NCBI GenBank assembly: GCA_034422075.1 | Contig: DAOUJX010000060.1 | Coordinates: forward strand, 5,515 to 69,514 | Reading direction: 5' to 3' | From: Dehalococcoidia bacterium | GTDB lineage: Bacteria > Chloroflexota > Dehalococcoidia > Lucifugimonadales > Australimonadaceae | DNA: 64,000 nt | Part shown: in pieces, positions 1 to 64,000 of the stretch | Layout: each line of letters begins with the position of its first letter | How positions within the stretch are numbered: the first letter of the stretch is position 1 | The notes under the pieces: model-generated | The model's database searches: none | What the model was told of the DNA's origin: nothing | What the model saw: the letters and a program-made list of their open reading frames with translations, nothing else | Program-made: the position numbers and the translations under genes

Positions 1-93
1 GCCATACGCTCCATCAGCGATAGGCCCGTGCAGCAGGAGACCGAGCCTGCGCCGCCCAATCCGCGCCTGCTGCGCTTACTCTAGCGGCTGCGC

Positions 94-729
94 TCAATCG
101 ACCCGGTACGTCCCCCACTCGAAACCGCCGTCCGTGGCGATCGCCGCCGCAGCCGCAACGGGGTGTTCAAAATCTGCGAACGCACCTCCCTCGACAGCGT
201 AGCGCGCTGCCTCGTGCGCCGAGGCTGCGTCGAACACTGACCTCTGTTCGGCGCGAACGTCGTTCGCCTCGTACGTCGCAAGGTAGTGCGCGGTGCCCGC
301 TTGAAGTTGCACCGCTGTTACCGCGAGCGCATCGTCGCGGACGATACCGAGCCAGGCCGTATCGCCCGCCCGTGGCAAGACTGCGGCGATGCGCGGCGTG
401 TTGAGCGCATCCTTTTCGTAGTCGAGCGTCTGCAATGCAAGGGCGAGCGCGTCGCGCGGCGCCATGCCGGACGCAATCTTCTCCGCGATGGGGTCGGTGT
501 GGCTGCCGTTGGTCGCGACGCACCAATCGCCGGCGGGGCGCATCGCGGCGTAGGCGATGTAGGGACTACGGCGCACGTCCGCCTCGGTCCCCTCGCGCGG
601 CACTATCGCGATCGCGCCGTTTGTCTCGACCGCCTCGCGGTTGGGAAAGGAGCGGCTAGAGACGCGGTAGAGCACGGCGTTGCGCCCCGCTCTCGTTCTC
701 CCTGCTGCGACGATGCGTCCGACGTACAC
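94..729 (-). CDS. purO: IMP cyclohydrolase, archaeal PurO-type
   Basis: Translation (M)YVGRIVAAGR...YRVSSRSFPNR...NGSHTDPIAEK...DYEKDALNTPRIAAV follows the PurO family pattern along its whole length. The GTG at 729 gives the family-typical MYVGRI N-terminus; the ORF track starts at a TTG at 741. Confidence 0.75.
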   Translation of the reverse strand: MYVGRIVAAGRTRAGRNAVLYRVSSRSFPNREAVETNGAIAIVPREGTEADVRRSPYIAYAAMRPAGDWCVATNGSHTDPIAEKIASGMAPRDALALALQTLDYEKDALNTPRIAAVLPRAGDTAWLGIVRDDALAVTAVQLQAGTAHYLATYEANDVRAEQRSVFDAASAHEAARYAVEGGAFADFEHPVAAAAAIATDGGFEWGTYRVD

Positions 730-733
730 GACG

Positions 734-1747
734 TCACGCAATGGCCAGTGACGGCGCTACGTCGAATGCGGCGTCGCTCGCGCCATCCTCAGTCAAACGA
801 AAGTAGCCTGCGGCGGCGATCATCGACCCGTTGTCGGTGCAGCGCTTGGGCGTGGGGATGAGAACGGGCGCATCGACGCGCTCCTTGCACGCCGCGCGCA
901 GCGGCCCGTTGGCGGAGACTCCGCCGCCCAGTATCAGCCCCCGCGCGCCGGTCCGCTCCACCGCAAGCGCCGCCTTGGCCGACACCACATCAACCACTGC
1001 CTCTTGGAAGGCGCGCGCCATCGTCGCAACCACCTCCGCGTCGTCCGGTGGCTCCAAGTGTATCCCTGCGTCCTGTGCGCGATGGAGCAGCGCCGTCTTG
1101 AGGCCGGAGAAGCTGAAGTCGAGCGCACCGTTGAGCCACGCGCGGGGCAACGGCGCGGACGCGGGTGCATCGACCGCCGCCGCCTGTATCGCGGGGCCCC
1201 CTGGGAAGCCCAACCCCAGGATGCGCGCCGCCTTGTCGAACGCCTCCCCTGAGGCGTCGTCGAGCGTCTGGCCGAGCAGCGTGTAGTCGCCGTGGCCGCG
1301 CATCAGGTAGAGGTGGGTGTGCGCCCCCGACGCGATCAAGGCCACAAGCGGAAAGCCTGGCTCCTCGGCCGGGTCGTCGAAGTCGAGCCAGGCGGCGTAG
1401 ATGTGCCCTTCGATGTGGTGCACGCCCGTGAGCGGCAGCCCGCGTGCCAGCGCGATGGCCTTGGCCGTGTTGACGCCGACCATCAGCGAGCCCGCAAGCC
1501 CCGGCCCGCGCGTCACCGCAACGGCGTCGATGCCGTCCAGCGTCGCATCCGCATCCGCCAGCGCTTGCTCGATGACGGGGATGATCTGGAGCAGGTGCTG
1601 GCGCGAGGCTACCTCGGGCACGATTCCGCCGTAGCGTGCGTGCACCTCGATCTGCGAGGCGACGACGTCGGAGAGGACGCGGCGCCCGTCTTCCACGACC
1701 GCCGCCGCCGTCTCATCGCACGACGTCTCGATGCCAAGGATGCGCAT
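734..1747 (-). CDS. tsaD: tRNA N6-adenosine threonylcarbamoyltransferase TsaD
   Basis: N-terminus MRILGIETSCDETAAAVV, metal-site motif VHHIEGH, and full-length Kae1/TsaD pattern. Confidence 0.95.
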   Translation of the reverse strand: MRILGIETSCDETAAAVVEDGRRVLSDVVASQIEVHARYGGIVPEVASRQHLLQIIPVIEQALADADATLDGIDAVAVTRGPGLAGSLMVGVNTAKAIALARGLPLTGVHHIEGHIYAAWLDFDDPAEEPGFPLVALIASGAHTHLYLMRGHGDYTLLGQTLDDASGEAFDKAARILGLGFPGGPAIQAAAVDAPASAPLPRAWLNGALDFSFSGLKTALLHRAQDAGIHLEPPDDAEVVATMARAFQEAVVDVVSAKAALAVERTGARGLILGGGVSANGPLRAACKERVDAPVLIPTPKRCTDNGSMIAAAGYFRLTEDGASDAAFDVAPSLAIA

Positions 1748-1868
1748 AGCAAGCTAATGGTAACACCGGGCCAATCGCCCTCACCGTCAAACCTTCGCGC
1801 GGGTCAGGCCGGGTCCCGGCCTAGCGGGAGTTCGGGGGCGTCCGCCCCTCGACAGCCCCTTCTTCCTT

Positions 1869-1889
1869 GTCATTTCCGGGAATGAAGAG
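1869..1889. repeat. REP-like hairpin, short variant (GTCATTTCCGGGAATGAAGAG)
   Basis: Intergenic palindrome TTCCGGGAA with a GAATGA-GAAG tail resembling the copies at 2211, 17689 and 36146. Confidence 0.35.
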
Positions 1890-2210
1890 AGGGTGCACAA
1901 AGGTGCGAGGGTGCCGTCGCACACCCCTTCCTTCCGCCCACTGCATGATGACGCCTCGTGCCCCTACGCTGTCACTGCGCGCCGCTGCGAGGCCAAACGC
2001 CCCTCTCCGTACCAAGTATGGATCAGGCGCCTGCTGCCGGCGAATTGGGACCATACGGGACACTTTCGAATGGTCTCCCTCATCGCCCAAGCGTAAATTG
2101 GCGTCGCTCACGCCCCAATGGCCGTGTTCCAAACACCTCGCTCGCCTCTGCCCCAGTAGCGGTTAGGAGTGGCGCGTTCCTCCGCCAGCGCACCCGTTAG
2201 CAATTGGTGC

Positions 2211-2245
2211 GTCAGATTCCTGCCTTCGCAGGAATGGCGAAGATG
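2211..2245. repeat. REP-like hairpin family copy (ATTCCTGC-CTTC-GCAGGAAT + GGCGAAG)
   Basis: Perfect 8-bp stem read directly. The tail GGAATGGCGAAG is shared with the copies at 17689 and 36146. Intergenic. Confidence 0.5.
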
Positions 2246-2306
2246 GCCGCGTGCTAATATCGCCGGACGGTATGGTGCGGCGCGACTTGGGCGCGAAGAG
2301 TGAACG

Positions 2307-3578
2307 ATGTCCGATGACGTTGGTCTTGTTAGCTACATCCTCGTAGGCGTGTTCGTCGTGCTTTCCGCCTTCTTCTCCGGCTCGGAGGCGGCCCTGCTGT
2401 CGGTGCAGCGCGTGCGGATTCAGGCGATGTTGGAGCACCGAGCGCCCGGCGCCCGGCGCGTAGCACGCCTCATCGAGCGGCCCGAGCGGCTGCTGCCGCC
2501 GATCTTGCTCGGCAACAACCTGGTCAACACCGCCGCCGCCGCCATCGCAACCACCATCGCCATCGCGCTCATCGACGATGAGAACACCGCAGTGCTGGTT
2601 GCCACCGTTGCCGTCACCGCCATCCTGCTGATCTTCGGCGAGACGATTCCCAAGACGGTCGGCGCACGCGCGCCGGAGCGCGCTTCCATCATCGTCGCCA
2701 TCCCTATCCAGGCAATCAGCTTCGTCCTGAAGCCCATCTCCGTCCTGCTCCAGTACGTCGGCACGCTCGTGGCGTCCGCCATCGGCGGTGAGCGCGCAGC
2801 CGTCACGGAGGCCGAAATCAAGGCGATGGTGAGCCTTGGCAGGCAGGAGGGCGAATTGGAGCATGGGGAAGCGGAGATGATCCACCGCGTGTTCGAGTTC
2901 GGCGACCGACGCGTGCGCGAGGTGATGACGCCGCGCCCTGAAATCGTCTGGGTCAACAACGACGCGACCGTCTCCGACTTCCTGCGTCTCTATGGCGAGC
3001 ACTCCCACACGCGCTTCCCCGTGCGCGATACGTCCAACGGCGACGTGCTCGGCCTGCTGTCGGTCAAAGACGTCGTACGGAGTATGGCGGCAGGGGCCGC
3101 GCTCGACGACCGCGCCGTCGGCGAGTTGCGGCAAGTCCACTTCGTGCCCGAGACCAAGCAGGTGCGCGACCTGCTCGGCGAGATGCAAGAGGCGCGCTAC
3201 CAGCTCGCGATGGTTGCCGACGAATTTGGCGACATTGCCGGCCTCGTCACGCTCAAGCGCCTCACCGAGGGCATCGTCGGCCCGACGACGGGAGATGACG
3301 AGCAGGCAGCCACGCAGGAAGTGATCGCCGTCATGGATGACACCTTCGAAATCGACGGCGGATTCGCCGTATCGGAGGCCAACGACCGGCTCGGCCTGCA
3401 ACTGCCCGAGGGTAACTACGAGACCATCGCGGGACTAGTGCTGGACTTGCTCGGCAGAGTGCCCAGGGAGGGCGATCAGGCAATCGTCGACGGCCACGCC
3501 CTGCAAGTCGTCGAGATGCGGGGCGTGCGCATCGCACGCGTCACCGTACGCCGCCCGCCACCCACGTCTGCGGAGTAG
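2307..3578 (+). CDS. CNNM/CorC-type membrane protein (DUF21 + CBS pair + CorC_HlyC; hemolysin-like)
   Basis: Hydrophobic N-terminal DUF21-like region. Typical GETIPK, REVMTPR and FPV motifs, followed by a CBS pair and a C-terminal transporter-associated domain. Confidence 0.9.
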   Translation: MSDDVGLVSYILVGVFVVLSAFFSGSEAALLSVQRVRIQAMLEHRAPGARRVARLIERPERLLPPILLGNNLVNTAAAAIATTIAIALIDDENTAVLVATVAVTAILLIFGETIPKTVGARAPERASIIVAIPIQAISFVLKPISVLLQYVGTLVASAIGGERAAVTEAEIKAMVSLGRQEGELEHGEAEMIHRVFEFGDRRVREVMTPRPEIVWVNNDATVSDFLRLYGEHSHTRFPVRDTSNGDVLGLLSVKDVVRSMAAGAALDDRAVGELRQVHFVPETKQVRDLLGEMQEARYQLAMVADEFGDIAGLVTLKRLTEGIVGPTTGDDEQAATQEVIAVMDDTFEIDGGFAVSEANDRLGLQLPEGNYETIAGLVLDLLGRVPREGDQAIVDGHALQVVEMRGVRIARVTVRRPPPTSAE

Positions 3579-3582
3579 CGCC

Positions 3583-5046
3583 GTGTCCCGCGACGACGCG
3601 CTGCGTCTCATCGTCGAGGCCGTCGGGTCCGCATTGCGCGCCTCCGGCAGCGGCTGGGAAGTAGGACGCCCGCTTGTCGTTGCCGTGTCGGGCGGAGCGG
3701 ACTCGGCGGCCCTGCTCCTCGGCGCAGCCGCGCTGCCCGACGACACTCGCCCCCCGCTGATTGCCGCGCACTTTCAGCACGGCCTCCGCAAACGCGCGCA
3801 GGCGCCAGAACGGCGCAAGGTCGAGGCGCTGGCCGCGCAGGCAGACGCGGGGTTTGAGGCGGGCATAGGCGACACCCGCGCCCACGCCGAGGCGAGCGGG
3901 CTTTCGCTGGAGGCGGCGGCGCGCGAGCTGCGCTACCGCTTCCTTGCCGAGGTTGCCGCGCGCCACGACGCCTTTGGCGTGGGCGTCGCCCACACGCGCG
4001 ACGACCAGGCGGAGACCGTGCTGCTGCGCCTTGCGCGGGGCGCAGGGCTGCGCGGCGCGAGCGCCATGGAGCAGATCTCAACGCGCCGCATCGAAGGACG
4101 ATCCTTGCGCTTGCTGCGTCCGCTGCTCGACCTCTCGCGCACCGATACTGTGCGGGCCTGCGCCGCTGCCGGATACGCACCCATCGCCGACCCCACGAAC
4201 CGCACAGTGGAGAACGCGCGCGGGCGGCTGCGGCTCGAAGTGCTGCCGGGGCTGAGCGCCATCAACCCTCGCGCCACCGCAGCGCTCGCTTCATTCGCGC
4301 AAAAGGCGGCCGAGGACGACGCGTTGCTTGAGCGCCTCTCTGCCGATGCCGTACGGGGCGCCGAGCGCCGCTCGCCGGGGCGCGTGTCGTGGGATACGGC
4401 GGTGCTCGCAGGCCTTGCGCCGCCGCTCTTTGCGCGCGTGCTGCAAGCGGCGTGGCGCTACCTTATTGCAGAAGGCGCGGCGCTGTCGGCGCGGCAGCTC
4501 GCGTCGGCGAAGGCGCTGCTTGCGGAGGGTGGCTCAATCGACCTTCGGCGAGGCGCACGGTTCGTCGTCGAGCAGCGCCGCTGCGCCATCGAGACGAACA
4601 CACCCGAAGGCGAATCGCTACCGGCCGAGCCCGTGCTGCTCGCCGTCCCCGGCAGCGTGCGCGCCGGCCGCTGGGTGCTCGACTCGAGTATCGGACTCCG
4701 CGCCAGCGTTCCAGAGTCACGCTGGCAAGTGGCAGTCGACGGCGAACGGCTGACAGGGCCGTTGCTTGTGCGACGCCGCGCCGGCGGTGATCGGATGCAG
4801 CCCTCGGGCTTCGATACGCCAGTGCGGGTGCAGGACATCCTGGTGAACGCCAGGGCGCCGAGGCGGCTCCGCGATGCGCTGCCCGTCGTCGAATCGCGCG
4901 AGGGCATCGCGTGGCTGTGCGGTGTGCGCGTGGCCGAGTGGGCGCGCGTGCGTGCGTCGACCAAGCGCATCATCACGCTCACCGCGCGCCGTGTTGACTG
5001 GCCGAACTACGGCAGGCCGGAGCCCGGCAGCGCCGACGATTGGTAG
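3583..5046 (+). CDS. tilS: tRNA(Ile)-lysidine synthase
   Basis: PP-loop VAVSGGADSAALL, HTRDDQAETVLLRLARG motif, and a C-terminal TilS domain. GTG start. Confidence 0.9.
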   Translation: MSRDDALRLIVEAVGSALRASGSGWEVGRPLVVAVSGGADSAALLLGAAALPDDTRPPLIAAHFQHGLRKRAQAPERRKVEALAAQADAGFEAGIGDTRAHAEASGLSLEAAARELRYRFLAEVAARHDAFGVGVAHTRDDQAETVLLRLARGAGLRGASAMEQISTRRIEGRSLRLLRPLLDLSRTDTVRACAAAGYAPIADPTNRTVENARGRLRLEVLPGLSAINPRATAALASFAQKAAEDDALLERLSADAVRGAERRSPGRVSWDTAVLAGLAPPLFARVLQAAWRYLIAEGAALSARQLASAKALLAEGGSIDLRRGARFVVEQRRCAIETNTPEGESLPAEPVLLAVPGSVRAGRWVLDSSIGLRASVPESRWQVAVDGERLTGPLLVRRRAGGDRMQPSGFDTPVRVQDILVNARAPRRLRDALPVVESREGIAWLCGVRVAEWARVRASTKRIITLTARRVDWPNYGRPEPGSADDW

Positions 5047-5083
5047 GTGGAAAGGGTACCAGCGGGTGGTATCATGGCGCGCA

Positions 5084-5590
5084 ATGGCCTCCACTATGCG
5101 GCGCGCTATAGAGGTGCAGGTCTTCCCCCGCTTTCGGGCGCAGGCGCAGCCTCGGTGGGTGCGCTCCGTCGCGGAGGCGGCGCTCGATACAGCCGACCCC
5201 GGCGGTAGTAGCGCGCTGTCGATCGTCATCGCCGACGACGAAACGGTGCGCGACCTCAACAACCGATTCCGAGGCGTCGACGAGGTGACGGACGTGCTAG
5301 CGTTCGGGGCGACGAGCGAGAACGCGCCAACACCGTCAGACGCCGCGTTTCCGCCTCTCCCCGGCGAGGAGTCGCTCGGCGAGGTGGTCGTCTCACAGCC
5401 GCAGGCGGCACGACAGGCGCCCGCCAACGGCGCCACCGTCGAACGGGAGACGGCACTGCTCATCGTTCACGGCGTCCTGCACCTGCTCGGCCACGAGCAC
5501 GCAGAGCCGGAGGGAGCTGCTGCGATGCGGCGTCTCGAGGAGCAGGCGCTCGGCGCCATCTCCAGCCAGAGGACGGAGGCGCGCACATGA
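5084..5590 (+). CDS. ybeY: rRNA maturation endoribonuclease YbeY
   Basis: Zinc motif HGVLHLLGHEH. Start taken at the internal ATG at 5084, because the longer ORF overlaps tilS. Confidence 0.9.
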   Translation: MASTMRRAIEVQVFPRFRAQAQPRWVRSVAEAALDTADPGGSSALSIVIADDETVRDLNNRFRGVDEVTDVLAFGATSENAPTPSDAAFPPLPGEESLGEVVVSQPQAARQAPANGATVERETALLIVHGVLHLLGHEHAEPEGAAAMRRLEEQALGAISSQRTEART

Positions 5591-7260
5591 CGACCTCCCA
5601 GGTGCTCTACCGCAAGTGGCGTCCGCCGCGCTTCAGCGACATCGTGGGGCAGGAGGCGGTGACGCAGACGCTGTGCCAGGCCATCAAGTCCGGCCGGATC
5701 GCGCACGCCTACCTCTTCTGCGGCCCGCGAGGCACGGGCAAGACCAGCACCGCACGCGTCGTCGCCAAGGCGCTCAACTGCACGGGGCGGGCCGAGGGAG
5801 AGTGCGACCCCGACGGCACGTGCGAGAACTGCCGCGCCGTCGATGAGGGGAACTTCGTCGATCTCATCGAGTTGGACGGCGCATCCAGCGGCGGAATCGA
5901 CCAGATACGCGACCTGATCGACCGCACGCGCTTTGCGCCGACGCTCGGGCGCTACAAGGTCTACATCATCGACGAAACGCACCGCATGACGGGCAACGCC
6001 GCCGATGCCTTCCTCAAGACGCTGGAAGAGCCGCCGCCCAACACCGTCTTCATCCTTGCAACGACCGAACCGCACCGGCTGCCGACGACCATCGTCTCGC
6101 GCTGCCAGCGCTTCGACTTTCGCCGCATCTCCACAGCTGACGTGGCACAGCAGCTGGTCCAAATCTCCGAGAGCGAAGGCGTGGATGCCGAGGCAGAGGT
6201 GATGCACACGCTCGCTCGCGCCGCCGGAGGCAGCCTGCGCGACGCCACCAACATGCTCGATCAGCTCATCACCTCCTACGGCGTCCACCTAGGCGTCGAG
6301 CAGGTGCGGGAGATGCTGGGGCTGACGGGCGAGGAGCGGGCGATAGCGTTCGTGAAGCACCTGCTCGGCGGCAACACCAACCAAGCGCTCGAAGTGCTCA
6401 ACATGGCCGCGGCCGAGGGACTGGACCTGCGCCCGCTGCACCGCATCAGCGTTGACTTGCTGCGCGCAGCGCTGCTGCTCAAGACGGGCGTGCGCGACGG
6501 CATCGAGCTGTCGAAGGAGGCGCATGCAGAGATCGGTGGCCTCGCCGCCCGCGTACCCCTTGAGCACATCATGCGCGCGCTACGGCTATTCGGCGCGGTC
6601 GACCTGCGGCGCGACCAGCCCTCGCCGCTGCCTCTCGAACTGGCGACGGTGGAGCTGAGCATCGAGCCGGCACCGCATACCGCACATACGCACGGAGCCG
6701 CTCCGTCATCCGAGCGTTCCACGCCGCCCTCAACCCGTGCCGCTGCGCCGCCGCAAGCGGCAACGGCGGGCGGCGGCTCGCCACTGCCGGTTGCCCCCAC
6801 GAGCAGACCTACGCCTGCGCCCCCGCGTCCACAGGCACCCGATAACGGCGCGGCGTCAACGCCAAGCCCGGATGCGCCGCAGAGCACGGAACTTGCTGTG
6901 CAGTGGCCTCACATCCTCAAGTCGCTCAGCCGCGTGCCGCGCAAGCGTTACGACGTTGGCGCGCTGCTGCGATCGTCCCGCGACCACTACATCGACGGCT
7001 CCTCGTTGGTCATCCGCTTCCCCCATCAGTCGAACAGCGAGCGGCTACAAGAAGAGTTGGACGACCCGCAGTGCCGCCTGGCCGTCGAGAAGGTGTTGAG
7101 CGACGCACTCGGCGGCGAGTACACGTTGCGCGTCGAGACGCTGGCGCAGGGCGGCCAATCAGCGCAAGCCGAGCCGCAGCAGGGCGGGCACCTCGTGCGC
7201 GCCGCTATGAGCCTCGGAGGCCAGGTCGTCGAGGACGAGCCGGACGCCGAACAACCGTAG
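5587..7260 (+). CDS. dnaX: DNA polymerase III subunit gamma/tau
   Basis: Walker A GPRGTGKTS, zinc module CxxC, IIDETHRM box, SRCQRF sensor, and a Pro/Ala-rich linker. Confidence 0.95.
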   Translation: MTTSQVLYRKWRPPRFSDIVGQEAVTQTLCQAIKSGRIAHAYLFCGPRGTGKTSTARVVAKALNCTGRAEGECDPDGTCENCRAVDEGNFVDLIELDGASSGGIDQIRDLIDRTRFAPTLGRYKVYIIDETHRMTGNAADAFLKTLEEPPPNTVFILATTEPHRLPTTIVSRCQRFDFRRISTADVAQQLVQISESEGVDAEAEVMHTLARAAGGSLRDATNMLDQLITSYGVHLGVEQVREMLGLTGEERAIAFVKHLLGGNTNQALEVLNMAAAEGLDLRPLHRISVDLLRAALLLKTGVRDGIELSKEAHAEIGGLAARVPLEHIMRALRLFGAVDLRRDQPSPLPLELATVELSIEPAPHTAHTHGAAPSSERSTPPSTRAAAPPQAATAGGGSPLPVAPTSRPTPAPPRPQAPDNGAASTPSPDAPQSTELAVQWPHILKSLSRVPRKRYDVGALLRSSRDHYIDGSSLVIRFPHQSNSERLQEELDDPQCRLAVEKVLSDALGGEYTLRVETLAQGGQSAQAEPQQGGHLVRAAMSLGGQVVEDEPDAEQP

Positions 7261-7299
7261 GGCAACAAACGATACACCGGTGACCAAGGAGGCGGGCGT

Positions 7300-7632
7300 A
7301 TGAAGTGGAAGCCGCCGGGCGGCCAATCCAGCAAGAACCTGCTCAGGCAGGCACAGAAACTGCAAGAGGCGCTCGCCAAGGCCCAAGACGAGCTGGACGA
7401 GGCGACGGTCGAGGCGTCGGCGGGAGGGGGCGCGGTCAGGGCCGTCGCCACCGGCAAGCAGACGCTCAAGTCGATCGTCATCGATCCCGATGCGGTCGAT
7501 CCCGCCGACGTAGAGATGCTGCAGGACCTCGTGCTGGCCGCCGCGAACGAGGCGCTGGAGAAGTCGCGGACGATGGCAAACGAGCGATTGGGCGCACTCA
7601 CCGGCGGCCTGAATATCCCCGGCCTGACGTAG
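7300..7632 (+). CDS. ybaB: Nucleoid-associated protein YbaB/EbfC
   Basis: 110 aa with a family-typical pattern (QKLQEAL...GGGAV...IDP...DxEMLQDLV). Sits in the conserved dnaX-ybaB-recR order. Confidence 0.9.
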   Translation: MKWKPPGGQSSKNLLRQAQKLQEALAKAQDELDEATVEASAGGGAVRAVATGKQTLKSIVIDPDAVDPADVEMLQDLVLAAANEALEKSRTMANERLGALTGGLNIPGLT

Positions 7633-7638
7633 GGTGCA

Positions 7639-8259
7639 ATGACGCAGGAGCATCCCTCGCTCGCAGCACCGGTTGCGCGCCTCATCGAGCAGTTTCACAA
7701 GTTGCCGGGCATCGGCCCCAAGTCGGCGCAGCGGCTCGCCTACTACCTCATCCGGATGCCACCAGAGGAGGCGCAGGCGCTTGCGCAGGCCATCGCGTCC
7801 GTCAAGGAGCGCACCACCTTCTGCTCGGAGTGCCAGAACATCACGGAGAGCGACCCATGCACGACGTGCGCCGACCCAGGGCGTGACCGAACGCGCATCT
7901 GCGTGGTGCAAGAGCCGCTGGACGTGCTTGCGATGGAGCGCACGGGCGCCTACCGCGGCCTCTACCACGTACTTCACGGCGTCCTAGACCCCATGTCGCA
8001 CATTACGCCCGATGACCTGCGCATCCGCGAACTGCTGCCGCGCTTGACCAACGGCGAAGTGCAAGAGGTCATCCTCGCCACCAATCCGAACGTGGAGGGG
8101 GAGGCAACGTCCATGTACGTGCAGCAGCTCATCGCGCCCCTGGTGCCGGAGGTGAGCCGTCTAGCGCGCGGGCTGCCCGTCGGCGCAGACCTCGAATATG
8201 CCGACGACCTCACGCTGGCTCGCGCGTTCGAGGGCAGGCAGCGGATGGGGAGTCCCTAG
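7639..8259 (+). CDS. recR: Recombination protein RecR
   Basis: HhH N-terminus (LPGIGPKSAQRLA), C4 zinc finger (CSECQN..CTTC), and a Toprim domain. Confidence 0.95.
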   Translation: MTQEHPSLAAPVARLIEQFHKLPGIGPKSAQRLAYYLIRMPPEEAQALAQAIASVKERTTFCSECQNITESDPCTTCADPGRDRTRICVVQEPLDVLAMERTGAYRGLYHVLHGVLDPMSHITPDDLRIRELLPRLTNGEVQEVILATNPNVEGEATSMYVQQLIAPLVPEVSRLARGLPVGADLEYADDLTLARAFEGRQRMGSP

Positions 8260-8279
8260 CAGCCGCGCGGCGGGGCGGC

Positions 8280-9590
8280 TTACGCTACCTCTAGGGCGGT
8301 GGTAATGGCGCGTTGGAGAGCGGAGTCAGTGTGAAGGCGCTCGGAGACCTTGCGGACCGAGTAGAGCACGGTCGCACGGTCGCGGCCACCGAAGAGACGC
8401 CCTATCGCAGCCGGCGAGAGCTTGAGGCGGTCGGCCAGCAGGTACATCGCCACCTGGCGCGCCGTCGAACTGGCGCGGTCGCGGCGCGCCCCGGCCAATT
8501 CCGAGGGCATCAGCCCGTAGTGCTTCGAGACGGCATCGATGATGGCCTCGGGGGTAGAGGGCGGTGACGGACGCGTTTCGCGCTCCATCACGCTCTCGAC
8601 CAGCGCCGCATCGAGCGGAGCGTTGGCGAGCTGCGCGTGGGCTGCTATGCGGTTGAACGCGCCTTCCAACTGGCGCACGTTGCGCACGGGGTGTTTGGCG
8701 AGGACGTCCAACACGTCGTCAGGGACATCAAGGCCGCGGCGGGCGGCGCACCGCGCAAGGATGCCGCGCCGCGTCTCCTCCGTCGGCTTGGTGATGTCCA
8801 CCTGCAACCCCCACTCAAGGCGCGAGCGCAGCCGCTCATCAAACAGCGGCAGACGGGTGGGGTCCTGGTCCGCGGTGACGACGATCTGGCGTCCTCGCTC
8901 GTGCAGGACGTTGAAGATATGGAAGAAGGTCTCCTGCGTGCTCGACTTGCCACCGAGAAACTGGATGTCATCGACCAAGAGCAGGTCCGCCCCGCGGTAG
9001 CGCTGGTTGAATTCCGCCACGCGCCGCTCGCGTATTGCCGACGTGTAGTCGTTGGTGAACTCTTCACTGGTGACGCACAAGGGCGAGCGTCCGGCGGCCT
9101 GCGCACCGTGCATGATGGCGCGCAACAGGTGCGTCTTGCCCAGCCCCGACGTCCCGTAGATGACGAGCGGGTTGTATGAGCCCCGCGCGTTATCGGCGAT
9201 GGCGCTTGCCGCTGCGAATGCGAGATGGTTGGACGGGCCGACAACAAATGAGTCGAAGGTGTAGCGCGCGTCGGGAAGCGGCGCAGCGGGTTCATCATCG
9301 TCTGGAGACGCGCCAGCGGCACCGGAAGAAGAGGGTGGACGGAAAGTGATCTCGTAGGGCGTGCGTGAGACGGCGACGACGGCGGCGCGGACTTGGCCGA
9401 GGAGCCGCTCACGCAGCCATTCGGCGGCCAAGGACGACGGCGTGCCGACGACGAGGGAGCCGTCCTCGATGGCGATGCCGGTGGTGCCCGACAGTAGCGT
9501 GTCGAACATGGGGCGCGGCACCTGGAGTTGGAGGCGGCCAAGCGCGGCCTCCCAGACCCGTGCAGCACGGCTGACTGTAGCGCTGGACAT
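8280..9590 (-). CDS. dnaA: Chromosomal replication initiator DnaA
   Basis: DnaA N-terminal pattern (VWEAALGRLQ...), Walker A GTSGLGKTHLL, box VII, and a C-terminal DNA-binding domain (GGRDRATVLYSVRKV). Internal ATG at 9590 chosen as the start. Confidence 0.9.
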   Translation of the reverse strand: MSSATVSRAARVWEAALGRLQLQVPRPMFDTLLSGTTGIAIEDGSLVVGTPSSLAAEWLRERLLGQVRAAVVAVSRTPYEITFRPPSSSGAAGASPDDDEPAAPLPDARYTFDSFVVGPSNHLAFAAASAIADNARGSYNPLVIYGTSGLGKTHLLRAIMHGAQAAGRSPLCVTSEEFTNDYTSAIRERRVAEFNQRYRGADLLLVDDIQFLGGKSSTQETFFHIFNVLHERGRQIVVTADQDPTRLPLFDERLRSRLEWGLQVDITKPTEETRRGILARCAARRGLDVPDDVLDVLAKHPVRNVRQLEGAFNRIAAHAQLANAPLDAALVESVMERETRPSPPSTPEAIIDAVSKHYGLMPSELAGARRDRASSTARQVAMYLLADRLKLSPAAIGRLFGGRDRATVLYSVRKVSERLHTDSALQRAITTALEVA

Positions 9591-9740
9591 CGAGCGCGGC
9601 TCCGAGCAGGTTAGTGAACAGGCCGCAGGCGGACCGGTGGGCGCCTCCCCAAACCACCGAATACGGCCATGGCACGGAACGCTACCATGCCCCAAGCGTC
9701 GCGGCGCAAGAGGGAAATTGCGGGATTTCGGGAGGGGATT

Positions 9741-9748
9741 CCCCCCCC
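9741..9748. repeat. C8 homopolymer inside the hairpin GGAGGGG-ATT-CCCCCCCCTCC
   Basis: Read directly. Lies in the intergenic region upstream of dnaA. Confidence 0.9.
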
Positions 9749-9786
9749 TCCGTACTCGGAGAGGAGCGCGGGGTCAGACAGGAGCC

Positions 9787-10314
9787 CTATCGCGCCTGGG
9801 CGGTCCTACGCGACTCCTTGTAGCGGCGGCCCCGGTCAGAAACAGTGCGCTCGGCGGCGAAGGCCATGACCGGGACGCCATACCCGCAGCTGGTGCTCGT
9901 GCGCTCGACGTGGACGGTCACCACCTGCCTCTCCGGCAGTGCGATGCTGGTGGCGGGCGACTCGCGCAAGAGCGGCGCAAGCGGCGATTCGCCGAGCGGG
10001 GCGACGTCGGCGCGCCCGTACAGGCGCACGATGCCCGCGTCCGAGCGCTCAAACGCGCACGCCATCACCGTAATGGGCCCGCCGGCGAGCGAGTGCCGCG
10101 CAGTCTCGTTGCCGCTGCCCACGTAGTCGAGGTAGGCGACACGATGCTCGTCGAGCACGTGGAGCGGCACGCCACCCTTGGGCGATAGGTTGATGGGCCC
10201 GGCACCTTCTGGCCCCTCAGCGAGGCCGGGATCTGCGGTAGCGACGAAGAAGACGCGCGCCTCCTTGATCAGCGCCTCCTGCTCCGGCGTTATGCGGTCG
10301 TAGAAGCTACCCAT
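9787..10314 (-). CDS. Pyridoxamine 5'-phosphate oxidase-like FMN-binding protein
   Basis: 175 aa with a split-barrel family pattern (ARVFFVATAD...INLSPKG...). Confidence 0.7.
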   Translation of the reverse strand: MGSFYDRITPEQEALIKEARVFFVATADPGLAEGPEGAGPINLSPKGGVPLHVLDEHRVAYLDYVGSGNETARHSLAGGPITVMACAFERSDAGIVRLYGRADVAPLGESPLAPLLRESPATSIALPERQVVTVHVERTSTSCGYGVPVMAFAAERTVSDRGRRYKESRRTAQAR

Positions 10315-10327
10315 GGCGCGCCGCAGG

Positions 10328-11650
10328 CTACCCTGCCGCCGAAGCCTCCTTCTCAGCAGCGTCCTCCGCCACTGGGGTGGAGGCAGGGGCGGCGCGGAGG
10401 GCGTCGTCGTCGGGCTCGACGTAGAGGGGGAGTTCCTCCATTCGCGCGCGCGGGGGCGGTGTGTTGTCGCTCACCTTCCACCCCTCCCCGCGTGCGTACT
10501 CGTTGCACATCTGTATCCACAGCCGCGGAAAGAGGTCGGGGCGAAAGAGCGGGGTGGGCCTATGCTGGCCCATGCGTTTCTCGAAGTCGGTGGCGTCGCG
10601 CACCATCGACTTGTCCTGGTCGTTGAAACGACCCTTGCGCATCGGCCCGCCCCATATGTTGTACCAGAGCGTTATCCATAGCCGCTCCACTATGTTCTTG
10701 GGGAAGTGCGCGCTCACCTGCATGTAGAGGTAGTGGTCGGCGTCGATGGCGATATACCACTCGTAATAGACCGCGCCATTCTTGGGGAAGTGGCGTACCC
10801 GCAGGTAGCCTGGCAGGGCGATCCCGATGTACTTGATGCCGTGGACGGAGGTAGAGGTACCCTTCCGCCCACGCCTGTTCGGTGGGGTGCTGAGACGCCA
10901 GGGGCGCCTGGGCGGCCAATGGCCGAGGCCAGGAAATTCCGTGTCCCAACTCAAGTCGCGCGAGGTCTCCAGCAGGTACATCCGCTCGTCGACGGGGCAC
11001 TTCTCCTGGAGCTCGGTCGTGTGCGTGCGATTACCCTGCGCAAGGCGGTGCAAGAGGAGCGCGATAGCGTCGCGGTGGAGCATGAAAAAGTGGGCGCCAG
11101 CGGAGCCCTCGGCATGGTGGCGCCAATTGCCGTAAACCTGGCGATAGCGCACCTTCACCTTGGCATCGGGGCGCAGCAGCAGTGCGGGGATGTCCTCCTC
11201 CAGCGGCACCGGAGCACCACGGCCCATCCAGACATAGACCAAACCGTTGCGCTGCTCCGTCGGGAAGACGCGCAGGCGCACCTTGCCGACAGCGGGCGAG
11301 TTCTCATCGGTCAGCACGGCAACGCACGAGCCGTTCTTGAGATCGAACGTCCAGCCGTGGAAACGGCATGAGAGGGTGTCGGTGCCCGGGAACTCGTCCT
11401 TGCCGAGCGACATGCGCGCGCCGCGATGCGGGCACTCGTCCTGCACGGCGAAGACCTTCTTGCCGCGCCTAACGAAGGCGATGGGCTCGCCCAGCAAAAT
11501 CATGCGCTTGGGCAGTCTGCCAATGACATGCTCGGGGACAGCGGGGTACCAGTAGTTCTTGAAGCCCAGGACAGCCTTGGCGTAAGGGGTTTGGCTGGTG
11601 TCTGTGGCCGCCGACGCAGTGTTCTCCTTGCTCTCGAAGACGGTCGTCAT
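10328..11650 (-). CDS. Rieske [2Fe-2S] domain oxygenase (alpha-subunit-like)
   Basis: Rieske motifs CPHRGARM and CRFHGWTF. The ATG at 11650 has GGGGAGGA 5-8 nt upstream. Confidence 0.8.
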   Translation of the reverse strand: MTTVFESKENTASAATDTSQTPYAKAVLGFKNYWYPAVPEHVIGRLPKRMILLGEPIAFVRRGKKVFAVQDECPHRGARMSLGKDEFPGTDTLSCRFHGWTFDLKNGSCVAVLTDENSPAVGKVRLRVFPTEQRNGLVYVWMGRGAPVPLEEDIPALLLRPDAKVKVRYRQVYGNWRHHAEGSAGAHFFMLHRDAIALLLHRLAQGNRTHTTELQEKCPVDERMYLLETSRDLSWDTEFPGLGHWPPRRPWRLSTPPNRRGRKGTSTSVHGIKYIGIALPGYLRVRHFPKNGAVYYEWYIAIDADHYLYMQVSAHFPKNIVERLWITLWYNIWGGPMRKGRFNDQDKSMVRDATDFEKRMGQHRPTPLFRPDLFPRLWIQMCNEYARGEGWKVSDNTPPPRARMEELPLYVEPDDDALRAAPASTPVAEDAAEKEASAAG

Positions 11651-11732
11651 CGCATCCTCCCCGTGATGCTCGTTGGTGCGTGGCGTCACAATAGTAGCGC
11701 CGCCGCGCATCGTCAAGCGCCGGAGGCGCGCC

Positions 11733-13016
11733 CTACGTCCTGTACCGCGCCGGCGCCGGGGGCCTGCGCGCGAGCAGGAAGAACAGGGTGCCCATACCCG
11801 TCAGCGTCCCCAACGTCAGGAAGGCGATGGTGTAGGCGCCGGTTGCGTCGAAGACGGCACCGGCAATCAGCGGGCCGCTCAGTGTGCCCAGCTGCACCAC
11901 CAGCGACGATGTGCCCATCACTTTGGCAAAGTTGCGGCGCCCGTAGTAGTCGGCGCGAATCGCCGTCATCAGCGGGCCGCGCGCACCCCAGGCAACCGCA
12001 TGCAGCACCACCGCCAGGAAGATCATCGGCGTTGCCTGGCTCAGTGCCAGCAGCACCATTCCCGAAGCGTGGCCCAGCATGCACGCCGCCGCGATCCCGC
12101 GCTTTGAGTAGCGGTCGCCCAGGAATCCCCCGCTCAGCTGTCCGATGGTGCTCACCAAGGTCATCACCGGCACCATCGCGCCCGCCGCCACTAGCGACCA
12201 GCCGATGTCCGTGAGGTGCGGGATGAGGTGAACCTGCATGCTGGAAACGACCAGGAGCGCGAAGCCATGGCCCAACGAAATCAGCCAGAACGACGGGTCG
12301 CGCATCGCCTCGCGCAGCGTGAAGTCGATGTCGCTGAACTCAACCCTTGACGCGTGCGACCCGAGCGCTGGCTTGTTCTGCTCGCTCGGGTCGCGGCCGT
12401 CGGGCAGTTGTCCGCGGTCCTCGGGTCGGTGAACGAACAGGCGCGATATCGGCACGCCGACACAGATGAGAACGATGCCGGCGACGATGAAGGTCCAGCG
12501 CCAGCCGGCAGAATCGAGCAGCCAGGCGATGCCGAGCGCGATGACGCCGCCGAAGCCGAGACCGGTCTGCGCGATACCCATCGCTTGGGCGCGCTTGCGG
12601 ATGAACCAGTTGGCCACCGACGTGTTCAGGGTCAGGAAGCCGCCAAGGCTCCCGCCGATCGCGACGATGAGGAAGGCGATGTAGAAGTGGACGATGTTCT
12701 GCATTGCCGCCATCATCAGGAAGCCAACGCCGGTGAGCAGCGAACCTATCCAGATGATGCGCATCGGCCCGTAGCGGTCGACCCAGTAGCCCTGCAGTGG
12801 CCCAAGCAGTCCGCTCTCGATGCGTGAGAGGGAGAACGCGCCCGCTATTGCCGTGCGCGACCAGCCGAAATGTATCTCGAGCCTATCGACGTACGCGCCA
12901 AATGAGAGAAAGACGAAGGAGGACTGGATGCTCATCTGCACCCACGTCCCCATGACGATCCACCAGCCGTGAAAGATGCGTTGCCGCACCGGCCTGGAGG
13001 AGGGGGAATGGCTCAT
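11733..13016 (-). CDS. MFS transporter
   Basis: About 12 hydrophobic segments. Start at the ATG at 13016 avoids overlap with rbsK. The longer ORF N-terminus is low-complexity. Confidence 0.8.
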   Translation of the reverse strand: MSHSPSSRPVRQRIFHGWWIVMGTWVQMSIQSSFVFLSFGAYVDRLEIHFGWSRTAIAGAFSLSRIESGLLGPLQGYWVDRYGPMRIIWIGSLLTGVGFLMMAAMQNIVHFYIAFLIVAIGGSLGGFLTLNTSVANWFIRKRAQAMGIAQTGLGFGGVIALGIAWLLDSAGWRWTFIVAGIVLICVGVPISRLFVHRPEDRGQLPDGRDPSEQNKPALGSHASRVEFSDIDFTLREAMRDPSFWLISLGHGFALLVVSSMQVHLIPHLTDIGWSLVAAGAMVPVMTLVSTIGQLSGGFLGDRYSKRGIAAACMLGHASGMVLLALSQATPMIFLAVVLHAVAWGARGPLMTAIRADYYGRRNFAKVMGTSSLVVQLGTLSGPLIAGAVFDATGAYTIAFLTLGTLTGMGTLFFLLARRPPAPARYRT

Positions 13017-13107
13017 AGGGAAAGCCCATGCTACCACGCGGCAGTTAGGGCGGACTCCATGACCCACACGCCTGATGGGCTCTGCCGCGCTGTCGTAGGA
13101 TTGCGGC

Positions 13108-14040
13108 ATGACAGCTTCGCCCTCCCCTCGAATCGCCGTGCTGGGCGCGGTAAACATGGACCTCGTCGTCTCGCTGGCGCGGCTGCCGGAGAGCGGTGAG
13201 ACGCTGCTCGGCGATACGTTCGTCACCACGCCGGGCGGCAAGGGCGCCAACCAGGCCGTTGCCGCCGCCCGCATGGGCGCGCACGCGGCGTTCGCGGGAC
13301 GCGTCGGCAGCGACCCCTACGGGCCCGAGCTGCGAACCGCGCTTCGCACCGAAGGCATCGACACCGCCTTGCTCTTCACCGACCGTGGCGCTGCATCAGG
13401 CGTCGCTCTCATCACCGTGGCCACGGGCGGTGCAAACACCATCATCGCCGTGCCCGGTGCCAACGAGCGATGCGATGCGTCTGACGTCGAGCGCCTTCGG
13501 CCCGCCCTAGCCGAGTCGGACATGTTGTTGCTGCAACTCGAGCTGCCGACGGCGACGAGCCTCGCCGCTGCACGCGTCGCGCGCGAGATGGGGGTGCCGG
13601 TGCTGCTTGACCCCGCGCCCGTACGTCCGCTCCCGCCGGAGGCGTACACGCTCGCCGACGTGATGACGCCCAACGAGACGGAGGCGTCCAGCCTGCTCGG
13701 TACCGAGGTGCACGACTCCGACTCAGGCGTCGCGGCAGCAGCGGCGCTGGTCGAGCGCGGCGTGCCAACGGCCATCGTCACGCTCGGAGAGCAGGGCGCG
13801 GCGTATGCGACGCTAGGCGGCGATTGCGTCCACCTCCCAGCGCACGCAATCGAGGCGGTGGACAGCGTAGCATCGGGCGACGCGTTTGCGGGTGCGCTCG
13901 CCGTTGCCCTCGCGGAAGGCCGTCCGCTGGATGAGGCGATGCGCTGGGGCATGGCCGCCGGCGCCCTCTGCGCCACCGTCCCCGGCGCTCAGGCCGCGAT
14001 GCCGCGCAGGGATGCGGTGCTGCAACTCGTGGAAGGCTAG
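13108..14040 (+). CDS. rbsK: Ribokinase
   Basis: PfkB family motifs GGKGANQAVAAARMG and DSVASGDAFAGAL. Confidence 0.85.
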   Translation: MTASPSPRIAVLGAVNMDLVVSLARLPESGETLLGDTFVTTPGGKGANQAVAAARMGAHAAFAGRVGSDPYGPELRTALRTEGIDTALLFTDRGAASGVALITVATGGANTIIAVPGANERCDASDVERLRPALAESDMLLLQLELPTATSLAAARVAREMGVPVLLDPAPVRPLPPEAYTLADVMTPNETEASSLLGTEVHDSDSGVAAAAALVERGVPTAIVTLGEQGAAYATLGGDCVHLPAHAIEAVDSVASGDAFAGALAVALAEGRPLDEAMRWGMAAGALCATVPGAQAAMPRRDAVLQLVEG

Positions 14041-14098
14041 GAACCGTGCGTACCTTGTACCGCGCACAAAGGCTGCGGTAGGCTGCGCCGAGAGCACC

Positions 14099-14734
14099 GT
14101 GACGAACGCCGCGCCCCAAACCCTTGCGCCAGGCATCGTTGCGCTCGACGGCGAGCGTTTCGAGGTGGCACTGGACGCACACAAGGGTTTGCTCGATCGC
14201 CCTGCGGGACCCGGCGGGCTCACGCTCACCACGCACCGCGCAATTCGCCCCAGTTCGAGCGGGCAGCGCACCATCGTCATGGCGCTTTCCCTCCACGACG
14301 TCGGTAGCGCCGAACTGATCGAGCGCTCCGACCTCGCCAAAGGTCTGGCGCAGGCCGGGGCGCTTTTCGCCGCTGCCGCAGTGCTCGGCGGCCTTTCGTG
14401 GCTGGTGTTCGAGGCGGCGCTCTTTACCGTGCCCCTCGCGGGCATCCCCATCTTCATGGCAATCTTCATCCTCTCCGAGCACCTGCTGGGGGGGTCGAAG
14501 AGCGAGCTGCTGCTTTACACGGCGGGTGCGGTCCTGCGTCAACCATTGTTGAGCGGCACGGCGCGGCGCGACGCCCCCGCCATGCTCCACCGGCTGTTCT
14601 CCCTGAAGCACGGCATCGAGCCGGAAGAGCCGCCCGCGGCGACGCCTGTGGCCGTCCTGCGCGATACGCCGGTTGCGACGGCGCCCTTCGGCTGGACGCC
14701 CGTCCCACCGCTAGAGCGCACGCTGCCGGCCTAG
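14099..14734 (+). CDS. Hypothetical membrane protein
   Basis: Open frame with two clear hydrophobic helices (ALFAAAAVLGGLSWLVF, VPLAGIPIFMAIFIL). The start (GTG at 14099) is uncertain. Confidence 0.4.
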   Translation: MTNAAPQTLAPGIVALDGERFEVALDAHKGLLDRPAGPGGLTLTTHRAIRPSSSGQRTIVMALSLHDVGSAELIERSDLAKGLAQAGALFAAAAVLGGLSWLVFEAALFTVPLAGIPIFMAIFILSEHLLGGSKSELLLYTAGAVLRQPLLSGTARRDAPAMLHRLFSLKHGIEPEEPPAATPVAVLRDTPVATAPFGWTPVPPLERTLPA

Positions 14735-16213
14735 CATCCGTCCCCGCAGCACAGCTGAGGGCAGGAGCGCGGCGAGCAGCAGCCCCAGCGATATTCGGAA
14801 GAAGTCCTGGAAGAGCGCGATGCTAGCGTGGGAGATCTCCGACTGGTAGACGTCGAGCCGCGCCTCGTAGTCCGATGCACTGAGGTCGGTCGAGGGCAGC
14901 GGCAGGTGCAGGCCGGCCGTCGCCTCCTCGAATTCACCGACTCCCCACGCTGCCAGCGTCGCCATGCCGAACGTCATCCCCACCATGCGCGCCGCCATCA
15001 CCAGCGAGGCCGACGTCGCCTGGTACTCCGCCGTCGCCGCGTCCATCGCCGTCACGAAGACGGGCGCTATCACCAGCCCGAAGCCTAGGCCCGCCGTCGC
15101 CAGGTGCAGCGTCATGACGGGGTCGGCGATATCGGCCGTCCACCCGCTCATCAAGAAGACGCCGGCGGCGGCGACCATCAACCCCACAATCGTGACCGGC
15201 CGCTCGCCGATGCGGGAGGCGAGATAGCCGCCGGCGAGCGCCCCTATCGGCATCGCGCCCGTCATCCGCATCAGCTGCAGGCCGCCCTCAAGCGGAGTAC
15301 GGCCCAGCGCCGTGTTCGCCATCAGCGGCACGGTCACCATTGCCATGATGAGCGACGCGCCGACCAAGAACTTCACCAGCAGAGCGGCCAGCGCCTGTCG
15401 CGAGCGGAAGAACGACGGCGGCAGCATGGGCTGCATGGCGCGCCGCTCCACCAGCACGAGCGCACCTGCAATCAGCGCCCCCACGCCCAAGAGCGCGAAC
15501 GGCAGCGGTGAAGAAGCGTCGAACACCGACTCCTGCGCCGTCGCGTAGACCAGCAGCGTCAAACCGGCGACGAGCAGTGCGCCCCCAGCGTAGTCCATGC
15601 GCGCGCCGGACACCCGCGCAGACGAAAAGCCGCGCAGCGCCCAGATGAGTAGGACCGCCTGCGGCACGTCGAGCCAGAAGACCCAGCGCCAGCCGAGCAA
15701 CTCTGTTATCACGCCGCCGTAGAGTGGGCCGAGCACCATGCCCGCCTCCGCGCACGCGCCGATAACGCCGACGGCGATGGCCCGTCGCGTGCCCGGGAAC
15801 GCCTGGACGGCCATCGCCATGCCCACGGGGATGGTCGCGCCGCCGCCGAGCGCCTGCACGACGCGCGCCCCAATCAGCCACGACAGGTCCGGCGCGAGCG
15901 CAGCCGCCAGCGAGCCTGCGCCAAAGATGAGCAGCGATATGCGGAAGAGCCGCGCGTGACCGTGGATGTCCGCCAGCCGCGCCGTGAGCGGTATGGCCGC
16001 CGTAAAGCCCAGCAGATATGCCGTAATGATCCACGCGGCGCGGTCCAGCTCGGTCGGAGCAACTTTCAGGCCGACCATCACCTCCGGCAGTACCGTGACG
16101 ACGACCGTCTGGTCGAGCGCCGCCGTCAGCACCGCCCCGCTGACGATGGCCAGCGGCGTCCACGCGCGCAGCGTGTCGCGTAGGGTGGGTGTAGCGCTCG
16201 GGACGCCGCCCAT
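14711..16213 (-). CDS. MFS drug/lipid efflux transporter, 14-TMS DHA2-like (P55/Rv1410c-like context)
   Basis: 500 aa with about 14 hydrophobic segments and DHA2-type N-terminal motifs. Lies immediately downstream of an LprG-like lipoprotein gene. Confidence 0.85.
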   Translation of the reverse strand: MGGVPSATPTLRDTLRAWTPLAIVSGAVLTAALDQTVVVTVLPEVMVGLKVAPTELDRAAWIITAYLLGFTAAIPLTARLADIHGHARLFRISLLIFGAGSLAAALAPDLSWLIGARVVQALGGGATIPVGMAMAVQAFPGTRRAIAVGVIGACAEAGMVLGPLYGGVITELLGWRWVFWLDVPQAVLLIWALRGFSSARVSGARMDYAGGALLVAGLTLLVYATAQESVFDASSPLPFALLGVGALIAGALVLVERRAMQPMLPPSFFRSRQALAALLVKFLVGASLIMAMVTVPLMANTALGRTPLEGGLQLMRMTGAMPIGALAGGYLASRIGERPVTIVGLMVAAAGVFLMSGWTADIADPVMTLHLATAGLGFGLVIAPVFVTAMDAATAEYQATSASLVMAARMVGMTFGMATLAAWGVGEFEEATAGLHLPLPSTDLSASDYEARLDVYQSEISHASIALFQDFFRISLGLLLAALLPSAVLRGRMLGRQRAL

Positions 16214-16219
16214 CGGTTG

Positions 16220-16921
16220 CTACTCCAACGGTTGCGCTTGGTCGAACGCCGTAAAGGTCAGGATGCGCACGACCGGCGAGGGATCGTTGGTCAGCACGCT
16301 CCCCTCGATGCGCACGCGGCGCACGAGGCTATCGCTGCCCACCCAGACCTCGATGCGGGGCGTCAACGCCGCATCCGCGCCCCGGATGAGCGGCTGTATC
16401 GCCTCGCCCCCGACGCTACCTGCGATGCCGCGGGAGGCGACGCCGTCGAGCGCGTGTGTATCGGTATATGCCGGCTCCTGAAGCGCGAGCAGGATGCCGC
16501 CAAGCGTGTCTCCCAGGTCGTGCAGGTTGAAGGGCAACTCGCTCGCCGCTACGGGCAATAGTACGCCGGAGAGCGGGTCGGTCATCGCCGCGTCGTCGCC
16601 ATCGACGCGGATCTCCATTTCGATGAAGGCGTTGATCGCGCTGACCCTCGCCTCCACCTGCACCGAAGCACGGTCGGGGAGATGGACGCTGCCTTCCGCT
16701 TGCTGCAGCTCGATGCCTGCAAAGAGCGGCGTATGCCCCTCCTCGTGCGTTAGCGTGAACTCGACGGAGGTGAGCTCGCTCATACGCGCCGCCGCGTCGG
16801 CAAGACGCTCCGACGGCGGCTGCTCCGCTGATTCTGTGGCGCTATCCTCTCCGCACGCCGCCGCAACGGCCGCGAGCACCAGAAGCAGCGGGGCGGCGGT
16901 GAGCGCCTGGACCATTCGCAT
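16220..16921 (-). CDS. LppX/LprAFG-family lipoprotein (LprG-like)
   Basis: Signal peptide plus lipobox (LAAVAAAC-G). About 230 aa. Overall pattern resembles the lipid-binding LprG family. 6 nt upstream of the MFS gene. Confidence 0.65.
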   Translation of the reverse strand: MRMVQALTAAPLLLVLAAVAAACGEDSATESAEQPPSERLADAAARMSELTSVEFTLTHEEGHTPLFAGIELQQAEGSVHLPDRASVQVEARVSAINAFIEMEIRVDGDDAAMTDPLSGVLLPVAASELPFNLHDLGDTLGGILLALQEPAYTDTHALDGVASRGIAGSVGGEAIQPLIRGADAALTPRIEVWVGSDSLVRRVRIEGSVLTNDPSPVVRILTFTAFDQAQPLE

Positions 16922-17243
16922 CGCGCGGCAACCCTACCAACGCTCCCCCCGCACCACAAGGCGGCTAGGCGGCGTTGGACGTGCGGGTCCTATGCCAGGA
17001 CCGTGCGGTAGGCGCGAAGCAGACCCTGCATCCGGCACGCACCTCGGCGGCGCCCCACTCGCAGTCGGTTGCGCACAGCGACGCTACAGGGAGTGCGGAG
17101 GCGAAGTGCGCCGCCGCGCCCCTATGGGCAGAGGGCCAGTGGGTCGCTCAGCAGGCGCTCTACGTGCGCCTGCTCGGGCGCTAGCGGCCTTCGCAGAGAA
17201 AAGCTCTCTTGATCCAAGAATCCCGCTGCTGTTGCAAGACGCC

Positions 17244-17256
17244 GGGGGGGGGGGGG
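17244..17256. repeat. G13 homopolymer tract
   Basis: 13 consecutive G counted directly, followed by AATTGCCCTC. Intergenic, 63 nt beyond the stop of the 74-aa gene. Confidence 0.95.
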
Positions 17257-17318
17257 AATTGCCCTCAGGTGCGCTGTCTATGGGCGGCGGAGTCGGCCGT
17301 CGAGTTCAGGCTTATGGG

Positions 17319-17543
17319 CTAGTACGTGAAGAAGTAGACATACCATGTGGCGACCTCAGGGCCGTCACCACCCTCACCCGATTCGCACCCATGTCTCGTG
17401 GCCGCTCGATTCTCGGCCCCTTGCGCCGCCGTCTTGGTGGAGTGCAGGCTTATGACCTGCCAGTCCTGCAACGTTGGGTGCTGGCTCTCCCAGTACCTCC
17501 TCCGCGCTTCCATGTCCGTAGTGATTCCAACTCGACATGCCAT
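17319..17543 (-). CDS. Small conserved hypothetical protein (74 aa)
   Basis: Compact ORF MACRVGITTD...RRRYWESQHP...TKTAAQGAENR...WYVYFFTY. Resembles a widespread small protein family of unknown function; the family is not named with certainty. Confidence 0.5.
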   Translation of the reverse strand: MACRVGITTDMEARRRYWESQHPTLQDWQVISLHSTKTAAQGAENRAATRHGCESGEGGDGPEVATWYVYFFTY

Positions 17544-17688
17544 TTGGCGTACCCCCTTACGGGTTGCGGGCCGCCCGCATTGCGGGCCCGCCTTGGATGG
17601 GCTTAGTGCAGGCTACTACCTTGGCAGTCGTTCCAACAAGGAATGGCCATTAGCGGGTGGGTAAAGGGGCTTGCACAAACCCATTCGG

Positions 17689-17716
17689 GTTCCGGCTTTC
17701 GCGGGAATGACGAAGG
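17689..17716. repeat. REP-like hairpin family copy (GTTCCGGC-TTTC-GCGGGAAT + GACGAAG)
   Basis: Imperfect stem-loop with the family tail GGAATGACGAAG. Intergenic. Confidence 0.5.
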
Positions 17717-17820
17717 AACACGCCCGGGTGACCAAGAGGCAGGCCATGCGGGGTGCTGCACGATTGCGTTCACGGGCGCGGCGAGGATGCGGCGGCAGCG
17801 CTCTGGGGCGCCGGAGAGCG

Positions 17821-18246
17821 CTAGTCGAGGCTGAGCCCCTCGGCGCCCTTGGCAAGGCGGTCGGCGTGCGTGCGTTCCGCGCGCGCCAGCGTCTCGAACC
17901 ACACCGCCAGCTCGTCGAAGCCCTCGTCGCGCGCTGTCTTGGCAAAGCCGGGGTACAACTCCGTGTACTCGTACGTCTCGCCCTCGATGGCCGACTTGAG
18001 GTTGGCCTCGGTGGTGCCGATCGGCCCGCCCGTGACCGGATCACCGGTCTCCCTCAGGAAGTCAAGGTGCCCAAAGGCGTGGTCCGTATCGGCCTCAGAG
18101 AGGTCGCGGAAGAGGGCGCCGATCTCCGGGTGGCCCTCGATGTCCGCGCGGCGCGCGAAGTAGAGGTATCGGCGGTTGGCCTCCGCCTCGCGCGCAAAGG
18201 CGCTCTTCAGGTTCTCGAAGCTCTGCGTCCCTTCTAGGCTTGCCAT
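17821..18246 (-). CDS. Rubrerythrin-family ferritin-like protein (no rubredoxin domain)
   Basis: Di-iron ExxH motifs ([30 protein letters not shown]). 141 aa. Confidence 0.85.
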
Positions 18247-18415
18247 CTCTCTGCCCTCTTTGGTCGCGATTGCGGAACATCCCCTACGCTGCCGCGACCG
18301 GCGCCGCGGCGCTCCGCGTCGGCGATGGGGTCATTGCGGGGAATCGTACCGCGTGAAGATAGGCGCAGCCGCGAATGGTGTCAATCGCGCGTGTATCGGC
18401 GCGCTTTGGGGCGCG

Positions 18416-19309
18416 CTAGAGTGCGGCGCGCAGCGCTTCCGCCAGCTCCGTTGCCGTCACGTAGCCCTCGAAACGGGCGGCAATACGGGCGTCGCGGCCT
18501 AGGAGGTACACCCACGACTCGTTCGTCCAGTGGGGGATGCCGGTGAAGCCCCAGCGCTCCACCAGCGGCGAGTAGACGGCGCGCGTAAGGTCGCCCTGGA
18601 TGTCGGCGGGATTGTCGTAAACCTCGACGTGGATGAAGTTGGCCTGCTCTCCGAACTCCTCGCGCACCTCCGACACGGTGTCGACCTGCGGGCCGCACGT
18701 CGGACTCGTGCAAAGGGCGGGCGTCGCGAAGACGATGAGCGACGGCTTGTCCGATATCACCGCATCGCCGATGGTCGTTGTGTAGAGTTGCGGGTCCGGC
18801 GTCGGGTCGCTGGTGAGCTCGGCGATGTCCTCGACGTCCTCCAACGTGCGGTTGTTGGCGAAGGGCGGGAGCGCGCCGACGTCGACGACGCTACTCTCTT
18901 CCGCGACCTCGACAACAGCGCGCGCAGGCGCCACGGCATCGTCCGCCGCAACGATATCGAGTTGCCAGCGCCCCGGCTGATCGAAGGCTATGTCGCCCGA
19001 GTAGGCCCCGCGCACGCCGAAGGGCCACCCGTGGAACGTCGTCTCGGCGGTGACCGTCTTGCCGTCGCCGTCGAGGTGGGTCGCCGTGACCGTCGCGCTG
19101 GGGGCGCGCACGATGTCCTGGCCGGTCACCAGCAAGAACGAAATGCGCTGCGATCCCTCGCGCAGGACGGTGGTGGCGAAGAGCGCCTCGGCGTCGGCGA
19201 TTTGGGGCGGCGGCGTTGACGTTGGGGTGGGCGGCGGCGCGGCGCACGCTCCCAGTAGCGCGGCAAGCGCGAGGAGCAGGGCAGCGGCGGTGGCGCAGCG
19301 GCCGCTCAT
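18416..19309 (-). CDS. Thioredoxin-fold lipoprotein (single CxxxxC: CTSPTC)
   Basis: Signal peptide plus lipobox (LLGAC), PT linker, and a C-terminal Trx-like region with FATPALCTSPTCGP. The ATG at 19309 abuts the stop of the upstream gene. Confidence 0.65.
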   Translation of the reverse strand: MSGRCATAAALLLALAALLGACAAPPPTPTSTPPPQIADAEALFATTVLREGSQRISFLLVTGQDIVRAPSATVTATHLDGDGKTVTAETTFHGWPFGVRGAYSGDIAFDQPGRWQLDIVAADDAVAPARAVVEVAEESSVVDVGALPPFANNRTLEDVEDIAELTSDPTPDPQLYTTTIGDAVISDKPSLIVFATPALCTSPTCGPQVDTVSEVREEFGEQANFIHVEVYDNPADIQGDLTRAVYSPLVERWGFTGIPHWTNESWVYLLGRDARIAARFEGYVTATELAEALRAAL

Positions 19310-19310
19310 G

Positions 19311-20519
19311 CTACGGCCCGTCGGGGTAGGCGCCGAAGGTGAAGGCGAACAGCGCGAACTGGTCGGAGTTGCTGGAGAGCTTGAGCACGTGGTTGCTGAA
19401 CTCCGGCAGTTCGACGATGGCATACATGCGCGGCTCGTTGACGACGAAGTAGGAGCGATCGTCTTCGACGACGAGGTCGCCGCCCGCCTCCTCCTCAGTA
19501 AGCGGCCTGCCGTCAATCTCCACCTGCACCTCGTAGGAGCCGACCTCGGCAGGGTCGAACACCGCGTTCACGCTCGTAGCGAGAAAGCGCAGGATCATGT
19601 AGTCCTCGAAGTCGCTGGTCGTGCGTGCGTGGCGGATGGACTCCAGCCCGTTCTCCCACGGGCCGTGGAGGTAGAGGAACTGGTTGATGTGGACGCCGGG
19701 GTCTTCGTAGTCGCGGACCACTTCGGCTTCGTCGTAATAGTCTTCGTGTGCGATGTAGATGCCACTGCTAGAGGCGTTGCGTAGGAAGCCCCCGTAGATT
19801 TCGCGCGTTATGCGCGCTACCGGGTCAGTCGATTGGTACGCTCGCGGGTCGAACCGTGGCGCCTCCGTATCGTTTACGGGGATGGCGGAGAGATCGCGTC
19901 CAATCTCCTCCAACAATCCCCGTATCTGCTCCTCCGTCTCCTGGTATGCGCCCTCGCCGATGTGGGAGTAACGGACCACGCCCTGAGCGTCGATCAGGTA
20001 CTTGGCTGGCCACGCGCGGTTGGAGTAGGCGCGCCACGTACGGAAGTCGTTGTCCTGCGCGATGGGGTAGGTCAGCTCGAATTCCTGCGCACTGCGGACC
20101 ACGTTCTCGGTCACCTTCTCGAACTCGAACTCCGGCGTATGCACGCCGATGATGACCAGCCCCTCGTCTGCGTACTTGGCGTGCCAGTCCTTGAGGTAAG
20201 GCAGGGTACGGATGCAGTTCACGCAGGTGTATGTCCAGAAGTCGATGAGCACCACCTGCCCGCGCAGTTCCTCCATGGTGAGCGGTTCGCTGTTTATCCA
20301 GTTGACGATGCCGGTGAACTCCGGCGCGATGTTGTCGACCGCACCGCCTACCTCGCGCTCGGACATGGTCAGAGTCGGAGTGGGGGTGGGGCCCGGAGTG
20401 GGCGTCGGGGTGGGCGTAGGAGTGGGGTCACTTCCGCATGCAGCGGCAAGCAGCAGCCCAAGGATGAGCAACGCAGCGATGGCGGGCAGCCCCTTCGTGA
20501 TGCGCCGTTGCTCCCCCAA
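19311..20519 (-). CDS. DipZ-C-terminal-like thioredoxin/redoxin lipoprotein
   Basis: Lipobox LLAAAC-G, PT linker, redoxin motif FWTYTCVNCIRTLP...GVHTPEFEFEK, plus a C-terminal beta-rich domain as in mycobacterial DipZ. Confidence 0.8.
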   Translation of the reverse strand: MGEQRRITKGLPAIAALLILGLLLAAACGSDPTPTPTPTPTPGPTPTPTLTMSEREVGGAVDNIAPEFTGIVNWINSEPLTMEELRGQVVLIDFWTYTCVNCIRTLPYLKDWHAKYADEGLVIIGVHTPEFEFEKVTENVVRSAQEFELTYPIAQDNDFRTWRAYSNRAWPAKYLIDAQGVVRYSHIGEGAYQETEEQIRGLLEEIGRDLSAIPVNDTEAPRFDPRAYQSTDPVARITREIYGGFLRNASSSGIYIAHEDYYDEAEVVRDYEDPGVHINQFLYLHGPWENGLESIRHARTTSDFEDYMILRFLATSVNAVFDPAEVGSYEVQVEIDGRPLTEEEAGGDLVVEDDRSYFVVNEPRMYAIVELPEFSNHVLKLSSNSDQFALFAFTFGAYPDGP

Positions 20520-20586
20520 TTACGGCTCTCTCCTCCCCTGCCCGCCGGGCGGCGCAGCTACATAGATATAGTACCATTTCCTACGC

Positions 20587-21504
20587 ATGGCTTCCAATCT
20601 GTTGACTATCGAGGACCTAGCGGACGCGGAGGTCGGCGGCATCGTGGAGACGGCGCTGGCCTACCGGTCGGCGGCACTTGCCGACAAGCCGCTCGCAGGC
20701 CGCAGCGTCGCGCTGCTGTTCGAGAAGCCGTCGCTACGAACGCGCGTATCGTTCGACATCGGCGTGTACGAATTGGGCGGCCACGCGGTCTACGTCGGGC
20801 GCGACGAGGTAATGCTAAACGTGCGCGAGCCGGCGGAGGACGTGGCGCGCGTCCTCGAACGGTGGTGCGCCCTTATCGTCGCCCGCGTCGACAGCCACAC
20901 CACGCTTCACCAGCTCGCCGACCCTGAGCGCGTGCCGGTCATCAACGCGCTCTCCGACGTCGAGCACCCCTGCCAGGCGCTGGCCGACGTGACGACCATC
21001 CACCAGCACTTCGGACGGTTGGAGGGCGTGGTGGTGGCCTATGTGGGCGACGCGAACAACGTGGCGAATAGCCTTGGCCTCGCGTGCGCCGCCGCAGGCG
21101 CGGCATTCCGCATCGCGTCGCCCGAGGGCTACGGCCTCAGCGACGAGTACGAGGCGCTCATCAGCTCCCGCTACGGCGGCAAGGGCTCCGTGGAGTGCTT
21201 TACAGATCCGCGTGAGGCGGTGTGCGGCGCGGACGTCGTCTACACCGACGTGTGGACGAGCATGGGGCAGGAGGGGGAGGCGGACGAGCGCCGCCGCGTG
21301 TTCGAGGGCTTCCAGGTGAACGAGGCGTTGCTCGCCATTGCAGGCCCGCGCGCGATCTTCATGCACGACATGCCTGCGCACTATGGTGAAGAGGTGCCGG
21401 AGGGGATGCTGCTCCATCCGCAGTCGGTCGCCTTTGACCAGGCCGAGAACCGCCTGCACGCCCAGAAGGCGGTCATGCGCCACCTCTCCGCGGGCAACCT
21501 GTAG
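20587..21504 (+). CDS. argF: Ornithine carbamoyltransferase
   Basis: SLRTRVSFD carbamoyl-phosphate motif, HPCQALAD, DVWTSMG and FMHDMP. Confidence 0.9.
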   Translation: MASNLLTIEDLADAEVGGIVETALAYRSAALADKPLAGRSVALLFEKPSLRTRVSFDIGVYELGGHAVYVGRDEVMLNVREPAEDVARVLERWCALIVARVDSHTTLHQLADPERVPVINALSDVEHPCQALADVTTIHQHFGRLEGVVVAYVGDANNVANSLGLACAAAGAAFRIASPEGYGLSDEYEALISSRYGGKGSVECFTDPREAVCGADVVYTDVWTSMGQEGEADERRRVFEGFQVNEALLAIAGPRAIFMHDMPAHYGEEVPEGMLLHPQSVAFDQAENRLHAQKAVMRHLSAGNL

Positions 21505-21515
21505 GAGCACACTCC

Positions 21516-22937
21516 ATGGCCACCGCCGCGCGCACGCGCACCAGGCTCACCACGCCGCTTGTCGCCATCGTCGGGCGGCCCAACGTGGGCAAGTCCAGCC
21601 TCTTCAACGCGATGGTGGGCCGGCGCGAGGCGATAACGTCCGACATCGCCGGCACGACGCGCGACCGCGTCACGGACGCCGTCGAGTACAGAGAGCGGCG
21701 GCTGCTGCTCGTCGACACCGGTGGCCTCGTGCCGGAGCCGGACGAGGAGATGGAGGCGCAGGTCGCTTCGCAGGTGGGAGCAGCACTTGCGGAGGCGGAC
21801 GCCGTCGTCTTCGTCGTCGACGTAGTCGCAGGCGCCACACATGCTGACCGCGCCATAGCCCAGCGCCTACGCGAGACGTCCATCCCCGTCATCCTCGCTG
21901 CCAACAAGGTGGACGGGCAGCGCCAAGAAGCGTTCGCCCTCGAGATGCACGAGTTGGCGATGGGCCCGCCCATCCTGGTAAGCGCCATTCACCGCACCGG
22001 CATCGACGACCTGTTCGAGCGCGTCGTAGACACGCTGCCGCCGTCGAGCGATGAAGCGCAGACCGGGCGGCTGCCGCGCTTCGCCATCGTCGGGCGCCCC
22101 AACGTAGGCAAGTCGTCCATTGCGAACGCCATCCTGGGAGAAGAGCGCGCCATTGTCAGCGCCGTGCCTGGGACGACGCGCGACGCCGTCGACGGCGAGC
22201 TGAGGTTCGAGGGGCGCGAGGCGGTCATCGTCGATACCGCCGGCCTGCGCAAGCGCGGGGCCGTGGCGCCTGGCATCGAGCGCTACAGCGTCCTGCGTGC
22301 CATCCGCGCCATCGACGACTGCGACGTCGCCATTCTCGTGCTCGATGCGACAGAGCCCGCCACGGCGCAGGACCTGCACATCGCCGGCCAGGTCATGGAG
22401 GCGTTCAAGGGCGTCGTCGTTGCCGTCAACAAGGCCGATTTGCTCGAGGGCGAGGGAGAGGAGGTCGACCCGCGCAGCGCCCGCCGCACCGTGCTCTCGC
22501 GCCTCCATTTCATGGAGTACGCGCCTGTGGTCGTCACCTCGGCCACGCAGGGACGAGGCATCGACCATTTGCTGCGGACGGCGTTCGCGGTGTATGAGGA
22601 GAGGATGGCGTGGACGCCCCCGTCGCGGCTGATGCGCGTGGTGATGGATGCCGTCGGGCGTCATCTGCCGCCAAAGCAGGGACGACGCGCGCTCAAGATC
22701 TACCGCGTCAAGCAGGAGGCCGTCGGCCCGCCCACCTTCGTCTTCTACTGCAACAACCCCTCGCTGATGCACTTCTCCTACGAGCGCTACCTGGAGAACG
22801 CGCTGCGCGATGCGTTCGGGTTCGAGGGCAACCACCTGCGCCTGGAATTCCGGGGCAAGGGCAAGCTGCACGTCATCGGCGGCCACCGGACGGGGCGCGA
22901 CGCCGCGCGCAATCCGCCGCCGCAAAAAAGGGGATGA
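21516..22937 (+). CDS. der: Ribosome-associated GTPase Der/EngA
   Basis: Two tandem G domains (GRPNVGKSS twice) plus a KH-like C-terminus. Confidence 0.95.
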   Translation: MATAARTRTRLTTPLVAIVGRPNVGKSSLFNAMVGRREAITSDIAGTTRDRVTDAVEYRERRLLLVDTGGLVPEPDEEMEAQVASQVGAALAEADAVVFVVDVVAGATHADRAIAQRLRETSIPVILAANKVDGQRQEAFALEMHELAMGPPILVSAIHRTGIDDLFERVVDTLPPSSDEAQTGRLPRFAIVGRPNVGKSSIANAILGEERAIVSAVPGTTRDAVDGELRFEGREAVIVDTAGLRKRGAVAPGIERYSVLRAIRAIDDCDVAILVLDATEPATAQDLHIAGQVMEAFKGVVVAVNKADLLEGEGEEVDPRSARRTVLSRLHFMEYAPVVVTSATQGRGIDHLLRTAFAVYEERMAWTPPSRLMRVVMDAVGRHLPPKQGRRALKIYRVKQEAVGPPTFVFYCNNPSLMHFSYERYLENALRDAFGFEGNHLRLEFRGKGKLHVIGGHRTGRDAARNPPPQKRG

Positions 22938-22938
22938 C

Positions 22939-23544
22939 GTGGACTACTGGTGGCTGATACCCATCGCGTACGGCGCGGGGAGCGCGCAATGGGGGCTCGT
23001 GGTGGTCCGCCTCCTGCGCGGCGTCGATGTCCGCGACTACGGCAGCGGCAAGACGGGCGTGACCAACGTGCTGCGCGCGGCCGGCTGGCCCGCCGCTGCC
23101 GGAGTGCTCATCGCCGACGCGGGCAAGGGCGTACTGCCCGTCGTCGCCGCGCGCCTCCTCTCCGACGACCCGTGGTTGCACGCCAGCGTGGCGTTCGGGG
23201 TGATAGTCGGCCACATCCTGCCGCTCTTCTCCGGCTTTCGCGGCGGCCGGGGGATTGCGACAGGCGTGGGGACGGCGTCGGCGCTCGACCCGTGGATGGC
23301 GCTGGTGGGTTTGGGCGTCTTCCTGCCCGTCGTCGGCATCTCGCGCTACGTCTCGCTCGGCTCCGTGCTATCGGTCGCCGCCGTGGTCATCGCCTTCGCC
23401 GTGACGATAGCCACCGGAGTCCACCCCACACCCTACCTCTGGTATGCCATAGGGGGCGGCGTCACGATCATCTGGATGCACCGCGAGAACATCCAGCGCA
23501 TCGTGCAGGGGACGGAGCGTAAGCTGGGACAGCGAGTGATGTAA
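22939..23544 (+). CDS. plsY: Glycerol-3-phosphate acyltransferase PlsY
   Basis: GSGKTGVTNV motif and a multi-TM 201-aa protein. The GTG at 22939 lies directly after the der stop and is preceded by AAAAAAGGGGA. Confidence 0.9.
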   Translation: MDYWWLIPIAYGAGSAQWGLVVVRLLRGVDVRDYGSGKTGVTNVLRAAGWPAAAGVLIADAGKGVLPVVAARLLSDDPWLHASVAFGVIVGHILPLFSGFRGGRGIATGVGTASALDPWMALVGLGVFLPVVGISRYVSLGSVLSVAAVVIAFAVTIATGVHPTPYLWYAIGGGVTIIWMHRENIQRIVQGTERKLGQRVM

Positions 23545-23554
23545 AAGGGGGCCG

Positions 23555-24538
23555 CTAGGGCTTCCTATACACCGCCGTTACCCAGTCACCGTCCGTGTGG
23601 GTCTCTTCAAGGCGCAGGTGGGCGCGGGCGAACGCCGCCTCCACCTCTTCCCGGCGTGAGGCGAGAATGCCGGAGCCGATGAGGACGCCGCTCGGCCGCA
23701 GAGCGTCGCGCAACGGTTCGGCGAGCGCGACAAGCACCGCACCGCTAATGTTTGCCACCACGACATCAGCCGCCCCAGCGGCGGCGCGCTCGTGTGGAAG
23801 CGTCCCCAGGTGGACTCGCACGACCGTGCCGACGGCGTTGGCACGGACGTTGCGGCGCGCAGCGCGCACGGCGACGGCGTCGAGCTCAAGGGCAACGACG
23901 GTCCCCGCACCGAGCCGGGCAGCGGCAATCGACAGTATCCCCGACCCGGCGCCAATGTCAGCGACGTGCGCGCCCTGCGCCACCCTCTGCTCCATGCACT
24001 CCAACACGCGCCGCGTCGTCGGGTGATGGCCCGTGCCGAACGCAAGGCCGGGGTCGATTTCGACGGTGAGGTCTCCGCCGTGCTGCTCGTGCCTTGCCCA
24101 CGGAGGGGTAACGACGATGCGCCGCCCAACCCGCAGCGGCATGAAGTGCGCCTTCCATGCCTCTTCCCACTCTTCTTGGCGTACCTCGCGCTCTTGGAGC
24201 GGCTCCGTGCCTGCCAGTTGGGAGACGAGGTTGACACCGATGTGGAGCAGCTCTCGGCTGCGCCGGTAGCGCGGCGATTGGGGCAGGTAGGTGCGCAGTG
24301 TCGCCTCTTCGGGCGTCGGGCGAGGTTCGCCTTCGTCAGGGCTGTAGGAGGCGGCCTCCTCAATTACCGCGCCTCCCTTGCCATGGCGCTGGAAGAGGGC
24401 GGCGATAGGCTCGACGTACTCGAAGGGAACAGTGACGAAGAGCTCGAGCCAGGGCTGCTTGCGGCGCGCGCCCTGGGATAAGCCGGCGCTAGCCGTCGTG
24501 CGCGCCGTTCTTCTTGAAGGAGGCCTGGAGCTGCTCAA
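23555..24538 (-). CDS. prmA: Ribosomal protein L11 methyltransferase
   Basis: WLELFVTVP... N-domain and SAM motif [11 protein letters not shown]. About 27 aa of Arg/Ser-rich N-terminal extension overlaps the dnaJ 3' end, so the start is uncertain. Confidence 0.85.
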
Positions 24539-25568
24539 TGAGTCGGCGCTGCTCCTTGCTGAGCTTGGTAGGGGTCTGAACGCGAACGGTCACGACCTGT
24601 TCGCCGCGCTTCTGCGACCGGATGTTCGGCACGCCCAGCCCCCTCAGCCGGAATTCGTGCCCGTGCTGCGTCCCCGCCGGCACCCTTAGCCGGTGCGTTC
24701 CTCCGAGCGTCGGCACCTCGACTTCGTCCCCCAAAGCCGCCTGCGGGAAGGTTAGGTCAAGCTGGTAGTGGATTTCTGTGCCGTAGCGTCCGAACACCTT
24801 GTGCCGCTGCACACCCACCTCGACGAGCAGGTCCCCGTCGGGTCCCCCATTCTCGCCGACGTCGCCTTGTCCGGGGAGCTTGAGAACGGTGCCGTCGTCG
24901 ACGCCGGCGGGCACGTCGACCTGCAGCGTGCGAGTGGCGCGGATGCTTCCGGCGCCCCTGCAGTTCGAGCAGGGCAAGGTGACGACGTCGCCGAGGCCGT
25001 GGCAGACGGAGCAGGCGCCCTCGGTGACGTACTGACCGAAGAAGGCGCGCTGAGCGCGGCGCACCCGTCCCGTACCGTTGCAGGCGGTGCAGCGCGCGGG
25101 CGGATGGCCGGGCTCGCTGCGCGATCCGCCGCAATGGCTGCAGCGGTCGATGCGCGTGACCTGCACCTCCTTGGTCGTGCCGAACACGGCCTCTTCGAAG
25201 GTGATGGTGGCGTGCGCCTCCAGCGTGCGGCCCCTGCGCTGGCGCGTCGCCTGCGACGCTGCGCCGCCTCCGAAGAAGGCGTCGAAGATGTCGCCGAATC
25301 CGCCGAAGACATCGCCAAAGCCGTCGAAGCCGCCAGCCCCGGAGCCCGTGCCGGCGTGGCCGAAGCGGTCGTACTGGCGGCGCCGCTCTGGGTCGCTGAG
25401 CACCTGGTAGGCCTCGTTAACCTCGCGGAAGTGCTCAGCAGCATCGGGCGACTTGTTGCGGTCGGGGTGAAACTCGAGCGCCTTGCGCCGAAACGCCTTG
25501 CGTACTTCCTCTTCGCTGGCGTCGCGCACTACGCCGAGCACCTTGTAGTAGTCGAGTTTGGTGGTCAT
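24489..25568 (-). CDS. dnaJ: Chaperone DnaJ
   Basis: J domain with HPD, G/F region, and four CxxCxGxG zinc motifs. Confidence 0.95.
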
Positions 25569-25595
25569 CGATTGCTCAACCTGCGAGCACGGGTC

Positions 25596-26651
25596 CTACG
25601 CCCCTGTCTCGTCTAGCGCCAGCGCCAACTCGCCCATGACGTCGGCCAGGAGGCGGACGGACGCAATGGCGGTGGCGTAGTCCATCCGCGTCGGGCCAAT
25701 GACGGCGACGGCGCCCGACTCGCTGCCCGTTCCGCCGTAGCGTGAGAGCACAAGGCTGTATGGGTGAAGGTGCTTGTTGGCGTTCTCGGAGCCGATGATG
25801 ACCCGCACCTCGCCCGGGCGGAGTTGCTCCGCTACTAGGTCGCGCAGGGTCGCCTCGTCCTCCAGCACGGCGACTGCCTCACGCGCGTGGCTGCCCTCGA
25901 CGAACTCCGGCTGGCTGAGCATGTGGCGCAGGCCGGCGACGAAAGGGTGCTCGGCCGCGGCCGAGGCATGCACGCGCATCACGCGGCTTGCCTCGTCCAC
26001 CGCCGCATCGGCGAAGTCGTTGGCGCCCCGCTGCGATGCCCACACCGTCTGCACATCATCGGTTGCTGCGCCTCGTAGGCTATCGGTCAACAGGCTGGAG
26101 AGCTGCGCCAGTTCCTCCGGTGTGACGTCGTCGGGAGCCTGGATGGTGTGCTGCAGCACGTGGCCTTCGTGCAGCACCAACACGAGCAGAACGTGGCTGC
26201 CGTAGAGGTGGACGAGGTGAAGTTGCCTGATTCGCGCATCGCGCAGGCCGGGCGGCGCGGCGACGGCGACATTGTGCAGCGCCCCGGAGAGCACGGTGGC
26301 CGCCGTGCGTGCGGCGCCCTCGAAGTCGGCGGCGTCGAGGTGCGCCATTTCATCGCGTACGCGCCGCTCGAACGCAGGCGAGGGCTGCGCCGCCTCGGTC
26401 GAGCGCTCGACGTAGAATCGGTAGCCGCGGTCGGCAGGTACACCGCCGGCGGAGGTGTGGGGGCGGACGATGAAGCCACGCTCCTCCAACTCCGCCATGT
26501 CGTTGCGGATGGTGGCGGGGCTGACCTTAAGCGAGTGGCGTTTGACGATCTGCTGCGATGCGACGGGCGCAGCGGTGCGTATGTAGTCGTGGACAAGCAA
26601 CCGTAGAATCGCCTGTCGGCGCTGATTCAGGGTGATGGCGTCCGTTGCCAT
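25596..26651 (-). CDS. hrcA: Heat-inducible transcription repressor HrcA
   Basis: N-terminal wHTH (LNQRRQAILRLLVHDYI..APVASQ) and full-length HrcA pattern. Upstream of dnaJ. Confidence 0.9.
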   Translation of the reverse strand: MATDAITLNQRRQAILRLLVHDYIRTAAPVASQQIVKRHSLKVSPATIRNDMAELEERGFIVRPHTSAGGVPADRGYRFYVERSTEAAQPSPAFERRVRDEMAHLDAADFEGAARTAATVLSGALHNVAVAAPPGLRDARIRQLHLVHLYGSHVLLVLVLHEGHVLQHTIQAPDDVTPEELAQLSSLLTDSLRGAATDDVQTVWASQRGANDFADAAVDEASRVMRVHASAAAEHPFVAGLRHMLSQPEFVEGSHAREAVAVLEDEATLRDLVAEQLRPGEVRVIIGSENANKHLHPYSLVLSRYGGTGSESGAVAVIGPTRMDYATAIASVRLLADVMGELALALDETGA

Positions 26652-26738
26652 GAGCGCGCTGCCGTCTTCGTAGCGTAGTTTTCTGACTTTATCGCGGTGT
26701 GCGCATGAGGGTCAACAGAGCGAATCGGCCTGCGCCGA

Positions 26739-26748
26739 CACCCTAACT
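26739..26748. repeat. Target-site duplication, left copy (CACCCTAACT)
   Basis: Identical 10-mer immediately outside both terminal inverted repeats. Confidence 0.85.
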
Positions 26749-26765
26749 GGCTTTGCACAGAAACC
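26749..26765. repeat. Terminal inverted repeat, left (GGCTTTGCACAGAAACC)
   Basis: Exact reverse complement of 34750-34766. Confidence 0.9.
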
Positions 26766-26805
26766 CCCGCCCGCGCGCGAGTTTTTGTGCATGCCGCTTG
26801 GGATT

Positions 26806-28107
26806 TTATGCAGATGCGGTTTGCCGAGGGATGAGCAGGTCCATCATGCCCAGCTCGTAGGATGCGTGAATCAGCACGCTGATGTTGTGGCAGAGGAACT
26901 TGAGCAGGACTTCGTTGACCTGGGCGACGGGCGTCCGTGACCGGACGGATGCCCCGTACTTGTTCTTGACCATGCTGAAGGTGCTCTCGACGTTGGAGCG
27001 CTTGTGGTAGTGCGCACTGAACTCTTCGCTGTTGAACTTGACGTAGTGATAGTACCGCTCCCACTGGCTGTCCCGTGGCAGGTCTGGTGACACAGGGCGG
27101 GACTTGGCTTTCAGCGGGATGTACGCCCTCGCGCCGACTGCCTCGACCGCACGCACGTTCGCCCTGCTCAGGTAGGCTTTGTCGGCGGAGACCTCTTCGA
27201 TGTTGAAATGCCGCGCCGTCGCCTCCACGAAGGGCGCCAGGTAGCGGGTATCGTTGGTCGGGGTTGCTGTCGCCTCTGCCTGGGTGATGATGTTCGTCTT
27301 CACACCGCAGATCGCGTGAGCCTTGACCCATAGGATGTTGCGGATTGGTCTCCCCCACTTGTGGTCAAAGTAGCGGCCGTAGACCGACGTGCCGAACCCC
27401 GTGGAGTCAATGGCGAAATCGTGCTCTACCGCAGCCAGGGGGATGGCGCTCTGCTCGATGAGCTGCTTCAGTACGGGAGTCAGCGCTGGGTCTTCCATGT
27501 ACTTCCACAGCGACGCCACCGAGGGGGCCTTGGCAATGAGGCCGTCCGTGTTGGCGCTCCGAATGCCCGTCATGGCCCGCCTGGTCGAGAATCCCCCGTA
27601 GACCTTGAGGCTTGCCGCAAATACCACATCGGACAACGGCAGGCGGGGCCGCCCCGTTCCGCTGGCTGGAGGCTGCTCGATGGTGCTGCAAAGGTCGCGG
27701 AGCAGGGTCGCAAAGTGCTCTTGCTCGTGCTCCTGCGCTGCGTTGTAGAGCGCCCAGGGCTGGCCATAGGTGGTGCCGGTTGGGAGCGTTTCCAGGTCGG
27801 CTCCCAGCCCCAACTGTCCGTCCCGTCGTTTGACGACCATTTGGACAGCGTAGATGTGCTTGCAGAGGCCCGGCCGTTCCTCAAAGTCTGGGCAACTGCA
27901 ATAGGGCTCGGCGCGGTCGACGAGGACATAGTAGGTGCCTTTGCCGGACTGGCTGGGCACCTTGTAGCCCCTTCCGGACTCCCTGATGGGCGCGAGCGCT
28001 GCTATGGCCATTCCGCGCTGCTTGCGGCCCGCGTCTCCGTCGTCGGGTGCTCCGGGGCCCAAAGCAGTGATGAGGTTGGGGTCAAAGTCGAGTCGCTGAT
28101 TCTTCAT
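26806..28107 (-). CDS. DDE transposase (IS4/IS5 superfamily) with N-terminal SWIM-type zinc finger
   Basis: SWIM signature CSCPDF...CKH and a perfect Y(2)R(3)E(6)K signature (YHKRSNVESTFSMVK). The ATG at 28107 has AGGTGA upstream. An alternative GTG lies at 28131. Confidence 0.85.
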   Translation of the reverse strand: MKNQRLDFDPNLITALGPGAPDDGDAGRKQRGMAIAALAPIRESGRGYKVPSQSGKGTYYVLVDRAEPYCSCPDFEERPGLCKHIYAVQMVVKRRDGQLGLGADLETLPTGTTYGQPWALYNAAQEHEQEHFATLLRDLCSTIEQPPASGTGRPRLPLSDVVFAASLKVYGGFSTRRAMTGIRSANTDGLIAKAPSVASLWKYMEDPALTPVLKQLIEQSAIPLAAVEHDFAIDSTGFGTSVYGRYFDHKWGRPIRNILWVKAHAICGVKTNIITQAEATATPTNDTRYLAPFVEATARHFNIEEVSADKAYLSRANVRAVEAVGARAYIPLKAKSRPVSPDLPRDSQWERYYHYVKFNSEEFSAHYHKRSNVESTFSMVKNKYGASVRSRTPVAQVNEVLLKFLCHNISVLIHASYELGMMDLLIPRQTASA

Positions 28108-28142
28108 CTGTTCACCTATGGCGAGCACCACAATCTAGGCAC

Positions 28143-28224
28143 ACAGTACTATACATTGTATGGTATTGTCAATTTCTAGCCGGAATCTGTTGCGTTGACA
28201 GTCCTATACACTGTCTCTTACTGT
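28143..28224. promoter_or_regulatory. Back-to-back promoters (both TTGACA-N18-TACTGT) with a 19-bp palindromic candidate operator
   Basis: Minus strand: TTGACA (28167-28172), TACTGT (28143-28148). Plus strand: TTGACA (28195-28200), TACTGT (28219-28224). The palindrome TACTATACATTGTATGGTA (28147-28165) lies in the minus-promoter spacer. Confidence 0.4.
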
Positions 28225-28230
28225 CCTGTC

Positions 28231-28470
28231 ATGAACGACGTGCAGCGGAAGATTGCGGCTCTACAAGAGCGGGGTTGGACCTTGGCCGCCATCGCCGATG
28301 AGCTTGGCGTGACGCCTAATGCCGTCGAGAAGTGGAAGGCCGGCGTCCGCAACGCTACCAACCTCAAGTCCATTCTGGAGCACTTGGAGCGGCTGCAGCA
28401 CCGGCAACGTATCCCGAAGCAGCGCCGATACCAACTGGGGCGTTCACACAGAGCCGTGAGGAGTCGTTGA
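28231..28470 (+). CDS. Small helix-turn-helix DNA-binding protein (80 aa)
   Basis: HTH segment WTLAAIADELGVTPNAVEKW. The ATG lies 6 nt after the putative -10, so the transcript may be leaderless. Confidence 0.65.
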   Translation: MNDVQRKIAALQERGWTLAAIADELGVTPNAVEKWKAGVRNATNLKSILEHLERLQHRQRIPKQRRYQLGRSHRAVRSR

Positions 28471-28538
28471 TGGCTAAAGGCAAGAGCTTCAATTGGGATC
28501 GGCCCAAGCGCTGGGAGCGCAAGGTAGTGGAGGCCTAG
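28470..28538 (+). CDS. Possible 22-aa micro-ORF (MAKGKSFNWDRPKRWERKVVEA)
   Basis: The ATG overlaps the HTH stop (TGATG) and has GAGGAG upstream. Very short, so speculative. Confidence 0.25.
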   Translation: MAKGKSFNWDRPKRWERKVVEA

Positions 28539-28542
28539 CGTT

Positions 28543-30109
28543 ATGGGCGCTAAAGAACGCCGTGCTTCTCGCGCGCGCGTGACGAGTCCGCGCCTGCGGC
28601 CCCCCCCCGAGTCCATACCTAGGGGGACATGCCCTCGTCTGCGCGGACAACCTCGACATACTCAAGGGACTGCCCCCCGAGTGCGTTGACCTCATCTACT
28701 TAGACCCCCCCTTTCAGAGCAATCAGTTCTATGTTGCCGCCTTCGGCGACAAGGGGATGGTGGCGCGGCAGTTGCGCGACATATGGCGCTGGACTGCAGG
28801 GACGCAGACAGCGTTCGACAGCCTGCCACACGGCCAGTTGCTTGACACTCTACAGGGTATTCGCTTGCAAGTAGGGGAGAAGTCGCCAATGGCCGCGTAT
28901 GCGGTGTTCATGGGGCGGCGGCTTGCTGAGATGAGAAGGGTGCTCAAGCCGACGGGGAGCATCTATCTACATTGCGACTGGCACGCGAACGCCTACCTAC
29001 GGCTGCTCATGGATGCAGTGTTTGGGGCAGGCAACTTCAGGAATGAGATCGCGTGGTGCTATGACACGGCTGGGCGGACGCAACGCTACTGGAACCGCAA
29101 GCACGATTCCATTTTCTTCTACTCAAAGATGCAAGGGTGGACGTTCAACCCATTACGCATCCCTCGGCGCAACCTAACGGAAGGTTGGGAATCGTGGTAT
29201 TCGCTTACTGATGAGGATGGGCGCCGGTATCAAATAGACGGCAAGGGGTACAAGTACTACGCAGATGAAGGGCGCTTGGCAAATGACTGGTGGGATGATC
29301 TTCCCGCCCTGCACGCCCATAGGGATGAAGAACGAATAGGCTACCCCACACAGAAGCCGGTTGCCCTGCTGGAGCGCATCATCAAGGCCAGCAGCAACGC
29401 AGGTGACCTAGTGCTCGACCCATTTTGTGGGTGCGGTTCTGCGGCGGATGCAGCATACGCCAATGGCAGGCGCTACCTCGGTATCGACATCAGCGGGATC
29501 GCGGTACGTGTTATGCAGCAGCGAATGGAGTCGCGCGGCGATTCCCCATCGGTCTATGGGCTGACGTGGGATGAGATGGAATGGGAGGAGTTCGAGTATC
29601 GAGCACTCGCGCAGCGCGACGACGTGGAGGACGGTATACCAGGCTGGGCATGGGCAGAGGACAGGGTAGCAGCGCTGCTAAACGCGGTGCCGAACGAACG
29701 CAAGGTGGGCGACGGCGGCGTGGACGCGCGCTACTACGGCGCGATGGACATCGAACAACAGCAGGGAATCGTGATTCCCATACAGGTGAAGATGCACCGC
29801 ACGGCCTCGGTTGGGCGCCCCGACATGGATCGGCTGTTGGGCACGCAGACTGCGATGCAGAACCGAGGCGTGCACGCGCCGATGTCCCTCATGGTGAGTC
29901 TCTACCCGCCGCCGGAGTCCCTGCGTGTGTTTGCGATGGAGCAGGGGCGGGTGGCGCTGACGACACACGAAGGTGGGCATGAGGAATACCCGCGTATGCA
30001 GGTATTGAGCGTGGAGGAGATGTTGAGGCACGGAGAACGTCCGAAGTTGCCACCAGTGGACCCTCGCTCACTCGTCGGCGATACACAAACCCGAACCTCA
30101 TTGGTCTAG
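28543..30109 (+). CDS. Beta-class N6A/N4C DNA methyltransferase fused to a C-terminal Mrr-type (PD-(D/E)xK) nuclease domain; frame broken at a C9 tract
   Basis: Motif IV DLIYLDPPF comes before motif I VLDPFCGCGSA. C-terminal GDGGVDARYYG...VIPIQVK matches the Mrr catalytic pattern. The ATG at 28543 (GGAGG upstream) is +1 out of frame with the body. One fewer C at 28600-28608 restores a single ORF. Confidence 0.8.
28600..28608. repeat. C9 homopolymer at the frameshift point of the methyltransferase-nuclease gene
   Basis: Nine consecutive C counted directly. Confidence 0.95.
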
Positions 30110-30289
30110 ATGCGCCGACGGCGTAAGAGCATCCTCACCTTGGCCACAGACAATTGAAGTCTTCCACCGGCTCGCATCGACGTTTTGTCCCTCTCGACAT
30201 CGGACAAAAGGGTGGACGCTCGACATCTGATTGACGCCCCACAAACCGTGATGAGACCATCCATGGCGAGGATACGTTTCCATCATTGT

Positions 30290-30318
30290 TTGTTATTGTT
30301 AGTCAGTTAGTGTAAAAT
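30290..30318 (+). promoter_or_regulatory. Sigma70-type promoter TTGTTA-N17-TAAAAT
   Basis: AT-rich island 43 nt upstream of the AAA+ ATPase ATG, with hexamers at canonical spacing. Confidence 0.5.
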
Positions 30319-30360
30319 CCATCACATGACCGATCGGGCGCACGAGAGAGGCAGAGCCAT

Positions 30361-31632
30361 ATGAGCAAGAGGCGCAGGGCGAGCAAGAGCAGCCGGGAAA
30401 AGTTGATTAACCGGGAAATCCAGCTAGGTGAGGTGTTTACGCCGGCGGCGCCCATTGACCAACTGAGCCTTTTCGCTGGGCGTATTTCACAGAGGCGCTC
30501 GGTCGTCGACGCGATCTTTCAGCGCGGCCGCCACGCAATATTGTTTGGGGAGCGTGGTGTTGGCAAGACTTCGCTCGCCAGCGTCTTGCGCGAGTACCTT
30601 GAGAGCCTCGGACAGATCATCGTTGCTCCTCGTGTGAACTGCGACGACGGCGATGACTACTCAACGATCTGGTTCAAGGCTTTCGGTGACCTGCAGGTCA
30701 TTGAGAGCCGTCGAGGTATGGGCTTTACACCGGAGGTGCAGGCGATCGTTCGCTCAGCGAGCGACTCAATCGGAAACCTAGAATCTGTCACCCCTCACTA
30801 CGTACGGCAGTTACTAGAACAGCTCGGCGAGCAAACGATTCTAATTGTGATTGTCGACGAATTCGACCGTGTGGCCAGCCGGGTAGGGACGCAATTCGCT
30901 GACACCATCAAGATGCTCTCCGATCAGTCAGTGCCCGTGACACTGGTGCTCGTCGGGGTCGGCGAGACAGTCAGCTCGCTCATCAGCGAGCACGCTTCGA
31001 TTGAGCGCGCACTCGCTCAGGTGCGCCTACCCCGTATGTCTACATCCGAACTGCAAGAAATCGTCGACGGCGGGCTCTCAGAAGTCGGGATGTCCGCCGA
31101 GACAGTCGCACGGGACCGGATCGCTGCACTGTCGCAGGGGCTCCCGCACTACACTCACCTCATAGCGCTTTATGCGGCTCGTGATGCGAACGATGCCGGA
31201 TTGGACGTGGTAGGGGTCGAGAACGTCGCCGCAGGAATCCGCGAGGCGGTAGAGAACGCTCAGGAAACGATTACAACGACGCACCATCGGGCCGTGATGA
31301 GCACTCGGTCTGACTCACTCTACCGCCACGTTGCGCTCGCCTGCGCGCTTACTGAGACCGATGAGCGGGGCTACTTCACAGCAGGCGCGGTGCGGGAGCC
31401 GATGGCGGCAATTATGGGCAAGCCGTACGCGATTCCCGCGTTCGCAAAACACATGAACGAATTCTGCGGTGACCTGCGCGGCCCTATCCTTGAGAAGTTC
31501 GGAACGCAGCGGAACTACCGGTTCAGATTCCATAACCCCCTGCACCCACCCTACATAATCATGAGCGGAATCGCCCAGGGGCTGATCGCTGAGGACACGG
31601 CAGTTAGCATCCAGAACGGCGCGAGTGGCTAG
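30361..31632 (+). CDS. AAA+ ATPase, ORC/Cdc6-like (archaeal-ATPase type) with C-terminal winged-helix-like region
   Basis: Walker A GERGVGKTS, Walker B ILIVIVDEFDRV, a sensor-like region, and a basic N-terminus (KRRRASKSSREK). Confidence 0.8.
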   Translation: MSKRRRASKSSREKLINREIQLGEVFTPAAPIDQLSLFAGRISQRRSVVDAIFQRGRHAILFGERGVGKTSLASVLREYLESLGQIIVAPRVNCDDGDDYSTIWFKAFGDLQVIESRRGMGFTPEVQAIVRSASDSIGNLESVTPHYVRQLLEQLGEQTILIVIVDEFDRVASRVGTQFADTIKMLSDQSVPVTLVLVGVGETVSSLISEHASIERALAQVRLPRMSTSELQEIVDGGLSEVGMSAETVARDRIAALSQGLPHYTHLIALYAARDANDAGLDVVGVENVAAGIREAVENAQETITTTHHRAVMSTRSDSLYRHVALACALTETDERGYFTAGAVREPMAAIMGKPYAIPAFAKHMNEFCGDLRGPILEKFGTQRNYRFRFHNPLHPPYIIMSGIAQGLIAEDTAVSIQNGASG

Positions 31633-31689
31633 GGAAATCCCGCGGTTATCGCGCGCGCGAGTCTTGAGGCACCTAGGGGGAGTCCCAAT

Positions 31690-31749
31690 TTTCAGAACCG
31701 CACGCTCTTCCACGGTGACAACCTAGCCATTCTGCGTGGGATGAACTCC
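31690..31749 (+). pseudogene. Remnant of a second DNA methyltransferase N-terminus (FQNRTLFHGDNLAILRGMNS)
   Basis: Paralogous at the protein level to ALVCADNLDILKGLP of the intact gene. No start codon and no DPPF follow. Runs into the 3' end of the Fic gene. Confidence 0.45.
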
Positions 31750-31794
31750 GCGTGGGAAGACCCGGGCACCGCATCGGGCGATTATTGGCAGGCC

Positions 31795-32400
31795 CTAGGG
31801 CTCACCAATTTGTTGGCGAACCAGTTCCCCGATGAGCGACATGAGTGGGATGAGGTCGCCGCGATCCGCCCACTCTAATGCTTGCACGTAACGCGAATGG
31901 TGCGCACCTTCGAGTAACTCAGGCAAGAGTGGGCGGCCTGGTAGCAATCCCCCGACCTTAAGGCAGAGAGTAAGGTAGCACACAGCCCGTGCAGTGCGCC
32001 CATTGCCGTTCACGAAGGGGTGGACAGAGTTGATGCGCCACAGCGCGTAAGCCGCCAACCGCAACTCCGACCAATCCGCCCAAGCATCATTCACTTGGCG
32101 GACGAATTGGCTCATCAGGTCAGGTACGCATGTGTGGTCGGGCGGGCGATAGCGTACCACCCCCTGATCATCCATCACCGTAACGTTCGTTGTGCGGTAT
32201 TGGCCTGCCGTCGAGTGGAGCAAGACGACAGCCTGATAGTTTATTGCCTTGATACGCCAGTCGCTCAACTGGGGCGACTGCGTTTGCAGAGCAACCTTGA
32301 TGAGGGTCTGAAGGAAGTGGTAGTAGCGCTCAGAGTTTTCAGCTTCGACGGCTCGATAGAGTGGGTTCTCTTCGCCGCCCTTGAGCTGGGCGAGGTTCAA
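31795..32400 (-). CDS. Fic-domain protein (putative AMPylase/toxin)
   Basis: Fic motif HPFVNGNGRTAR (31987-32022). 201 aa. Last gene of a four-gene operon. Confidence 0.9.
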   Translation of the reverse strand: MNLAQLKGGEENPLYRAVEAENSERYYHFLQTLIKVALQTQSPQLSDWRIKAINYQAVVLLHSTAGQYRTTNVTVMDDQGVVRYRPPDHTCVPDLMSQFVRQVNDAWADWSELRLAAYALWRINSVHPFVNGNGRTARAVCYLTLCLKVGGLLPGRPLLPELLEGAHHSRYVQALEWADRGDLIPLMSLIGELVRQQIGEP

Positions 32401-32405
32401 GACAC

Positions 32406-32618
32406 TTACTCTGTGATCGGCCCGTAGCGGTCATCGAGCATCTGCATGACCTCCTCGCGAGACATCGTGCTCCTTCTGCCACTGAAGCCCATGACTGCGG
32501 AGACGAGTTGCTCCCGCTTCTCTTTCGGAGTCATCAGAGGGTAGCGTTTCGTGGCCTCTGCTAGCAGATCACTGGTTTCTTTGAACCACGCTTCGTCCTT
32601 CCCGAATTTTGCTGCCAT
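32406..32618 (-). CDS. 70-aa helical protein, candidate Fic partner/antitoxin
   Basis: Stop lies 5 nt before the Fic start. Charged and helical. No canonical (S/T)xxxE(G/N) motif; the closest is TMSREE. Confidence 0.45.
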   Translation of the reverse strand: MAAKFGKDEAWFKETSDLLAEATKRYPLMTPKEKREQLVSAVMGFSGRRSTMSREEVMQMLDDRYGPITE

Positions 32619-32650
32619 CGCTACTCTCCTTTGCAGTTACGGTAAGGGCA

Positions 32651-32920
32651 TCAGCGGCTGACGGCGAGGCGCCTGAGATGTACTTGCCCTTCATCGTCAT
32701 CTATATCGAAGTAGAGGCGGAGGGGCAGTTGCGCCCCCCTGATGTGTATCACATGAAACCGAGTCCCAGGGACCATCGGGGCCAAGTGGGGAGTAAGAGC
32801 AAGGTCGCGGTAGTACCCTGCGAGAATCTCATCCCAACGCATGAAGGAGCCGACAATGCTCTCAACTTGGGCTTGGAACTGTGCCGACTCGACCATTGTG
32901 TAGGAGGGCCTACCGTCCAA
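32651..32920 (-). CDS. Small RelE/ParE-like toxin candidate (81-89 aa)
   Basis: C-terminal pattern LRLYFDIDDDEGQVHLRRL resembles the RelE/ParE fold. Overlaps the stop of the upstream DUF4065 gene. Start is the TTG at 32920 or the ATG at 32896. Confidence 0.4.
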   Translation of the reverse strand: MDGRPSYTMVESAQFQAQVESIVGSFMRWDEILAGYYRDLALTPHLAPMVPGTRFHVIHIRGAQLPLRLYFDIDDDEGQVHLRRLAVSR

Positions 32921-33473
32921 GACCGAGTTCTTCAGTGAGCGCTAGGCTATGCTCAATGTCTTCCTCGTCAATATACTCCAATGAAAGCCATGCGGACGAA
33001 TAGGGGATGTCCTCCATTGGCTTTGCGGCCAGCCAGCCCCATTCTAGATGAGACAGCTCCGACGCCTCTCTTGCCGTCATGTGCCAAAGCTCTCCAATGA
33101 CCTCATCGAGGATTTCCACTTCCTCTGGACGTAGGATGCCTTCCGTCGGTTCGTCCAAGGCGACGATGCGGTGTTGGACGCCAGTAAAATAAGGGCGAGG
33201 CTCAATGCGGATGGCCTCCTTGCGTATCAGCCTTCGCCTTGCCTCAAGCATTTGCTTCGGCGCAGGGCCTTGATCTAACCGATAGTACGTCGCTCCGGTG
33301 ATAGGCTCACCCAGCCTCCGGTATGCCTCAAAGTCGGCGAAGTAGAGGATCTTATTGAGCTTGACGGCTCCGAAGCGCTCATCCCCCTCGCTGTGCTTGG
33401 CGATATAGATGATGGCCTCATCGAATTTGCGTTCGTCGAATGTTTCTATGTAGGGGCGGCCCACTTCCGCCAT
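32910..33473 (-). CDS. Panacea/DUF4065 (SocA/GepA-like) antitoxin-domain protein
   Basis: Core pattern AVKLNKILYFADFEAYRRLGEPITGATYYRLDQGPAP. 187 aa. SD CAGGAGG upstream. Confidence 0.75.
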   Translation of the reverse strand: MAEVGRPYIETFDERKFDEAIIYIAKHSEGDERFGAVKLNKILYFADFEAYRRLGEPITGATYYRLDQGPAPKQMLEARRRLIRKEAIRIEPRPYFTGVQHRIVALDEPTEGILRPEEVEILDEVIGELWHMTAREASELSHLEWGWLAAKPMEDIPYSSAWLSLEYIDEEDIEHSLALTEELGLGR

Positions 33474-33532
33474 GACGCCTCCTGACTAGTTTGAGCCTCG
33501 ACTAATCCTAGCCTCCTTGAGGCTGACAGGCC

Positions 33533-33561
33533 CATATAATACAAATATACACAATTGTCAA
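33533..33561 (-). promoter_or_regulatory. Sigma70-type promoter TTGACA-N17-TATATG for the DUF4065...Fic operon
   Basis: Read on the minus strand in an AT-rich island 60-88 nt upstream of the ATG at 33473. Confidence 0.55.
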
Positions 33562-33644
33562 CACCACCCTCAACCTCTTAGTGTCACGAGATCTTATCCT
33601 GCGGCGGGCTGACTGCCCTCCAGCCCCATCGCTAGACTGGATGG

Positions 33645-33661
33645 GGTTCTTGTGCAAAGCC
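33645..33661. repeat. Internal copy of the right terminal repeat (GGTTCTTGTGCAAAGCC, 15/17 identical)
   Basis: Same orientation as the IR-R at 34750-34766. Confidence 0.6.
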
Positions 33662-34109
33662 AAGGCACCCCAGGAGTCTCGGTTGGTTGAGGAATGCCTC
33701 GCGGTGCTCCTCGTAGATCTGCTCTTTGTCCATGCCCTCGTATACAGAGCCTGAATCCATGTGGCGCGACCTTCTCCCTAGTCCTCGCCCTCGTCCTTGT
33801 CGTTGTCTTGTGCTTGCCGTTCCCTGTACAGCATGTCTAGGGGCAGCGACCGCCAAGGGCAGTCGGGCTCGACACAGAGCGTGTCCGCCCTAGCGGTCTC
33901 GATCCCGCACGTGCATATGCCCATGGGGCCTCCCAGGGAAGATCCCGGCCGTCATGGCCAAGAACCGCCGACCACTTGCGGCCTGTAGTAAAATACGCTC
34001 ACGCGGCATACAGCAAAACAGGGGCATTAGGCGTGCCCCTGGATGCTCAGCGTAGGCTGGAATGCACTAACGTCGTAAAGCGCATTCTACTTCCTGCTCA
34101 AAGGATGTC

Positions 34110-34146
34110 AAGCCCGCGCGGAGACAACTCGCGCGGGCTTTTGCTT
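34110..34146 (+). terminator. Intrinsic-terminator-like hairpin (AAGCCCGCGCG-9nt-CGCGCGGGCTT + TTGCTT)
   Basis: 11-bp GC-rich stem followed by a T-rich tail on the plus strand only. No annotated plus-strand CDS lies upstream. Confidence 0.5.
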
Positions 34147-34349
34147 GGCCCTCGCGGAGAAAGGAAGTGCGCCTATGCCTACCCGAAAAATAGGCATCCG
34201 CCGGACAGTGCGCGTGGGAACACGCGTAACGGTCAAACGGAAGGTAACCGTTAGAACCACCCGGCGACGATAGCCCAAGGACAGGCACCCTGATCTTTGG
34301 TCAGGGTGCCCATCCTACACACCTCACACCACTAGGTAGGAGGAAAGGC

Positions 34350-34688
34350 GTGGCTAGGAATGTCGTCAGGTCAGGGCTGCACCACAGAAAAAGCAGGAGG
34401 AGCCTGGTGTCCCAAGATGAGGTGCTGATATGTGTCGAATGTAGAGTCGAAGCCCAAGTTGAAGGTGTCGACGGTCAGATTGACCGAATAACCTGTCCAT
34501 CGTGTGCCGTGTCGGTCGAAGGCGATAGCGGTCTCGAGATGGCACTCAAACAATTGAGCCATGACACTATCCGTGAATTCCAGGAGCGCCTCAAGCGCAC
34601 ATTTGGAAAAGGCGGCCCGGTCAGCTATAGCCCCGGCCGCCTCAATAACCCTAGAAGCCCATTCATCGTCGGTATACCTGACTCGTAG
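34350..34688 (+). CDS. Small zinc-ribbon protein (CxxC...CxxC), hypothetical
   Basis: CVEC and CPSC pairs. GTG start with AGGAGG 9 nt upstream. Confidence 0.5.
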   Translation: MARNVVRSGLHHRKSRRSLVSQDEVLICVECRVEAQVEGVDGQIDRITCPSCAVSVEGDSGLEMALKQLSHDTIREFQERLKRTFGKGGPVSYSPGRLNNPRSPFIVGIPDS

Positions 34689-34711
34689 GGGCTAGTCTTC
34701 TCTGGGAACGG

Positions 34712-34743
34712 GGTTGATGTGCAAAGAGCCGAGTTTTTGTGCA
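34712..34743. repeat. Subterminal repeat boxes (GGTTGATGTGCAAAGAGCC + CGAGTTTTTGTGCA)
   Basis: The first box resembles the IR. The 14-mer CGAGTTTTTGTGCA also occurs at 26778-26791 in the same orientation. Confidence 0.55.
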
Positions 34744-34749
34744 GGAGGC

Positions 34750-34766
34750 GGTTTCTGTGCAAAGCC
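34750..34766. repeat. Terminal inverted repeat, right (GGTTTCTGTGCAAAGCC)
   Basis: Exact reverse complement of 26749-26765. Confidence 0.9.
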
Positions 34767-34776
34767 CACCCTAACT
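34767..34776. repeat. Target-site duplication, right copy (CACCCTAACT)
   Basis: Identical to 26739-26748. Confidence 0.85.
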
Positions 34777-34904
34777 ACAACATGTTGTGGATTCGTTTCG
34801 TACAGACCCCAATTTGTGCTAACGAGGCTTCCATTGCCACACTTGACGTTTTTTTGCGCAGAGTGTTAGCGTGGCTCAATACACCTTGATGCGGAGGGGG
34901 CGCC

Positions 34905-36059
34905 GTGATTTCACCGGCTCGTATCCAGGTCACTGAACTGCGCAGGACATACGGGTTCGAGGAGGTGGCGATAGTCCCGGGCGACGTTACGACCAACCCC
35001 GAGCTCTCGATCACTATCCTCGAAATCGGCCCCTTCCAATTCACCACGCCCGTCATCGCCTCGGCGATGGACGCCATCGTCGATGCCAACTTTGCCGGCC
35101 TAATGGCCAAGGCGGGCGGCCTTGGCGTCATGAACCTCGAAGGCGTCTACTCCCGCTACGAGGACCCCGCCGAGGCGCTTGAGGCCATCACCTCCGCCCC
35201 CCGCGAGAGCGTGACGGAGGTGATGCAGAGCGTGTACTCGCAGCCGTTGCGCGATGACCTCGTTGCGCAGCGTGTCGCCGACATCAAGGCGACGGGCGCG
35301 GTTGCCGCCGTCTCCGTCACTCCGCAGAGCGCCAAGCGGCTGGCTCAGGTCGCGGTCGAGGCAGGCGCCGACATCATCGTCGTCCAATCCACCGTCACCA
35401 CGGCGCGGCACATCTCCAACTCCTACCACGGGCTGCGCTTCTCCGAACTTATCCCGCTCATCAGAGTTCCGGTCGTTGTCGGCAACTGCGTAACCTACAG
35501 CGCGGCGCTCGAACTGATGGAGCAGGGCATCGACGGGTTGTTGGTCGGCGTTGGACCGGGCGCGGCCTGCACGACGCGCGACGTTACGGGCGTCGGCGTA
35601 CCGCAGGTGAGCGCAACGCTCGACTGCGCGGCAGCGCGAGACGAGTACTTCGCGCGATCCGGCAAGCACGTTGCGGTTATCACCGACGGCGGGATTCGCA
35701 CGGGCGGCGACCTATGCAAGGCCATCGCAGCGGGCGCCGACGGCGTCATGATTGGCACACCGTTCGCGCAGACGCTGGAGGCGCCGGGCCGCGGCTTCAA
35801 CTGGGGCATGGCGAGCCCGCATCCGGCGCTGCCGCGCGGCACGCGCATCAACGTCGGCGTGGAGGCATCTCTCGAGCAGGTTCTCTTCGGGCCGAGCCAC
35901 CGCACCGACGGGACGCACAACCTGATGGGCGCACTCAAGGTCTGCATGTCGATGGTCGGCGCGCAGACTATAGAGGAGTTCCACGAGCGCGCCGAGCTAG
36001 TGGTAGCGCCCACCATCGCAACGGAGGGCAAGGTCTTCCAGCGCGCGGGGCGGATCTAA
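34905..36059 (+). CDS. IMP dehydrogenase-family protein lacking a CBS insert (GuaB3-like)
   Basis: TIM-barrel IMPDH/GMPR pattern (TTPVIASAMD, GVGPGAACTTR, ITDGGIRTGGD). 384 aa. Confidence 0.85.
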   Translation: MISPARIQVTELRRTYGFEEVAIVPGDVTTNPELSITILEIGPFQFTTPVIASAMDAIVDANFAGLMAKAGGLGVMNLEGVYSRYEDPAEALEAITSAPRESVTEVMQSVYSQPLRDDLVAQRVADIKATGAVAAVSVTPQSAKRLAQVAVEAGADIIVVQSTVTTARHISNSYHGLRFSELIPLIRVPVVVGNCVTYSAALELMEQGIDGLLVGVGPGAACTTRDVTGVGVPQVSATLDCAAARDEYFARSGKHVAVITDGGIRTGGDLCKAIAAGADGVMIGTPFAQTLEAPGRGFNWGMASPHPALPRGTRINVGVEASLEQVLFGPSHRTDGTHNLMGALKVCMSMVGAQTIEEFHERAELVVAPTIATEGKVFQRAGRI

Positions 36060-36119
36060 GCGGCTATACCCCATAGGCGCCCCCGCCCTCTCCCAGCGGA
36101 AAGGGTTTTCGCGCGGGGA

Positions 36120-36467
36120 TTACAGACTTGCGTCTGGATGGCCCTCATCCCTGCTTTCGCAGGAACGACGAATCCCCCTCATCCCAACTCTCTCCCGGTA
36201 CGAGAGGTCGGGGAGAGAGGCCGTAAGGACTTCCGCACCGGCGATGTTGCACCGAAGCGCGGTGTGCGGCGCGGCCGAGCGCAGGATGCCCTTGCGGTAC
36301 AGGAGCTCCACGTCGTGTGCGAACGCCGTCGGAGCGAGCACTACCGAGGTGAAGGACCGCCCGTCCTCGACGCCGCTCCATATGCTGCGGCCCACCGATA
36401 TACACGCATAGTCGCGCGCTGACTGCTCCTGCTCCGAGTGGTCGATTGCGATGGTTGAGGTGTTCAT
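36120..36467 (-). CDS. Hypothetical protein (115 aa)
   Basis: ATG with GGAGGG upstream. The C-terminal third runs through REP-like repeats, so the real extent is doubtful. Confidence 0.3.
   Translation of the reverse strand: MNTSTIAIDHSEQEQSARDYACISVGRSIWSGVEDGRSFTSVVLAPTAFAHDVELLYRKGILRSAAPHTALRCNIAGAEVLTASLPDLSYRERVGMRGIRRSCESRDEGHPDASL
36146..36226. repeat. REP-like hairpin cluster (TCCCTGC-TTTC-GCAGGAA + CGACGAAT; CTCTCTCCCG-N12-CGGGGAGAGAG)
   Basis: Two adjacent palindromes read directly. The first belongs to the family seen at 2211 and 17689. Confidence 0.5.
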
Positions 36468-36668
36468 GGCCCTCCGTGCGCCTGCATGCCGGGTCGGCGG
36501 ACATACAAGGAGCCCCGGCTGCCGTCCCACTTCGGGACCTTGCCGGGGCTCCAATAACCGCGCTACGCCGGTCGGGGGGTAGCGGCGTCGCTGCGTGTGG
36601 CCATGCTAGGTCGCTCGCGCCCCGTCGCACAACGGCCAGATGTCACAAATGGGACGTACGCCGCGCGG

Positions 36669-37190
36669 CTAGTATGTTATCGCCGCCGTGAGTGGGTGCT
36701 CGCCGAGGCGGGAGCGGCCTTGAAGGGCGCCCAACTCGATGAGAACGGCGATGCCGGCTATTTGGGCGCCGGTCTGGCACACGAGGTCGATGGTCGCCGC
36801 CAGCGTGCCCCCGGTGGCCAGGACGTCGTCGACGAGGAGCGCACGGTGGCTGGCAAGCAGGCCATCACGGTGCATTTCGATGGTCTCCTCGCCGTACTCA
36901 AGGACGTACTCGACCCTGTAGGTCTCGTGGGGTAGTTTGCCCGCCTTGCGCACGGGGACGAATCCCGCTCCCAGCGCTAGGGCAAGCGGGACGCCCAGCA
37001 GGTAGCCGCGCGCCTCGATGCCGACCACCCTGTCGATACCGGCATTGCGGTAGGGCGCAGCCAAGTCATCGATGGCGCGCTGCAACGCCTCAGCGTCACC
37101 CAATAGCGGAGTTATGTCACGGAACAGGACGCCCGGCTGCGGGAAGTCGGGGATGCCGCGTACGAGGTCAGCGTAGTCGGGGTTGGGCAT
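36669..37190 (-). CDS. apt: Adenine phosphoribosyltransferase
   Basis: FRDITPLL and PRPP motif LLVDDVLATGGT. The ATG at 37190 has AGGAG upstream. Confidence 0.9.
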   Translation of the reverse strand: MPNPDYADLVRGIPDFPQPGVLFRDITPLLGDAEALQRAIDDLAAPYRNAGIDRVVGIEARGYLLGVPLALALGAGFVPVRKAGKLPHETYRVEYVLEYGEETIEMHRDGLLASHRALLVDDVLATGGTLAATIDLVCQTGAQIAGIAVLIELGALQGRSRLGEHPLTAAITY

Positions 37191-37282
37191 GGCCGACTCC
37201 TGAGGCGGAAGGATGCGCGGCACGCACGGCGGACGCCCTCTGGGTAGAGAGCCGCCCGCCGCGCGCGTTGCCGAATCGTCGT

Positions 37283-38227
37283 CTAGCCGAGGATGAAGTC
37301 GATGAGCACCTGGTCGTGCTCTTCGGGCTTCTCCCACTGAGGCCAGTGGGCGGCGTCGAGCATGTTGTAGTACTTGACGCCGCGAATCTTGCTGGCCGCA
37401 TACTCGCCGAAGGCCGGACCCTGGCCCGGGTTCTTGTCCGTCCAGAAGACCAGCCCGTCCGGCTTGAAATTCTGCAGGTCCTCTTCCTCGTAGGCGAACG
37501 CCCGCGTCCAGTCGCGAACGGCACCATCTACGCGGTAGACGCGCTTGATCGACTCGTAAACGTCAGGGAATGAGTAGAGGCGCAACCGGATGTTGACCAT
37601 CTCGTCGGTCATACGCGAAGGCTCGGCCACGAGCCACTCCATGCGCGCCCGCACCGTCTCGAAAGTAGGGGTGAGGATGGAGGCGCGGGAGAGTTCGGCC
37701 AGCGTGTCGCCGCCGCCGGGGTTCTGAGGGAAGTCGGTCTTCTTCCAGTTGATGCCGCCGACGCCGGTGTTCATGACCAGCTTGCCGGCGCGCTCGGGGA
37801 ACCTCATGCCGAACTCGAACGTAATCGCGCCGCCCATCGATTCGCCCTCAACGTGGGCATACGGGTAGCCGAGCGCGTCGATGAGGTCGACCAGCGCCTC
37901 GGCCTGGCGTTGCGTGCGGTTCTCGTCGTCATAGGGCAGGTGCGTCGAGAAGCCGTGGTACAGCGCGTCAATGGCGTAGACGTGGAAGCCGTTGGCGGCG
38001 AGGTTGTGTAGGTTGCGAGCGTAGGTCTCGGCGTGGCCGCCGATTCCGTGGATAAGGATGAGGGGCTCGCCGGAATCGCCGCACTCGATGACGCGATGCC
38101 GGTACTGCTTGCCCTGGACGATGCGCGTCTGGGTGCCAAGCAACTCGGCTGATACGGGCGGCCACTCGTCCAAGGGGCGCGCCACCACTTCCTTCGATAG
38201 CTGAAGTACGTTAGAGGTCGTGGTCAT
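37283..38227 (-). CDS. Alpha/beta hydrolase (meta-cleavage-product hydrolase-like)
   Basis: HGIGGH oxyanion region and nucleophile elbow GESMGG. The ATG at 38227 has GGAGGTG upstream. Confidence 0.8.
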   Translation of the reverse strand: MTTTSNVLQLSKEVVARPLDEWPPVSAELLGTQTRIVQGKQYRHRVIECGDSGEPLILIHGIGGHAETYARNLHNLAANGFHVYAIDALYHGFSTHLPYDDENRTQRQAEALVDLIDALGYPYAHVEGESMGGAITFEFGMRFPERAGKLVMNTGVGGINWKKTDFPQNPGGGDTLAELSRASILTPTFETVRARMEWLVAEPSRMTDEMVNIRLRLYSFPDVYESIKRVYRVDGAVRDWTRAFAYEEEDLQNFKPDGLVFWTDKNPGQGPAFGEYAASKIRGVKYYNMLDAAHWPQWEKPEEHDQVLIDFILG

Positions 38228-38296
38228 TAGCCACCTCCGCAGGTCGGGTAATGCCGCACTTATACCACCTGCGGGGCACACTGGCTAGGGCGGCGT

Positions 38297-39814
<1,518 letters not shown>

Positions 39815-39841
39815 AGTGCCGTCCTTTCGCTCTGGGGCGCG

Positions 39842-41659
39842 CTATGGCGTCGCGGCGCCCGATGTGAAGAGGGCGCGCAACCGCTCGTTCGTTTCGATGA
39901 CCTGCCTGTGCAGTGCCTCAGCCACTTCGGGGGAGGCGGGGTCATCGGCGAGCATTGCGCGCTCTTGCGCTTTCAATTCCCGCAAGTGCCGCTCCTCCAA
40001 TCGGCGCAAGCACGCCTCGAAGTCGGCAGTACGCTGCTTGAAATCCATCGGAGGGAGCGGGTGCTCCATCAGCCGGTCGAGGTGCTGCGCCAAGTCATCG
40101 TCCAGTCGCTGACGGATATCGTCGATTATACCACCCTCGTGCAGGGCGCTCAACAGCGCGCGGCTCTCCGGCCGCCGCAAGCGGTCGACCTCGACCTGCG
40201 CGGAGCGCTCCATGATATCGGGGTGCTGGAGCAGCAGCGCGAGCGTCTGCTCATCGAGCGGGTCGCCGTCGAGGCGGTGGAAGACCGCTTCAACCTCTGC
40301 CTGCTCGTCAGTCGCAGCGGCGGGCACGGACCGAGCGCGGCGCGGAGGTGCGCTGGAGCGTCCGATGCGTGCGCTCAGCACCGCGGGCTCGACGTCCAGC
40401 AGGCGCGCTAGGCGCTGGAGGTAGCGGTCCTGCTCCGTCCATTCGACACCGTAGAGGATGGGGCGCAGCGCCTCGGCGGCCGCAGCCTTCCCCGCAGGTG
40501 TCGATACGTCCATCTGGTCCGGTGCCGCATCGAGCAGGAAGTCGCCAAGAGGCACGGCGCCGTCGACTGCCTGCCTCCATAGCGTCGGGTCGGAACGTAT
40601 CAGCTCGTCCGGGTCCTTGCCGCTTGGGATCGAAGCGACGCGGAAGGCGTCGAAGGGCGACGCGCTCCGGCGCGAAGATGCTCGCTGCAGGGATGCATCG
40701 GCGGAGCGCTGGGCCAATTCCAGCAGGCTGCGGAACATCGCTCCCTGCCCGGCGGGGTCGGCGTCGAGTGCAAGCACGACGACATCGGCGCGGCGCGTCA
40801 GCAACGCGATTTGGGCCGGCGTGAGCGCCGTGCCCATTGAGGCAACGACGTTGGTGAAGTCGTGCTGGTGCGCGGCGATGACATCCATATAGCCCTCGAC
40901 GACCACCGCACGGCGCTCACGGGCGATGGCCGCTGCTGCGCGGTCGTAGGCATAGAGCATCCGCCCCTTGTCGAAGACGGCGGTTTGGGGCGTGTTGAGG
41001 TACTTGGGCTGCGCATCGTCCATCGCGCGTCCTGCAAAACCCGCCACCTCGCCCGCGTCGTTTCGCAGGGGGTAGATGAGGCGGCCGCGGAACATGTCGC
41101 GCGCGCCGTCGTCATACGGGGTGGCCAGTCCGGCGCTCAGCAGCAAGTCACGTGCAAAGCCCAGGCTCTCGATATGCTTGAGCAGCGCGTCGCCGGTGGT
41201 AGGCGAGTAGCCAAGGCCGAAGGTGACGATCGCCTCGTCGCTGACCCCCCGCGCGCGCAGGTATTCTCGGGCAAGCGCGCCCCGGTCTGCGTCGAGAGAT
41301 TGGCGGAAGAAGCGCTGCGCCGCGTCATTCAGCTCGAACAGCGGGTTGCGCGGCGCATCGGCTGCGGGACGGCGCTCGGGCAGAGCCACTCCCGCCTGAT
41401 GGGCGAGCGAACGCATGGCCTGGGAGAAGTCGGTGTTGTCGGCGCGCATGATGAAGGAGAAGACGTCGCCTCCCGTCGCGCACGCGCCAAAGCAGCGCCA
41501 CGTCTGCCGGTCGGGGAAGACCACGAAGGAGGGCGTGTTCTCCTGGTGGAAAGGGCAGCGCGCCTTCCACGTTCGGCCCGACTGGCGCAGCTCGGGGACG
41601 TACTTGCCTACAACGTCGACGATGTCGAGGCGCGCTTTGATGTCGTCCGCTACGGTCAT
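39842..41659 (-). CDS. dnaG: DNA primase
   Basis: Zinc finger CPFHQENTPSF and a Toprim domain (EGYMDV, DADPAG). Upstream of rpoD. Confidence 0.95.
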   Translation of the reverse strand: MTVADDIKARLDIVDVVGKYVPELRQSGRTWKARCPFHQENTPSFVVFPDRQTWRCFGACATGGDVFSFIMRADNTDFSQAMRSLAHQAGVALPERRPAADAPRNPLFELNDAAQRFFRQSLDADRGALAREYLRARGVSDEAIVTFGLGYSPTTGDALLKHIESLGFARDLLLSAGLATPYDDGARDMFRGRLIYPLRNDAGEVAGFAGRAMDDAQPKYLNTPQTAVFDKGRMLYAYDRAAAAIARERRAVVVEGYMDVIAAHQHDFTNVVASMGTALTPAQIALLTRRADVVVLALDADPAGQGAMFRSLLELAQRSADASLQRASSRRSASPFDAFRVASIPSGKDPDELIRSDPTLWRQAVDGAVPLGDFLLDAAPDQMDVSTPAGKAAAAEALRPILYGVEWTEQDRYLQRLARLLDVEPAVLSARIGRSSAPPRRARSVPAAATDEQAEVEAVFHRLDGDPLDEQTLALLLQHPDIMERSAQVEVDRLRRPESRALLSALHEGGIIDDIRQRLDDDLAQHLDRLMEHPLPPMDFKQRTADFEACLRRLEERHLRELKAQERAMLADDPASPEVAEALHRQVIETNERLRALFTSGAATP

Positions 41660-41893
41660 CGCTTCCTCGGGATAGGTGCCAGTGCTTCGTGTCCGTACAA
41701 GGCTATGCGCAGCGAGGACGCAAGTAGCAAGTGGCAGCATCGCTCTTGGGAGGATGCGTCAGCAGAGTGGCGCCGTAGGAAGTCCACCGGAGCGCGCCTC
41801 TCACGACGAGCTGCCTGCCGCGGAAGCTCAGGTGCGCGGCTCATCGGCCACGTTGTAGCAGGATTGCGCGCTGTGCTAGTGTGGTATGCGTGC

Positions 41894-41970
41894 CGGGGTG
41901 TGGCGCAGCTCGGAAGCGCGCCTGCATGGGGTGCAGGAGGTCGTTGGTTCAAATCCAATCACCCCGACCA
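41894..41970 (+). tRNA. tRNA-Pro (anticodon GGG), CCA encoded
   Basis: Cloverleaf folded by hand. Acceptor CGGGGTG/CACCCCG, D stem GCGC/GCGC, anticodon stem CCTGC/GCAGG with loop AT-GGG-GT, T loop TTCAAAT. 77 nt. Confidence 0.9.
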
Positions 41971-41981
41971 ACCGACAGCTT

Positions 41982-42020
41982 GGGGGCCTGCTCAATGCAC
42001 GAGTGGGCCCCCGCTGTTTG
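41982..42020 (+). terminator. Hairpin after the tRNA (GGGGGCC-N17-GGCCCCC + GCTGTTTG)
   Basis: 7-bp GC stem followed by a weak T tail. Confidence 0.35.
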
Positions 42021-42065
42021 CGCCGATGCGGTCTGGCGGAAGGTTGAAAGCGTCGCGCGGGCTCC

Positions 42066-42377
42066 CTACGCAGCGGCCGCCGCCGGCTGACGCAGCCGCG
42101 CAAGCGCGCGGTGGATGGTCCGCGTGCTCACATCGAAGCGGTGGGCGACCTCGAAGATGGTCAACCCCTGCGTGTAGGCCTCGCAAATCTGCTCGTCGCG
42201 GCCCCGCTTCCGGTACTTCTGATACCACGCGGGGTTGTCGAACTTGCACTGCGGTAGTGGACAGTCCAAGCATGAGGGCGACGCCTCGCAGCCCGTGTCT
42301 CTGTAGTGCTGATGCTCCGGCAGCCCATCAATTGCCGGTTCGTGCCTTCGTCTGCTGGTCGTGCCATAAGTGCGCAT
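42066..42377 (-). CDS. Cys-rich HTH protein (103 aa), possibly terminase-small-subunit/regulator-like
   Basis: CEASPSCLDCPLPQC cluster followed by the HTH GLTIFEVAHRFDVSTRTIHRAL. Confidence 0.55.
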   Translation of the reverse strand: MRTYGTTSRRRHEPAIDGLPEHQHYRDTGCEASPSCLDCPLPQCKFDNPAWYQKYRKRGRDEQICEAYTQGLTIFEVAHRFDVSTRTIHRALARLRQPAAAAA

Positions 42378-42481
42378 CTCTGTCTCCTCTTCTAGGTCCT
42401 TGCGGCTCTGCTATCCATCGAGCAATCGGCAGTCCTGAGCGTCCTCCATCTTTCTGCCTTTCAGAAAGGGCTGGGGCGCGG

Positions 42482-43834
42482 TCACGAGGCAAGCGGGGCA
42501 AGGTGGCGGGCGGCCCACGGCTGTACGGCGGGGTGCGCCCCGGAACCGTCTTGTGCTAGAGCGCCGGCGAGCAGCAAGCCCTTCAAGAAGCCCGCGCTCT
42601 GGCCAGGCAAGTGGATGCGGGGCGCGTCGGCACCGCTCCAATCGACGCGGGCCTCCCGCATCTCGTGGGCAAGCGCACGGCGTTCGACGGAACCGTCGGT
42701 GGCGTAGACGCTCAGCGCACCCGTGCCAAGTGCGGCGACGAGCGCGCTAAGTTGCGCTCCGTCGAGCGCACGGAGCATGGCAACGCGCCCATGCCCTATC
42801 GCTTGATCCAACAAGTGTGTGAATTCGGCGGCGCCTGGGCCGTCGTCGACCGAGACACCTACCTGCTCGCAGTGCCACGTGCCGCGCAGCACCTTGGCAA
42901 CATCCCACGCAAGTCGCACGGAGTCCCGCGCCTCCAGCCAGCGGTGCTCGACGACCTTCGTCGTGCCGCGCGGGTAGACCGCAGCGATGGTCACGACGGC
43001 GGTTGCCGCACTGTTGAGCATGACGGGCATTGCCGTGTCGCGCGGTGCGGCGTGCAGGTGTGAAACGACGACGGAGGCGGCGTAGCGGGCGCCGGGGGAT
43101 GCCGCGTGCTGGCGGTGATGCGCCCCCGTTGCCACCTCGCGCTGGCGCTCCGACAACAGGGGTGCAAGTGCGTGAACGGCGCGCAATTCGTAGGCGCGGA
43201 CGAAGTCTGGATGGTCGGCGCTCAGGCGAGCCCGTGCGGCTTCGATGGTATCGGCGTAGTGAGGCAGCTCCGCCGTCGCGCGCGTCGAATCGACGCGGAA
43301 GTGGCGCGGAGTGCCGCCGGCCTCCGCCGTACGGTTGCGTTCGGCGGCCCGCTCGAACCACGAGCGGCCGTTGCGCGGACGCCCGTAGAGGACGAGCGTC
43401 GCTCCAGACGCCTGCGCCTTGGGAAGGATGACGCTGTCGAACACGTGGTCGTCAAGCGTCTCGGCGTCGGTCACCTCGATGAGGCTGAGGGCGCCGGTGA
43501 GAGAGGCGAGCTCGTTGGGAGCCACGAAGCGCTGCTCGGCGCGGCCCAATCGGACAGTCCGGCCGCGTGGGGCCCACCTGTCGGTGGACGCGCCCTCTCC
43601 GATGCGCTCGACGAGGCGGCGTGCATGGCTGGGGTCGTGCTGCGGCATCACCTTGGCCAGGCGGATGCCAGCGTGGATGCTGAGTGTAAGGAGCAGCAGC
43701 TCCAGTTGCGCCGACAGCTCGCGCAGGCCGGCTCCCTTGGCCAACTCGACAGTGAAGGTCTCGCCACGCTCCTTGAGGACGCTGCCGAGGATGGCTCTGG
43801 CGATGTGCGTCTGGTAGCTCGTAAGTCTGTGCAT
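42482..43834 (-). CDS. Hypothetical protein, weakly terminase-large-subunit-like with a degenerate Walker A
   Basis: The order of elements (YQ...I; [10 protein letters not shown] in place of GxGKS/T; LIEVTDAE Walker-B-like; LYGRP in place of S/T-T-P) resembles TerL ATPases. Similarity was judged by eye only. Confidence 0.3.
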
Positions 43835-43845
43835 TGTGCTTTCCG

Positions 43846-43857
43846 GAACTTAAGTTC
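43846..43857. promoter_or_regulatory. Perfect 12-bp palindrome GAACTTAAGTTC in a divergent intergenic region
   Basis: Read directly in a relatively AT-rich spacer upstream of pdxS. Direct repeats GTTCTAT(C)GCTTG lie nearby. Confidence 0.3.
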
Positions 43858-43986
43858 TATCGCTTGGCGCACAATTTAGGATATCTGTTCTATGCTTGTC
43901 AAGCGACCTTGCGGCGGGAACCGTCGAATTTGCCAGGCATGACGAATCGCGCCGCCGCACCGTATACTGTGGACGGGAGGAGCGGT

Positions 43987-44883
43987 ATGAGCACGAACGG
44001 CAGAGAGACGGGCACCTTTCAGGTCAAGTCGGGGCTCGCGCAAATGCTGAAGGGCGGTGTCATCATGGACGTGGTGACGCCAGAACACGCGCGCATCGCA
44101 GAGGACGCGGGCGCCTGCGCAGTCATGGCGCTCGAGCGCGTGCCTGCCGACATTCGTGCGCAGGGCGGTGTCGCTCGCATGTCCGACCCCACGCTCATCG
44201 ACGCCATCATCGGCGCGGTTAGCATCCCTGTCATGGCCAAGTGCCGCATCGGCCATTTCGTCGAGGCGCAGGTGCTCCAATCGCTGGGCGTCGACTTTAT
44301 CGACGAGTCGGAAGTGCTCACACCCGCCGACGAGGACTACCACATCTGGAAGCATGACTTCACCGTGCCCTTCGTGTGCGGCTGCCGCGACTTGGGCGAG
44401 GCGCTGCGGCGCGTTGGCGAGGGCGCCGCAATGATTCGCACCAAGGGCGAAGCCGGCACGGGCGACGTGGTCGAGGCTGTCCGCCACATGCGCACCGTTC
44501 AGAGCCAAATCAAACTGGTCTTCGGCATGCCCGACGACCAGCTGACGACGTTCGCCAAGGAGATTGGCGCGTCGCTGGACCTTGTCCGTGCGGTCAAAGA
44601 GCAGGGGTGCATGCCCGTGGTCAACTTTGCCGCTGGCGGCGTGGCGACACCCGCCGACGCCGCGCTCATGATGCAACTAGGCGCTGACGGCGTCTTCGTC
44701 GGCTCCGGCATCTTCAAGTCGGGCGATCCGTCGGCGCGCGCCAAGGCGGTCGTGAAGGCGGTGACGCACTACGGCGACCCTGGGGTCATCGCCGAGGCAT
44801 CGCGCGGGCTGGGAGAGGCGATGGTGGGCATCAGCGCGCGCTCCATCGAGTCCAAGGAGTTGCTGGCGACGCGAGGCTGGTAG
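43987..44883 (+). CDS. pdxS: Pyridoxal 5'-phosphate synthase subunit PdxS
   Basis: [13 protein letters not shown], the active-site lysine context, and full-length PdxS pattern. GGGAGGA upstream of the ATG at 43987. Confidence 0.95.
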
Positions 44884-44886
44884 CAG

Positions 44887-45474
44887 GTGACGCGAGCGCG
44901 CACGGTCGGCATACTGGCGCTGCAGGGCGATTTCGCCGAACACGCGGCTATGCTCCGTTCGCTCGACGCCGCCCATCGCGAGGTGCGCCTGCCCGCCCAC
45001 TTGGCAGGCATCGACGCGCTCATCATTCCCGGCGGCGAGAGCACGACGATGGCAAAGCTCATGGACGCCTATGCGCTCCGCGAGCCCCTGAGGGCCTTCG
45101 CGCACTCCGGGAAGCCCATCTGGGGCACCTGCGCCGGCATGGTACTGCTCGCTAACCGCCTTATCGAGGCGGCCCCCGAGCCGCTGGGGCTGCTGGACGT
45201 CACCGTCCACCGCAACGCGTTTGGGCGGCAGGTCGACTCGTTCGAGGCCGACCTCCATGTAGCGGGGATGGGCGATCCGTTCCACGCCATCTTCATCCGA
45301 GCTCCGACTGTCACCGCGGTCGGCGACGGCGTCCACACGCTCGCATCGCTAGACGACGGAGTCGTGGTAGCCGTACGCCGCGACAACCTGCTCGCGACGG
45401 CGTTCCACCCCGAGTTGACGCCCGACCCGCGCTTTCACCAACTCTTCTTGTCGATGATGGAAGCAGCCGCATGA
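44887..45474 (+). CDS. pdxT: Pyridoxal 5'-phosphate synthase glutaminase subunit PdxT
   Basis: GILALQGDF, GTCAGM (Cys nucleophile) and FHPE motifs. Confidence 0.95.
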   Translation: MTRARTVGILALQGDFAEHAAMLRSLDAAHREVRLPAHLAGIDALIIPGGESTTMAKLMDAYALREPLRAFAHSGKPIWGTCAGMVLLANRLIEAAPEPLGLLDVTVHRNAFGRQVDSFEADLHVAGMGDPFHAIFIRAPTVTAVGDGVHTLASLDDGVVVAVRRDNLLATAFHPELTPDPRFHQLFLSMMEAAA

Positions 45475-46385
45475 GCGTGCGAGGGCTGCGCCTGCTGGAC
45501 GCGCCACGTCAAGCATTGCCGGGGCGGCTGCCAAGCCGCGACCTCGCACGCACACTTGACTACCTCGCGCACGGCCCCGATCCGATATCGTCTGGCAGCA
45601 TCGCGCGCTGGAGCATGGCGCCGGTGGCACGGCGGACCGTCGTCCTCACGCACGGCGCAGCCATCGACGCTGTCGCCGTCCTGCGGCCGCGCTCAGGCGT
45701 CCGCTCATGGGAGGTAGCGCACCTGTACGCCAACGACCGCGGCCTAGCGTCGGCTTCCGAACTGATGGACGCCTGTGCAGCCAGAGTCGCAGTGGCGGGA
45801 GGGGAGCGCCTGTTCTTGCGCACCGACGCCGATGGCGCGTTGGCGCGCGTTGCGCATGCCGCCGGCTTCGTGCCACTCTATGCGGAGGACATCTACCGCA
45901 CGACGCACCCCCTAGCGCGCGGGCTGGGCGGGACGCTGCTGCGCCCCACCGCCAAGGGCGACGCGCACGGCCTCTTCCGCCTCTACAATGCCGTCGTCCC
46001 CACGCCGGTGCGCGCGGCGGAAGGGATGACGTTCGAGCAATGGCGCGACTCTGTGTCCACGCCCATTGGCAGGGCGCGAGCGTACGTGCGCGACGGCCTC
46101 GAGGCACTCAGCGCATGGCTGCGGCTCGCACACAGCGGCGAGACGCTCGTCGTTGAGGCGCTGCTTGGCACGGCAGACATAGCCGCCTCGGGCGCACTCA
46201 TTGCAGACGCGGGACGCTTGGCATGGGGCCACGCGCAAGCGGCGTGGCTCGTGCCCTCGTATCAACCGCATCTCGGCTCGGCGCTCCGCAACTACGGCGC
46301 CGCGCCACGTGAGCGATTCGCCGTTTCCGCGCGCTCGACCGCCAAGACGGCCGCCGAGCCTGCGCTGGCGATGGCCAAGGCATAG
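45471..46385 (+). CDS. Hypothetical protein (possible GNAT-fold acetyltransferase)
   Basis: 304 aa, translationally coupled to pdxT. Weak GNAT-like segments (LFLRTDADG..AGF). Family not certain. Confidence 0.4.
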   Translation: MSVRGLRLLDAPRQALPGRLPSRDLARTLDYLAHGPDPISSGSIARWSMAPVARRTVVLTHGAAIDAVAVLRPRSGVRSWEVAHLYANDRGLASASELMDACAARVAVAGGERLFLRTDADGALARVAHAAGFVPLYAEDIYRTTHPLARGLGGTLLRPTAKGDAHGLFRLYNAVVPTPVRAAEGMTFEQWRDSVSTPIGRARAYVRDGLEALSAWLRLAHSGETLVVEALLGTADIAASGALIADAGRLAWGHAQAAWLVPSYQPHLGSALRNYGAAPRERFAVSARSTAKTAAEPALAMAKA

Positions 46386-46405
46386 CGCAGAAAGGAGGAC
46401 CATAG

Positions 46406-47968
46406 GTGACAGCGCGGCAGGATTCCTCAGACGAGGACAGCGTGGCCGATTTCGAGCGTGAGCTAGCGATGCTGCTCGATTGCCTCCCTCAGCGCCTTGC
46501 CGACGCGGTCGCACGCGAGCAAGGCGACGACGACTTGCTCGAGGTAGTCCTCGACCTGGGTCGCCTGCCGGAGGCGCGCTTTGCTGGACGAGCGGTCGCG
46601 CTGGCCGATGATGAGGTGACGGAGGCCGACCTAGAGCACGTGACGGTGCTCGTGGGGGAGTTTGGCGGCGACAACCGCGCCGGGCTTGAGCGCACGCTCC
46701 ACCGCATCTCAGCCATCCGCAACCGCAGCGGCGCCGTTGTCGGCCTCACCTGCCGCGTCGGGCGCGCCGTCCATGGCTCCGCCGGAGCCATCGAGGACAT
46801 CATCCTCTCCGGCAAGAGCGTGCTGCTCGTCGGGCGTCCCGGAGTTGGCAAGACGACGATGTTGCGCGAGACGGCGAGGGTCCTCGCCGACAAGCGCGTC
46901 ATCATCGTCGATACGTCTAACGAGATTGCGGGTGACGGCGACATCCCGCATCCCGCCATCGGGCGTGCCCGCCGCCTGCAGGTGGCCATGCCGTCGCGCC
47001 AGCACGCCGTGATGATCGAGGCGGTGGAAAACCACATGCCTGAGGTCATCATCATCGACGAGATGGGGACGGAGGCGGAGGCACTAGCAGCGCGAACCAT
47101 CGCCGAACGGGGGGTGCAACTCATCGCCACAGCGCACGGCAACACCCTCGAGAACCTGCTCGCCAACCCCACGCTCTCCGACCTCGTCGGCGGCGTCCAC
47201 ACCGTCACGCTGAGCGACGAGGAAGCGCGGCGGCGGCGCACGCAAAAGACGGTGTTGGAGCGCCGCGCCCCGCCTACGTTCGACGCGCTGGCCGAGATTC
47301 AGAGCTGGGCGCGCGTTGCCGTCCACCACGACGTCGCCCAGACCGTCGACCGCGTGCTGCGGGGGCAGACGGCGATGCCAGAGATACGCACACTCATGCC
47401 CGACGGGGCCATCGAACGCAGCCACGCCGCTGCTCCGAAGAACGCGCCACCTGCTTCCGCTATGCAGGTGCGTGAGCCGAACGGCGACACACCGGGGCAG
47501 GCGAGTCGCACGCTGCGCGTCTTCCCCTTTGGCGTCAGCACCGATCGCCTAGCATCGGAGGGGCGCATGTCCGGCTTGAGCGTCGTGACCGTGGATGCGC
47601 CGGATAGTGCGGACGTGGTCGTCACCACGAAGGCGCACTACCGGCGGCGGCCCCGGCCCATTCTCGCTGCCGAAGGGTTGGGCAAGCCCGTCTACGTGCT
47701 ACGGCGCAACACCCTCGACCAGATTCGCTACTTCCTGCGCAGCCTCGCCGACCTGGACACGACCACCGACGATGCGACGGTCGCCGAGGCAGTTTCGGAA
47801 GCAGAGGCAGGCATTGAGCGCATCTCAAGGGGTGAGCACTCGGTCGAACTCGCCCCGCAAAGCGCGTTCGTGCGGCGCATTCAGCATCGTGTGGCGGAAC
47901 GCGCGCGGCGGCGCTCCGTCAGCGTCGGGCGCGAGCCGGAGCGTCGCGTTACCATCCTGGAAAGCTGA
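46406..47968 (+). CDS. AAA ATPase with C-terminal R3H-like region (Ycf45/SpoIIIAA-like)
   Basis: Walker A GRPGVGKTT, Walker B IIIDEMG and ATAHG. AAGGAGG upstream of the GTG start. Confidence 0.75.
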   Translation: MTARQDSSDEDSVADFERELAMLLDCLPQRLADAVAREQGDDDLLEVVLDLGRLPEARFAGRAVALADDEVTEADLEHVTVLVGEFGGDNRAGLERTLHRISAIRNRSGAVVGLTCRVGRAVHGSAGAIEDIILSGKSVLLVGRPGVGKTTMLRETARVLADKRVIIVDTSNEIAGDGDIPHPAIGRARRLQVAMPSRQHAVMIEAVENHMPEVIIIDEMGTEAEALAARTIAERGVQLIATAHGNTLENLLANPTLSDLVGGVHTVTLSDEEARRRRTQKTVLERRAPPTFDALAEIQSWARVAVHHDVAQTVDRVLRGQTAMPEIRTLMPDGAIERSHAAAPKNAPPASAMQVREPNGDTPGQASRTLRVFPFGVSTDRLASEGRMSGLSVVTVDAPDSADVVVTTKAHYRRRPRPILAAEGLGKPVYVLRRNTLDQIRYFLRSLADLDTTTDDATVAEAVSEAEAGIERISRGEHSVELAPQSAFVRRIQHRVAERARRRSVSVGREPERRVTILES

Positions 47969-47976
47969 GCGGCCCC

Positions 47977-48597
47977 CTGTTCATCTCCTTTGAAGGCGGC
48001 GACGGCGTTGGCAAGAGCACTCAAGTCGAGTTGCTCGCCGCCCGGCTGCGCGCCCAGGGGCGCCGCATCGTCGTCGTCCACGAGCCGGGCGGCACGGAGC
48101 TGGGCGAATATCTGCGCGCCTGGCTGAAGGACGGGGCTCGCCCGCTGACGCCAGAGGCGGAGTTGCTGCTCTTTGCGGCTGCGCGCACAGAGGTGGTGCG
48201 CCGCGTCATCGCCCCCGCGCTAGCCGACGGCACCACCGTCATCGCCGACCGCTACGCCGATTCGACCCGCGTCTACCAAGGTAGCGGACGCGGTATCGCC
48301 ACCCGCCACGTCAAAGCTGCGCTCCGCATCGCCACGGGCGGTCTCGAGCCCTCGCTTACCATCCTGCTTGATCTCGACCCTCGTGAGGCGCAAGCCCGCG
48401 CCGCTACCCGCGATGCATCGATCGTGCGCCGTAGATTCGAGGATGCGGGGCTGGGTTTCCATCGCCGCATCCGGCGCGCCTTTCTGCGCCTCGCTGCCGC
48501 CGACCCTGTACGCTGGCGCGTCGTCTCTGCCGAGCTCCCCGAGTCAGAGGTGGCGGAGGCCGTGTGGAACGCTGTGCGGGAGCGGCTCACGCCCTAG
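47977..48597 (+). CDS. tmk: Thymidylate kinase
   Basis: P-loop FISFEGGDGVGKST lies upstream of the first ATG/GTG/TTG (48031). A CTG start at 47977 (or 47965) is inferred. Confidence 0.8.
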   Translation: MFISFEGGDGVGKSTQVELLAARLRAQGRRIVVVHEPGGTELGEYLRAWLKDGARPLTPEAELLLFAAARTEVVRRVIAPALADGTTVIADRYADSTRVYQGSGRGIATRHVKAALRIATGGLEPSLTILLDLDPREAQARAATRDASIVRRRFEDAGLGFHRRIRRAFLRLAAADPVRWRVVSAELPESEVAEAVWNAVRERLTP

Positions 48598-49276
48598 CGC
48601 CCAGCGGGGATTTGGCCGGCATGCCGGCACGCCTCGGGTACGCAGTCGGCGTTGCGCGGGCCTTCTCTACCAGCACGAGGTGGCGGGCGCGGAGACCAGG
48701 GACGAGAGCACGCTCTACGCTAAGTAGGCGGCCGCCCAGCCGCTCCAGCGCAACCCCAGCGTCCTGCGACGCCCGTGCGTCTGCGCCGCGGTAGGCAATG
48801 GCCAGCCCGCCCACTCGCACGAACGGCAGCGTCAACTCCAGCACCGTAGGCAGTGGACCGAGGGCGCGCGCCGTCGCAACGTCGAACCGTTCGCGGTAGG
48901 CATCGCGGTGCGCCACGGCCTCTGCACGCTCAGCCAGCACATCGGCGCCCGCCAGCGCGAGTGCGCCCAACGCCTCGACTAGGAACGCGGCCTTCTTGGC
49001 CGTAGCCTCGACAAGCGTGAGCGTCCAGGCGGGACACGCGATCTTCAGCGCCAGCCCCGGCAGCCCGGCGCCTGAGCCCACGTCAATGATGCGCGAGGCA
49101 TCCGGCACCCGCCGCTCGATGGCGGGCAGTGCGGCGAGCGAGTCGAGCACGTGTGAGCGCCAGAAATCGTCCAAGGCGGCACGCGAGGTCAGGTTGAGGC
49201 GCGCGTTCCATTCGGTAAGTTGGTCATGAAACGCCGCAAACTCCCCTACCTGCGCATTGCTCAACTGCACCCCCAT
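48587..49276 (-). CDS. rsmG: 16S rRNA (guanine527-N7)-methyltransferase RsmG
   Basis: LTEWNARLNLTS and SAM motif IDVGSGAGLPGL. Start at the internal ATG at 49276. Confidence 0.85.
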   Translation of the reverse strand: MGVQLSNAQVGEFAAFHDQLTEWNARLNLTSRAALDDFWRSHVLDSLAALPAIERRVPDASRIIDVGSGAGLPGLALKIACPAWTLTLVEATAKKAAFLVEALGALALAGADVLAERAEAVAHRDAYRERFDVATARALGPLPTVLELTLPFVRVGGLAIAYRGADARASQDAGVALERLGGRLLSVERALVPGLRARHLVLVEKARATPTAYPRRAGMPAKSPLGARA

Positions 49277-49408
49277 ACGGGCGGCATCGGAGGCGAATGA
49301 GGAAGGAGGCGTGCTCACAAGCGCGCATCCTAGCAATGGCAGCCACCCGTTGGTATCATCTCGACGGCCGTCGCACCGGAAGAAGTATCGCCGCGACGCG
49401 GAGGGGTT

Positions 49409-49654
49409 ATGGCGAACACACGCGCATTCCTGCTTATCGAAACGCAGGTTGGCAAGACCAAGGATGTTGTTGCCGGCCTCTCTGGCATAGACGAAGTCGT
49501 CTCGGTTGACGTCGTAACCGGCCCGTACGATGTCATCGCCACGATCGAGGCGCCCGACCTCAGCTCCATAGGCGATGTCGTCACCAGCCGCGTCCACGGC
49601 ATCGGCGGCATTGGGCGCACGGTCACCTGCCTCGCCGTCGGCGACGGCGCGTAG
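49409..49654 (+). CDS. Stand-alone Lrp/AsnC ligand-binding (RAM) domain protein
   Basis: 81 aa: AFLLIETQVGK...VTGPYDVIATIEA pattern. Confidence 0.7.
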   Translation: MANTRAFLLIETQVGKTKDVVAGLSGIDEVVSVDVVTGPYDVIATIEAPDLSSIGDVVTSRVHGIGGIGRTVTCLAVGDGA

Positions 49655-49658
49655 CACT

Positions 49659-50006
49659 GTGCCGGAGGACGACTGCATCTTCTGCAAGATCGCCGCTGGC
49701 CACGTGCCCTCCCAGAAGGTCTACGAGGACGGCGAGGTGGTCGCCTTTCCCGATATCCATCCCTTAGCGCCCGTCCATCTGCTCGTCATCCCACGGCGGC
49801 ATGTCGGCGCGCTTGCCGACGCCGATGGCGATTCGCGCGCCCTTGCGGGACGCTGCTTTGCTGCGGCGGTCGAGGTTGCATACGCCGCTGGTCTTGCCGA
49901 GGGCGGCTACCGCCTCGTTGCCAACCAGGGCGCCAATGCAGGACAAGAGGTAGCACACCTCCACATTCACGTCCTCGGCGGTCGGTCACTCGGCAGTCTC
50001 GGCTAG
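49659..50006 (+). CDS. HIT-family nucleotide hydrolase
   Basis: CIFCKI zinc-like motif and histidine triad HLHIHVLGG. GTG start at 49659. Confidence 0.9.
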   Translation: MPEDDCIFCKIAAGHVPSQKVYEDGEVVAFPDIHPLAPVHLLVIPRRHVGALADADGDSRALAGRCFAAAVEVAYAAGLAEGGYRLVANQGANAGQEVAHLHIHVLGGRSLGSLG

Positions 50007-50008
50007 TC

Positions 50009-50596
50009 ATGGCGCTCAGCAGCGGCCTGCCCGCTCCCCTTCAATCCCGTCTTGCCGCACTTCCCGCCGGGCTGCGCGACCATATCGAACGCGTGCGCTC
50101 AATCGCCCGCTCACTCGCCGCAACGCACGGCGCCGATGCGGTAGTTGCCGACCTGACGGCAGCCGCCCACGACGTTGCGCGCCACCTGCCGGGCGCGCAC
50201 CTGGTCGAGGAGGCAGAGCGGTTGGGGCTGGCTGTGAGCGACTTGGAGCGCCGGCACCCCGTCCTGCTTCACGGTCCCGTCGGCGCAGCATGGCTGCGCA
50301 ACGACGGCGCTATCGATGACCCCGAGGTGTTGGAGGGCGTCCACTGGCACACCACCGGCCATCCCGCTCTTGCACCGGTAGGCCGGGTCGTCTTCCTCGC
50401 AGACAAACTCGACCCCGCGAAGGCGCAAGCCTACCCCTATCAGGAAGAGGTACGCGAGCGCGCATTCGCCAGTCTTGAAGAAGGCATGCTCGCCTTCCTC
50501 GAGGGAGCGCTGCGCCAACACCTAGAGGACGGGGGCGTCGTCCACCCCGCCGCCAACGACACGCGCAACGCCCTGCTACTGGGCATGGCGTGCTAG
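50009..50596 (+). CDS. yqeK: HD-domain phosphohydrolase YqeK-like
   Basis: HxxRV...HD...H..TG...ADKL pattern typical of YqeK. Confidence 0.75.
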   Translation: MALSSGLPAPLQSRLAALPAGLRDHIERVRSIARSLAATHGADAVVADLTAAAHDVARHLPGAHLVEEAERLGLAVSDLERRHPVLLHGPVGAAWLRNDGAIDDPEVLEGVHWHTTGHPALAPVGRVVFLADKLDPAKAQAYPYQEEVRERAFASLEEGMLAFLEGALRQHLEDGGVVHPAANDTRNALLLGMAC

Positions 50597-50615
50597 GCGC
50601 GGTAGCCGATAGCCG

Positions 50616-51245
50616 CTACTCCTTGTGCGCCCCCCAGCGGTTCCAGTGCGCCACTTCTGACACCGGACGCCGCGTCGTCGAGCCATAGCGCTCCTTGTCC
50701 GGGTAGCCCACCGGCAGCGTCGCCATCAAGTCGACGTTGTCGGGCACGCCGAGCAACTCTCGTATCTCATCTTCGTGGCTGAGGCCGAGCATCGTGAGCA
50801 CGGAGCCGATGCCGAGACCGCGTGCGGCAAGCAGCATGTTCTGCACCGCCGGGTAGATGGACGACCCTGCCATAGGGCTGGTCGGCTTGGGCGAACCCTC
50901 CGGGCGGACGTTGCACGGGAAGATGATGGCCGGCACCTTTTCGAACGTCTCAACGAGCGGCTTGAGGCGCGGGAAGGGCATCTCATCGCCCGGCTGCATA
51001 CGCGCCAGCGCCTGCTCGTACATGTGACCGAACTGCTCCTTGGCCAACTCGGCGATGCGGCCGATCAAGGCGGGGTCGGTAACGACGATGAACGACCACA
51101 TCTGGCGGTTGCCGCCACTGGGCGCCTTGGTGCCCGCCTCGACGATGCGGCGCAGCACGTCGTCCGGCACCGGATCCGGTTTTAGCGAGCGAATCGCCCG
51201 CTGGGAGTAGAGCGCCTCAAAAAGCCCTATCTCTTGCTCAGCCAC
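50616..51245 (-). CDS. Nitroreductase-family protein
   Basis: QRAIRSL...APSGGNRQMW motif. The GTG at 51245 has AGGAGG 6 nt upstream. Confidence 0.85.
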   Translation of the reverse strand: MAEQEIGLFEALYSQRAIRSLKPDPVPDDVLRRIVEAGTKAPSGGNRQMWSFIVVTDPALIGRIAELAKEQFGHMYEQALARMQPGDEMPFPRLKPLVETFEKVPAIIFPCNVRPEGSPKPTSPMAGSSIYPAVQNMLLAARGLGIGSVLTMLGLSHEDEIRELLGVPDNVDLMATLPVGYPDKERYGSTTRRPVSEVAHWNRWGAHKE

Positions 51246-51306
51246 GTAAAGCCTCCTAGGGAATACCAGCCTCTGCGCACAGTTTAGCGCGCGGGGCGAA
51301 AAGGGG

Positions 51307-52998
51307 TTAGGGCACCATCGCACGCACCAGCTCCGCCACATCGTCCGGAGCGGCGGTTTGGGTGGCACCGTCAAGACGGTGGCGCAGCTCGACGACGCCA
51401 TCGCGCAGGTTGCGCGGGCTGACGACTAAGCGCACGGGCAGGCCGATGAGATCGGCGTCGTTGAACTTGACTCCTGGCGACTCCTCGCGGTCATCGTAGA
51501 GCACGTCGAGACCGGCATCGCGCAATCGGGCGTACAAGTGCTCGGCGGCCTCGCGCACCTGCGGCTGTTCGACGTTCAGCGCGACGAGGTGCGCGTCGTA
51601 AGGCGCGATGGGCGCTGGGAAGACGATGCCGCGCTCATCGTGGTTCTGCTCAATTGCGGCGGCAAGGACGCGCGAGACGCCAATGCCGTAGCAGCCCATG
51701 ACGACGGGCTGAAGCGCACCCCGCTCGTCGGTGAAATCGGCGCCGAGCGCCTCAGAGTAGAAGGTGCCGAGCTTGAAGACATGGCCGACCTCGATGCCGC
51801 GCACGGCCTTGAGCGTGCCGCCGCCTGGCGCGCCGTGCCCCTCTTGCGCCGTCGCGATGTCAACGACCTCGTCCACGCTGAAGTCGCGCGGGTAGTTGGC
51901 GTTGCGATAGTGCTTGCCCTTGACATTGGCGCCGACTGCAAAGTTTGCCCCTTGGAGCACCGACCTATCGCCGAGCGTGCGCACGCCGCTCAGGCCTATG
52001 GGCGAGCAGTAGCCTGCAAGCAGCCCCGCCTCGCGCGATTCCTCCTCCGTCGCCAAGCGCAACTCGTTGGCGCGCAAATGGTTCTTGAGCTTGACCTCAT
52101 TCACCTCCAGGTCGCCGCGGATGGTCACGAGGAGCGTGGTATCGTCAGCACGGTAGAACACGGCCTTGAGCGTCTGTGCCTGCGAGATGTGCAGGAATTC
52201 TGCGAGTGCGGCGATGGTCTGCACACCCGGCGTGTCGACCACTTCGAGCACCAGCGGCTCGCCCTCCGGCGCCTTGGGCGGTACGGACACCGCGCGCTCC
52301 ACGTTGGCCGCATAGCCCGTTTCCTCGCATACCAGCACGACGTCCTCGCCGTTTTCGGCAGGCATGATGAACTCGTGGGAGTCCTTGCCGCCGATGGCGC
52401 CGCTGTCGGCCTCGACCGCAATCGTCGGCAGCCCGCAGCGGCGGAAGATGTTGCGGTAGGCCTCGGCAACACGGTCGTAGGAGGCGTCCAGACCCTCGGT
52501 GTCGGCGTCGAAGGAGTAGGCGTCCTTCATGTCGAACTCGCGCCCCCGCAGCAAACCCGCGCGGGGGCGCGGCTCGTCGCGGAACTTCGTCTGTATCTGG
52601 TAGATGAGCAACGGGAGGTCGCGGTAGGAGGAGGCGTTGACCTTGACGATGCTGCTCACCACCTCTTCGTGCGTCGGAGCGAGGACGAGGGGCCGCTCGC
52701 GCCTGTCGTAGAGGCGAAAGAGGATGGGGCCAACGGATGCGTCGCGCCCTGTCGCTTGCCAGAGTTCGAGGGGTTGGAGCGCCGGCATGCGCACCTCTTG
52801 GCCGCCCGCGGCGTCCATCTCCTCGCGGATGATGCGCTCTATCTTGTGGAGCGAGCGAAGGGCGAGGGGAAGGTACGAGTACACACCGGTGGCGACCTGC
52901 TGCATCATGCCCGCGCGCAGCATCAGGCGATGGCTGATGGTCTCTGCCTCGCCCGGCTCCTCGCGCAGCGTCTTGGAGAGCAGCCGCGATACGCGCAT
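51307..52998 (-). CDS. proS: Prolyl-tRNA synthetase (bacterial type with editing insertion)
   Basis: Class II motifs, an INS domain and a C-terminal anticodon-binding domain. 563 aa. Confidence 0.95.
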   Translation of the reverse strand: MRVSRLLSKTLREEPGEAETISHRLMLRAGMMQQVATGVYSYLPLALRSLHKIERIIREEMDAAGGQEVRMPALQPLELWQATGRDASVGPILFRLYDRRERPLVLAPTHEEVVSSIVKVNASSYRDLPLLIYQIQTKFRDEPRPRAGLLRGREFDMKDAYSFDADTEGLDASYDRVAEAYRNIFRRCGLPTIAVEADSGAIGGKDSHEFIMPAENGEDVVLVCEETGYAANVERAVSVPPKAPEGEPLVLEVVDTPGVQTIAALAEFLHISQAQTLKAVFYRADDTTLLVTIRGDLEVNEVKLKNHLRANELRLATEEESREAGLLAGYCSPIGLSGVRTLGDRSVLQGANFAVGANVKGKHYRNANYPRDFSVDEVVDIATAQEGHGAPGGGTLKAVRGIEVGHVFKLGTFYSEALGADFTDERGALQPVVMGCYGIGVSRVLAAAIEQNHDERGIVFPAPIAPYDAHLVALNVEQPQVREAAEHLYARLRDAGLDVLYDDREESPGVKFNDADLIGLPVRLVVSPRNLRDGVVELRHRLDGATQTAAPDDVAELVRAMVP

Positions 52999-53001
52999 TG
53001 G

Positions 53002-53631
53002 CTAGTGCATCGGTGAGAACTCGGCGGGAATCAGCACCTTGTTCTCCTGGCGCAGCATCCATCCAGTGGTCGAGGGCTGCGGAGGCCAGTGCTCCTCCTT
53101 CGCCGCCGAATCCGCCCGCAAGCGGGTACGCTCGTCCAGGCTGTCGTAGGGCCACATGTGGTAGAGCTTGTTGAGATTGGAGGCGTTGGTCCACAGACCG
53201 GCGAGCGGCGAGTACTTCTCGCGCGCTTCCGCTGCCTTCTCCCACCGCTTGACCACCTCGCCGATGGTGCCGGGCATGTAGGTGTAGGTGCGCAACTCGT
53301 AGTAGTTGCCGAGCTTCTGCGGCCCTGTCCATTCGCGCATCCACGGGGTCGACGCGAGCAGCTCCGACTCCATGGAGAGGATCATGTCGCCCCCCCCGGG
53401 AGGCCACTTGCCCGACGTGTCGGCGGCGAGCGCCTTGCGCGTGCTTTCGATGTGGGCAAGGCTGTCGTAGGGCCAAATGTGGATGACCTGGTTCAGGATG
53501 CCAACCTCGGTGTGCCAGAAGCCGCCGAGGCGCGAGTACTGCTCGCGCACCGCGAGCGCCTCGCCGAAGAACTTCTCGTACTCAGGCACGGAGCCCGGCT
53601 TGAGCGTATAGGTGCGCAGGTCGTAGATCAT
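53002..53631 (-). CDS. NIPSNAP-domain protein (two repeats)
   Basis: Duplicated YELRTYT...WPY(D)SL pattern. Start at the ATG at 53631. Confidence 0.8.
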   Translation of the reverse strand: MIYDLRTYTLKPGSVPEYEKFFGEALAVREQYSRLGGFWHTEVGILNQVIHIWPYDSLAHIESTRKALAADTSGKWPPGGGDMILSMESELLASTPWMREWTGPQKLGNYYELRTYTYMPGTIGEVVKRWEKAAEAREKYSPLAGLWTNASNLNKLYHMWPYDSLDERTRLRADSAAKEEHWPPQPSTTGWMLRQENKVLIPAEFSPMH

Positions 53632-53700
53632 GGCGCGCTCCAGCGGAAGGGTCGGGGCGTAGGCTAGTGCGCGGACGCGCATGCGTCAAACGTACGAGCC

Positions 53701-54414
53701 CTAGCCGCCGTCCGCGCTGAGCGAGAGAAGAACCTCCGTATGCACCTCGTCGGCGAGGCTGACGACGATGCGGGCGCTGGGGACGGGCAAGCTAAGTTGT
53801 GCCCACGTCCACGTCGTGCGGCCCACCACGAATACCACCTTGCCGTCGTCCCGCGCCTCAACGTCGAAGGTCAGCGGCGTCTCTATGCCCTTGATCGTTA
53901 GCGTGCCCTCCACCTGCGCCGTCACCTCTTCGCCCTCCCCAAAGCCTGCGGGCAACGGTGTCAAGTCGCCGAAGCTTATCGTCGCGTAGCGATCGCTGGG
54001 GAACATGACGGAGCGAATGTAGCGGTCGCGATTCGTCTGGTCGCTCGTCATGCTGTGCAGGTCGATGGTGATCTCCGAGGCGGCCCCATCGAGCCGCACC
54101 TCGCCGCTGAGGCCCTCCGTACGGATGACAGCGTCGAATGGCAGCGGCACCGTCGTCAACTCTTCACGAACGGTGAAGGTGGCCTCCGAGCCATCGCCGA
54201 CATTGAAAACAACACCCTCGACCTGCCCCATTGTGCGGGGCGCAGGGGGCGCGGCGGTAGGCGTATCGGCGGGCACGAGGCGCGTGGGGGTCGGGGTGGG
54301 CGCGGGGGCGGTTGGCGTCGGCGTGGGGTCGCCGCCACATGCCGCCACGGCCAGCAATATGGCTGAGACGACGGCAGCGCTGAACAGGCACGCGATCCTC
54401 GGCAGTGGTCGCAT
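53701..54414 (-). CDS. YceI-like lipoprotein
   Basis: Lipobox LLAVAAC-G, PT linker, and YceI pattern (SDQTNRDRYI, GTLTIKGIETPLTF). Confidence 0.8.
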   Translation of the reverse strand: MRPLPRIACLFSAAVVSAILLAVAACGGDPTPTPTAPAPTPTPTRLVPADTPTAAPPAPRTMGQVEGVVFNVGDGSEATFTVREELTTVPLPFDAVIRTEGLSGEVRLDGAASEITIDLHSMTSDQTNRDRYIRSVMFPSDRYATISFGDLTPLPAGFGEGEEVTAQVEGTLTIKGIETPLTFDVEARDDGKVVFVVGRTTWTWAQLSLPVPSARIVVSLADEVHTEVLLSLSADGG

Positions 54415-54426
54415 CGATTCGCTCCC

Positions 54427-54912
54427 TTACGCCTGTCCCGCGAGCGTAACGCTCGAGCGGGGAGGCAGTTCCAATCGTCCGCTCTCGGTGTCGCCGTGCC
54501 GTGCCAAGCCTGTTCCGACAGCAACTGCGACGAGCAGCGCCGCGAGCACCACCAGCCTGCGCTCGGCGACGGCGGCGCCCGACACGTAGGGCGTCAGCAG
54601 CGCCAGCGAGCCAAATGCGAGCGCGGCGATGGGAACGGTAAACGAAATCATACGCTCCAACTGGCCCTCCAGGGCAACTGCAATGAGCACCCAGACGATG
54701 AAGCCGAGCAGATGGCCGCCGGCAAACCAGCGCAGCGAGTGGGGGCGCGCCCAAGCCCACTGCCTCCACGCGCCGCTGGCGACGGAAAGCGCAAGCACTC
54801 CTGCAACGACACTGGCAGTGTTGAAGAGCGCGTCTGAGGGCGAGCGCAAGGGGAGCGACAGCAAGGCCGCCGCCACCGCCACAAGCCCGCCTACCAAGAG
54901 AGACGCATTCAT
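54427..54912 (-). CDS. Hypothetical integral membrane protein
   Basis: 161 aa with about 5 hydrophobic helices. Confidence 0.5.
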   Translation of the reverse strand: MNASLLVGGLVAVAAALLSLPLRSPSDALFNTASVVAGVLALSVASGAWRQWAWARPHSLRWFAGGHLLGFIVWVLIAVALEGQLERMISFTVPIAALAFGSLALLTPYVSGAAVAERRLVVLAALLVAVAVGTGLARHGDTESGRLELPPRSSVTLAGQA

Positions 54913-54964
54913 CCGCGCGCTACCCCATGTTGACAGGCCAGTGCAGCGGAGGACGGAGGGATGG

Positions 54965-55213
54965 CTACTGCGCCTTGTCCAGGCGCTTCATGAGCCGCGA
55001 CTTGCGGCGTGCCGCGTTGTTGCGGTGGACGATGCCCTTGCTCGCAGCGCGGTCAAGAGCGGAAGACGCTGCCTGCACGACGGTGGATGCGGCCTCGTTG
55101 CCGGCCTCGATCGCGGCCAGCGCCTTCTTGACCGCCGTGCGCGTGCCGGAGCGGAACTTTCGATTGACGAGGCGCTTGCGCTCTTGCACACGCGCCGCCT
55201 TTCTTGCGGGCAC
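54965..55213 (-). CDS. rpsT: 30S ribosomal protein S20
   Basis: Basic 82-aa protein with KRLVNRKFRSGTRTAVKK...HRNNAARRKSRL. The GTG at 55213 has AGGAGA upstream. Confidence 0.9.
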   Translation of the reverse strand: MPARKAARVQERKRLVNRKFRSGTRTAVKKALAAIEAGNEAASTVVQAASSALDRAASKGIVHRNNAARRKSRLMKRLDKAQ

Positions 55214-55310
55214 TGCTGATTTCTCCTTGCCGAATGTGCAACGCCCATTATAGGGCATATGGAAGGGCCCCCGCGCCAACCCCCTCCAAGAGCGGAGGCT
55301 GCACTCTTGC

Positions 55311-57494
55311 CTAGCGGCCGTTGCGCTTGGCGTTGGTGCGGGGAGGGGGGCGGTGGGCGACGCGCTGGACGGCCGTTACGCTCTTCACCGCCTCGATGCG
55401 CGAGAAGATGCGGCTCAGCTGTTCGATGCTGGAGACGTGCAGGCTGAAGGCAATCGTGACCGTGCCGTCGTCGCCCACGGTGGTCTGCGAACCGCTAATG
55501 TTCACACCCTCGCCTGCGACAGTGCCGGTGATGTCGTGCAAGAGCCCGACGCGGTCGAGCGCCGTTACCTCGATGCGGGTGGGGTGGGACGCAGGCGATG
55601 CGCCCCACGAGACGGGGATGAGGCGGTCGTCGTCGACACCGGCGCGCAGATTGGGGCAGTCTTGGCGGTGCACGGTGACGCCGCGATTGCGCGTGATGAA
55701 GCCGGCTATCTCGTCGCCGGGCAGCGGGTTGCAGCATGCGCCCATGCGCGAGAGCAAGCCGCCCAGACCAAGGACGGACACGCCCGCCGAGGGCTGTTCG
55801 GGGGAGGAAGGCAGCGTAGTGGCGGCGCGCTTGTCTTCCTGGCTTGCCGACAGGCGCGCCGCTATCTGCGCGATGGAGACGACGCCGCTGCCGATGGAGA
55901 CGTGCAGCTCCTCGACGCTGTCAAGGCCGAATAGCTTGGCGACCTCCTCCTCACCTGCAGGGACGTTGAGGCGGCGCAGTTCCTTCTTGAGCAGTTCGCG
56001 TCCGCGCTCGGCGTTTTCGCCTCGGCGCTGCTTGCGGTACCAAGAGCGAATAGCCTGGCGCGCGGTCGCGGTGTGGACGAAGCCGAGGTGGGTGTTTAGC
56101 CAATCGAGGCTGGGGCCGCGGGCGGCCTTGCTGGTGAGTATCTCGATGGTATCGCCGCTGTGCAGCGGCGTGTCGAGCGAAACGAGTTTGCCGTTGACCT
56201 TCGCACCGATGCAGCGATGGCCCAGCTCCGTGTGGATGCGGTAGGCAAAGTCGATGGGCGTCGAGCCCGCCGGTAACTCCTTGATCTCGTTCTTGGGGGT
56301 GTAGACAAATACCTGGTCCTTGAAGATATCGGTGCGGACGGACTCCAGGAACTCCTCCGTGCCGGGCAGGTCTTGCTGCCACTCGAGGAGCTGGCGCAGC
56401 CACGTCATGCGCTCCTCGAAGCGCCCATCGGTGGAGCTGCCCTCCTTGTAGCGCCAGTGGGACGCCACGCCGTATTCGGCAAGCTGGTGCATCTTGTGGG
56501 TGCGCACTTGCACCTCGATAGGCACACCGCCAATGGCGCGCACGCTCGTGTGGAGCGACTGGTAGAGATTCTCCTTCGGATTGGCGATGTAATCGTCGAA
56601 CTCGCCCGGCACGGGACGCCAGAGCGCATGGACGACGCCGAGCGCGGCGTAGCAGTCGGCGACGGTAGGAACGAGGATGCGGACAGCAAAGAGGTCATAG
56701 ATATCGCCGAACTCCTTGCCCTGCGCTCTGTATGCCTGCGCCTTGCGATGGACGCTGTAGATGTGCTTGGGGCGTCCGGTGACCTCTGCATCCAGGTTTG
56801 CGCTGGCCAGCTCGCGCTTGAGGATGTCGGTCAGCTGGCGCACATAGTCCTCGCGCTCGCCGCGCCTCGCGGCAAGCAGCTTCGATATCGCGCGGTACTG
56901 GTTGGGCTGAATGTAGCGGAAGGCGAAGTCTTCGAGCTGCCACTTGATTTCGCCCATGCCGAGGCGGTGCGCAAGCGGCGCGTAGATGTCGAGTGTTTCC
57001 TGCGCAATCGCGACGCGGCGGTCGGCGTCGAGCGCGTGGAGCGTCTCCATATTGTGCAAGCGGTCGGCAAGCTTGATGAGGACCACGCGGATGTCCTCCG
57101 CCATCGACACGAGCATCTTTCGCAGGCTCTCGGCCTGGTGATGGTCGGCGACGAGCCGCGCATCAGCACCATCGGCAAGCAGATCAAGGCGCTGCAGCTT
57201 GGTCACGCCGTCAACGAGCGTTGCGACGCCGTCGCCGAACTCGCGGCGTATCTCGTCGAGTGAGATACCGCAGTCCTCGACCACATCGTGGAGCAGGGCG
57301 GCGGCAAGGGTGGTGGCATCGAGCGACAGGCCGGCGAGGTAGGAGGCCACGGCGACGGGATGCTCGATGTAGGGACCGCCGGAGCGCCGGAGTTGGCCAT
57401 CGTGCATGCGGTCGGCGTACTCGAGGGCGCGCGCGACGAGGTCCGCCTTGTCGTCCGGCAGGTACTCGCGTACTCGTTCTAGCAGCGGCTGCAT
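55311..57494 (-). CDS. relA: Bifunctional (p)ppGpp synthetase/hydrolase (RelA/SpoT homologue)
   Basis: HD hydrolase (HPVAVA...HDVVED), synthetase (YRSLHT-type region), and TGS and ACT domains. Confidence 0.95.
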   Translation of the reverse strand: MQPLLERVREYLPDDKADLVARALEYADRMHDGQLRRSGGPYIEHPVAVASYLAGLSLDATTLAAALLHDVVEDCGISLDEIRREFGDGVATLVDGVTKLQRLDLLADGADARLVADHHQAESLRKMLVSMAEDIRVVLIKLADRLHNMETLHALDADRRVAIAQETLDIYAPLAHRLGMGEIKWQLEDFAFRYIQPNQYRAISKLLAARRGEREDYVRQLTDILKRELASANLDAEVTGRPKHIYSVHRKAQAYRAQGKEFGDIYDLFAVRILVPTVADCYAALGVVHALWRPVPGEFDDYIANPKENLYQSLHTSVRAIGGVPIEVQVRTHKMHQLAEYGVASHWRYKEGSSTDGRFEERMTWLRQLLEWQQDLPGTEEFLESVRTDIFKDQVFVYTPKNEIKELPAGSTPIDFAYRIHTELGHRCIGAKVNGKLVSLDTPLHSGDTIEILTSKAARGPSLDWLNTHLGFVHTATARQAIRSWYRKQRRGENAERGRELLKKELRRLNVPAGEEEVAKLFGLDSVEELHVSIGSGVVSIAQIAARLSASQEDKRAATTLPSSPEQPSAGVSVLGLGGLLSRMGACCNPLPGDEIAGFITRNRGVTVHRQDCPNLRAGVDDDRLIPVSWGASPASHPTRIEVTALDRVGLLHDITGTVAGEGVNISGSQTTVGDDGTVTIAFSLHVSSIEQLSRIFSRIEAVKSVTAVQRVAHRPPPRTNAKRNGR

Positions 57495-57578
57495 AGCTAT
57501 CGGGCCGACCTTTGACGCCCATTATAATCTGAGTGGCGGCGGCCTGGTGAATGCGAGCAAGGCCGCGCCACTGCCTCC

Positions 57579-58835
57579 ATGTACCGAGCACCTCGCGGCA
57601 CCTACGACATCCTCCCCGAGCGCCAGCCCTACTGGCGATTCGTCGAACGCGCCTTTGCGGAGCGCGCCCGCGTATTCGGCTACCAGCGCATCGACACCCC
57701 ACTGTTCGAGGACGTAGACGTCTTTCTGCGCGCTGTAGGGGAGGAGACGGACATCGCGGCCAAGGAGATGTACGTATTTGCCGACAAGGGTGGCCAGTCG
57801 CTCGCGCTGCGCCCGGAGGGGACGGCGGCGGTATGCCGCGCCTTCGTGGAGCATGGGTTGCATAACCAAGCGTTGCCAGTCCGCCTCTACTACCACGCGC
57901 CGATGTTCCGATACGACCGACCGCAGGCGGGACGCTACCGCCAGTTGCACCAGTTTGGCGCAGAAGCCATCGGCGATTCCGATCCCACCGTCGACCTCGA
58001 GATCATCCAGCTGGCGATGTCGTCCATCGAGGCGCTAGGGCTGGGCGGAATGACGCTGGTGCTGAACAGCATCGGCGACGCTGCCGACCGCGCGCCGTAC
58101 TTGGAGGCGCTGCGTGAACACTTTGGCCCATCAGTCGATAGGCTGAGCGCGGACGACAGGCGCCGTTTCGACACCAACCCGCTGCGCATGCTCGACTCCA
58201 AGGACGCGCGCATTCAGCCGCTCTTGGAAGATGCGCCGCGCAGCGCCGACTACCTGGGCGACGACGCGCAGGCGCACTGGGACGCGCTGCGAGCGTTGTT
58301 GGCCGTTGCCGGCGTCGACTACCGCACTGACCCGCGATTGGTGCGCGGGCTCGACTACTACACGCGCACCGTGTTCGAGGTACATCCCGCGGTGGAGGGA
58401 GCGCAGAGCGCGGTGTGCGCAGGGGGACGCTACGACGGCCTCATCGAGCAACTGGGTGGTCCCCCGACGCCGGGCATCGGGTTCGCCGCGGGCATCGATC
58501 GGCTGATACTGAACATGGAGCGCGAAGGCGTCGACCCCGGTGCGGCACCGCCACCAACAGTTGTCGTCCACGTAGGCGCGCGCGCAAAGGCGGAGGCTGT
58601 GCGCCTTGCCGCCGAGCTGCGCGCAGCGGGCGTCGCCACCGTCGTTGCGCCGGTGCGCAGCATGCGCGCGCAGTTGCGCTATGCGTCGGCCTTAGGTGCG
58701 GTGCACGCTGCCATCATTGGCGAGCACGAACTGGAAGCGGGAATCGTGACGGTGCGCGATCTAGCGCACGCCTCGCAAGTGGAGGTCGCGCGCGACGACG
58801 TCGCGGGTGCTATCGCGCGAGGGTTGTCCAGCTAG
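57579..58835 (+). CDS. hisS: Histidyl-tRNA synthetase
   Basis: Class II motifs (PRGTYD, FRYDRPQAGRYRQ, GGGRYDGL) and an anticodon-binding domain. Confidence 0.95.
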   Translation: MYRAPRGTYDILPERQPYWRFVERAFAERARVFGYQRIDTPLFEDVDVFLRAVGEETDIAAKEMYVFADKGGQSLALRPEGTAAVCRAFVEHGLHNQALPVRLYYHAPMFRYDRPQAGRYRQLHQFGAEAIGDSDPTVDLEIIQLAMSSIEALGLGGMTLVLNSIGDAADRAPYLEALREHFGPSVDRLSADDRRRFDTNPLRMLDSKDARIQPLLEDAPRSADYLGDDAQAHWDALRALLAVAGVDYRTDPRLVRGLDYYTRTVFEVHPAVEGAQSAVCAGGRYDGLIEQLGGPPTPGIGFAAGIDRLILNMEREGVDPGAAPPPTVVVHVGARAKAEAVRLAAELRAAGVATVVAPVRSMRAQLRYASALGAVHAAIIGEHELEAGIVTVRDLAHASQVEVARDDVAGAIARGLSS

Positions 58836-59977
58836 CGCGGGAAGGTCAGGTCGTAGGAGATCTGCTTGAAGCCCGTCGTGAAGGTCTGGGTTTGCGCGGA
58901 CTTCACCCTGTTGCCCCAGAACTCGATGGACGCGTTGTTGTAGGTGCTGGTGGCGGAAACCAGCAGGTGGTATCTGCCGTTCGCCCCTATATCCGCCCTG
59001 ACCCAGATGTCCGGCTGACCAGGCTTGCTGATCCGTGCATAGACGGGGAACTGCCCCGCTTGCGCGATGCCGCTGCCTACCCGCACTGTCCCCGAGAAAA
59101 TCGTGGGCAGCGGCGGCGGCGCCGCATCGTTACCGAGGGCAGGTGGCGGCCCAAGGTTGACGAGGCCGCCCAACAACTGCGGTAGCACCAGCGTCTGCAG
59201 CGAGTCGATGCCGACGCCGAACGACTCCCCGGTGCTCCCGATGCCGATTTCCTCCATGAACCTATCGCTCATGCGAACGCCTAGGAGCTGGCCGTTCCGG
59301 CTGAAGATGGAGCCTCCTTCAACCCCTGCAGGAATGGGCACTGGTATCTGGAAGTAGTTGATGCCCGTGTTGAGGTCGGATTCGCCGCCGAGTACGTTCG
59401 CCTGGCGCTGGTCGAGCGCCGAACCCTCGGTCGCCGGGTAGCCGAACACGAGGACGTCGTCTCCTATGCCGGGCGTGGTCGACCCGAACCGGTCTGAGAG
59501 GTTGAACCCGGCTCCGCCGCTAATGACCTCCAGTAGTGCCAGGTCCCACGTGTCATTACGCCCAATAGTCCACGCCTGGCCGGACTGCCCACTGTCGGTC
59601 TCGTAGTCGACGAGGGGCGATTGGCCCATGTTGCTCGAGGTGGTGAGGATGTAGCCGCGCGAGTCGATGAGCACGCCGGACCAGCGTCTCTCGCCAAGCG
59701 ACAGGCGGACGGCTGACATAGTGGCGTACATCTGGGCATCTCTGACGGTGGGCGTCGGCGTAGCAGTCGGTGTGGCCGTTGGCGTTGGCGTTGGCGGTAT
59801 CGGCGTCGCTGTGGGAGTTGCGGTGGGGGTCGGCGAGGGAGTCGGTGTCGCCGTGGGCGTAGGAGACGGCGTTGGAGGCGCCGGCGTCGGGGTGGGCTGC
59901 GGGGGGGCGCCGCCGCGGCAAGCGGCAAGGGTTATCAACAACGCTGTAAGTGCGGCAAGGAGGATTCGAGACTTCAT
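58832..59977 (-). CDS. Trypsin-fold lipoprotein with a degenerate catalytic triad (likely pseudoprotease)
   Basis: Lipobox LAAC-R and a 60-aa PT linker. Alignment to the neighbouring HtrA gives TTSSNM versus TNNHVV (His lost), DLALLE (Asp kept), and GVEGGS versus GNSGGP (Ser replaced by Glu). Confidence 0.65.
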   Translation of the reverse strand: MKSRILLAALTALLITLAACRGGAPPQPTPTPAPPTPSPTPTATPTPSPTPTATPTATPIPPTPTPTATPTATPTPTVRDAQMYATMSAVRLSLGERRWSGVLIDSRGYILTTSSNMGQSPLVDYETDSGQSGQAWTIGRNDTWDLALLEVISGGAGFNLSDRFGSTTPGIGDDVLVFGYPATEGSALDQRQANVLGGESDLNTGINYFQIPVPIPAGVEGGSIFSRNGQLLGVRMSDRFMEEIGIGSTGESFGVGIDSLQTLVLPQLLGGLVNLGPPPALGNDAAPPPLPTIFSGTVRVGSGIAQAGQFPVYARISKPGQPDIWVRADIGANGRYHLLVSATSTYNNASIEFWGNRVKSAQTQTFTTGFKQISYDLTFPR

Positions 59978-60197
59978 GCGTTAGCAATAAGCGCCACCAG
60001 TGGCACTGCACCCTAAACCCAGCATAGGGCGCAGCCGTAGCACTATCAATACAACGCGCGTGCAATCTTGCACGATACGCCGGCCCGCGCACGCTCCACA
60101 ATTTCTCGATATCTGGCATGCATGTATGAGCTAGCCCTACCGGCGCGGTCGGGGGGCGCTCTGATACCATCGATGGGCTGATCCTAGGAGCCTGACG

Positions 60198-60914
60198 ATG
60201 GCACGAATCGATGGCCGCGCGCCGAACGACATGCGCCCTGTATCCATTCATCCCTCATACCTCGAATTCGCCGAAGGCTCCGTCCTCATCGAGGTGGGCA
60301 AGACGCGGGTGGTGTGCGCCGTCAGCATCGAAGAGCGCGTCCCGCAGTTCCTGCGCGGCTCCGGCAAGGGGTGGGTAACGGCGGAGTACGGCATGCTGCC
60401 TCGCTCCACCCTCACCCGCACCAGCCGCGAACGTTCCTCCGGCGGCGGCAGAACACACGAAATCCAGCGCCTCATTGGGCGATCCCTGCGTTCCGTCGCG
60501 CAACTGGACAAGCTGGGGGAGCGCACCTTTACAGTGGACTGCGACGTGTTGCAGGCCGACGGCGGAACGCGGACAGCTGCGATCACGGGAGCGTACGTCG
60601 CGCTGCACCAGGCCATGCTCGGGCTGGTGCGCCAGCGCGTGCTGCATCACGTCCCCCTCAGCGCCTCCATCGCGGCGACAAGCGTCGGCATGGTTGGCAG
60701 CGAGCTTCTGCTCGACCTGTGCTACGAGGAGGACTCGGACGCGACCGTCGACTTCAACGTCGTTATGTCCGCCAAGGGAGAATTCGTGGAGGTGCAGGGA
60801 ACAGGCGAGGAACAGCCCTTCTCGCGCGCACAGATGGAGCAGATGCTGGCGCTGGCGGAGGGCGGATTGGCGCACCTCTTCGAGAAGCAGCGGGAGGCCT
60901 TGAACCAGCTCTAG
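60198..60914 (+). CDS. rph: Ribonuclease PH
   Basis: RxDGR N-terminus, [30 protein letters not shown]. Confidence 0.95.
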
Positions 60915-60957
60915 CGCCAGCGCCCAGCCCTACCGGAAAGATGCACAGGACGACGCC

Positions 60958-62097
60958 TTGATACGCCGACCGACAGCCTCCACGCTTGCCGCAGCCGCGC
61001 TCGTGCTCGTCGCACTCGTCGCGAGCGCGTGCATCTCGACACAGCCCACGGTGGTGGAGCAGGGTGCAACGCCTTCGCCCGAAACGCCGCTGCACCCGGA
61101 CGGGGGTACGCTCCCCTTGCCGTCCACGGAGGTCATCGCCGGGTTGCACAACATCCCCGCCGTCGCCGAGCGCGTGTCACCGAGCGTCGTCCTAGTACGC
61201 GCATTCGTCGAACGAACCGACGCAGACGGGGAGACGGCGGAAGGGTTCTCCTCCGGTTCCGGCGTGGTCTTCGACTCGGAAGGCCATGTGATGACCAATA
61301 ACCACGTCGTCGAGGGCGCCACCACCGTCGACATCGTCTTCCCGTCGGGACAGGAGGTGGACGTGGAGGTCGTTGGCGCAGATCCCTCGACCGATATCGC
61401 CGTGCTGGAGTTCGACCCGAGGGTTGTGGAGGACCTTGCCGTGACACCGCTGGTGCTGTCGACGGACGTGCGCATCGGCGATTGGGTGATCGCAATCGGC
61501 AACCCGCTCGGCTTCGAGGGCACGCTGACCGTGGGGGTCATTAGCGCGAAGGACCGCTCACTCCAGGTGAGCCCGAGGGTGGTGCTGCACGACCTCTTGC
61601 AGACGGACGCGGTCATCAACCCAGGCAACTCGGGCGGGCCGCTGCTCAACCTCGAGGGCGAGGTCATCGGCATCAACACGGCCATCATTCGCGGACAGCT
61701 GGCGAGCGGCCAAGAGGCTGAGGGCATCGGCTTTGCCGTCGCGACGACGACCGCCATCCCCGTGGCCGCGCAACTGATACAGAATGGGCGCGTTATCTGG
61801 CCGCGCATCGGCGTGAGCATCGACGACGTGACGCCCGTGACCGCCGCAGAAGAGGACTTGTCGGTCGACAAGGGGTTGCTGGTGCGCGGCCTCGCCCCAG
61901 GCGGCCCGGCTGAGACGGCGGGCATCGAGGTGGGCGACGTCATCATCGCCATCGACGGTCATCCTGTGGAGAAGTTCAGCGACCTTCGGCGACTGATGCT
62001 GTTCCACTACAAGGTCGGCGACTCGGTACTCATCACCGTCGTCCGCGGCGCCGTCACCCTAGACTACGGCCTCACCTTGGACGAGTTGGTGCTGTAG
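60958..62097 (+). CDS. htrA: HtrA/DegP-family serine protease with PDZ domain
   Basis: Catalytic His (TNNHVV), Asp (DIAVLE), Ser (GNSGGPL) and a C-terminal PDZ domain. TTG start. Confidence 0.9.
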   Translation: MIRRPTASTLAAAALVLVALVASACISTQPTVVEQGATPSPETPLHPDGGTLPLPSTEVIAGLHNIPAVAERVSPSVVLVRAFVERTDADGETAEGFSSGSGVVFDSEGHVMTNNHVVEGATTVDIVFPSGQEVDVEVVGADPSTDIAVLEFDPRVVEDLAVTPLVLSTDVRIGDWVIAIGNPLGFEGTLTVGVISAKDRSLQVSPRVVLHDLLQTDAVINPGNSGGPLLNLEGEVIGINTAIIRGQLASGQEAEGIGFAVATTTAIPVAAQLIQNGRVIWPRIGVSIDDVTPVTAAEEDLSVDKGLLVRGLAPGGPAETAGIEVGDVIIAIDGHPVEKFSDLRRLMLFHYKVGDSVLITVVRGAVTLDYGLTLDELVL

Positions 62098-62169
62098 GGA
62101 CGGTGCGCCTGCCCCTACCCCATTGCCCGCGCATGCGCTAGCCTCTGCGTAGACCCGAGGAGGTTACGG

Positions 62170-62592
62170 ATGCTTAGTGCGGCGGAACTGGACTACGTCA
62201 GGAACACCTCACTCTACCGGCTAGCGGTTGCGACGCCGAACGGCGCGCCGCATTGCGTGCCGATGCGGACGCGGCTGGACGGTGAGCGCATCATCGTCGG
62301 CGGCTTCAACTTCGACATCTCATACAAGAAGAGCGTTATCGACCGCAACCCACGCGTGGCCTGCGTGTGGGACACGGAGGAGGGGATCGGCGACGAAAGC
62401 GGCCCCGGCAACATAAGGGGCGTCGAGGTGCGCGGCACGCTGATCCCAACCGGCACCATCGTCGACGGCAGCGGCGCCTACTACCTCGAACCCTCCAAGG
62501 TGTTCTCGTGGGGTGTCGAGGAGCCAGCCTCCGAGTCGTTCGCCAAGAAGATGACTTTCGACGTCGACCACCTCACGCGGCGCGGCTCCTAG
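62170..62592 (+). CDS. Pyridoxamine 5'-phosphate oxidase-family flavoprotein
   Basis: 140-aa split-barrel pattern. Confidence 0.65.
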   Translation: MLSAAELDYVRNTSLYRLAVATPNGAPHCVPMRTRLDGERIIVGGFNFDISYKKSVIDRNPRVACVWDTEEGIGDESGPGNIRGVEVRGTLIPTGTIVDGSGAYYLEPSKVFSWGVEEPASESFAKKMTFDVDHLTRRGS

Positions 62593-63011
62593 GGGGCGTT
62601 CATCGACACGAGTCGCCCCGGCCGCAGCAACACGACCGCGCGGCCCTCGTCGCGCATTACGCGGTCGTACTCGTCCCAATTGGGGTGCTCCTTGCCGGCG
62701 GCGGAGCGGTAGACCTCGCGCAGTTCGATGCGCAACTCCTCGGCGTCGGTGTTGTCGGCGCTGCGCACCTCTGCGTCGCCGTCGAGTACCGCGTACCCGC
62801 GCCATCCGGGCCGCACCAGCATGAGCGCGAAACGCGTGTCGCGGTCGAGGTTGCGCGCCTTGGCTCGACTGGTAGTGGTGGTAAAGGCTAGCCCGCCGTC
62901 GTACTTGCCAACGGTGACCAGGCTCTGCTGCGGGCGTCCGTCGCGCCGGAACGTCGTGGCGACGGCGATGTTGTTTTCGGCCAGTATCCCGTCCAACTCC
63001 TCAAGGGCCAT
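62589..63011 (-). CDS. PPOX-class probable F420-dependent enzyme
   Basis: Pattern IAVATTFRRDGRPQQSLV...RNLDRDTRFAL typical of the F420-dependent PPOX class. Confidence 0.7.
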   Translation of the reverse strand: MALEELDGILAENNIAVATTFRRDGRPQQSLVTVGKYDGGLAFTTTTSRAKARNLDRDTRFALMLVRPGWRGYAVLDGDAEVRSADNTDAEELRIELREVYRSAAGKEHPNWDEYDRVMRDEGRAVVLLRPGRLVSMNAP

Positions 63012-63157
63012 GCTCTCCTCCTGCGTGTCGTAGGGCGAGGGTAGGCGAGCGCCCCTATTGCGTCAACGCAGCCCCGCTTCTAGCCGGCCCTCCACTGGAG
63101 CGGTGCAGTCGGCCCGGTTTGACACTCCTCGCGGGGCGGTGGGAATATCGGCGAGCA

Positions 63158-63853
63158 ATGCAGAATGGACAGGAACAGCCGCAGCTTGCGGCGGGAGTCG
63201 TCAGGGTCGACGTGCGCGATTCCGCGGGACGTTGGGCGGACGCCGTACGCGCCGCAGGCGACGACGAACGCTGCCGCGTTGTGGTGCTCGAGGGCGGCCT
63301 CCCGGAGAACGCAGGGGATGGCGCGCAGCGCGGCGCAGTGGCGGCGGCTGCAGCGATCACCAAGCCCGTCATTGCAGCTGTCGCCGGCCCGTGCCACGAC
63401 TGGGGGCTAGAGCTTGCCCTTGCGTGCGACTTGCGGCTCGCGGATGAGCGCGCAACGTTCGCCATGCGCCAACCGCACCACGGCACGCTTCCCACGAACG
63501 GTGGCACGCAGCGCCTCCCGCGCATCGTCGGGCGCGCTAACGCCCTGAGGCTAGTGCTGACCGGTGAAGTCGTCGATGCGCTTGCGGCCCAGGCCATGGG
63601 CCTCGTCCATAGGGTCGCGCCTCACGGCACCCTTGACGCGCTTGTCGACGAGGTCGCGGCTGCGATTGCCGCTGCTGCGCCGCTGGCCGTTGCCTACGCC
63701 AAGGATGCCGTCGGCATGGCGCGCGACTTGCCGCTCGCTCAAGGCCTCGCGGCGGAGCACGACCTGGGCGTCCTCCTCCAATCGACGCGCGATCGCGCCG
63801 AAGGACTGGCCGCGTGGCGCGAGCACCGTCCGCCGCTATTCGAGGGACGATGA
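63158..63853 (+). CDS. Enoyl-CoA hydratase/isomerase (crotonase) family protein
   Basis: KPVIAAVAGPCHDWGLELALACDLR oxyanion-hole region. Shorter than usual at the N-terminus. Confidence 0.75.
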   Translation: MQNGQEQPQLAAGVVRVDVRDSAGRWADAVRAAGDDERCRVVVLEGGLPENAGDGAQRGAVAAAAAITKPVIAAVAGPCHDWGLELALACDLRLADERATFAMRQPHHGTLPTNGGTQRLPRIVGRANALRLVLTGEVVDALAAQAMGLVHRVAPHGTLDALVDEVAAAIAAAAPLAVAYAKDAVGMARDLPLAQGLAAEHDLGVLLQSTRDRAEGLAAWREHRPPLFEGR

Positions 63854-64000
63854 GCGCGTTCAGCACCATTAGTTTCGAGGTACAGGGCGGCGCCGCGGTG
63901 CTCACGCTAGACCGCTCCCATGTCGTCAATGCGTTCGATACTGCGATGCGCGACGATCTCTATGAGGCTCTCTGTGCGGCGCGCGACGACCCAGACATCG
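63850..64000 (+). CDS. Enoyl-CoA hydratase/isomerase family protein (5' part, runs off the window)
   Basis: The ATGA overlaps the previous stop. N-terminus FEVQGGAAVLTLDRSHVVNAF is crotonase-typical. Confidence 0.65.
   Translation, partial: MSAFSTISFEVQGGAAVLTLDRSHVVNAFDTAMRDDLYEALCAARDDPDI

Follow-up and report, generated by a model that had tools for sequence, protein, structure and literature searches.

The spacer between hrcA and guaB3 in the window (i.e. the whole stretch of 64,000 nucleotides that was analysed, from an uncultured Dehalococcoidia bacterium) contains an element of 8,018 bp (34766 − 26749 + 1), which carries a transposase gene, a small HTH gene and several passenger genes. 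Its features are as follows, from left to right.

26739–26748, no strand: left copy of the target-site duplication (TSD), CACCCTAACT, found once at the empty site of L002
26749–26792, + strand: near (transposase-proximal) end, with GGCTTTGCACAGAAACC at 26749–26765 and an inverted subterminal TGCACAAAAAC at 26781–26792
26806–28131, − strand: transposase, 441 aa (433 aa from ATG 28107), with an N-terminal SWIM zinc finger and DDE_Tnp_1
28108–28230, no strand: AT-rich control region separating the divergent transposase and HTH genes, with the palindrome ATACA-T-TGTAT and TTGACA boxes
28195–28470, + strand: small HTH protein of XRE-like type (79 aa from ATG 28231) that accompanies the transposase as a conserved partner
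28543–30109, + strand: beta-class N6/N4 DNA methyltransferase with an Mrr-like C-terminal domain and a +1 frame change at C9
30361–31632, + strand: P-loop ATPase, 423 aa, with AAA_22, AAA_16 and nSTAND1 matches
31795–32618, − strand: Fic-domain protein (201 aa, motif HPFVNGNGRTAR) and an upstream 70-aa ORF, a putative pair in a toxin–antitoxin-like arrangement
32651–33473, − strand: SocA/Panacea protein (187 aa), then an overlapping 89-aa ORF, a putative antitoxin–toxin pair
33645–33661, − strand: internal solo end-like repeat GGCTTTGCACAAGAACC, with 2 mismatches, oriented like the far end and lacking subterminal repeats
34019–34111, − strand: candidate small RNA of ∼65 nt, predicted from a near-consensus TTGACA-16-TAGAAT promoter and a terminator-like hairpin ∼40 nt later
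34350–34688, + strand: 112-aa ORF with CxxC...CxxC in the outer 1.1-kb module, with a weak zinc-ribbon hint
34706–34766, − strand: far (transposase-distal) end, holding three direct repeats of TGCACA type, of which the outermost is the terminal repeat at 34750–34766
34767–34776, no strand: right copy of the target-site duplication, CACCCTAACT, from the same L002 comparison

The initial annotation described whole-unit insertion of a transposon with perfect 17-bp terminal inverted repeats and a 10-bp target duplication. We confirm that GGCTTTGCACAGAAACC at 26749–26765 (+ strand) has its exact reverse complement at 34750–34766, and find that the inverted repeat of the element can be extended to 26 nt at 88%. 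With up to three mismatches allowed, GGCTTTGCACAGAAACC has 3 matches in the window versus 0.11 expected; it is not a generic dispersed repeat, but the signature terminus of the transposase's own family. The 10-mer CACCCTAACT lies directly outside both ends of the element and has only these two exact copies in the window. The predicted empty site is present exactly as expected in L002 (OZ220670.1, a Dehalococcoidia MAG), where flanks 94–95% identical to those of the window abut with a single CACCCTAACT (...GCGCCGACACCCTAACTACAACATGTTGTGG...). The interior is also AT-richer, as had been claimed: the windowed GC profile is discontinuous, with values of 0.55–0.63 (0.65 in one GC window) inside the element versus 0.67–0.70 outside.

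As in a unit transposon, one pair of terminal repeats encloses both the transposase and the passenger genes, and a duplication outside both ends corresponds to a one-copy empty site in a relative. The ends and the empty site agree on the insertion of a DDE-transposase element with a 10-bp duplication, and the element arrived recently in the lineage as one 8,018-bp piece. It is single-copy and known from one sample (L001 and L176 belong to the same SRR13587046 assembly). A composite transposon was rejected because the element has a single transposase gene and, at its far end, a 60-bp cluster of repeats instead of an IS.

Transposase, HTH partner and control region

The transposase matches PF01609 (DDE_Tnp_1, E 1e-18) and PF04434 (SWIM, E 3e-6). 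Both the N-terminal SWIM finger and the YREK signature noted in the initial annotation could be located: the CxC...CxH residues are C78/C80/C90/H92, and Y375-(2)-R378-(3)-E382-(6)-K389, a complete IS4-type motif, is invariant among 30 aligned transposase homologues. The catalytic residues are D242, D317 and E382. An AF2 model (pLDDT 80.5) has the Tn5 transposase as its best PDB match (TM 0.41). We also compared the transposase gene with that of a sister element (locus L162 of a sister strain, see below), from which it differs by 66 synonymous and 32 non-synonymous codons. This indicates that the gene is under purifying selection. With a full-length ORF and all catalytic and YREK residues in place, the transposase looks functional.

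The IS-family label needs caution, because the YREK motif and the TSD length are of IS4 type, the best HMM match is of IS5 type and every cut-off is missed. The best NCBIfam profile, NF033579 (IS5), aligns with residues 153–417 at 113 bits versus a cut-off of 140 (E 1.7e-32), other NCBIfam IS5 models give 18–33 bits, and NF033592 (IS4) gives 15 bits versus a cut-off of 115. No NCBIfam IS model thus reaches its cut-off with this protein, IS5 being the nearest, and no Mutator-type family is matched in the Pfam search. Distant tblastn matches in plasmids (∼26% identity) are annotated as IS5 family.

The transposase was initially taken as the only transposition gene. It is indeed a DDE transposase, but the core also includes a conserved partner: the XRE-like HTH gene and the transposase gene form a divergent pair here, in the sister element and in at least 24 of 82 related loci. 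We found 286 homologues of the HTH protein, which are 68–124 aa long among the 120 listed. The control region between the two genes (28108–28230) is 96% identical to that of the sister element, compared with 91.7% for the whole core. Near-consensus sigma-70 promoters were also proposed in the interior, but the count of such sites in the element (5) shows no enrichment over shuffled sequence (3.1 ± 1.7). The candidate small RNA at 34019–34111 has no match in Rfam.

Passenger genes and the C9 run

Profile matches support the initial passenger calls, i.e. an N6_N4 methyltransferase, an AAA/STAND-like ATPase, a Fic protein and a SocA/Panacea antitoxin domain. The Fic protein matches PF02661 (E 2.2e-14) and SoFic (E 2e-17), and its HPFVNGNGRTAR agrees with the HxFx(D/E/N)GNGRxxR motif. 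The gene at 32910–33473 matches PF13274 (SocA/Panacea, E 1.6e-18), while the 89-aa ORF overlapping it, a putative toxin gene, has no family match in profile searches. Judged from these sequences, an assignment of the passengers to putative defence- or addiction-type functions is supported.

The first passenger was called a methyltransferase–nuclease. Its methyltransferase part is well founded (PF01555, E 2.7e-37; PADLOC MTase_II, E 1.8e-52), with the catalytic motif DPPF at ∼28700, in the methyltransferase frame and upstream of the listed ORF. Its nuclease part consists of a sub-threshold Mrr_cat match on the C-terminus (E 0.0016, 19 bits versus a cut-off of 21) over GDGGVD...IQVK. The same methylase–Mrr architecture is found in relative L082 with an Mrr_cat E of 1.6e-6, and a clear HNH domain is present in the sister element.

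The C9 run (28600–28608) and its +1 frame change keep the methylase-nuclease from being a simple open gene, since they separate a leader ORF (ATG 28543) from the catalytic body (DPPF onward). Relative to the body, ATG 28543 is in the −1 frame, and no ATG, GTG or TTG is found from the stop at 28580 to DPPF. The leader, the C9 run and the +1 layout all recur in the sister element, so that the interruption resembles a feature rather than decay. The description of the element as intact is uncertain for the methylase-nuclease, whose body is out of frame with the ATG.

The transposon family and known systems

The transposase family comprises 1,594 clusters (50% identity, E ≤ 1e-30). We delimited relatives at loci L091, L094, L099, L104, L105, L115, L152, L155, L164, L166, L167, L170, L174, L175, L181 and L186. 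They yield 15 distinct complete relatives of 2.6–6.1 kb with GGCTTTG ends and 9–10-bp TSDs; L164 is a copy of the 5,326-bp P0052 relative grown to 6.8 kb through a nested IS and thus forms no separate size class. None of the delimited complete relatives is a plain 1.5-kb IS. In metagenomes, 34 of 80 loci of relatives have a GGCTTTG terminus 60–135 nt beyond the transposase match and a ...CAAAGCC terminus with subterminal repeats after the transposase gene. The three-repeat far-end architecture is common to the sister element and other relatives.

The P0052 relative is present in at least ten copies in one genome, every copy with the same methylase and two small genes but with different 9-bp TSDs, and the P0007 element in two copies. 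The same transposase and cargo thus occur at several sites in these two relatives, while the window's element is single-copy. Among 80 ORFs within 4 kb upstream of the transposase at 50 loci, 18 have DNA-methylase domains, and Eco57I, MmeI, Methylase_S and HSDR_N matches also occur. DNA methyltransferase and restriction–modification (RM) genes are strongly enriched beside the transposase in the relatives, which are a family of cargo transposons rather than plain ISs with picked-up neighbours. The family is apparently undescribed, judging from negative searches of resources other than ISfinder. Current IS annotation models largely fail to cover it, with the probable result that, in environmental genomes, its members and their cargo are labelled as unrelated genes.

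We then compared the element with known systems. The IS4 hallmarks are a complete Y(2)R(3)E(6)K motif together with a ∼10-bp target duplication (De Palmenaer et al. 2008, PMC2266710); here, YREK is complete and the TSD is 10 bp, or 9–10 bp in the 15 distinct relatives. However, IS4 termini are CA/CT whereas those found here are GGCTTTG (GG), the NCBIfam IS4 score is far below its cut-off, and the N-terminal SWIM domain and the coupled HTH gene set the element apart. IS231 variants carry passenger DNA, with lengths up to 5.4 kb (De Palmenaer et al. 2008, PMC2266710), and their passenger genes separate the transposase gene from one end, as in the window's element; passengers are the exception in IS4/IS231 but the rule here. 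Tn5/IS50 provides the best structural match of the transposase. IS5 provides the best sequence-profile match of the catalytic region, yet below its cut-off, and NF033579 leaves the SWIM region uncovered. Typical IS5 members are ∼0.8–1.6 kb long and have no cargo. By contrast, the window's element and its complete relatives exceed this compact size and carry cargo.

Defence cargo also occurs in Tn7-like elements. Tn3-family elements can have toxin–antitoxin passengers (PMC7157771). As here, both have one set of ends around transposition genes and defence or addiction passengers, but their transposases belong to other superfamilies; the element studied here has a single transposase and neither a resolvase nor TnsABC-type machinery. 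Eukaryotic MULE transposases have SWIM zinc fingers (PMC6446971). In both cases a SWIM CxCxnCxH is fused to a DDE transposase, but the catalytic domain is of Mutator/IS256 type in MULEs and PF01609 (IS4/IS5 type) here. The SWIM domain is C-terminal in MULEs and N-terminal in the present transposase.

The locus bears on how defence systems spread between genomes. RM genes have been found within 'transposon-like' repeats with no known driver (PMC2853133): these units, which include Type IIG systems, have imperfect inverted repeats, a short duplication and empty-site comparisons, but mostly no identified transposase, and their authors left the driver undetermined (Furuta, Abe & Kobayashi 2010, PMC2853133). 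Inverted repeats, a short duplication and empty-site evidence are likewise present here, where the RM genes are accompanied by a dedicated conserved transposase–HTH core and the relatives are multi-copy. The locus ties RM-type cargo to one specific transposase family that is very widespread.

Mobility and the shared insertion site

Overall, the best explanation, which we consider very probable, is a unit ('cargo') transposon belonging to a large family with a SWIM-domain, Tn5-fold DDE transposase. Its ends, duplication and empty site, and multi-copy relatives that retain their cargo, were seen directly. The transposase would bind the GGCTTTGCACA termini and the subterminal repeats (of which the near end has one more copy and the far end two), pair both ends, move all DNA between them and integrate it through a 9–10-bp staggered cut; the YREK motif and the Tn5-like fold suggest a cut-and-paste mechanism via end hairpins. 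The conserved core consists of the transposase and the divergent XRE-like HTH gene, whose product may act as a regulator on the shared control region. Cargo occupies the stretch from the HTH gene to the far end, with a first slot that usually holds a DNA methyltransferase or a single-chain RM enzyme (here the methylase with an Mrr-like domain). Such cargo would plausibly defend the host and make loss of the element costly.

More tentatively, the element may represent an undescribed SWIM/Tn5-fold family of at least about 1,600 clusters (50% identity) in which (i) RM or other defence cargo is the normal state under a family-specific HTH regulator; (ii) elements grow via new outer far ends; (iii) one exact 10-bp target is hit repeatedly in either orientation, which makes the site an exchangeable defence-cassette locus; and (iv) the methylase-nuclease is controlled by conserved C9 slippage or frameshift. 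That all four hold together is possible, though we lean somewhat against it.

The sister strain with flanks 99.3–99.6% identical to those of the window contains a different relative with other cargo at the same 10-bp site and in the opposite orientation (L162). The empty, occupied and oppositely oriented states, the last in a nearly identical strain, form a natural series at one site, which renders target choice, cargo turnover and the parts played by the HTH gene and the C9 tract directly testable. Alternatively, the two elements could be alleles of one ancient insertion that diverged in place by inversion and cargo replacement, which we regard as rather unlikely. Their TSD and position are identical, their core and methylase regions are colinear, close relatives at 62% identity have no common target sequence, and an end-to-end flip would be traceless because the terminal 22 nt are identical in both. 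However, a common insertion should have diverged to about the same extent as its flanks, whereas the cores differ by 8.3% (with the 66 synonymous changes) and the flanks by only 0.36% and 0.69%. The flank differences are spread evenly, with no divergent tract beside the element. Repeats of 17–26 bp are also poor substrates for homologous inversion, and repeated insertion at one site is plausible because other subfamilies have a strong target preference (the same motif in 14 of 27 flanks).

It is less likely still that the unit transposon is a dead relic, fixed in the lineage and immobile. Its single copy, its restriction to one sample and its interrupted methylase frame would fit, but the sister element shares that interruption, both ends and the TSD are perfect, and the transposase, which retains its full length and every catalytic residue, has dN < dS against the sister element. 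Furthermore, strains at least 99.3% identical differ in what they carry at the site, which is empty in the 94–95% identical relative. We attach even lower probability to a smaller mobile unit, either the inner 26749–33661 (6.9 kb) or the transposase–HTH core, with the outer 1.1 kb as neighbouring DNA that ends in a stray repeat. The 2-mismatch end-like copy at 33645–33661 is correctly oriented for an inner end, but it is solo and no duplication lies beside 33661, whereas the outer end has the full three-repeat architecture and the duplication and empty-site breakpoints fall exactly at the outer ends; relative L175 has likewise moved by means of the outermost end in a series of several nested ones, leaving a 10-bp TSD. 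A genomic island inserted by a site-specific recombinase or phage at att-like repeats is negligible as an explanation, even though the intergenic site is reused in two strains and some family members are on contigs classed as viral, because ORF and profile searches found no integrase or recombinase gene within the element and its boundary repeats are inverted, not direct, beside a short direct duplication, a DDE-transposon signature that recurs across the transposase family.

For the unit transposon, the solo internal end suggests earlier growth by taking on a new outer far end. Nested far-end copies are also present in relatives L174 and L175.

The element, its ends and its passenger genes

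The initial annotation described an 8-kb unit transposon with passengers. That finding is real and its interpretation essentially right: the ends, the duplication, the empty site in a relative and the drop in GC all agree, and relatives (i.e. the P0052 copies below) transpose with cargo. The wider context adds (i) a family that is undescribed in our search, (ii) its cargo-carrying habit and (iii) a different family member that occupies the same chromosomal site in a sister strain (contig L162).

The terminal repeat GGCTTTGCACAGAAACC at 26749–26765 has its exact reverse complement at 34750–34766, and the 10-mer CACCCTAACT lies directly outside both ends (26739–26748 and 34767–34776), so that the perfect ends and the 10-bp duplication first reported are both exact. 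No third exact copy of CACCCTAACT is present in the 64-kb window. Allowing up to three mismatches gives three matches to the 17-mer in the window vs 0.11 expected from shuffles; the original inventory had the terminal pair right but overlooked the third match, which lies within the element (33645–33661) in the orientation of the right end. In a repeat finder, the terminal inverted repeat reaches 26 nt (88%), and short TGCACA(A/G)AAAC-type repeats are detected close to both ends. The right (far, transposase-distal) end contains three direct copies (34706–34766), and the left (near, transposase-proximal) end contains the terminal copy and one inverted copy (26749–26792). A perfect 12-bp palindrome, ACAACATGTTGT (34777–34788), adjoins the duplication on the guaB3 side.

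An HrcA search identified L002 (OZ220670.1), a complete Dehalococcoidia MAG chromosome with a 98% identical HrcA. L002 aligns at 94–95% identity with the window on both sides of the element (1–9913 with 44679–34767, and 9904–18975 with 26748–17666). The two alignments share exactly 10 bp, i.e. the target duplication, and the junction (...gcgccgaCACCCTAACTacaacatgttgtgg...) is the single-copy empty site that had been predicted. The 8,018 bp plus one 10-mer copy are therefore an insertion relative to this close relative; reads without the element are expected to contain GCCGACACCCTAACTACAACATG. The AT-richer interior is also confirmed, with GC of 0.55–0.63 (0.65 in one interior window) vs 0.67–0.70 in the flanks. 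Exact look-ups of HrcA and the HTH protein returned L001 and L176; both are 100% identical to the window and come from the same SRR13587046 data, and they give no independent support. Exact look-ups of the transposase (the 441-aa and 433-aa forms and the queried sequence P0001) returned no contig on record.

Genes of the element
26806–28131, minus strand: transposase, 441 aa, with PF01609 (DDE_Tnp_1) and PF04434 (SWIM)
28195–28470, plus strand: small XRE-like HTH protein
28543/28757–30109, plus strand: beta-class N6/N4 DNA methyltransferase
30361–31632, plus strand: ATPase with AAA_22, AAA_16 and nSTAND1 matches
31795–32400, minus strand: Fic protein, with a 70-aa ORF upstream
32910–33473, minus strand: SocA/Panacea-domain protein, followed by an overlapping 89-aa ORF
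34350–34688, plus strand: 112-aa ORF without a family match

No integrase or recombinase gene is found among these genes. The AAA+ ATPase, Fic and toxin–antitoxin-like passengers of the initial annotation are all recovered, the last with a SocA/Panacea antitoxin domain. Its methyltransferase–nuclease is a methyltransferase, and the nuclease part corresponds only to a sub-threshold Mrr_cat match (GDGGVD...IQVK; E 0.0016, 19 bits vs a cut-off of 21) in the C-terminal 190 residues; compared with PDB sequences, this C-terminal domain gives spurious repeat-protein matches only.

The transposase family and its preferred cargo

Alignment with 29 homologues reveals that the SWIM residues (C78, C80, C90 and H92), the acidic residues D242, D317 and E382, and the signature Y375-(2)-R378-(3)-E382-(6)-K389 are all invariant, in line with the SWIM finger and perfect YREK signature first noticed. 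The top NCBIfam model is an IS5-family equivalog (113 bits, under the 140-bit cut-off), the IS4 model scores 15 bits only, and 72,556 plasmids contain only distant IS5-family genes with ∼26% identity. Sequence profiles place the transposase in no described IS family. The closest structures to its AlphaFold model (pLDDT 80.5) are those of Tn5 transposase (4dm0 and 1muh; TM 0.41 over ∼400 columns). IS4 elements are defined by a complete YREK motif and duplications of ∼10 bp (De Palmenaer et al., PMC2266710); the transposase shows both and behaves as an IS4-type enzyme, whereas the GG termini of the element and the profile scores do not fit that family. A profile search (E ≤ 1e-30) finds 1,594 clusters at 50% identity, and literature searches on SWIM and IS5 transposases and on transporter IS with methylases gave no account of the family. 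A large transposon family is thus missing from the annotation models and literature searched, and it may already have an ISfinder name.

Relatives were examined at 80 metagenome loci, 24 viral-contig loci and contigs of several individual homologues. At 34 of the 80 metagenome loci, a ...CAAAGCC terminus follows two subterminal repeats 60–135 nt past the transposase match; the 17-mer of the window is therefore the signature terminus of the family. When the terminal 24 nt were used to find the inverted partner upstream, fifteen distinct complete relatives were delimited, all with 9–10-bp duplications and none of them a bare 1.5-kb IS.

Complete relatives (locus and element length)
L091, 5,208 bp; L094, 3,700 bp; L099, 5,038 bp; L104, 2,592 bp
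L105, 4,398 bp; L115, 3,801 bp; L152, 6,117 bp; L155, 4,536 bp
L166, L167 and L170, 5,326 bp each
L164, 6,759 bp (the 5,326-bp element enlarged by a nested IS)
L174, 4,773 bp; L175, 5,712 bp; L181, 3,925 bp; L186, 3,704 bp

One genome contains at least 10 copies of the relative with transposase P0052; their sites and 9-bp duplications differ, and an 804-aa N6 methylase and two small genes are common to all of them. Cargo demonstrably moves together with the transposase in this family.

The transposase, first described as the only transposition gene, has a conserved partner. A divergent HTH gene (motif MNDVQ.RIA.LQ.KGWTLAA.ADEL.VT.NAVEKWKAG) lies just upstream of it in the window, in the sister element and, by a deliberately narrow HMM, at 24 of the 82 loci with enough upstream sequence. 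Among 286 HTH homologues found, the 120 listed are short XRE-like proteins (68–124 aa). Because the gene is kept with the transposase in 2.6-kb methylase-free elements (L084 and L104), we treat it as a core gene rather than the controller protein of one restriction-modification (RM) system.

Of ten cargo proteins taken from the delimited elements, most are single-chain RM enzymes of the N6_Mtase, Eco57I or MmeI type. For a blind census, the 4-kb region upstream of the transposase was taken at 50 loci and its two largest ORFs were kept (80 ORFs); 18 of them contain DNA-methylase domains (i.e. 11 N6_Mtase, four N6_N4, two C5 and one D12); Eco57I, Methylase_S and HSDR_N matches also occur, and an ORF at L082 has the methylase + Mrr_cat architecture of the window's gene. 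Since many of the remaining ORFs are host genes beyond short elements, the true cargo fraction is higher than this figure. In brief, family members normally carry cargo, by preference RM genes, and a coupled HTH gene.

Several further observations concern individual contigs. In genome ERZ25072854 (L163–L172), flanks of the 5,326-bp element are exchanged between copies (e.g. the L163 left flank pairs with the L169 right flank, GGGTAACCC, and L168 and L170 have a common left flank), which indicates inter-copy recombination or assembly chimeras; another IS (DDE_5) lies inside the methylase gene of two copies. The 2,608-bp metagenome contig L092 (1–2608) is one complete 2.6-kb member with end repeats at both tips and may have been assembled from a multi-copy or excised element. 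Four IMG/VR loci (L185, L187, L189 and L190) form a distant branch (41–47% identity) without the CAAAGCC end, in which a conserved gene with a motif like DLT..EQANVR.AL..LR.RCG.W starts at or overlaps the transposase stop. At 721–800, L201 (IMGVR_UViG_3300037506_000184), a contig classed as viral, has a terminus of the far-end type (three direct TGCACA repeats); over its first 22 nt this terminus matches the near end of the window's element exactly, and cargo similarity is absent within the 5.5 kb covered.

A second element at the same site

P0121, the second member of the window transposase's cluster, is located on L162, whose flanks are 99.3–99.6% identical to the window. A 6,141-bp element (5209–11369) lies at exactly the window's position with CACCCTAACT on both sides. 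It is reversed relative to the window's element, with its transposase adjoining guaB3, and its cargo differs (i.e. a methylase–HNH fusion and four unknown ORFs). The transposase–HTH cores are 91.7% identical and the transposase proteins 92.6% (codon differences: 66 synonymous, 32 non-synonymous). Identity falls to 74–79% across the methylase regions, which are colinear, and is 79% at the far ends. On these identities, both elements must be much older than the split of their hosts.

Our preferred explanation is that the same 10 bp were hit twice independently, which would mean a strong target preference. Other subfamilies support independent insertion: in the 24 nt beyond the near end, one motif, GGAGAG or GGGAAGGGG, recurs in 14 of 27 outer flanks. 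In motif-bearing relatives (L091, L105, L155, L096, L100, L112 and others), the duplication is centred in CTCCC-N-GGGAG-type palindromes, which suggests that a specific REP-like palindrome is the target of some subfamilies. However, a common target is absent in 62%-identical relatives and in ten P0052 copies. This absence would suit a single ancient insertion that persisted as a polymorphism, inverted between its identical ends and acquired new cargo. We consider such a history unlikely, because flank differences (0.36% and 0.69%) are evenly distributed around cores that are only 91.7% identical, and the divergent tract beside the insertion that recombination would have left as the source of the sister allele was looked for and is not present. 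A guide mechanism through complementarity between target site and element ends was rejected, as only chance-level 7–9-mers were found.

Candidate expression signals and proposed growth of the far end

The methylase ORF from 28757 lacks the catalytic DPPF, which lies upstream in the same frame with no start codon there. Reading from an ATG at 28543 gives a leader (MGAKERRASRARVTSPRLRPPP) that reaches a C9 tract (28600–28608); relative to this leader, the catalytic body is shifted into the +1 frame. A C8 tract, or a +1 slip on the nine cytosines, would join leader and body. The sister element (L162 9430–9570, minus strand) has a leader, MGAKAPRASRARVASPTPAAPP, with the same C9 and the same +1 relationship; the two leaders have MGAK..RASRARV..PPP in common, and the surrounding DNA has diverged. 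The arrangement has the look of a conserved switch or recoding site and not of decay or misassembly; candidate routes are phase variation, transcriptional slippage and +1 ribosomal frameshifting on CCC CCC CCC. Logan contigs, which come from the same run as the window and are no independent sample, also read C9.

The inner repeat at 33645–33661 is a solo terminal copy without subterminal repeats, and the outer far end has the full three-repeat architecture and the target duplication. L174 (6554–7183) and L175 (5615–7492), two copies of one relative, also have nested far-end copies, and each of the two elements contains an internal solo end repeat. Compared with L174, L175 has an extra 939-bp tandem far-end module (an end repeat and 155-aa and 86-aa ORFs), and in both the 10-bp duplication lies outside the outermost copy. 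This anatomy suggests that elements lengthen by taking on a new outer far end. We also considered whether the outer 1.1-kb module began as a MITE inserted past an old far end, and rejected this because 33661 is not followed by any outward-facing repeat.

The near-consensus sigma70 promoters proposed earlier reduce to one such site, and sigma-70-like sites overall are not enriched (five vs 3.1 ± 1.7 in shuffles). This promoter (TTGACA-16-TAGAAT, 11/12; 34111–34084, minus strand) has a perfect 11-bp hairpin ahead of it and a terminator-like hairpin (34041–34019) after it. We predict an RNA of ∼65 nt (34019–34077, minus strand) in the outer 1.1-kb module; Rfam gives nothing across 25.0–36.5 kb. 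A promoter-like site (26715–26686) separates the insertion from hrcA, whose core promoter is therefore probably intact.

The codon-aligned antisense frame of the transposase gene is nearly or entirely stop-free in 36 of 76 relatives (at most two TTA/CTA/TCA codons, even at 44–50% GC; loci in L082–L161, e.g. L091 4040–5209 and L099 8734–9912), and 24 further relatives, mostly of similar GC, have 8–23 such codons. In L091, these codons account for one of 52 Leu + Ser codons in the transposase vs 44 of 152 in the adjacent cargo gene. Three stops interrupt the frame in the window (27361–28179). When a conserved antisense protein was tested for by synonymous divergence, pS was almost saturated for both groups and only ∼0.05 smaller in the 'open' one; the frame may thus stay free of stops with no conservation of the encoded protein. 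At eight loci, the open frame continues in-frame into the HTH gene.

What the first reader, a model, noticed from the sequence alone, without database searches (positions are those of the whole stretch)
28195..31632. Non-canonical restriction-like module: HTH, micro-ORF, beta-class methyltransferase fused to an Mrr-type nuclease, ORC/Cdc6-like AAA+ ATPase
The 28543-30109 gene joins a complete beta-class amino-methyltransferase to a C-terminal domain. The methyltransferase has DPPF before FCGCGS. The C-terminal domain has the Mrr catalytic pattern (GDGGVDA...IPIQVK). Mrr-type domains are best known from methylation-dependent Type IV enzymes, so fusion to a methyltransferase is paradoxical unless the two activities are coordinated. 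Downstream, under its own TTGTTA-N17-TAAAAT promoter, lies a 423-aa AAA+ ATPase of the ORC/Cdc6/archaeal-ATPase type with a winged-helix-like tail. This is not the helicase/translocase class used by Type I/III systems, BREX or DISARM. A small HTH gene leads the operon, in a controller-protein-like position. The hypothesis is a three-component modification/restriction or abortive-defence system carried by the transposon. An alternative is that the AAA+ protein is a TniB/TnsC/MuB-like transposition target selector.
Basis: inference. Interest (0 to 1): 0.8.

Follow-up and report, generated by a model that had tools for sequence, protein, structure and literature searches.

The report
Transposon cargo: phase-variable methylase, solo ATPase
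The proposed three-gene restriction system is really several unrelated stand-alone genes riding on one 8-kb transposon; the most notable is a DNA methylase fused to a nuclease-like domain, currently switched off by a slippery run of nine C's.

Summary
There is an HTH gene. There is a beta-class N6_N4 methyltransferase with DPPF before FCGCGS and an Mrr-type (PD-QxK) C-terminal domain. There is an ORC/Cdc6-like AAA+ ATPase with a winged-helix tail. All lie on a transposon (inverted repeats at 26749 and 34766, 10-bp target duplication).

Two things do not hold. First, 28543-30109 is not one ORF. The leader ATG and the methyltransferase body are in different frames across a C9 tract (28600-28608), so the gene is off. 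Homologues carry the same tract at C7, C8, C10, C11 or C14, in or out of frame, which looks like phase variation.

Second, the trio is not a system. None of 80 genome loci (plus three close-homologue contigs) with the fusion has the ATPase or the HTH. None of about 130 independent ATPase loci has the fusion.

Both genes belong to large, solitary, functionally uncharacterised families found in chromosomes, plasmids and prophage accessory regions. In a sister clade the ATPase sits inside IS1-like elements.

Verdict: ordinary transposon cargo made of catalogued parts. Two leads are worth keeping: the poly-C switch on a possibly self-contained restriction-modification enzyme, and the orphan ATPase family.

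The parts
26739..26748 (.). Left target-site duplication CACCCTAACT
   Evidence: Identical 10-mer directly abuts both transposon ends
26749..26774 (+). Left terminal inverted repeat (GGCTTTGCACAGAAACC...)
   Evidence: 26-nt inverted repeat, 88% complementary to 34741-34766. The 17-mer occurs only three times in the window
26806..28131 (-). Transposase, 441 aa: N-terminal SWIM zinc finger plus DDE_Tnp_1 (IS4/IS5 superfamily)
   Evidence: Pfam DDE_Tnp_1 1.1e-18, SWIM 3e-6. NCBIfam IS5-type 113 bits, below its cut-off
28231..28470 (+). Small HTH protein, 79 aa from the ATG (91 aa from TTG 28195)
   Evidence: HTH_23 and HTH_3 above Pfam cut-offs. The gene caller on L081 starts at the ATG. No homologue next to any other fusion gene, nor in the plasmid or phage collections
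28470..28538 (+). Micro-ORF, 22 codons (MAKGKSFNWDRPKRWERKVVEA)
   Evidence: ATG overlaps the HTH stop (TGATG), with GAGGAG upstream. It stops 4 nt before the leader ATG. Conservation could not be tested because no homologous HTH loci were found
28543..28689 (+). Basic leader ORF of the methyltransferase gene. In the present C9 state it terminates after 48 codons
   Evidence: Translation. The leader resembles the MPPRxRR...PPP leaders of homologues
28600..28608 (+). Poly-C tract (C9), the frameshift point. C8 or C11 would join the leader to the methyltransferase body
   Evidence: Homologues carry C7, C8, C10, C11 or C14 at the same place, in or out of frame
28583..29539 (+). Beta-class N6_N4 methyltransferase body: DPPF at 28703-28714, variable target-recognition segment, FCGCGS at 29423-29440
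   Evidence: Pfam 3.6e-40. All family-invariant residues are retained. 11 target-recognition types among 71 close homologues
29540..30109 (+). C-terminal Mrr-type PD-QxK (restriction-endonuclease fold) domain: GDGGVDA at 29708-29728, IQVK within 29774-29791
   Evidence: Mrr_cat hit in 44 of 46 homologues and NA-iREase1 in 38 of 46. D58, D62 and K84 are near-invariant. AF2 model pLDDT 86.8; best PDB match is MspJI
30290..30318 (+). Promoter-like TTGTTA-N17-TAAAAT ahead of the ATPase
   Evidence: Found by the consensus scan, but not above shuffle expectation
30361..31632 (+). Stand-alone ORC/Cdc6-like AAA+ ATPase with C-terminal winged helix, 423 aa
   Evidence: AAA_22 and AAA_16. PHROG 6841 at 2.5e-44. 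AF2 pLDDT 94; best PDB hits are ORC1/Cdc6 at E about 1e-11
31795..32400 (-). Fic-domain protein, 201 aa
   Evidence: Pfam Fic 2.2e-14, PADLOC SoFic 2e-17
32406..32618 (-). 70-aa ORF upstream of Fic, in antitoxin-like position
   Evidence: Homologous small ORF also precedes Fic in L082 and L083. No family hit
32651..33473 (-). SocA/Panacea-domain protein (187 aa, 32910-33473) followed by an overlapping 89-aa ORF (32651-32920); toxin-antitoxin-like pair
   Evidence: Pfam SocA_Panacea 1.6e-18
33643..33662 (-). Internal extra copy of the right-end inverted repeat
   Evidence: 20 nt, 90% complementary to the left end
34741..34766 (-). Right terminal inverted repeat
34767..34776 (.). Right target-site duplication CACCCTAACT

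Best explanation
The region is the left half of an 8,018-bp cargo transposon (26749-34766). The transposon has collected several autonomous, mutually unrelated accessory genes; it is not a multi-component system.

Gene 1 is a member of a large family of about 500-aa solitary enzymes.
- It is a beta-class adenine-type (DPPF) methyltransferase with a swappable central target-recognition segment, fused to a C-terminal Mrr-type PD-QxK domain.
- Its translation depends on a hypermutable poly-C tract that links a short basic leader to the enzyme body.
- Here the tract is C9, so the gene is in the OFF phase. C8 or C11 would restore it.
- When ON, the protein most likely works alone. It recognises one sequence through its target-recognition segment and methylates host copies.
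- By inference, it may also use the PD-QxK domain to nick or cut unmethylated copies, as a compact single-chain restriction-modification enzyme. The less exciting option is that the nuclease-fold domain only holds DNA.
- In this element the gene has been placed behind an HTH gene and a micro-ORF with coupled stops and starts. That is a local arrangement, not a family trait.

Gene 2, the ORC/Cdc6-like AAA+/winged-helix ATPase, is an independent stand-alone gene with its own intergenic region. Its biochemical role is unknown. Its distribution marks it as a self-sufficient accessory gene of mobile elements.

What is shown: domain identities, the frameshift, the tract polymorphism, the lack of co-occurrence and the transposon borders.

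What is inferred: slippage-driven switching, nuclease activity and any defence role.
For: Transposon:
- 26-nt inverted repeats and a perfect 10-bp direct repeat abut both ends.
- GC falls from about 67% to 56-63% across 26.7-34.9 kb.

No system:
- 0 of 80 fusion loci contain an ATPase or HTH homologue.
- No neighbour family recurs in more than 6 of 79 loci.
- The closest fusion homologues (73-82% identity) sit among housekeeping genes.
- 0 of 80 metagenome ATPase loci contain the fusion.
- ATPase relatives at 73-78% identity are solitary in housekeeping contexts.
- 42 loci (viral, phage, plasmid and close-relative contigs) show no conserved neighbour.

Fusion family:
- At least 8000 homologues. 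74 of 85 ORFs carry the C-terminal domain.
- The profile search returns PF22722+PF04471+PF01555 architectures.
- The family also occurs on plasmids and in 28 phage records, next to integrases in phages Dori and Werner.
- 11 target-recognition types sit on one conserved scaffold.

OFF state and switching:
- Frames and the C9 tract. The Logan contig also shows C9.
- All family-invariant residues are intact.
- Homologues: C7 in frame (L002), C14 in frame (L176), C10 out of frame (L004), C8 out of frame (L015), C11 out of frame with its leader (L177, L178).
- Leaders with PPP, PPPP or PPPPP occur in 8 proteins.
- 4 tracts of C>=7 were found in the 5' windows of 89 genes, against 0.18 expected.

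Nuclease-like domain:
-.
- The PD-QxK definition comes from PMC12707154.

ATPase:
-.
- Kevin1 gp30 lies in the cluster N central variable region (PMC6544188).
Against: - The HTH, micro-ORF and leader are tightly packed with overlapping or near-abutting stops and starts. This fits a real operon in this element, so local co-regulation of HTH and methyltransferase cannot be excluded.
- The co-occurrence samples were drawn with short peptide patterns and capped at 80 loci each, from hundreds of matches.
- Switching is inferred from differences between assemblies, not from read-level heterogeneity. Some assemblies may carry homopolymer errors.
- About 40% of the wider family has SxK instead of QxK, and Pfam names the best-matching model an 'inactive' restriction endonuclease. 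Cleavage activity is therefore uncertain.
- No PDB match of the C-terminal model reaches E<=0.001.
- A same-subfamily Fic module lies beside the ATPase both here and in L082/L083, in different orientations. This hints that the ATPase may not always be strictly solitary.
Confidence: 0.7

Rival explanations
1. One reading: HTH, micro-ORF, methyltransferase-Mrr fusion and the ORC/Cdc6-like ATPase form one three-component restriction/modification or abortive-defence system.
For: The four genes are co-oriented and adjacent on a mobile element, alongside other defence or addiction-type cargo (Fic, Panacea). The HTH, micro-ORF and leader are translationally coupled. PADLOC gives weak hits of the HTH to PDC-M64B (1e-7) and of the ATPase to mad8 (3e-6, P-loop region only).
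Against: No co-occurrence was seen in any direction in roughly 210 independent loci. A 251-nt spacer with a promoter-like site separates the ATPase from the fusion. Both families thrive as single genes in housekeeping contexts and in phages.
Confidence: 0.04
2. The ATPase is a transposition accessory protein, acting as a TniB/TnsC/MuB/IstB-like target selector or regulator for the element that carries it.
For: In a sister clade (ATPases 40-48% identical to one another) the gene is bracketed by a divergent IS1-like transposase (11 loci) and a convergent 80-90-aa basic protein (12 loci; 8 loci have both). The whole unit is flanked by GGTAGTG... terminal inverted repeats in L122, L126 and L146. 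There is a weak Pfam TniB hit of 19.1 bits against a cut-off of 22.4. Here too the gene lies inside a transposon.
Against: The neighbouring transposases belong to different families: IS1-like, IS1595 in L083, and DDE_Tnp_1/SWIM here. That fits cargo better than a co-evolved helper. Relatives at 73-78% identity have no transposase nearby and are syntenic after a peptidase gene in two genomes. Phage copies sit in accessory regions between the lysis or tail genes and the integrase. In the window the ATPase is 2.2 kb from the transposase and on the opposite strand.
Confidence: 0.15
3. The methyltransferase-nuclease gene is simply a dead pseudogene. The frameshift is decay, not a switch.
For: Leader and body are out of frame, and there is no alternative start before DPPF. 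The public annotation calls only a 406-aa truncated product (P0002). Several homologues are also out of frame.
Against: The 1.5-kb body is otherwise intact, and every residue invariant across 15 homologues is retained. The lesion lies exactly in a homopolymer that recurs at the same position with five other lengths, including in-frame ones. Such tracts are about 20-fold enriched at this spot.
Confidence: 0.2
4. The fusion is a methyltransferase only. On this view the C-terminal restriction-endonuclease-fold domain is catalytically inert and serves DNA binding, dimerisation or sensing. The gene would then be an orphan or phasevarion-type epigenetic regulator, or in phages an anti-restriction methylase. 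This rival concerns only the activity of the fused domain and is compatible with the main explanation's other points.
For: 38 of 46 C-termini match Pfam NA-iREase1, 'NACHT-associated inactive restriction endonuclease', at up to 1.5e-18. Q of QxK is replaced by S in 18 of 46. The gene is tolerated as a lone gene in phages and next to housekeeping genes. Phase-variable methyltransferases acting as regulators are well documented (papers listed).
Against: D58, D62 and K84 are invariant or nearly so across 46-84 diverse sequences. That is unexpected for a decayed site. The window's own subfamily keeps the full D...QxK pattern. The best structural match is the active Mrr-like enzyme MspJI. Target-recognition swapping on a fixed scaffold is typical of restriction systems under diversifying selection.
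Confidence: 0.4

Closest known systems
Type ISP single-chain restriction-modification enzymes (LlaGI, LlaBIII)
   Same: One polypeptide combines an Mrr-family nuclease with an adenine methyltransferase and a target-recognition element, and acts on unmodified DNA (PMC2790908, PMC4666363). This shows that the Mrr-methyltransferase combination is not paradoxical.
   Different: Type ISP enzymes are about three times larger. They place the nuclease at the N-terminus, contain an SF2 helicase motor and use a gamma-class methyltransferase. The window protein has no motor, uses a beta-class methyltransferase (DPPF before FxGxG) and carries the nuclease-like domain at the C-terminus.
Phase-variable Type IIG enzymes (e.g. 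Campylobacter jejuni Cj0031) and Type III Mod phasevarions
   Same: A homopolymer in the coding region switches a methyltransferase-containing restriction-modification protein on and off (PMC4889913, PMC3936762). Like Type III Mod, the window protein has the beta-class order with a central variable target-recognition segment (PADLOC MTase_III hits at 1e-35).
   Different: Known cases are in host-adapted pathogens. Type IIG enzymes have gamma-class methyltransferases with N-terminal nucleases. Type III systems need a separate Res helicase-nuclease, which is absent here. Switching is only inferred here.
EcoKMrr / MspJI (Type IV, Mrr_cat PD-QxK nucleases)
   Same: The same catalytic-domain signature is present (GDGGxD ... 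QxK). Pfam Mrr_cat matches across the family. MspJI is the best structural match. PADLOC mREase_IV hits occur in 7 of 46.
   Different: Those enzymes pair the domain with a methyl-sensing wH or SRA domain and have no methyltransferase (PMC12707154). Here the partner is a methyltransferase.
Pfam PF22722 NA-iREase1 + PF01555 architecture ('DNA methylase/NACHT-associated inactive restriction endonuclease' in JGI annotation)
   Same: This is the catalogued architecture of the wider family to which the window gene belongs.
   Different: The window's own subfamily is divergent. It matches only Mrr_cat, below threshold, and forms a narrow group of 41 clusters at 50% identity. No functional study of the architecture turned up in the literature searches I ran.
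ORC1/Cdc6 initiators and archaeal Arch_ATPase proteins (SSO1545, PABY2304)
   Same: AAA+ core, lid and C-terminal winged helix. Foldseek E 1e-11 to 1e-9, probability 1.0, with near full-length alignments.
   Different: Only 12-16% sequence identity. The window ATPase is a bacterial accessory gene with no origin or replication context. It falls far below the NCBIfam orc1/cdc6 cut-off: 18.7 bits against 181.
PHROG 6841 / Mycobacterium phage Kevin1 gp30 'AAA-ATPase'
   Same: Full-length family match at 2.5e-44, with 41% identity to Kevin1 gp30. It is a solitary gene in mobile-element accessory regions.
   Different: Uncharacterised. The Kevin1 paper only flags it as an orpham in the variable region where cluster N defence genes lie (PMC6544188).

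Membership tests
Beta-class N6/N4 DNA methyltransferase (Pfam PF01555) | Profile match above the gathering score | tested here: met
   138.7 bits against a cut-off of 26.7, E 3.6e-40
Beta-class N6/N4 DNA methyltransferase (Pfam PF01555) | Motif IV (D/S)PP(Y/F) N-terminal to motif I FxGxG, with the target-recognition segment between them | tested here: met
   DPPF at aa 41-44 and FCGCGS at aa 281-286 of the 28583 frame. The variable segment lies between them
Beta-class N6/N4 DNA methyltransferase (Pfam PF01555) | An intact translatable gene that includes motif IV | tested here: not met
   There is no start codon in frame upstream of DPPF. The leader ATG is out of frame at the C9 tract
Mrr_cat / PD-QxK nuclease domain (Pfam PF04471) | Profile match above the gathering score | tested here: inconclusive
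   Window sequence scores 18.9 bits against 21. 44 of 46 homologous C-termini match at E<=0.01, best 2e-12
Mrr_cat / PD-QxK nuclease domain (Pfam PF04471) | Catalytic D ... QxK residues present | tested here: met
   GDGGVDA and IQVK are present. D58, D62 and K84 are conserved in 45-46 of 46. Q82 is Q in 28 and S in 18; the window has Q
Mrr_cat / PD-QxK nuclease domain (Pfam PF04471) | Restriction-endonuclease (PD-(D/E)xK) fold | tested here: met
   AF2 pLDDT 86.8. The top PDB matches are MspJI, EcoO109I and Nt.BspD6I at probability 0.84-0.94, but with E about 1e-2 only
Mrr_cat / PD-QxK nuclease domain (Pfam PF04471) | DNA cleavage activity | not testable with these tools
   Needs biochemistry
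C-protein-controlled Type II restriction-modification system | A small HTH controller conserved upstream of the restriction or methyltransferase genes across related systems | tested here: not met
   No HTH homologue in 80 fusion loci or beside the three closest homologues. No homologue in the plasmid or phage collections
Single-chain Type IIG/IIC restriction-modification enzyme | Nuclease, methyltransferase and recognition functions in one self-sufficient polypeptide | tested here: inconclusive
   The architecture and solitary distribution fit. Nuclease activity is untested. The class and domain order differ from described Type IIG enzymes, a comparison I make from general knowledge rather than a test
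Type III restriction-modification system | A Res helicase-nuclease gene adjacent to mod | tested here: not met
   No conserved neighbour in 79 loci. None in the window
Phase-variable (contingency) methyltransferase gene | A simple-sequence repeat in the coding region whose length sets the reading frame | tested here: met
   C9 at 28600-28608 lies between the leader and the body
Phase-variable (contingency) methyltransferase gene | Repeat length varies between and within populations, giving ON and OFF alleles | tested here: inconclusive
   Between homologues: C7 and C14 ON; C8, C9, C10 and C11 OFF. Within-population variation was not testable because reads are not available
ORC/Cdc6-type AAA+ ATPase | AAA+ core with Walker A and B, lid, and C-terminal winged helix | tested here: met
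   GERGVGKT and VIVDEFD. Foldseek to ORC1/Cdc6 at E 1e-11 over about 420 columns
ORC/Cdc6-type AAA+ ATPase | Sequence-level membership (NCBIfam TIGR02928 orc1/cdc6) | tested here: not met
   18.7 bits against a cut-off of 181.3
TniB/TnsC/IstB-type transposition ATPase | Profile match above threshold, and a gene adjacent to its cognate transposase | tested here: not met
   TniB 19.1 bits against 22.4. In the window it is not adjacent to the transposase, and close relatives lack any transposase. A sister clade does sit inside IS1-like units
Known anti-phage systems (PADLOC-DB v2) | Component proteins match the models of one described system | tested here: not met
   Only generic MTase_II/III hits, weak mad8 and PDC hits for the ATPase and HTH, and PDC-S02 or mREase_IV for the C-terminal domain

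The most novel reading that the evidence does not exclude
The roughly 500-aa beta-class methyltransferase with a C-terminal Mrr-type PD-QxK domain is a previously uncharacterised class of minimal, motor-less, single-chain restriction-modification enzyme. Its specificity diversifies by swapping the target-recognition segment. In environmental Chloroflexota its expression is switched on and off by a poly-C tract. That would extend phase-variable restriction-modification beyond host-adapted pathogens.
Probability: 0.25. Interest if true: 0.6.

Novelty: new member of a known kind. Interest (0 to 1): 0.35.

Why it matters
It shows that an attractive 'new multi-gene defence system' read from gene order alone dissolves once co-occurrence is checked. 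The genes are independent transposon cargo.

Two leads remain.

1. A very large, catalogued but unstudied family of methyltransferase/Mrr-like fusions appears to be gated by a slippery poly-C tract in free-living Chloroflexota. If the nuclease domain is active, these would be the smallest self-contained restriction-modification enzymes of their kind, and a source of new specificities: 11 target-recognition types among 71 close relatives.

2. A widespread orphan ORC/Cdc6-like ATPase travels alone in prophage accessory regions, on plasmids and on transposons, and lies inside IS1-like elements in one clade. It is therefore a candidate single-gene mobile-element function that has not been characterised.

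Tried and rejected
- Sequence search of the C-terminal domain against PDB, alone and as a 46-sequence profile, gave nothing relevant: designed repeat proteins and a marginal Rpb5 hit.
- NCBIfam gave no family-level name for the fusion, the C-terminal domain or the ATPase.
I rebuilt the alignment from permitted proteins.
- I looked for an integrase or tRNA to explain the island as an integrative element. There is no tRNA and no integrase among the ORFs. The inverted repeats and target duplication explain the island instead.
- A Fic-ATPase functional link was considered. It holds only for L082/L083. The Clavibacter plasmid Fic is unrelated beyond the motif, and no Fic appears in 80 metagenome or about 30 viral ATPase loci.
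- The transposase link via L099 was a marginal 36-bit hit and was dropped.
- The Rfam scan of 26-36 kb found nothing above chance.
- Scanning the viral collection and all held loci for the inverted-repeat 17-mer gave only single, uninformative matches.
- Literature searches for the Pfam architecture and for 'NA-iREase' found no functional study.
- Cluster look-up gave no source names or accessions, so the organism was not identified. The nearest relatives are Dehalococcoidia/Chloroflexota MAGs.

Full report
**Setting**

The window averages about 67% G+C. Between hrcA (25596-26651, minus strand) and an IMPDH-like gene (34905-36059) it drops to 56-63%. That low-GC stretch is bounded by the following features:
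- 26-nt inverted repeats, GGCTTTGCACAGAAACC..., at 26749-26774 and 34741-34766;
- a perfect 10-bp direct repeat, CACCCTAACT, immediately outside both ends, at 26739-26748 and 34767-34776;
- a third, internal copy of the right-end repeat at 33643-33662.

A 10-bp match abutting both ends is not expected by chance. The whole 8,018-bp segment therefore inserted as one transposon. It encodes:
- a 441-aa SWIM + DDE_Tnp_1 transposase (26806-28131, minus strand);
- the genes of the finding;
- a Fic protein with a small upstream ORF;
- a SocA/Panacea pair;
- a 112-aa ORF.

No tRNA or integrase is present.

**Checking the observation**

Most of the anatomy is as described.
- The HTH ORF passes the Pfam thresholds for HTH_23 and HTH_3.
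- The 22-codon micro-ORF (28470-28538) starts on the HTH stop (TGATG) behind a GAGGAG. It ends 4 nt before the next ATG.
- The methyltransferase matches N6_N4_Mtase at 3.6e-40. DPPF (28703-28714) lies upstream of FCGCGS (29423-29440).
- GDGGVDA and IPIQVK are present.
- The 423-aa ATPase has Walker A and B motifs and hits AAA_22 and AAA_16.
- TTGTTA-N17-TAAAAT exists at 30290-30318. Such matches are no more frequent here than in shuffled sequence.

One important point is wrong: 28543-30109 is not a gene.
- The interval is 1567 nt long, which is not a multiple of three.
- ATG 28543 opens a frame that stops at 28689.
- The methyltransferase frame is open from 28583 but has no ATG, GTG or TTG until 28757, which is beyond DPPF.
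- The two frames cross at a run of nine C's (28600-28608).
- A Logan contig built from run SRR13587046 is 100% identical over 7.8 kb, C9 included. I could not establish whether that run is independent of the window's own assembly.
- The public annotation of this genome calls only a 406-aa truncated product (P0002).

**The fusion gene as a family**

The conceptual 508-aa product has at least 8000 homologues. The best are 57-82% identical over their full length of about 500 aa.

In the alignment, three parts are highly conserved: the N-terminal methyltransferase part, motif I, and the entire C-terminal 190 residues. The segment between FRNEI and GYPTQKP is replaced wholesale. There are 11 target-recognition types among 71 close relatives, while their C-terminal parts form a single cluster.

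Of 85 homologous ORFs in 80 genome loci, 74 carry the C-terminal domain. The hosts span:
- Chloroflexota, which hold the nearest relatives (Dehalococcoidia MAGs);
- Alphaproteobacteria, Acidobacteriota, Verrucomicrobiota and Actinomycetota;
- Bathyarchaeia.

The family also occurs on plasmids and in 28 phage records at 80% coverage or more. In Mycobacterium phage Dori (gp42) and Streptomyces phage Werner (gp48) it lies close to the integrase.

**The C-terminal domain**

The evidence for an Mrr-type domain builds up in steps.
- On the window sequence alone, Mrr_cat is just below threshold: 18.9 bits against 21.
- Across 46 homologous C-termini, 44 match Mrr_cat (best 2e-12). 38 match PF22722 NA-iREase1 (best 1.5e-18).
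- A profile search returns fragments annotated PF22722+PF04471+PF01555. Some are named by JGI 'DNA methylase/NACHT-associated inactive restriction endonuclease'.
- Residue conservation: D58 and D62 are present in 45 of 46 sequences and K84 in 46 of 46. The Q of QxK is Q in 28 and S in 18. The window has Q.
- The AF2 model (pLDDT 86.8) finds MspJI as its best PDB match (probability 0.94). EcoO109I, Nt.BspD6I and other PD-(D/E)xK nucleases follow. E-values are only about 1e-2, and no match reaches 1e-3.
- PADLOC models PDC-S02 (32 of 46) and mREase_IV (7 of 46) also match.

Whether it cuts DNA is open.

It is not paradoxical. In EcoKMrr and MspJI the methyl-dependence resides in separate wH or SRA domains (PMC12707154). 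Type ISP enzymes already fuse an Mrr-family nuclease to a methyltransferase and attack unmodified DNA (PMC2790908, PMC4666363).

**The poly-C tract**

Homologues start either about five residues before the YLxGN motif or with a short basic leader, such as MPPRRRRSSPPPPDFSHK..., that ends in PPP, PPPP or PPPPP. At the DNA level those prolines are a C homopolymer.

| Locus | Tract | Frame relative to leader ATG |
|---|---|---|
| L002 | C7 | in frame |
| L176 | C14 | in frame |
| L004 | C10 | out of frame |
| L015 | C8 | out of frame |
| L177 / L178 | C11 | out of frame (gene caller used a GTG instead); P0066 has the same leader in frame |
| window | C9 | out of frame |

In the unbiased set of 89 genes, four carry C>=7 within the roughly 60 nt at this position, against 0.18 expected from the loci themselves. 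The window holds only two homopolymers of 9 nt or more in 64 kb. Apart from the shift, the window gene keeps every family-invariant residue.

This is the pattern of a slipped-strand contingency locus, here in the OFF phase (C8 or C11 would be ON). Precedents include phase-variable Type IIG and Type III methyltransferases (PMC4889913, PMC3936762). Switching itself is inferred, because I had no reads.

**Is the trio a system?**

No.
- tblastn with the window's ATPase and HTH found nothing in the 80 fusion loci.
- Clustering all neighbours found no family in more than 6 of 79 loci.
- The three closest fusion homologues (73-82% identity) sit among housekeeping genes, without HTH or ATPase.

From the other side, the ATPase belongs to a family of more than 4300 proteins of 410-425 aa.
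- In 80 metagenome loci none has the fusion or the HTH.
- Relatives at 73-78% identity are single genes in housekeeping contexts. Two of them are syntenic behind a peptidase gene.
- A clustering run over 42 ATPase loci (viral loci plus the phage, plasmid and close-relative contigs) found no conserved partner.

**The ATPase**

Its AF2 model (pLDDT 94) aligns over about 410-430 columns with Drosophila, yeast and human ORC1, archaeal Cdc6/Orc1 and the archaeal ATPases SSO1545 and PABY2304, at E 1e-11 to 1e-9. The alignments include the C-terminal winged helix. The ORC/Cdc6-type call is therefore right at the fold level, although sequence-level membership fails (TIGR02928 18.7 bits against 181).

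It matches PHROG 6841, of unknown function, at 2.5e-44 over its full length. Homologues occur as:
- Kevin1 gp30, beside a HicB-like gene in the central variable region between the lysis cassette and the integrase. The authors flag it as an orpham of possible relevance to cluster N immunity (PMC6544188);
- Gordonia phage Cashline gp34, between the tail genes and the integrase;
- genes on Clavibacter and Salinibacter plasmids.

A sister clade shows a stable three-gene unit: a divergent IS1-like transposase (11 loci), the ATPase, and a convergent 80-90-aa basic protein (12 loci; 8 loci have both). ATPases in those loci are only 40-48% identical to one another. The unit is bracketed by GGTAGTG... 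inverted repeats in L122, L126 and L146.

Three observations argue instead for a portable, self-sufficient cargo gene whose function is unknown:
- the transposase families differ between contexts (IS1-like; IS1595 in L083; DDE_Tnp_1/SWIM here);
- close relatives have no transposase;
- phage copies sit in accessory regions next to the integrase.

**Local arrangement**

In this transposon the HTH, micro-ORF and leader are packed with coupled stops and starts. They probably form one transcript.

Orthologues L002 and L176 instead have their own TTGACA-N17-TATATT promoter directly upstream. The HTH has no detectable relatives beside other fusion genes, or in the plasmid and phage collections. A controller-protein role is therefore possible locally, but it is not a family property.

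**Verdict**

- The domain annotations are confirmed.
- The continuous-gene claim is wrong.
- The three-component system is not supported.

What is present is an 8-kb cargo transposon carrying independent accessory genes. They are built from catalogued but functionally unstudied families.

Two points are worth keeping:
- the poly-C switch on a possibly self-contained, compact restriction-modification enzyme;
- the orphan ORC/Cdc6-like ATPase family.

Noticed in passing
window 28600-28608; L002, L004, L015, L176, L177/L178 5' ends of the homologous genes: A poly-C tract of variable length (C7, C8, C9, C10, C11, C14) sits at the same place in the 5' coding leader of related methyltransferase/Mrr-like genes, in or out of frame. 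This looks like slipped-strand phase variation in environmental Chloroflexota.
   Followed up: partly
L122:251-2848, L126:6330-9493, L146:808-3777 (also L105, L107, L112, L148, L152): In a sister clade the ATPase forms a conserved unit with a divergent IS1-like transposase (about 293 aa) and a convergent 80-90-aa basic protein (motif KNPAAVALGRLGGLKGGKARA). The unit is flanked by GGTAGTG... terminal inverted repeats, so it is an IS1-like element with two extra genes.
   Followed up: partly
window 31795-32618 (-); L082:6978-7793, L083:3961-4759: A Fic protein (52% identical) with a homologous small upstream ORF lies directly beside the 88%-identical ATPase in two other contigs, but on the other side and in the other orientation. 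This is either recurrent association or an island effect. It was not seen in more distant ATPase loci.
   Followed up: partly
window 26749-34766, with 33643-33662: The 8-kb transposon has no right-end repeat next to the transposase gene. It has two candidate right ends (33662 and 34766), which suggests cargo capture by use of alternative ends. The transposase combines a SWIM zinc finger with DDE_Tnp_1, and the target duplication is 10 bp.
   Followed up: partly
window 17244-17256: A G13 homopolymer, the longest in the window, lies inside a 370-aa ORF (16494-17606, +) that has no Pfam match. It may be another contingency locus.
   Followed up: partly
window 32651-33473 (-): A SocA/Panacea-domain protein (187 aa) is followed by an overlapping 89-aa ORF with no family match. 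It is a toxin-antitoxin-like pair whose partner is unclassified.
   Followed up: no
L164 (phage Dori gp42), L165 (phage Werner gp48): Full-length homologues of the methyltransferase/Mrr-like fusion lie next to the integrase in temperate actinophages. That is a position typical of lysogen-expressed accessory genes.
   Followed up: partly
L044:6037-8257, L071:1201-7931, L176:3001-7533: Some genomes carry two paralogous N6_N4 methyltransferase genes within a few kb. In L044 and L071 both carry the Mrr-like C-terminal domain.
   Followed up: no
window 28149-28168 and 28197-28215: By eye, there are imperfect palindromes (TACTATACA-T-TGTATGGTA; GACAGT-N7-ACTGTC) in the 100 nt between the transposase start and the HTH start. 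They could be operator sites.
   Followed up: no

Follow-up and report, generated by a model that had tools for sequence, protein, structure and literature searches.

Simple sequence repeats are known to switch several kinds of restriction–modification gene, and the functionally closest case to the locus described here is cj0031 of C. jejuni, which belongs to a different family. cj0031 is a single-polypeptide restriction–modification gene that is ON with a G9 tract and OFF with G10, the tract being present in some alleles only (PMC4889913). Its product is a Type IIG enzyme of 1243 aa that shows homology to M.TaqI, its tract lies mid-gene, at position 2573 of 3732 bp, and it has been argued that the joint switching of both activities spares the toxicity of restriction without methylation (PMC4889913). 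Among phase-variable mod alleles, conserved ends combined with a swapped recognition domain are a hallmark (PMC5909438), and homopolymers at the 5′ end of genes, such as the poly-A tract of L. monocytogenes inlA, permit efficient and reversible truncation after few codons (PMC2831843). Published surveys of phase-variable restriction–modification genes have dealt with REBASE systems of Types I and III. To our knowledge, repeat-mediated switching of restriction–modification has been documented almost entirely in host-adapted pathogens; a literature search returned no paper on phase-variable restriction–modification genes in Dehalococcoidia or Chloroflexi, and the papers that matched the search terms concern other organisms.

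We analysed a 64,000-nucleotide stretch of DNA from an uncultured Dehalococcoidia bacterium (hereafter, the window), in which a run of nine cytosines (C9) separates a short leader from the body of a methyltransferase–nuclease gene. Like cj0031, this gene encodes a methyltransferase and a nuclease-like domain in one polypeptide and contains a G/C homopolymer within its reading frame, and we propose that here, too, both activities would be switched together. In both cases the tract is found in a subset of alleles, and the recognition domain (in our case a presumed one) varies among alleles. Unlike the C. jejuni enzyme, the window enzyme is about 520 aa long, is of the beta class (PF01555) and ends in a C-terminal Mrr-like domain; its tract lies at the very 5′ end of the gene, after a dispensable leader, and its host is an environmental bacterium rather than a host-adapted pathogen. 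Being beta-class and not gamma-class, and with its nuclease-like domain at the C-terminus, it falls outside the Type IIG MmeI/Cj0031 family, although it may operate similarly.

The locus also shares features with the Type III mod genes ModA, ModM and ModH (PMC5909438, PMC7383803): a simple sequence repeat in a gene for an N6-adenine-type methyltransferase, a central recognition domain that appears to be exchanged between alleles while the 5′ and 3′ parts are conserved, and a methyltransferase domain that can be aligned with the EcoP15I and Mbo45V Mod subunits. Unlike those systems, the window locus has no res-like neighbour, and its nuclease-like domain is part of the methyltransferase polypeptide; it is not a Type III Mod/Res phasevarion. 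With tracts of the inlA type it has in common a homopolymer near the 5′ end, although the tracts surveyed with inlA are mainly poly-A/T and reach no more than about 7 bases (PMC2831843), whereas those described here are poly-C runs of 9–19 bases in GC-rich genomes.

Anatomy of the locus and identity of the enzyme

The gene is preceded by a Shine–Dalgarno-like GGAGG (28529–28533; all features given here lie on the forward strand), read directly from the sequence and followed, after a 9-nt spacer, by an ATG at 28543. This ATG, the gene's only start codon, opens the leader coding segment (MGAKERRASRARVTSPRLR; 28543–28599), which leads into the C9 homopolymer (28600–28608), the candidate slippage tract. 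The tract starts 57 nt past the leader ATG, is bordered by a G at either side and is translated as PPP from the leader. As sequenced, the frame that opens at 28543 is a 48-codon ORF (28543–28689) whose product begins MGAKERRASRARVTSPRLRPPPESIPRG; it comprises the leader and an out-of-frame methyltransferase start and ends at a TGA (28687–28689). The body of the enzyme occupies the +1 frame relative to the leader. Preceded by a TGA at 28580–82, this frame runs from 28583 to 30109 (508 sense codons plus a stop at 30107–30109), and it has no ATG, GTG or TTG before the ATG at 28757, which lies 3′ of the codons for DPPF (28703–28714), the catalytic motif IV of beta-class N6/N4 methyltransferases. 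A first-pass annotation of this DNA had described the GGAGG, the leader frame that passes through the C9 tract to its early stop and the methyltransferase frame that opens without a start ahead of DPPF, and each of these is confirmed by the sequence.

The same annotation had predicted that removing one C would fuse the two frames. In silico, C8 or C11 indeed yields a single 521-aa ORF with the predicted N-terminus, and the leader is in frame at C8, C11 and C14; in a ±1 repeat-unit test, the product was the full-length 521 aa with C8 or C11, versus 48 aa with C9. From its first canonical start, the methyltransferase frame encodes a 450-aa ORF (28757–30109). The ATG at 28757 is directly abutted by AAGGGG with zero spacer, a ribosome-binding site that looks poor, and the 450-aa product is probably not made in useful amounts. 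The non-canonical codons ATA, CTG and ATC, which occur in the methyltransferase frame between 28583 and 28702, were considered as starts and rejected because their use would delete the conserved YLxGxALVCxDN segment. A promoter scan, uninformative at this locus, returned no sigma-70-like promoter directly upstream of 28543.

On its own, the C9 run is not remarkable and is within chance for the base composition of the window (66% GC), which holds this C9 and a G13; dinucleotide-preserving shuffles contain a mean of 0.66 C9/G9 nine-mers. What chance does not account for is where the tract lies and that it recurs in orthologues. An interrupted version of the C tract reads CCGCCACCT.

The fused protein matches Pfam PF01555 (N6/N4 DNA methylase; E=3.9e-40) from fused residue 48 (VDLIYLDPPF), and the 450-aa ORF available as sequenced is therefore without motif IV. 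Together with this match, the N-terminal DPPF and a C-terminal-side motif I, DPFCGCG (29417–29437; AdoMet-binding and invariant in the family alignment), identify the beta class, and the methyltransferase domain is closest, by both sequence and predicted fold, to the beta-class adenine enzymes RsrI, M.BceJIV, MboIIA and CcrM. The presumed target-recognition domain is a central variable region at approximately 29036–29338, with boundaries estimated from the columns that vary in the family consensus and from the blocks in orthologue pairs.

A second, strongly conserved domain makes up the last ~180 residues (29561–30106) and appears to be Mrr-like (PD-(D/E)xK), with a GDGGVD...IQVK motif at 29708–29791 in which D390, D394, Q414 and K416 are invariant in 40 sequences. 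The window protein scores 18.9 bits (E=0.0016) against Pfam Mrr_cat (PF04471), for which the curated cut-off is 21 bits, and 22 of 40 close homologues match this family at E≤0.001 (best 1.4e-6). In an AlphaFold2 model built from the 450-aa ORF (start 28757), the C-terminal domain is predicted at pLDDT 80–94, and a Foldseek search with it matched the endonuclease EcoO109I weakly (probability 0.92, E=0.011). The label of methyltransferase–nuclease, already given to the gene in the first-pass annotation, is on these grounds a fair one, with the nuclease putative.

Poly-C tracts in orthologous loci

Following up a suggestion in the first-pass annotation, we compared the locus with its orthologues. 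Eight loci encode orthologues with a proline-containing leader and have retrievable DNA, and all eight have a pure poly-C tract (C10–C19) at the same leader/enzyme junction. The leader is in frame with the enzyme at four of them and out of frame at three, in a ratio that reflects a biased sample, as loci were picked partly by the appearance of the N-terminus; at the eighth, the start codon lies off the contig. Shine–Dalgarno-like purine runs precede the leader ATG in the tract-bearing orthologues. The in-frame loci are L165 (C10), L171 (C12), L170 (C13) and L084 (C14). Among the out-of-frame loci, L082/L083 (C11) would need C10 to bring its ATG leader into frame and has an in-frame GTG 5′ of the tract, and L167 (C17) and L166 (C19), with lengths that come from short-read assemblies and may be imprecise, would need C16 and C18. 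The locus with the missing start, L169, has flanks like those of the window (CTGCGG-Cn-G) and a C12 tract on a long-read contig of 2x coverage, where the length may likewise be imprecise. At the window locus itself, the leader ATG is out of frame with C9, and C8 or C11 would be needed. The DNA of the in-frame L165 (C10) is ~96% identical to that of the out-of-frame L082 (C11), and each of the two was found in a sample and a genomic context of its own.

We considered counting L166 and L167 as two independent length variants and rejected this. L166 reads TCA followed by C19 and L167 reads TCTAA followed by C17; the distance from ATG to tract end is equal in the two, which differ by substitutions at the tract edge, and they represent one event, a single out-of-frame state shared at dS ~0.1. 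On this count, there are three independent and clearly out-of-frame lineages (the window, L082 and L166/L167), all of which are one C too long, a bias that is not significant (p ~0.125).

The bodies of these genes are alive and under strong purifying selection. When a central block is set aside, L166 and L167 differ by 28 synonymous and 4 non-synonymous changes (dN/dS 0.04), and L165 and L082 by 21 and 4 (dN/dS 0.06), with zero stops and zero indels in either pair over this part of the gene. The central block, which spans 117–155 aligned columns between the catalytic and AdoMet-binding halves, shows 41–44% protein identity between alleles that are otherwise 96–97% identical in DNA, which indicates that it has been exchanged between alleles. 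From its position, which is typical of beta-class enzymes, this block is presumed to be the recognition domain. The family would then combine a recognisable 5′ module, consisting of leader and poly-C tract, with a recognition domain exchanged among alleles. Ordinary decay is also seen in the family: L168 is interrupted by a TGA nonsense codon and L172 by a TAA, and both are tract-less members.

Several observations bear on why the tract persists. CCC accounts for 18.5% of the non-tract prolines in these genes and CCG for 57%. The leaders and the linkers that flank the prolines vary in sequence and length between loci, and close relatives of the MADH type are without the extension altogether, which shows that the enzyme can dispense with it. 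G/C runs of at least 9 are nearly absent over 112 kb of flanking and related DNA: near the tract-bearing loci (39 kb), the only other one, a G33 at the end of a contig, is an artefact, and near the tract-less close relatives (73 kb) there is one G10. A 5′ tract was found at none of eight MADH-type loci, in none of ~150 more distant cellular homologues (where 5′ G/C tracts were sought) and in none of 80 homologues, also distant, on viral contigs. We take the variable leaders and linkers, the dispensable extension, the low use of CCC, the scarcity of G/C runs and the lack of 5′ tracts in these other homologues as signs that it is the run in the DNA, and not a protein motif, that selection maintains; the repeat exceeds what would follow from coding need or base composition.

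A candidate slipped-strand switch and its alternatives

We place the probability that the C9 tract is a slipped-strand phase-variable switch, captured in the OFF state in the consensus, at about 0.62. Comparative sequence evidence supports a phase-variable reading, and the locus has the attributes expected of a contingency locus, namely a G/C tract of at least ~8 just past the start and alleles that vary in length, with both frames seen. In the mechanism that we propose, C9 would be the form that a hypermutable poly-C tract between leader and enzyme body takes in this genome. The leader would provide the sole Shine–Dalgarno sequence and ATG, and because the body offers no start codon ahead of DPPF, an active enzyme would depend on the leader ATG being in frame. 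Tract length alone would set the frame, with C8, C11 and C14 giving ON and C9 giving OFF. Slipped-strand mispairing during replication would add or remove a C, moving the body into or out of frame and toggling the methylation and nuclease activities together, and the assembled consensus would be an OFF state one C above the nearest ON length. We infer that the OFF state would abolish both activities, and that length changes in this population would be reversible and occur at high frequency. Candidate benefits may lie in balancing phage defence against DNA uptake, or in epigenetic regulation. Two points sit less easily with such a switch: as the shortest tract in the family, C9 should be the least mutable, and the common length of L166 and L167 at dS ~0.1 is not the simplest prediction of very fast random switching.

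The short tract would also fit a recent fixed frameshift, in which insertion of one C inactivated a gene that is now bound to become a pseudogene and the tract is a mere mutational hotspot. We consider this unlikely. Loss of the gene seems to be tolerated, since the tract-less L168 and L172 carry nonsense codons, and the window gene sits in a mobile, defence-rich island, adjoining an IS5-family transposase. The protein collection has no in-frame allele of this exact gene: a near-identical (C8) allele is absent from it, and in exact look-ups neither the C8 fusion protein nor the 48-aa ORF had a counterpart there. However, the 508-codon frame shows no lesion other than this one and preserves all the residues that are invariant across 40 family members, which indicates that its frameshift is either recent or reversible. 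In addition, orthologues retain long uninterrupted C runs in spite of their codon preference, when selection for a stable gene should have broken such runs up, and dN/dS is still 0.04–0.06 in orthologues that are out of frame.

An assembly or sequencing indel is improbable. The gene would in that case be intact, with a true tract of C8 (or C11) and an extra C introduced as a consensus error. Homopolymers are the commonest place for indel errors, the defect amounts to exactly one base and the rest of the gene looks functional. However, a Logan contig of 7,835 bp (L001; run SRR13587046), produced by a second assembler from reads that are possibly the same as those behind the window's record and so possibly not independent, is 100% identical to window positions 27988–35822, C9 included. 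The other runs of 7–8 bases in the window are in intact ORFs (C8 at 53390, G7 at 14488 and G7 at 59901) or in intergenic DNA (C8 at 9741, upstream of dnaA), as is a G13 at 17244; elsewhere in the window, homopolymers of at least 7 bases break no gene, and there is no sign of systematic homopolymer error. A 9-mer homopolymer is normally resolved in an Illumina or HiFi consensus. The first-pass annotation had left the choice between a phase-variable switch and an assembly indel open; the first of these has gained from the C10–C19 tracts that are found in both frames and against codon preference, and the second has been weakened by the C9 in the Logan contig and by the intact genes at other homopolymers.

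The last alternative is recoding, by +1 ribosomal slippage on CCC-C or by RNA-polymerase slippage, which would make C9 an ON state, either at a low level or under regulation. The CCC-C codon context is known to be prone to +1 shifts, and ribosomes stall on poly-proline. Recoding of the +1 state, with an output set by EF-P, tRNA-Pro modification and tract length, would explain why the three out-of-frame lineages are all +1 and why L166 and L167 share this state under strong purifying selection; we give that specific form the smallest chance of all the readings considered. Recoding in general is very unlikely, as four orthologues are plainly in frame and have no need of a frameshift for expression, three lineages out of three fall short of significance, L169 (with its start codon off the contig) appears to be off by −1 and no stop or rare codon directly follows the tract.

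Annotation, relatives and genomic setting

A phase-variable switch at this locus would be of a known kind and of moderate interest, which lies mainly in its taxonomic and ecological setting and in its effect on annotation. It would indicate that uncultured environmental bacteria of the Dehalococcoidia type apply the same switching strategy to a compact methyltransferase–nuclease fusion. If this is true, single consensus genomes would under-report the active defence and methylation repertoire of these organisms, gene callers would systematically mis-annotate such genes as truncated, and metagenomic read pile-ups at the tracts could gauge switching in natural populations. The window's own record annotates the gene as a 406-aa fragment. 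Among the best 120 matches, 22 gene calls are truncated at the N-terminus; the idea that all of them are poly-C out-of-frame alleles proved only partly right, as P0113, P0115 and P0104 are such alleles and P0101 and P0077 are nonsense mutants of the tract-less subtype.

The nearest relatives of the gene are in Dehalococcoidia metagenome-assembled genomes, often in several copies per genome; judged by these homologues alone, the window would probably stem from a related member of the Chloroflexota. The commonest N-terminus in close homologues is MADHRYL(A/S)GNALVC, which begins ~5 residues ahead of the conserved core, and an Arg-rich extension that ends in a proline run is found in a subset of homologues only. 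In a scan of the genome collection, the close relatives were all of the short MADH type, with no tract; among the matches listed in a scan of JGI metagenomes, relatives were at most 46% identical and there were no close alleles. The N-terminal motif most like that of the window belongs to P0108, which is known as a protein only, its DNA not being on record. At the window locus, the flanking genes encode an HTH protein and a STAND/AAA ATPase (downstream), the latter not conserved at other loci. The neighbours change at every orthologous locus examined (dnaA, uvrB, groES, ldh and others), and the gene therefore behaves as a stand-alone cassette.

Exchange of a central block between alleles

Among the retrieved loci that carry homologues of the window's methyltransferase-nuclease gene, two pairs (L165 and L082, and L166 and L167) hold alleles that share both gene ends, at 96–97% DNA identity, and have exchanged a central block covering roughly residues 140–290. 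Within this block, protein identity is 41–44% and dS exceeds 1.8. The exchange looks like a swap of the target-recognition domain, which would imply that methylation specificities differ between L165 and L082 and between L166 and L167. The start of the L167 contig is unreliable: its first 33 positions are a G33 run, followed by T6 and G7, which has the look of a poly-G read artefact that arose from two-colour sequencing chemistry and passed into the assembly.

Related sequences extend to viruses. Homologues are common on IMG/VR viral contigs (L173–L252), with 31–39% identity, and they span the methyltransferase together with most of the C-terminal domain, so phages also carry the two-domain architecture.

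Start codons ahead of the tract and loss of tract-less genes

In L082, start codons are present in two of the three frames that enter the poly-C tract: the ATG of the leader (2976) and, 25 nt downstream in a different frame, a GTG (3001). In this lineage, full-length enzyme could therefore come from two of the three classes of tract length, possibly at levels that differ between those two classes. In the window, a candidate 22-codon ORF (MAKGKSFNWDRPKRWERKVVEA, 28470–28538), with the ribosome-binding site GAGGAG, starts at the final base of the stop codon of the upstream HTH gene and stops 4 nt short of the leader ATG.

Two family members with the long MPRLKPND... leader and no tract, L168 and L172, each have one inactivating nonsense codon. 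The Cys of the PDEC motif is replaced by TGA in L168 (about 1435–1440), and the Tyr of the YLxGN motif by TAA in L172 (about 1420–1430); ordinary mutation therefore also destroys genes of this methyltransferase family.

Genomic setting

The methyltransferase gene lies in a mobile or defence-type island (window 26806–33473). It is preceded by genes for a DDE transposase of the IS5 family that contains a SWIM zinc finger (26806–28131, minus strand) and for a small HTH protein (28195–28470). After it come genes for a STAND/AAA ATPase (30361–31632), for a Fic-domain protein (31795–32400, minus strand) and for an antitoxin-like protein of the SocA/Panacea type (32910–33473, minus strand), the last of which is overlapped by an 89-aa ORF (32651–32920, minus strand). 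The Logan contig ends within the transposase, where a break is expected because the element is repeated. Because dnaA is present (8280–9695, minus strand), the window is probably near the replication origin.

Other homopolymer runs

The longest homopolymer in the window is an intergenic G13 run at 17244–17256 (C13 on the minus strand). It lies 63 nt beyond the 3′ end of a minus-strand ORF of 74 aa (17319–17543) and around 320 nt upstream of a gene for a lipoprotein-like product (16220–16921, minus strand). This run may represent another hypermutable tract, perhaps one that acts on a promoter. Around 50 nt upstream of the listed dnaA start codon, the dnaA strand carries a G8 run (9741–9748), also intergenic. 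L005, a locus from a Dehalococcoidia genome, holds a copy of the methyltransferase gene that is of the MADH type and lacks a tract; a G10 run (1617–1626) lies around 1.4 kb upstream of this copy.
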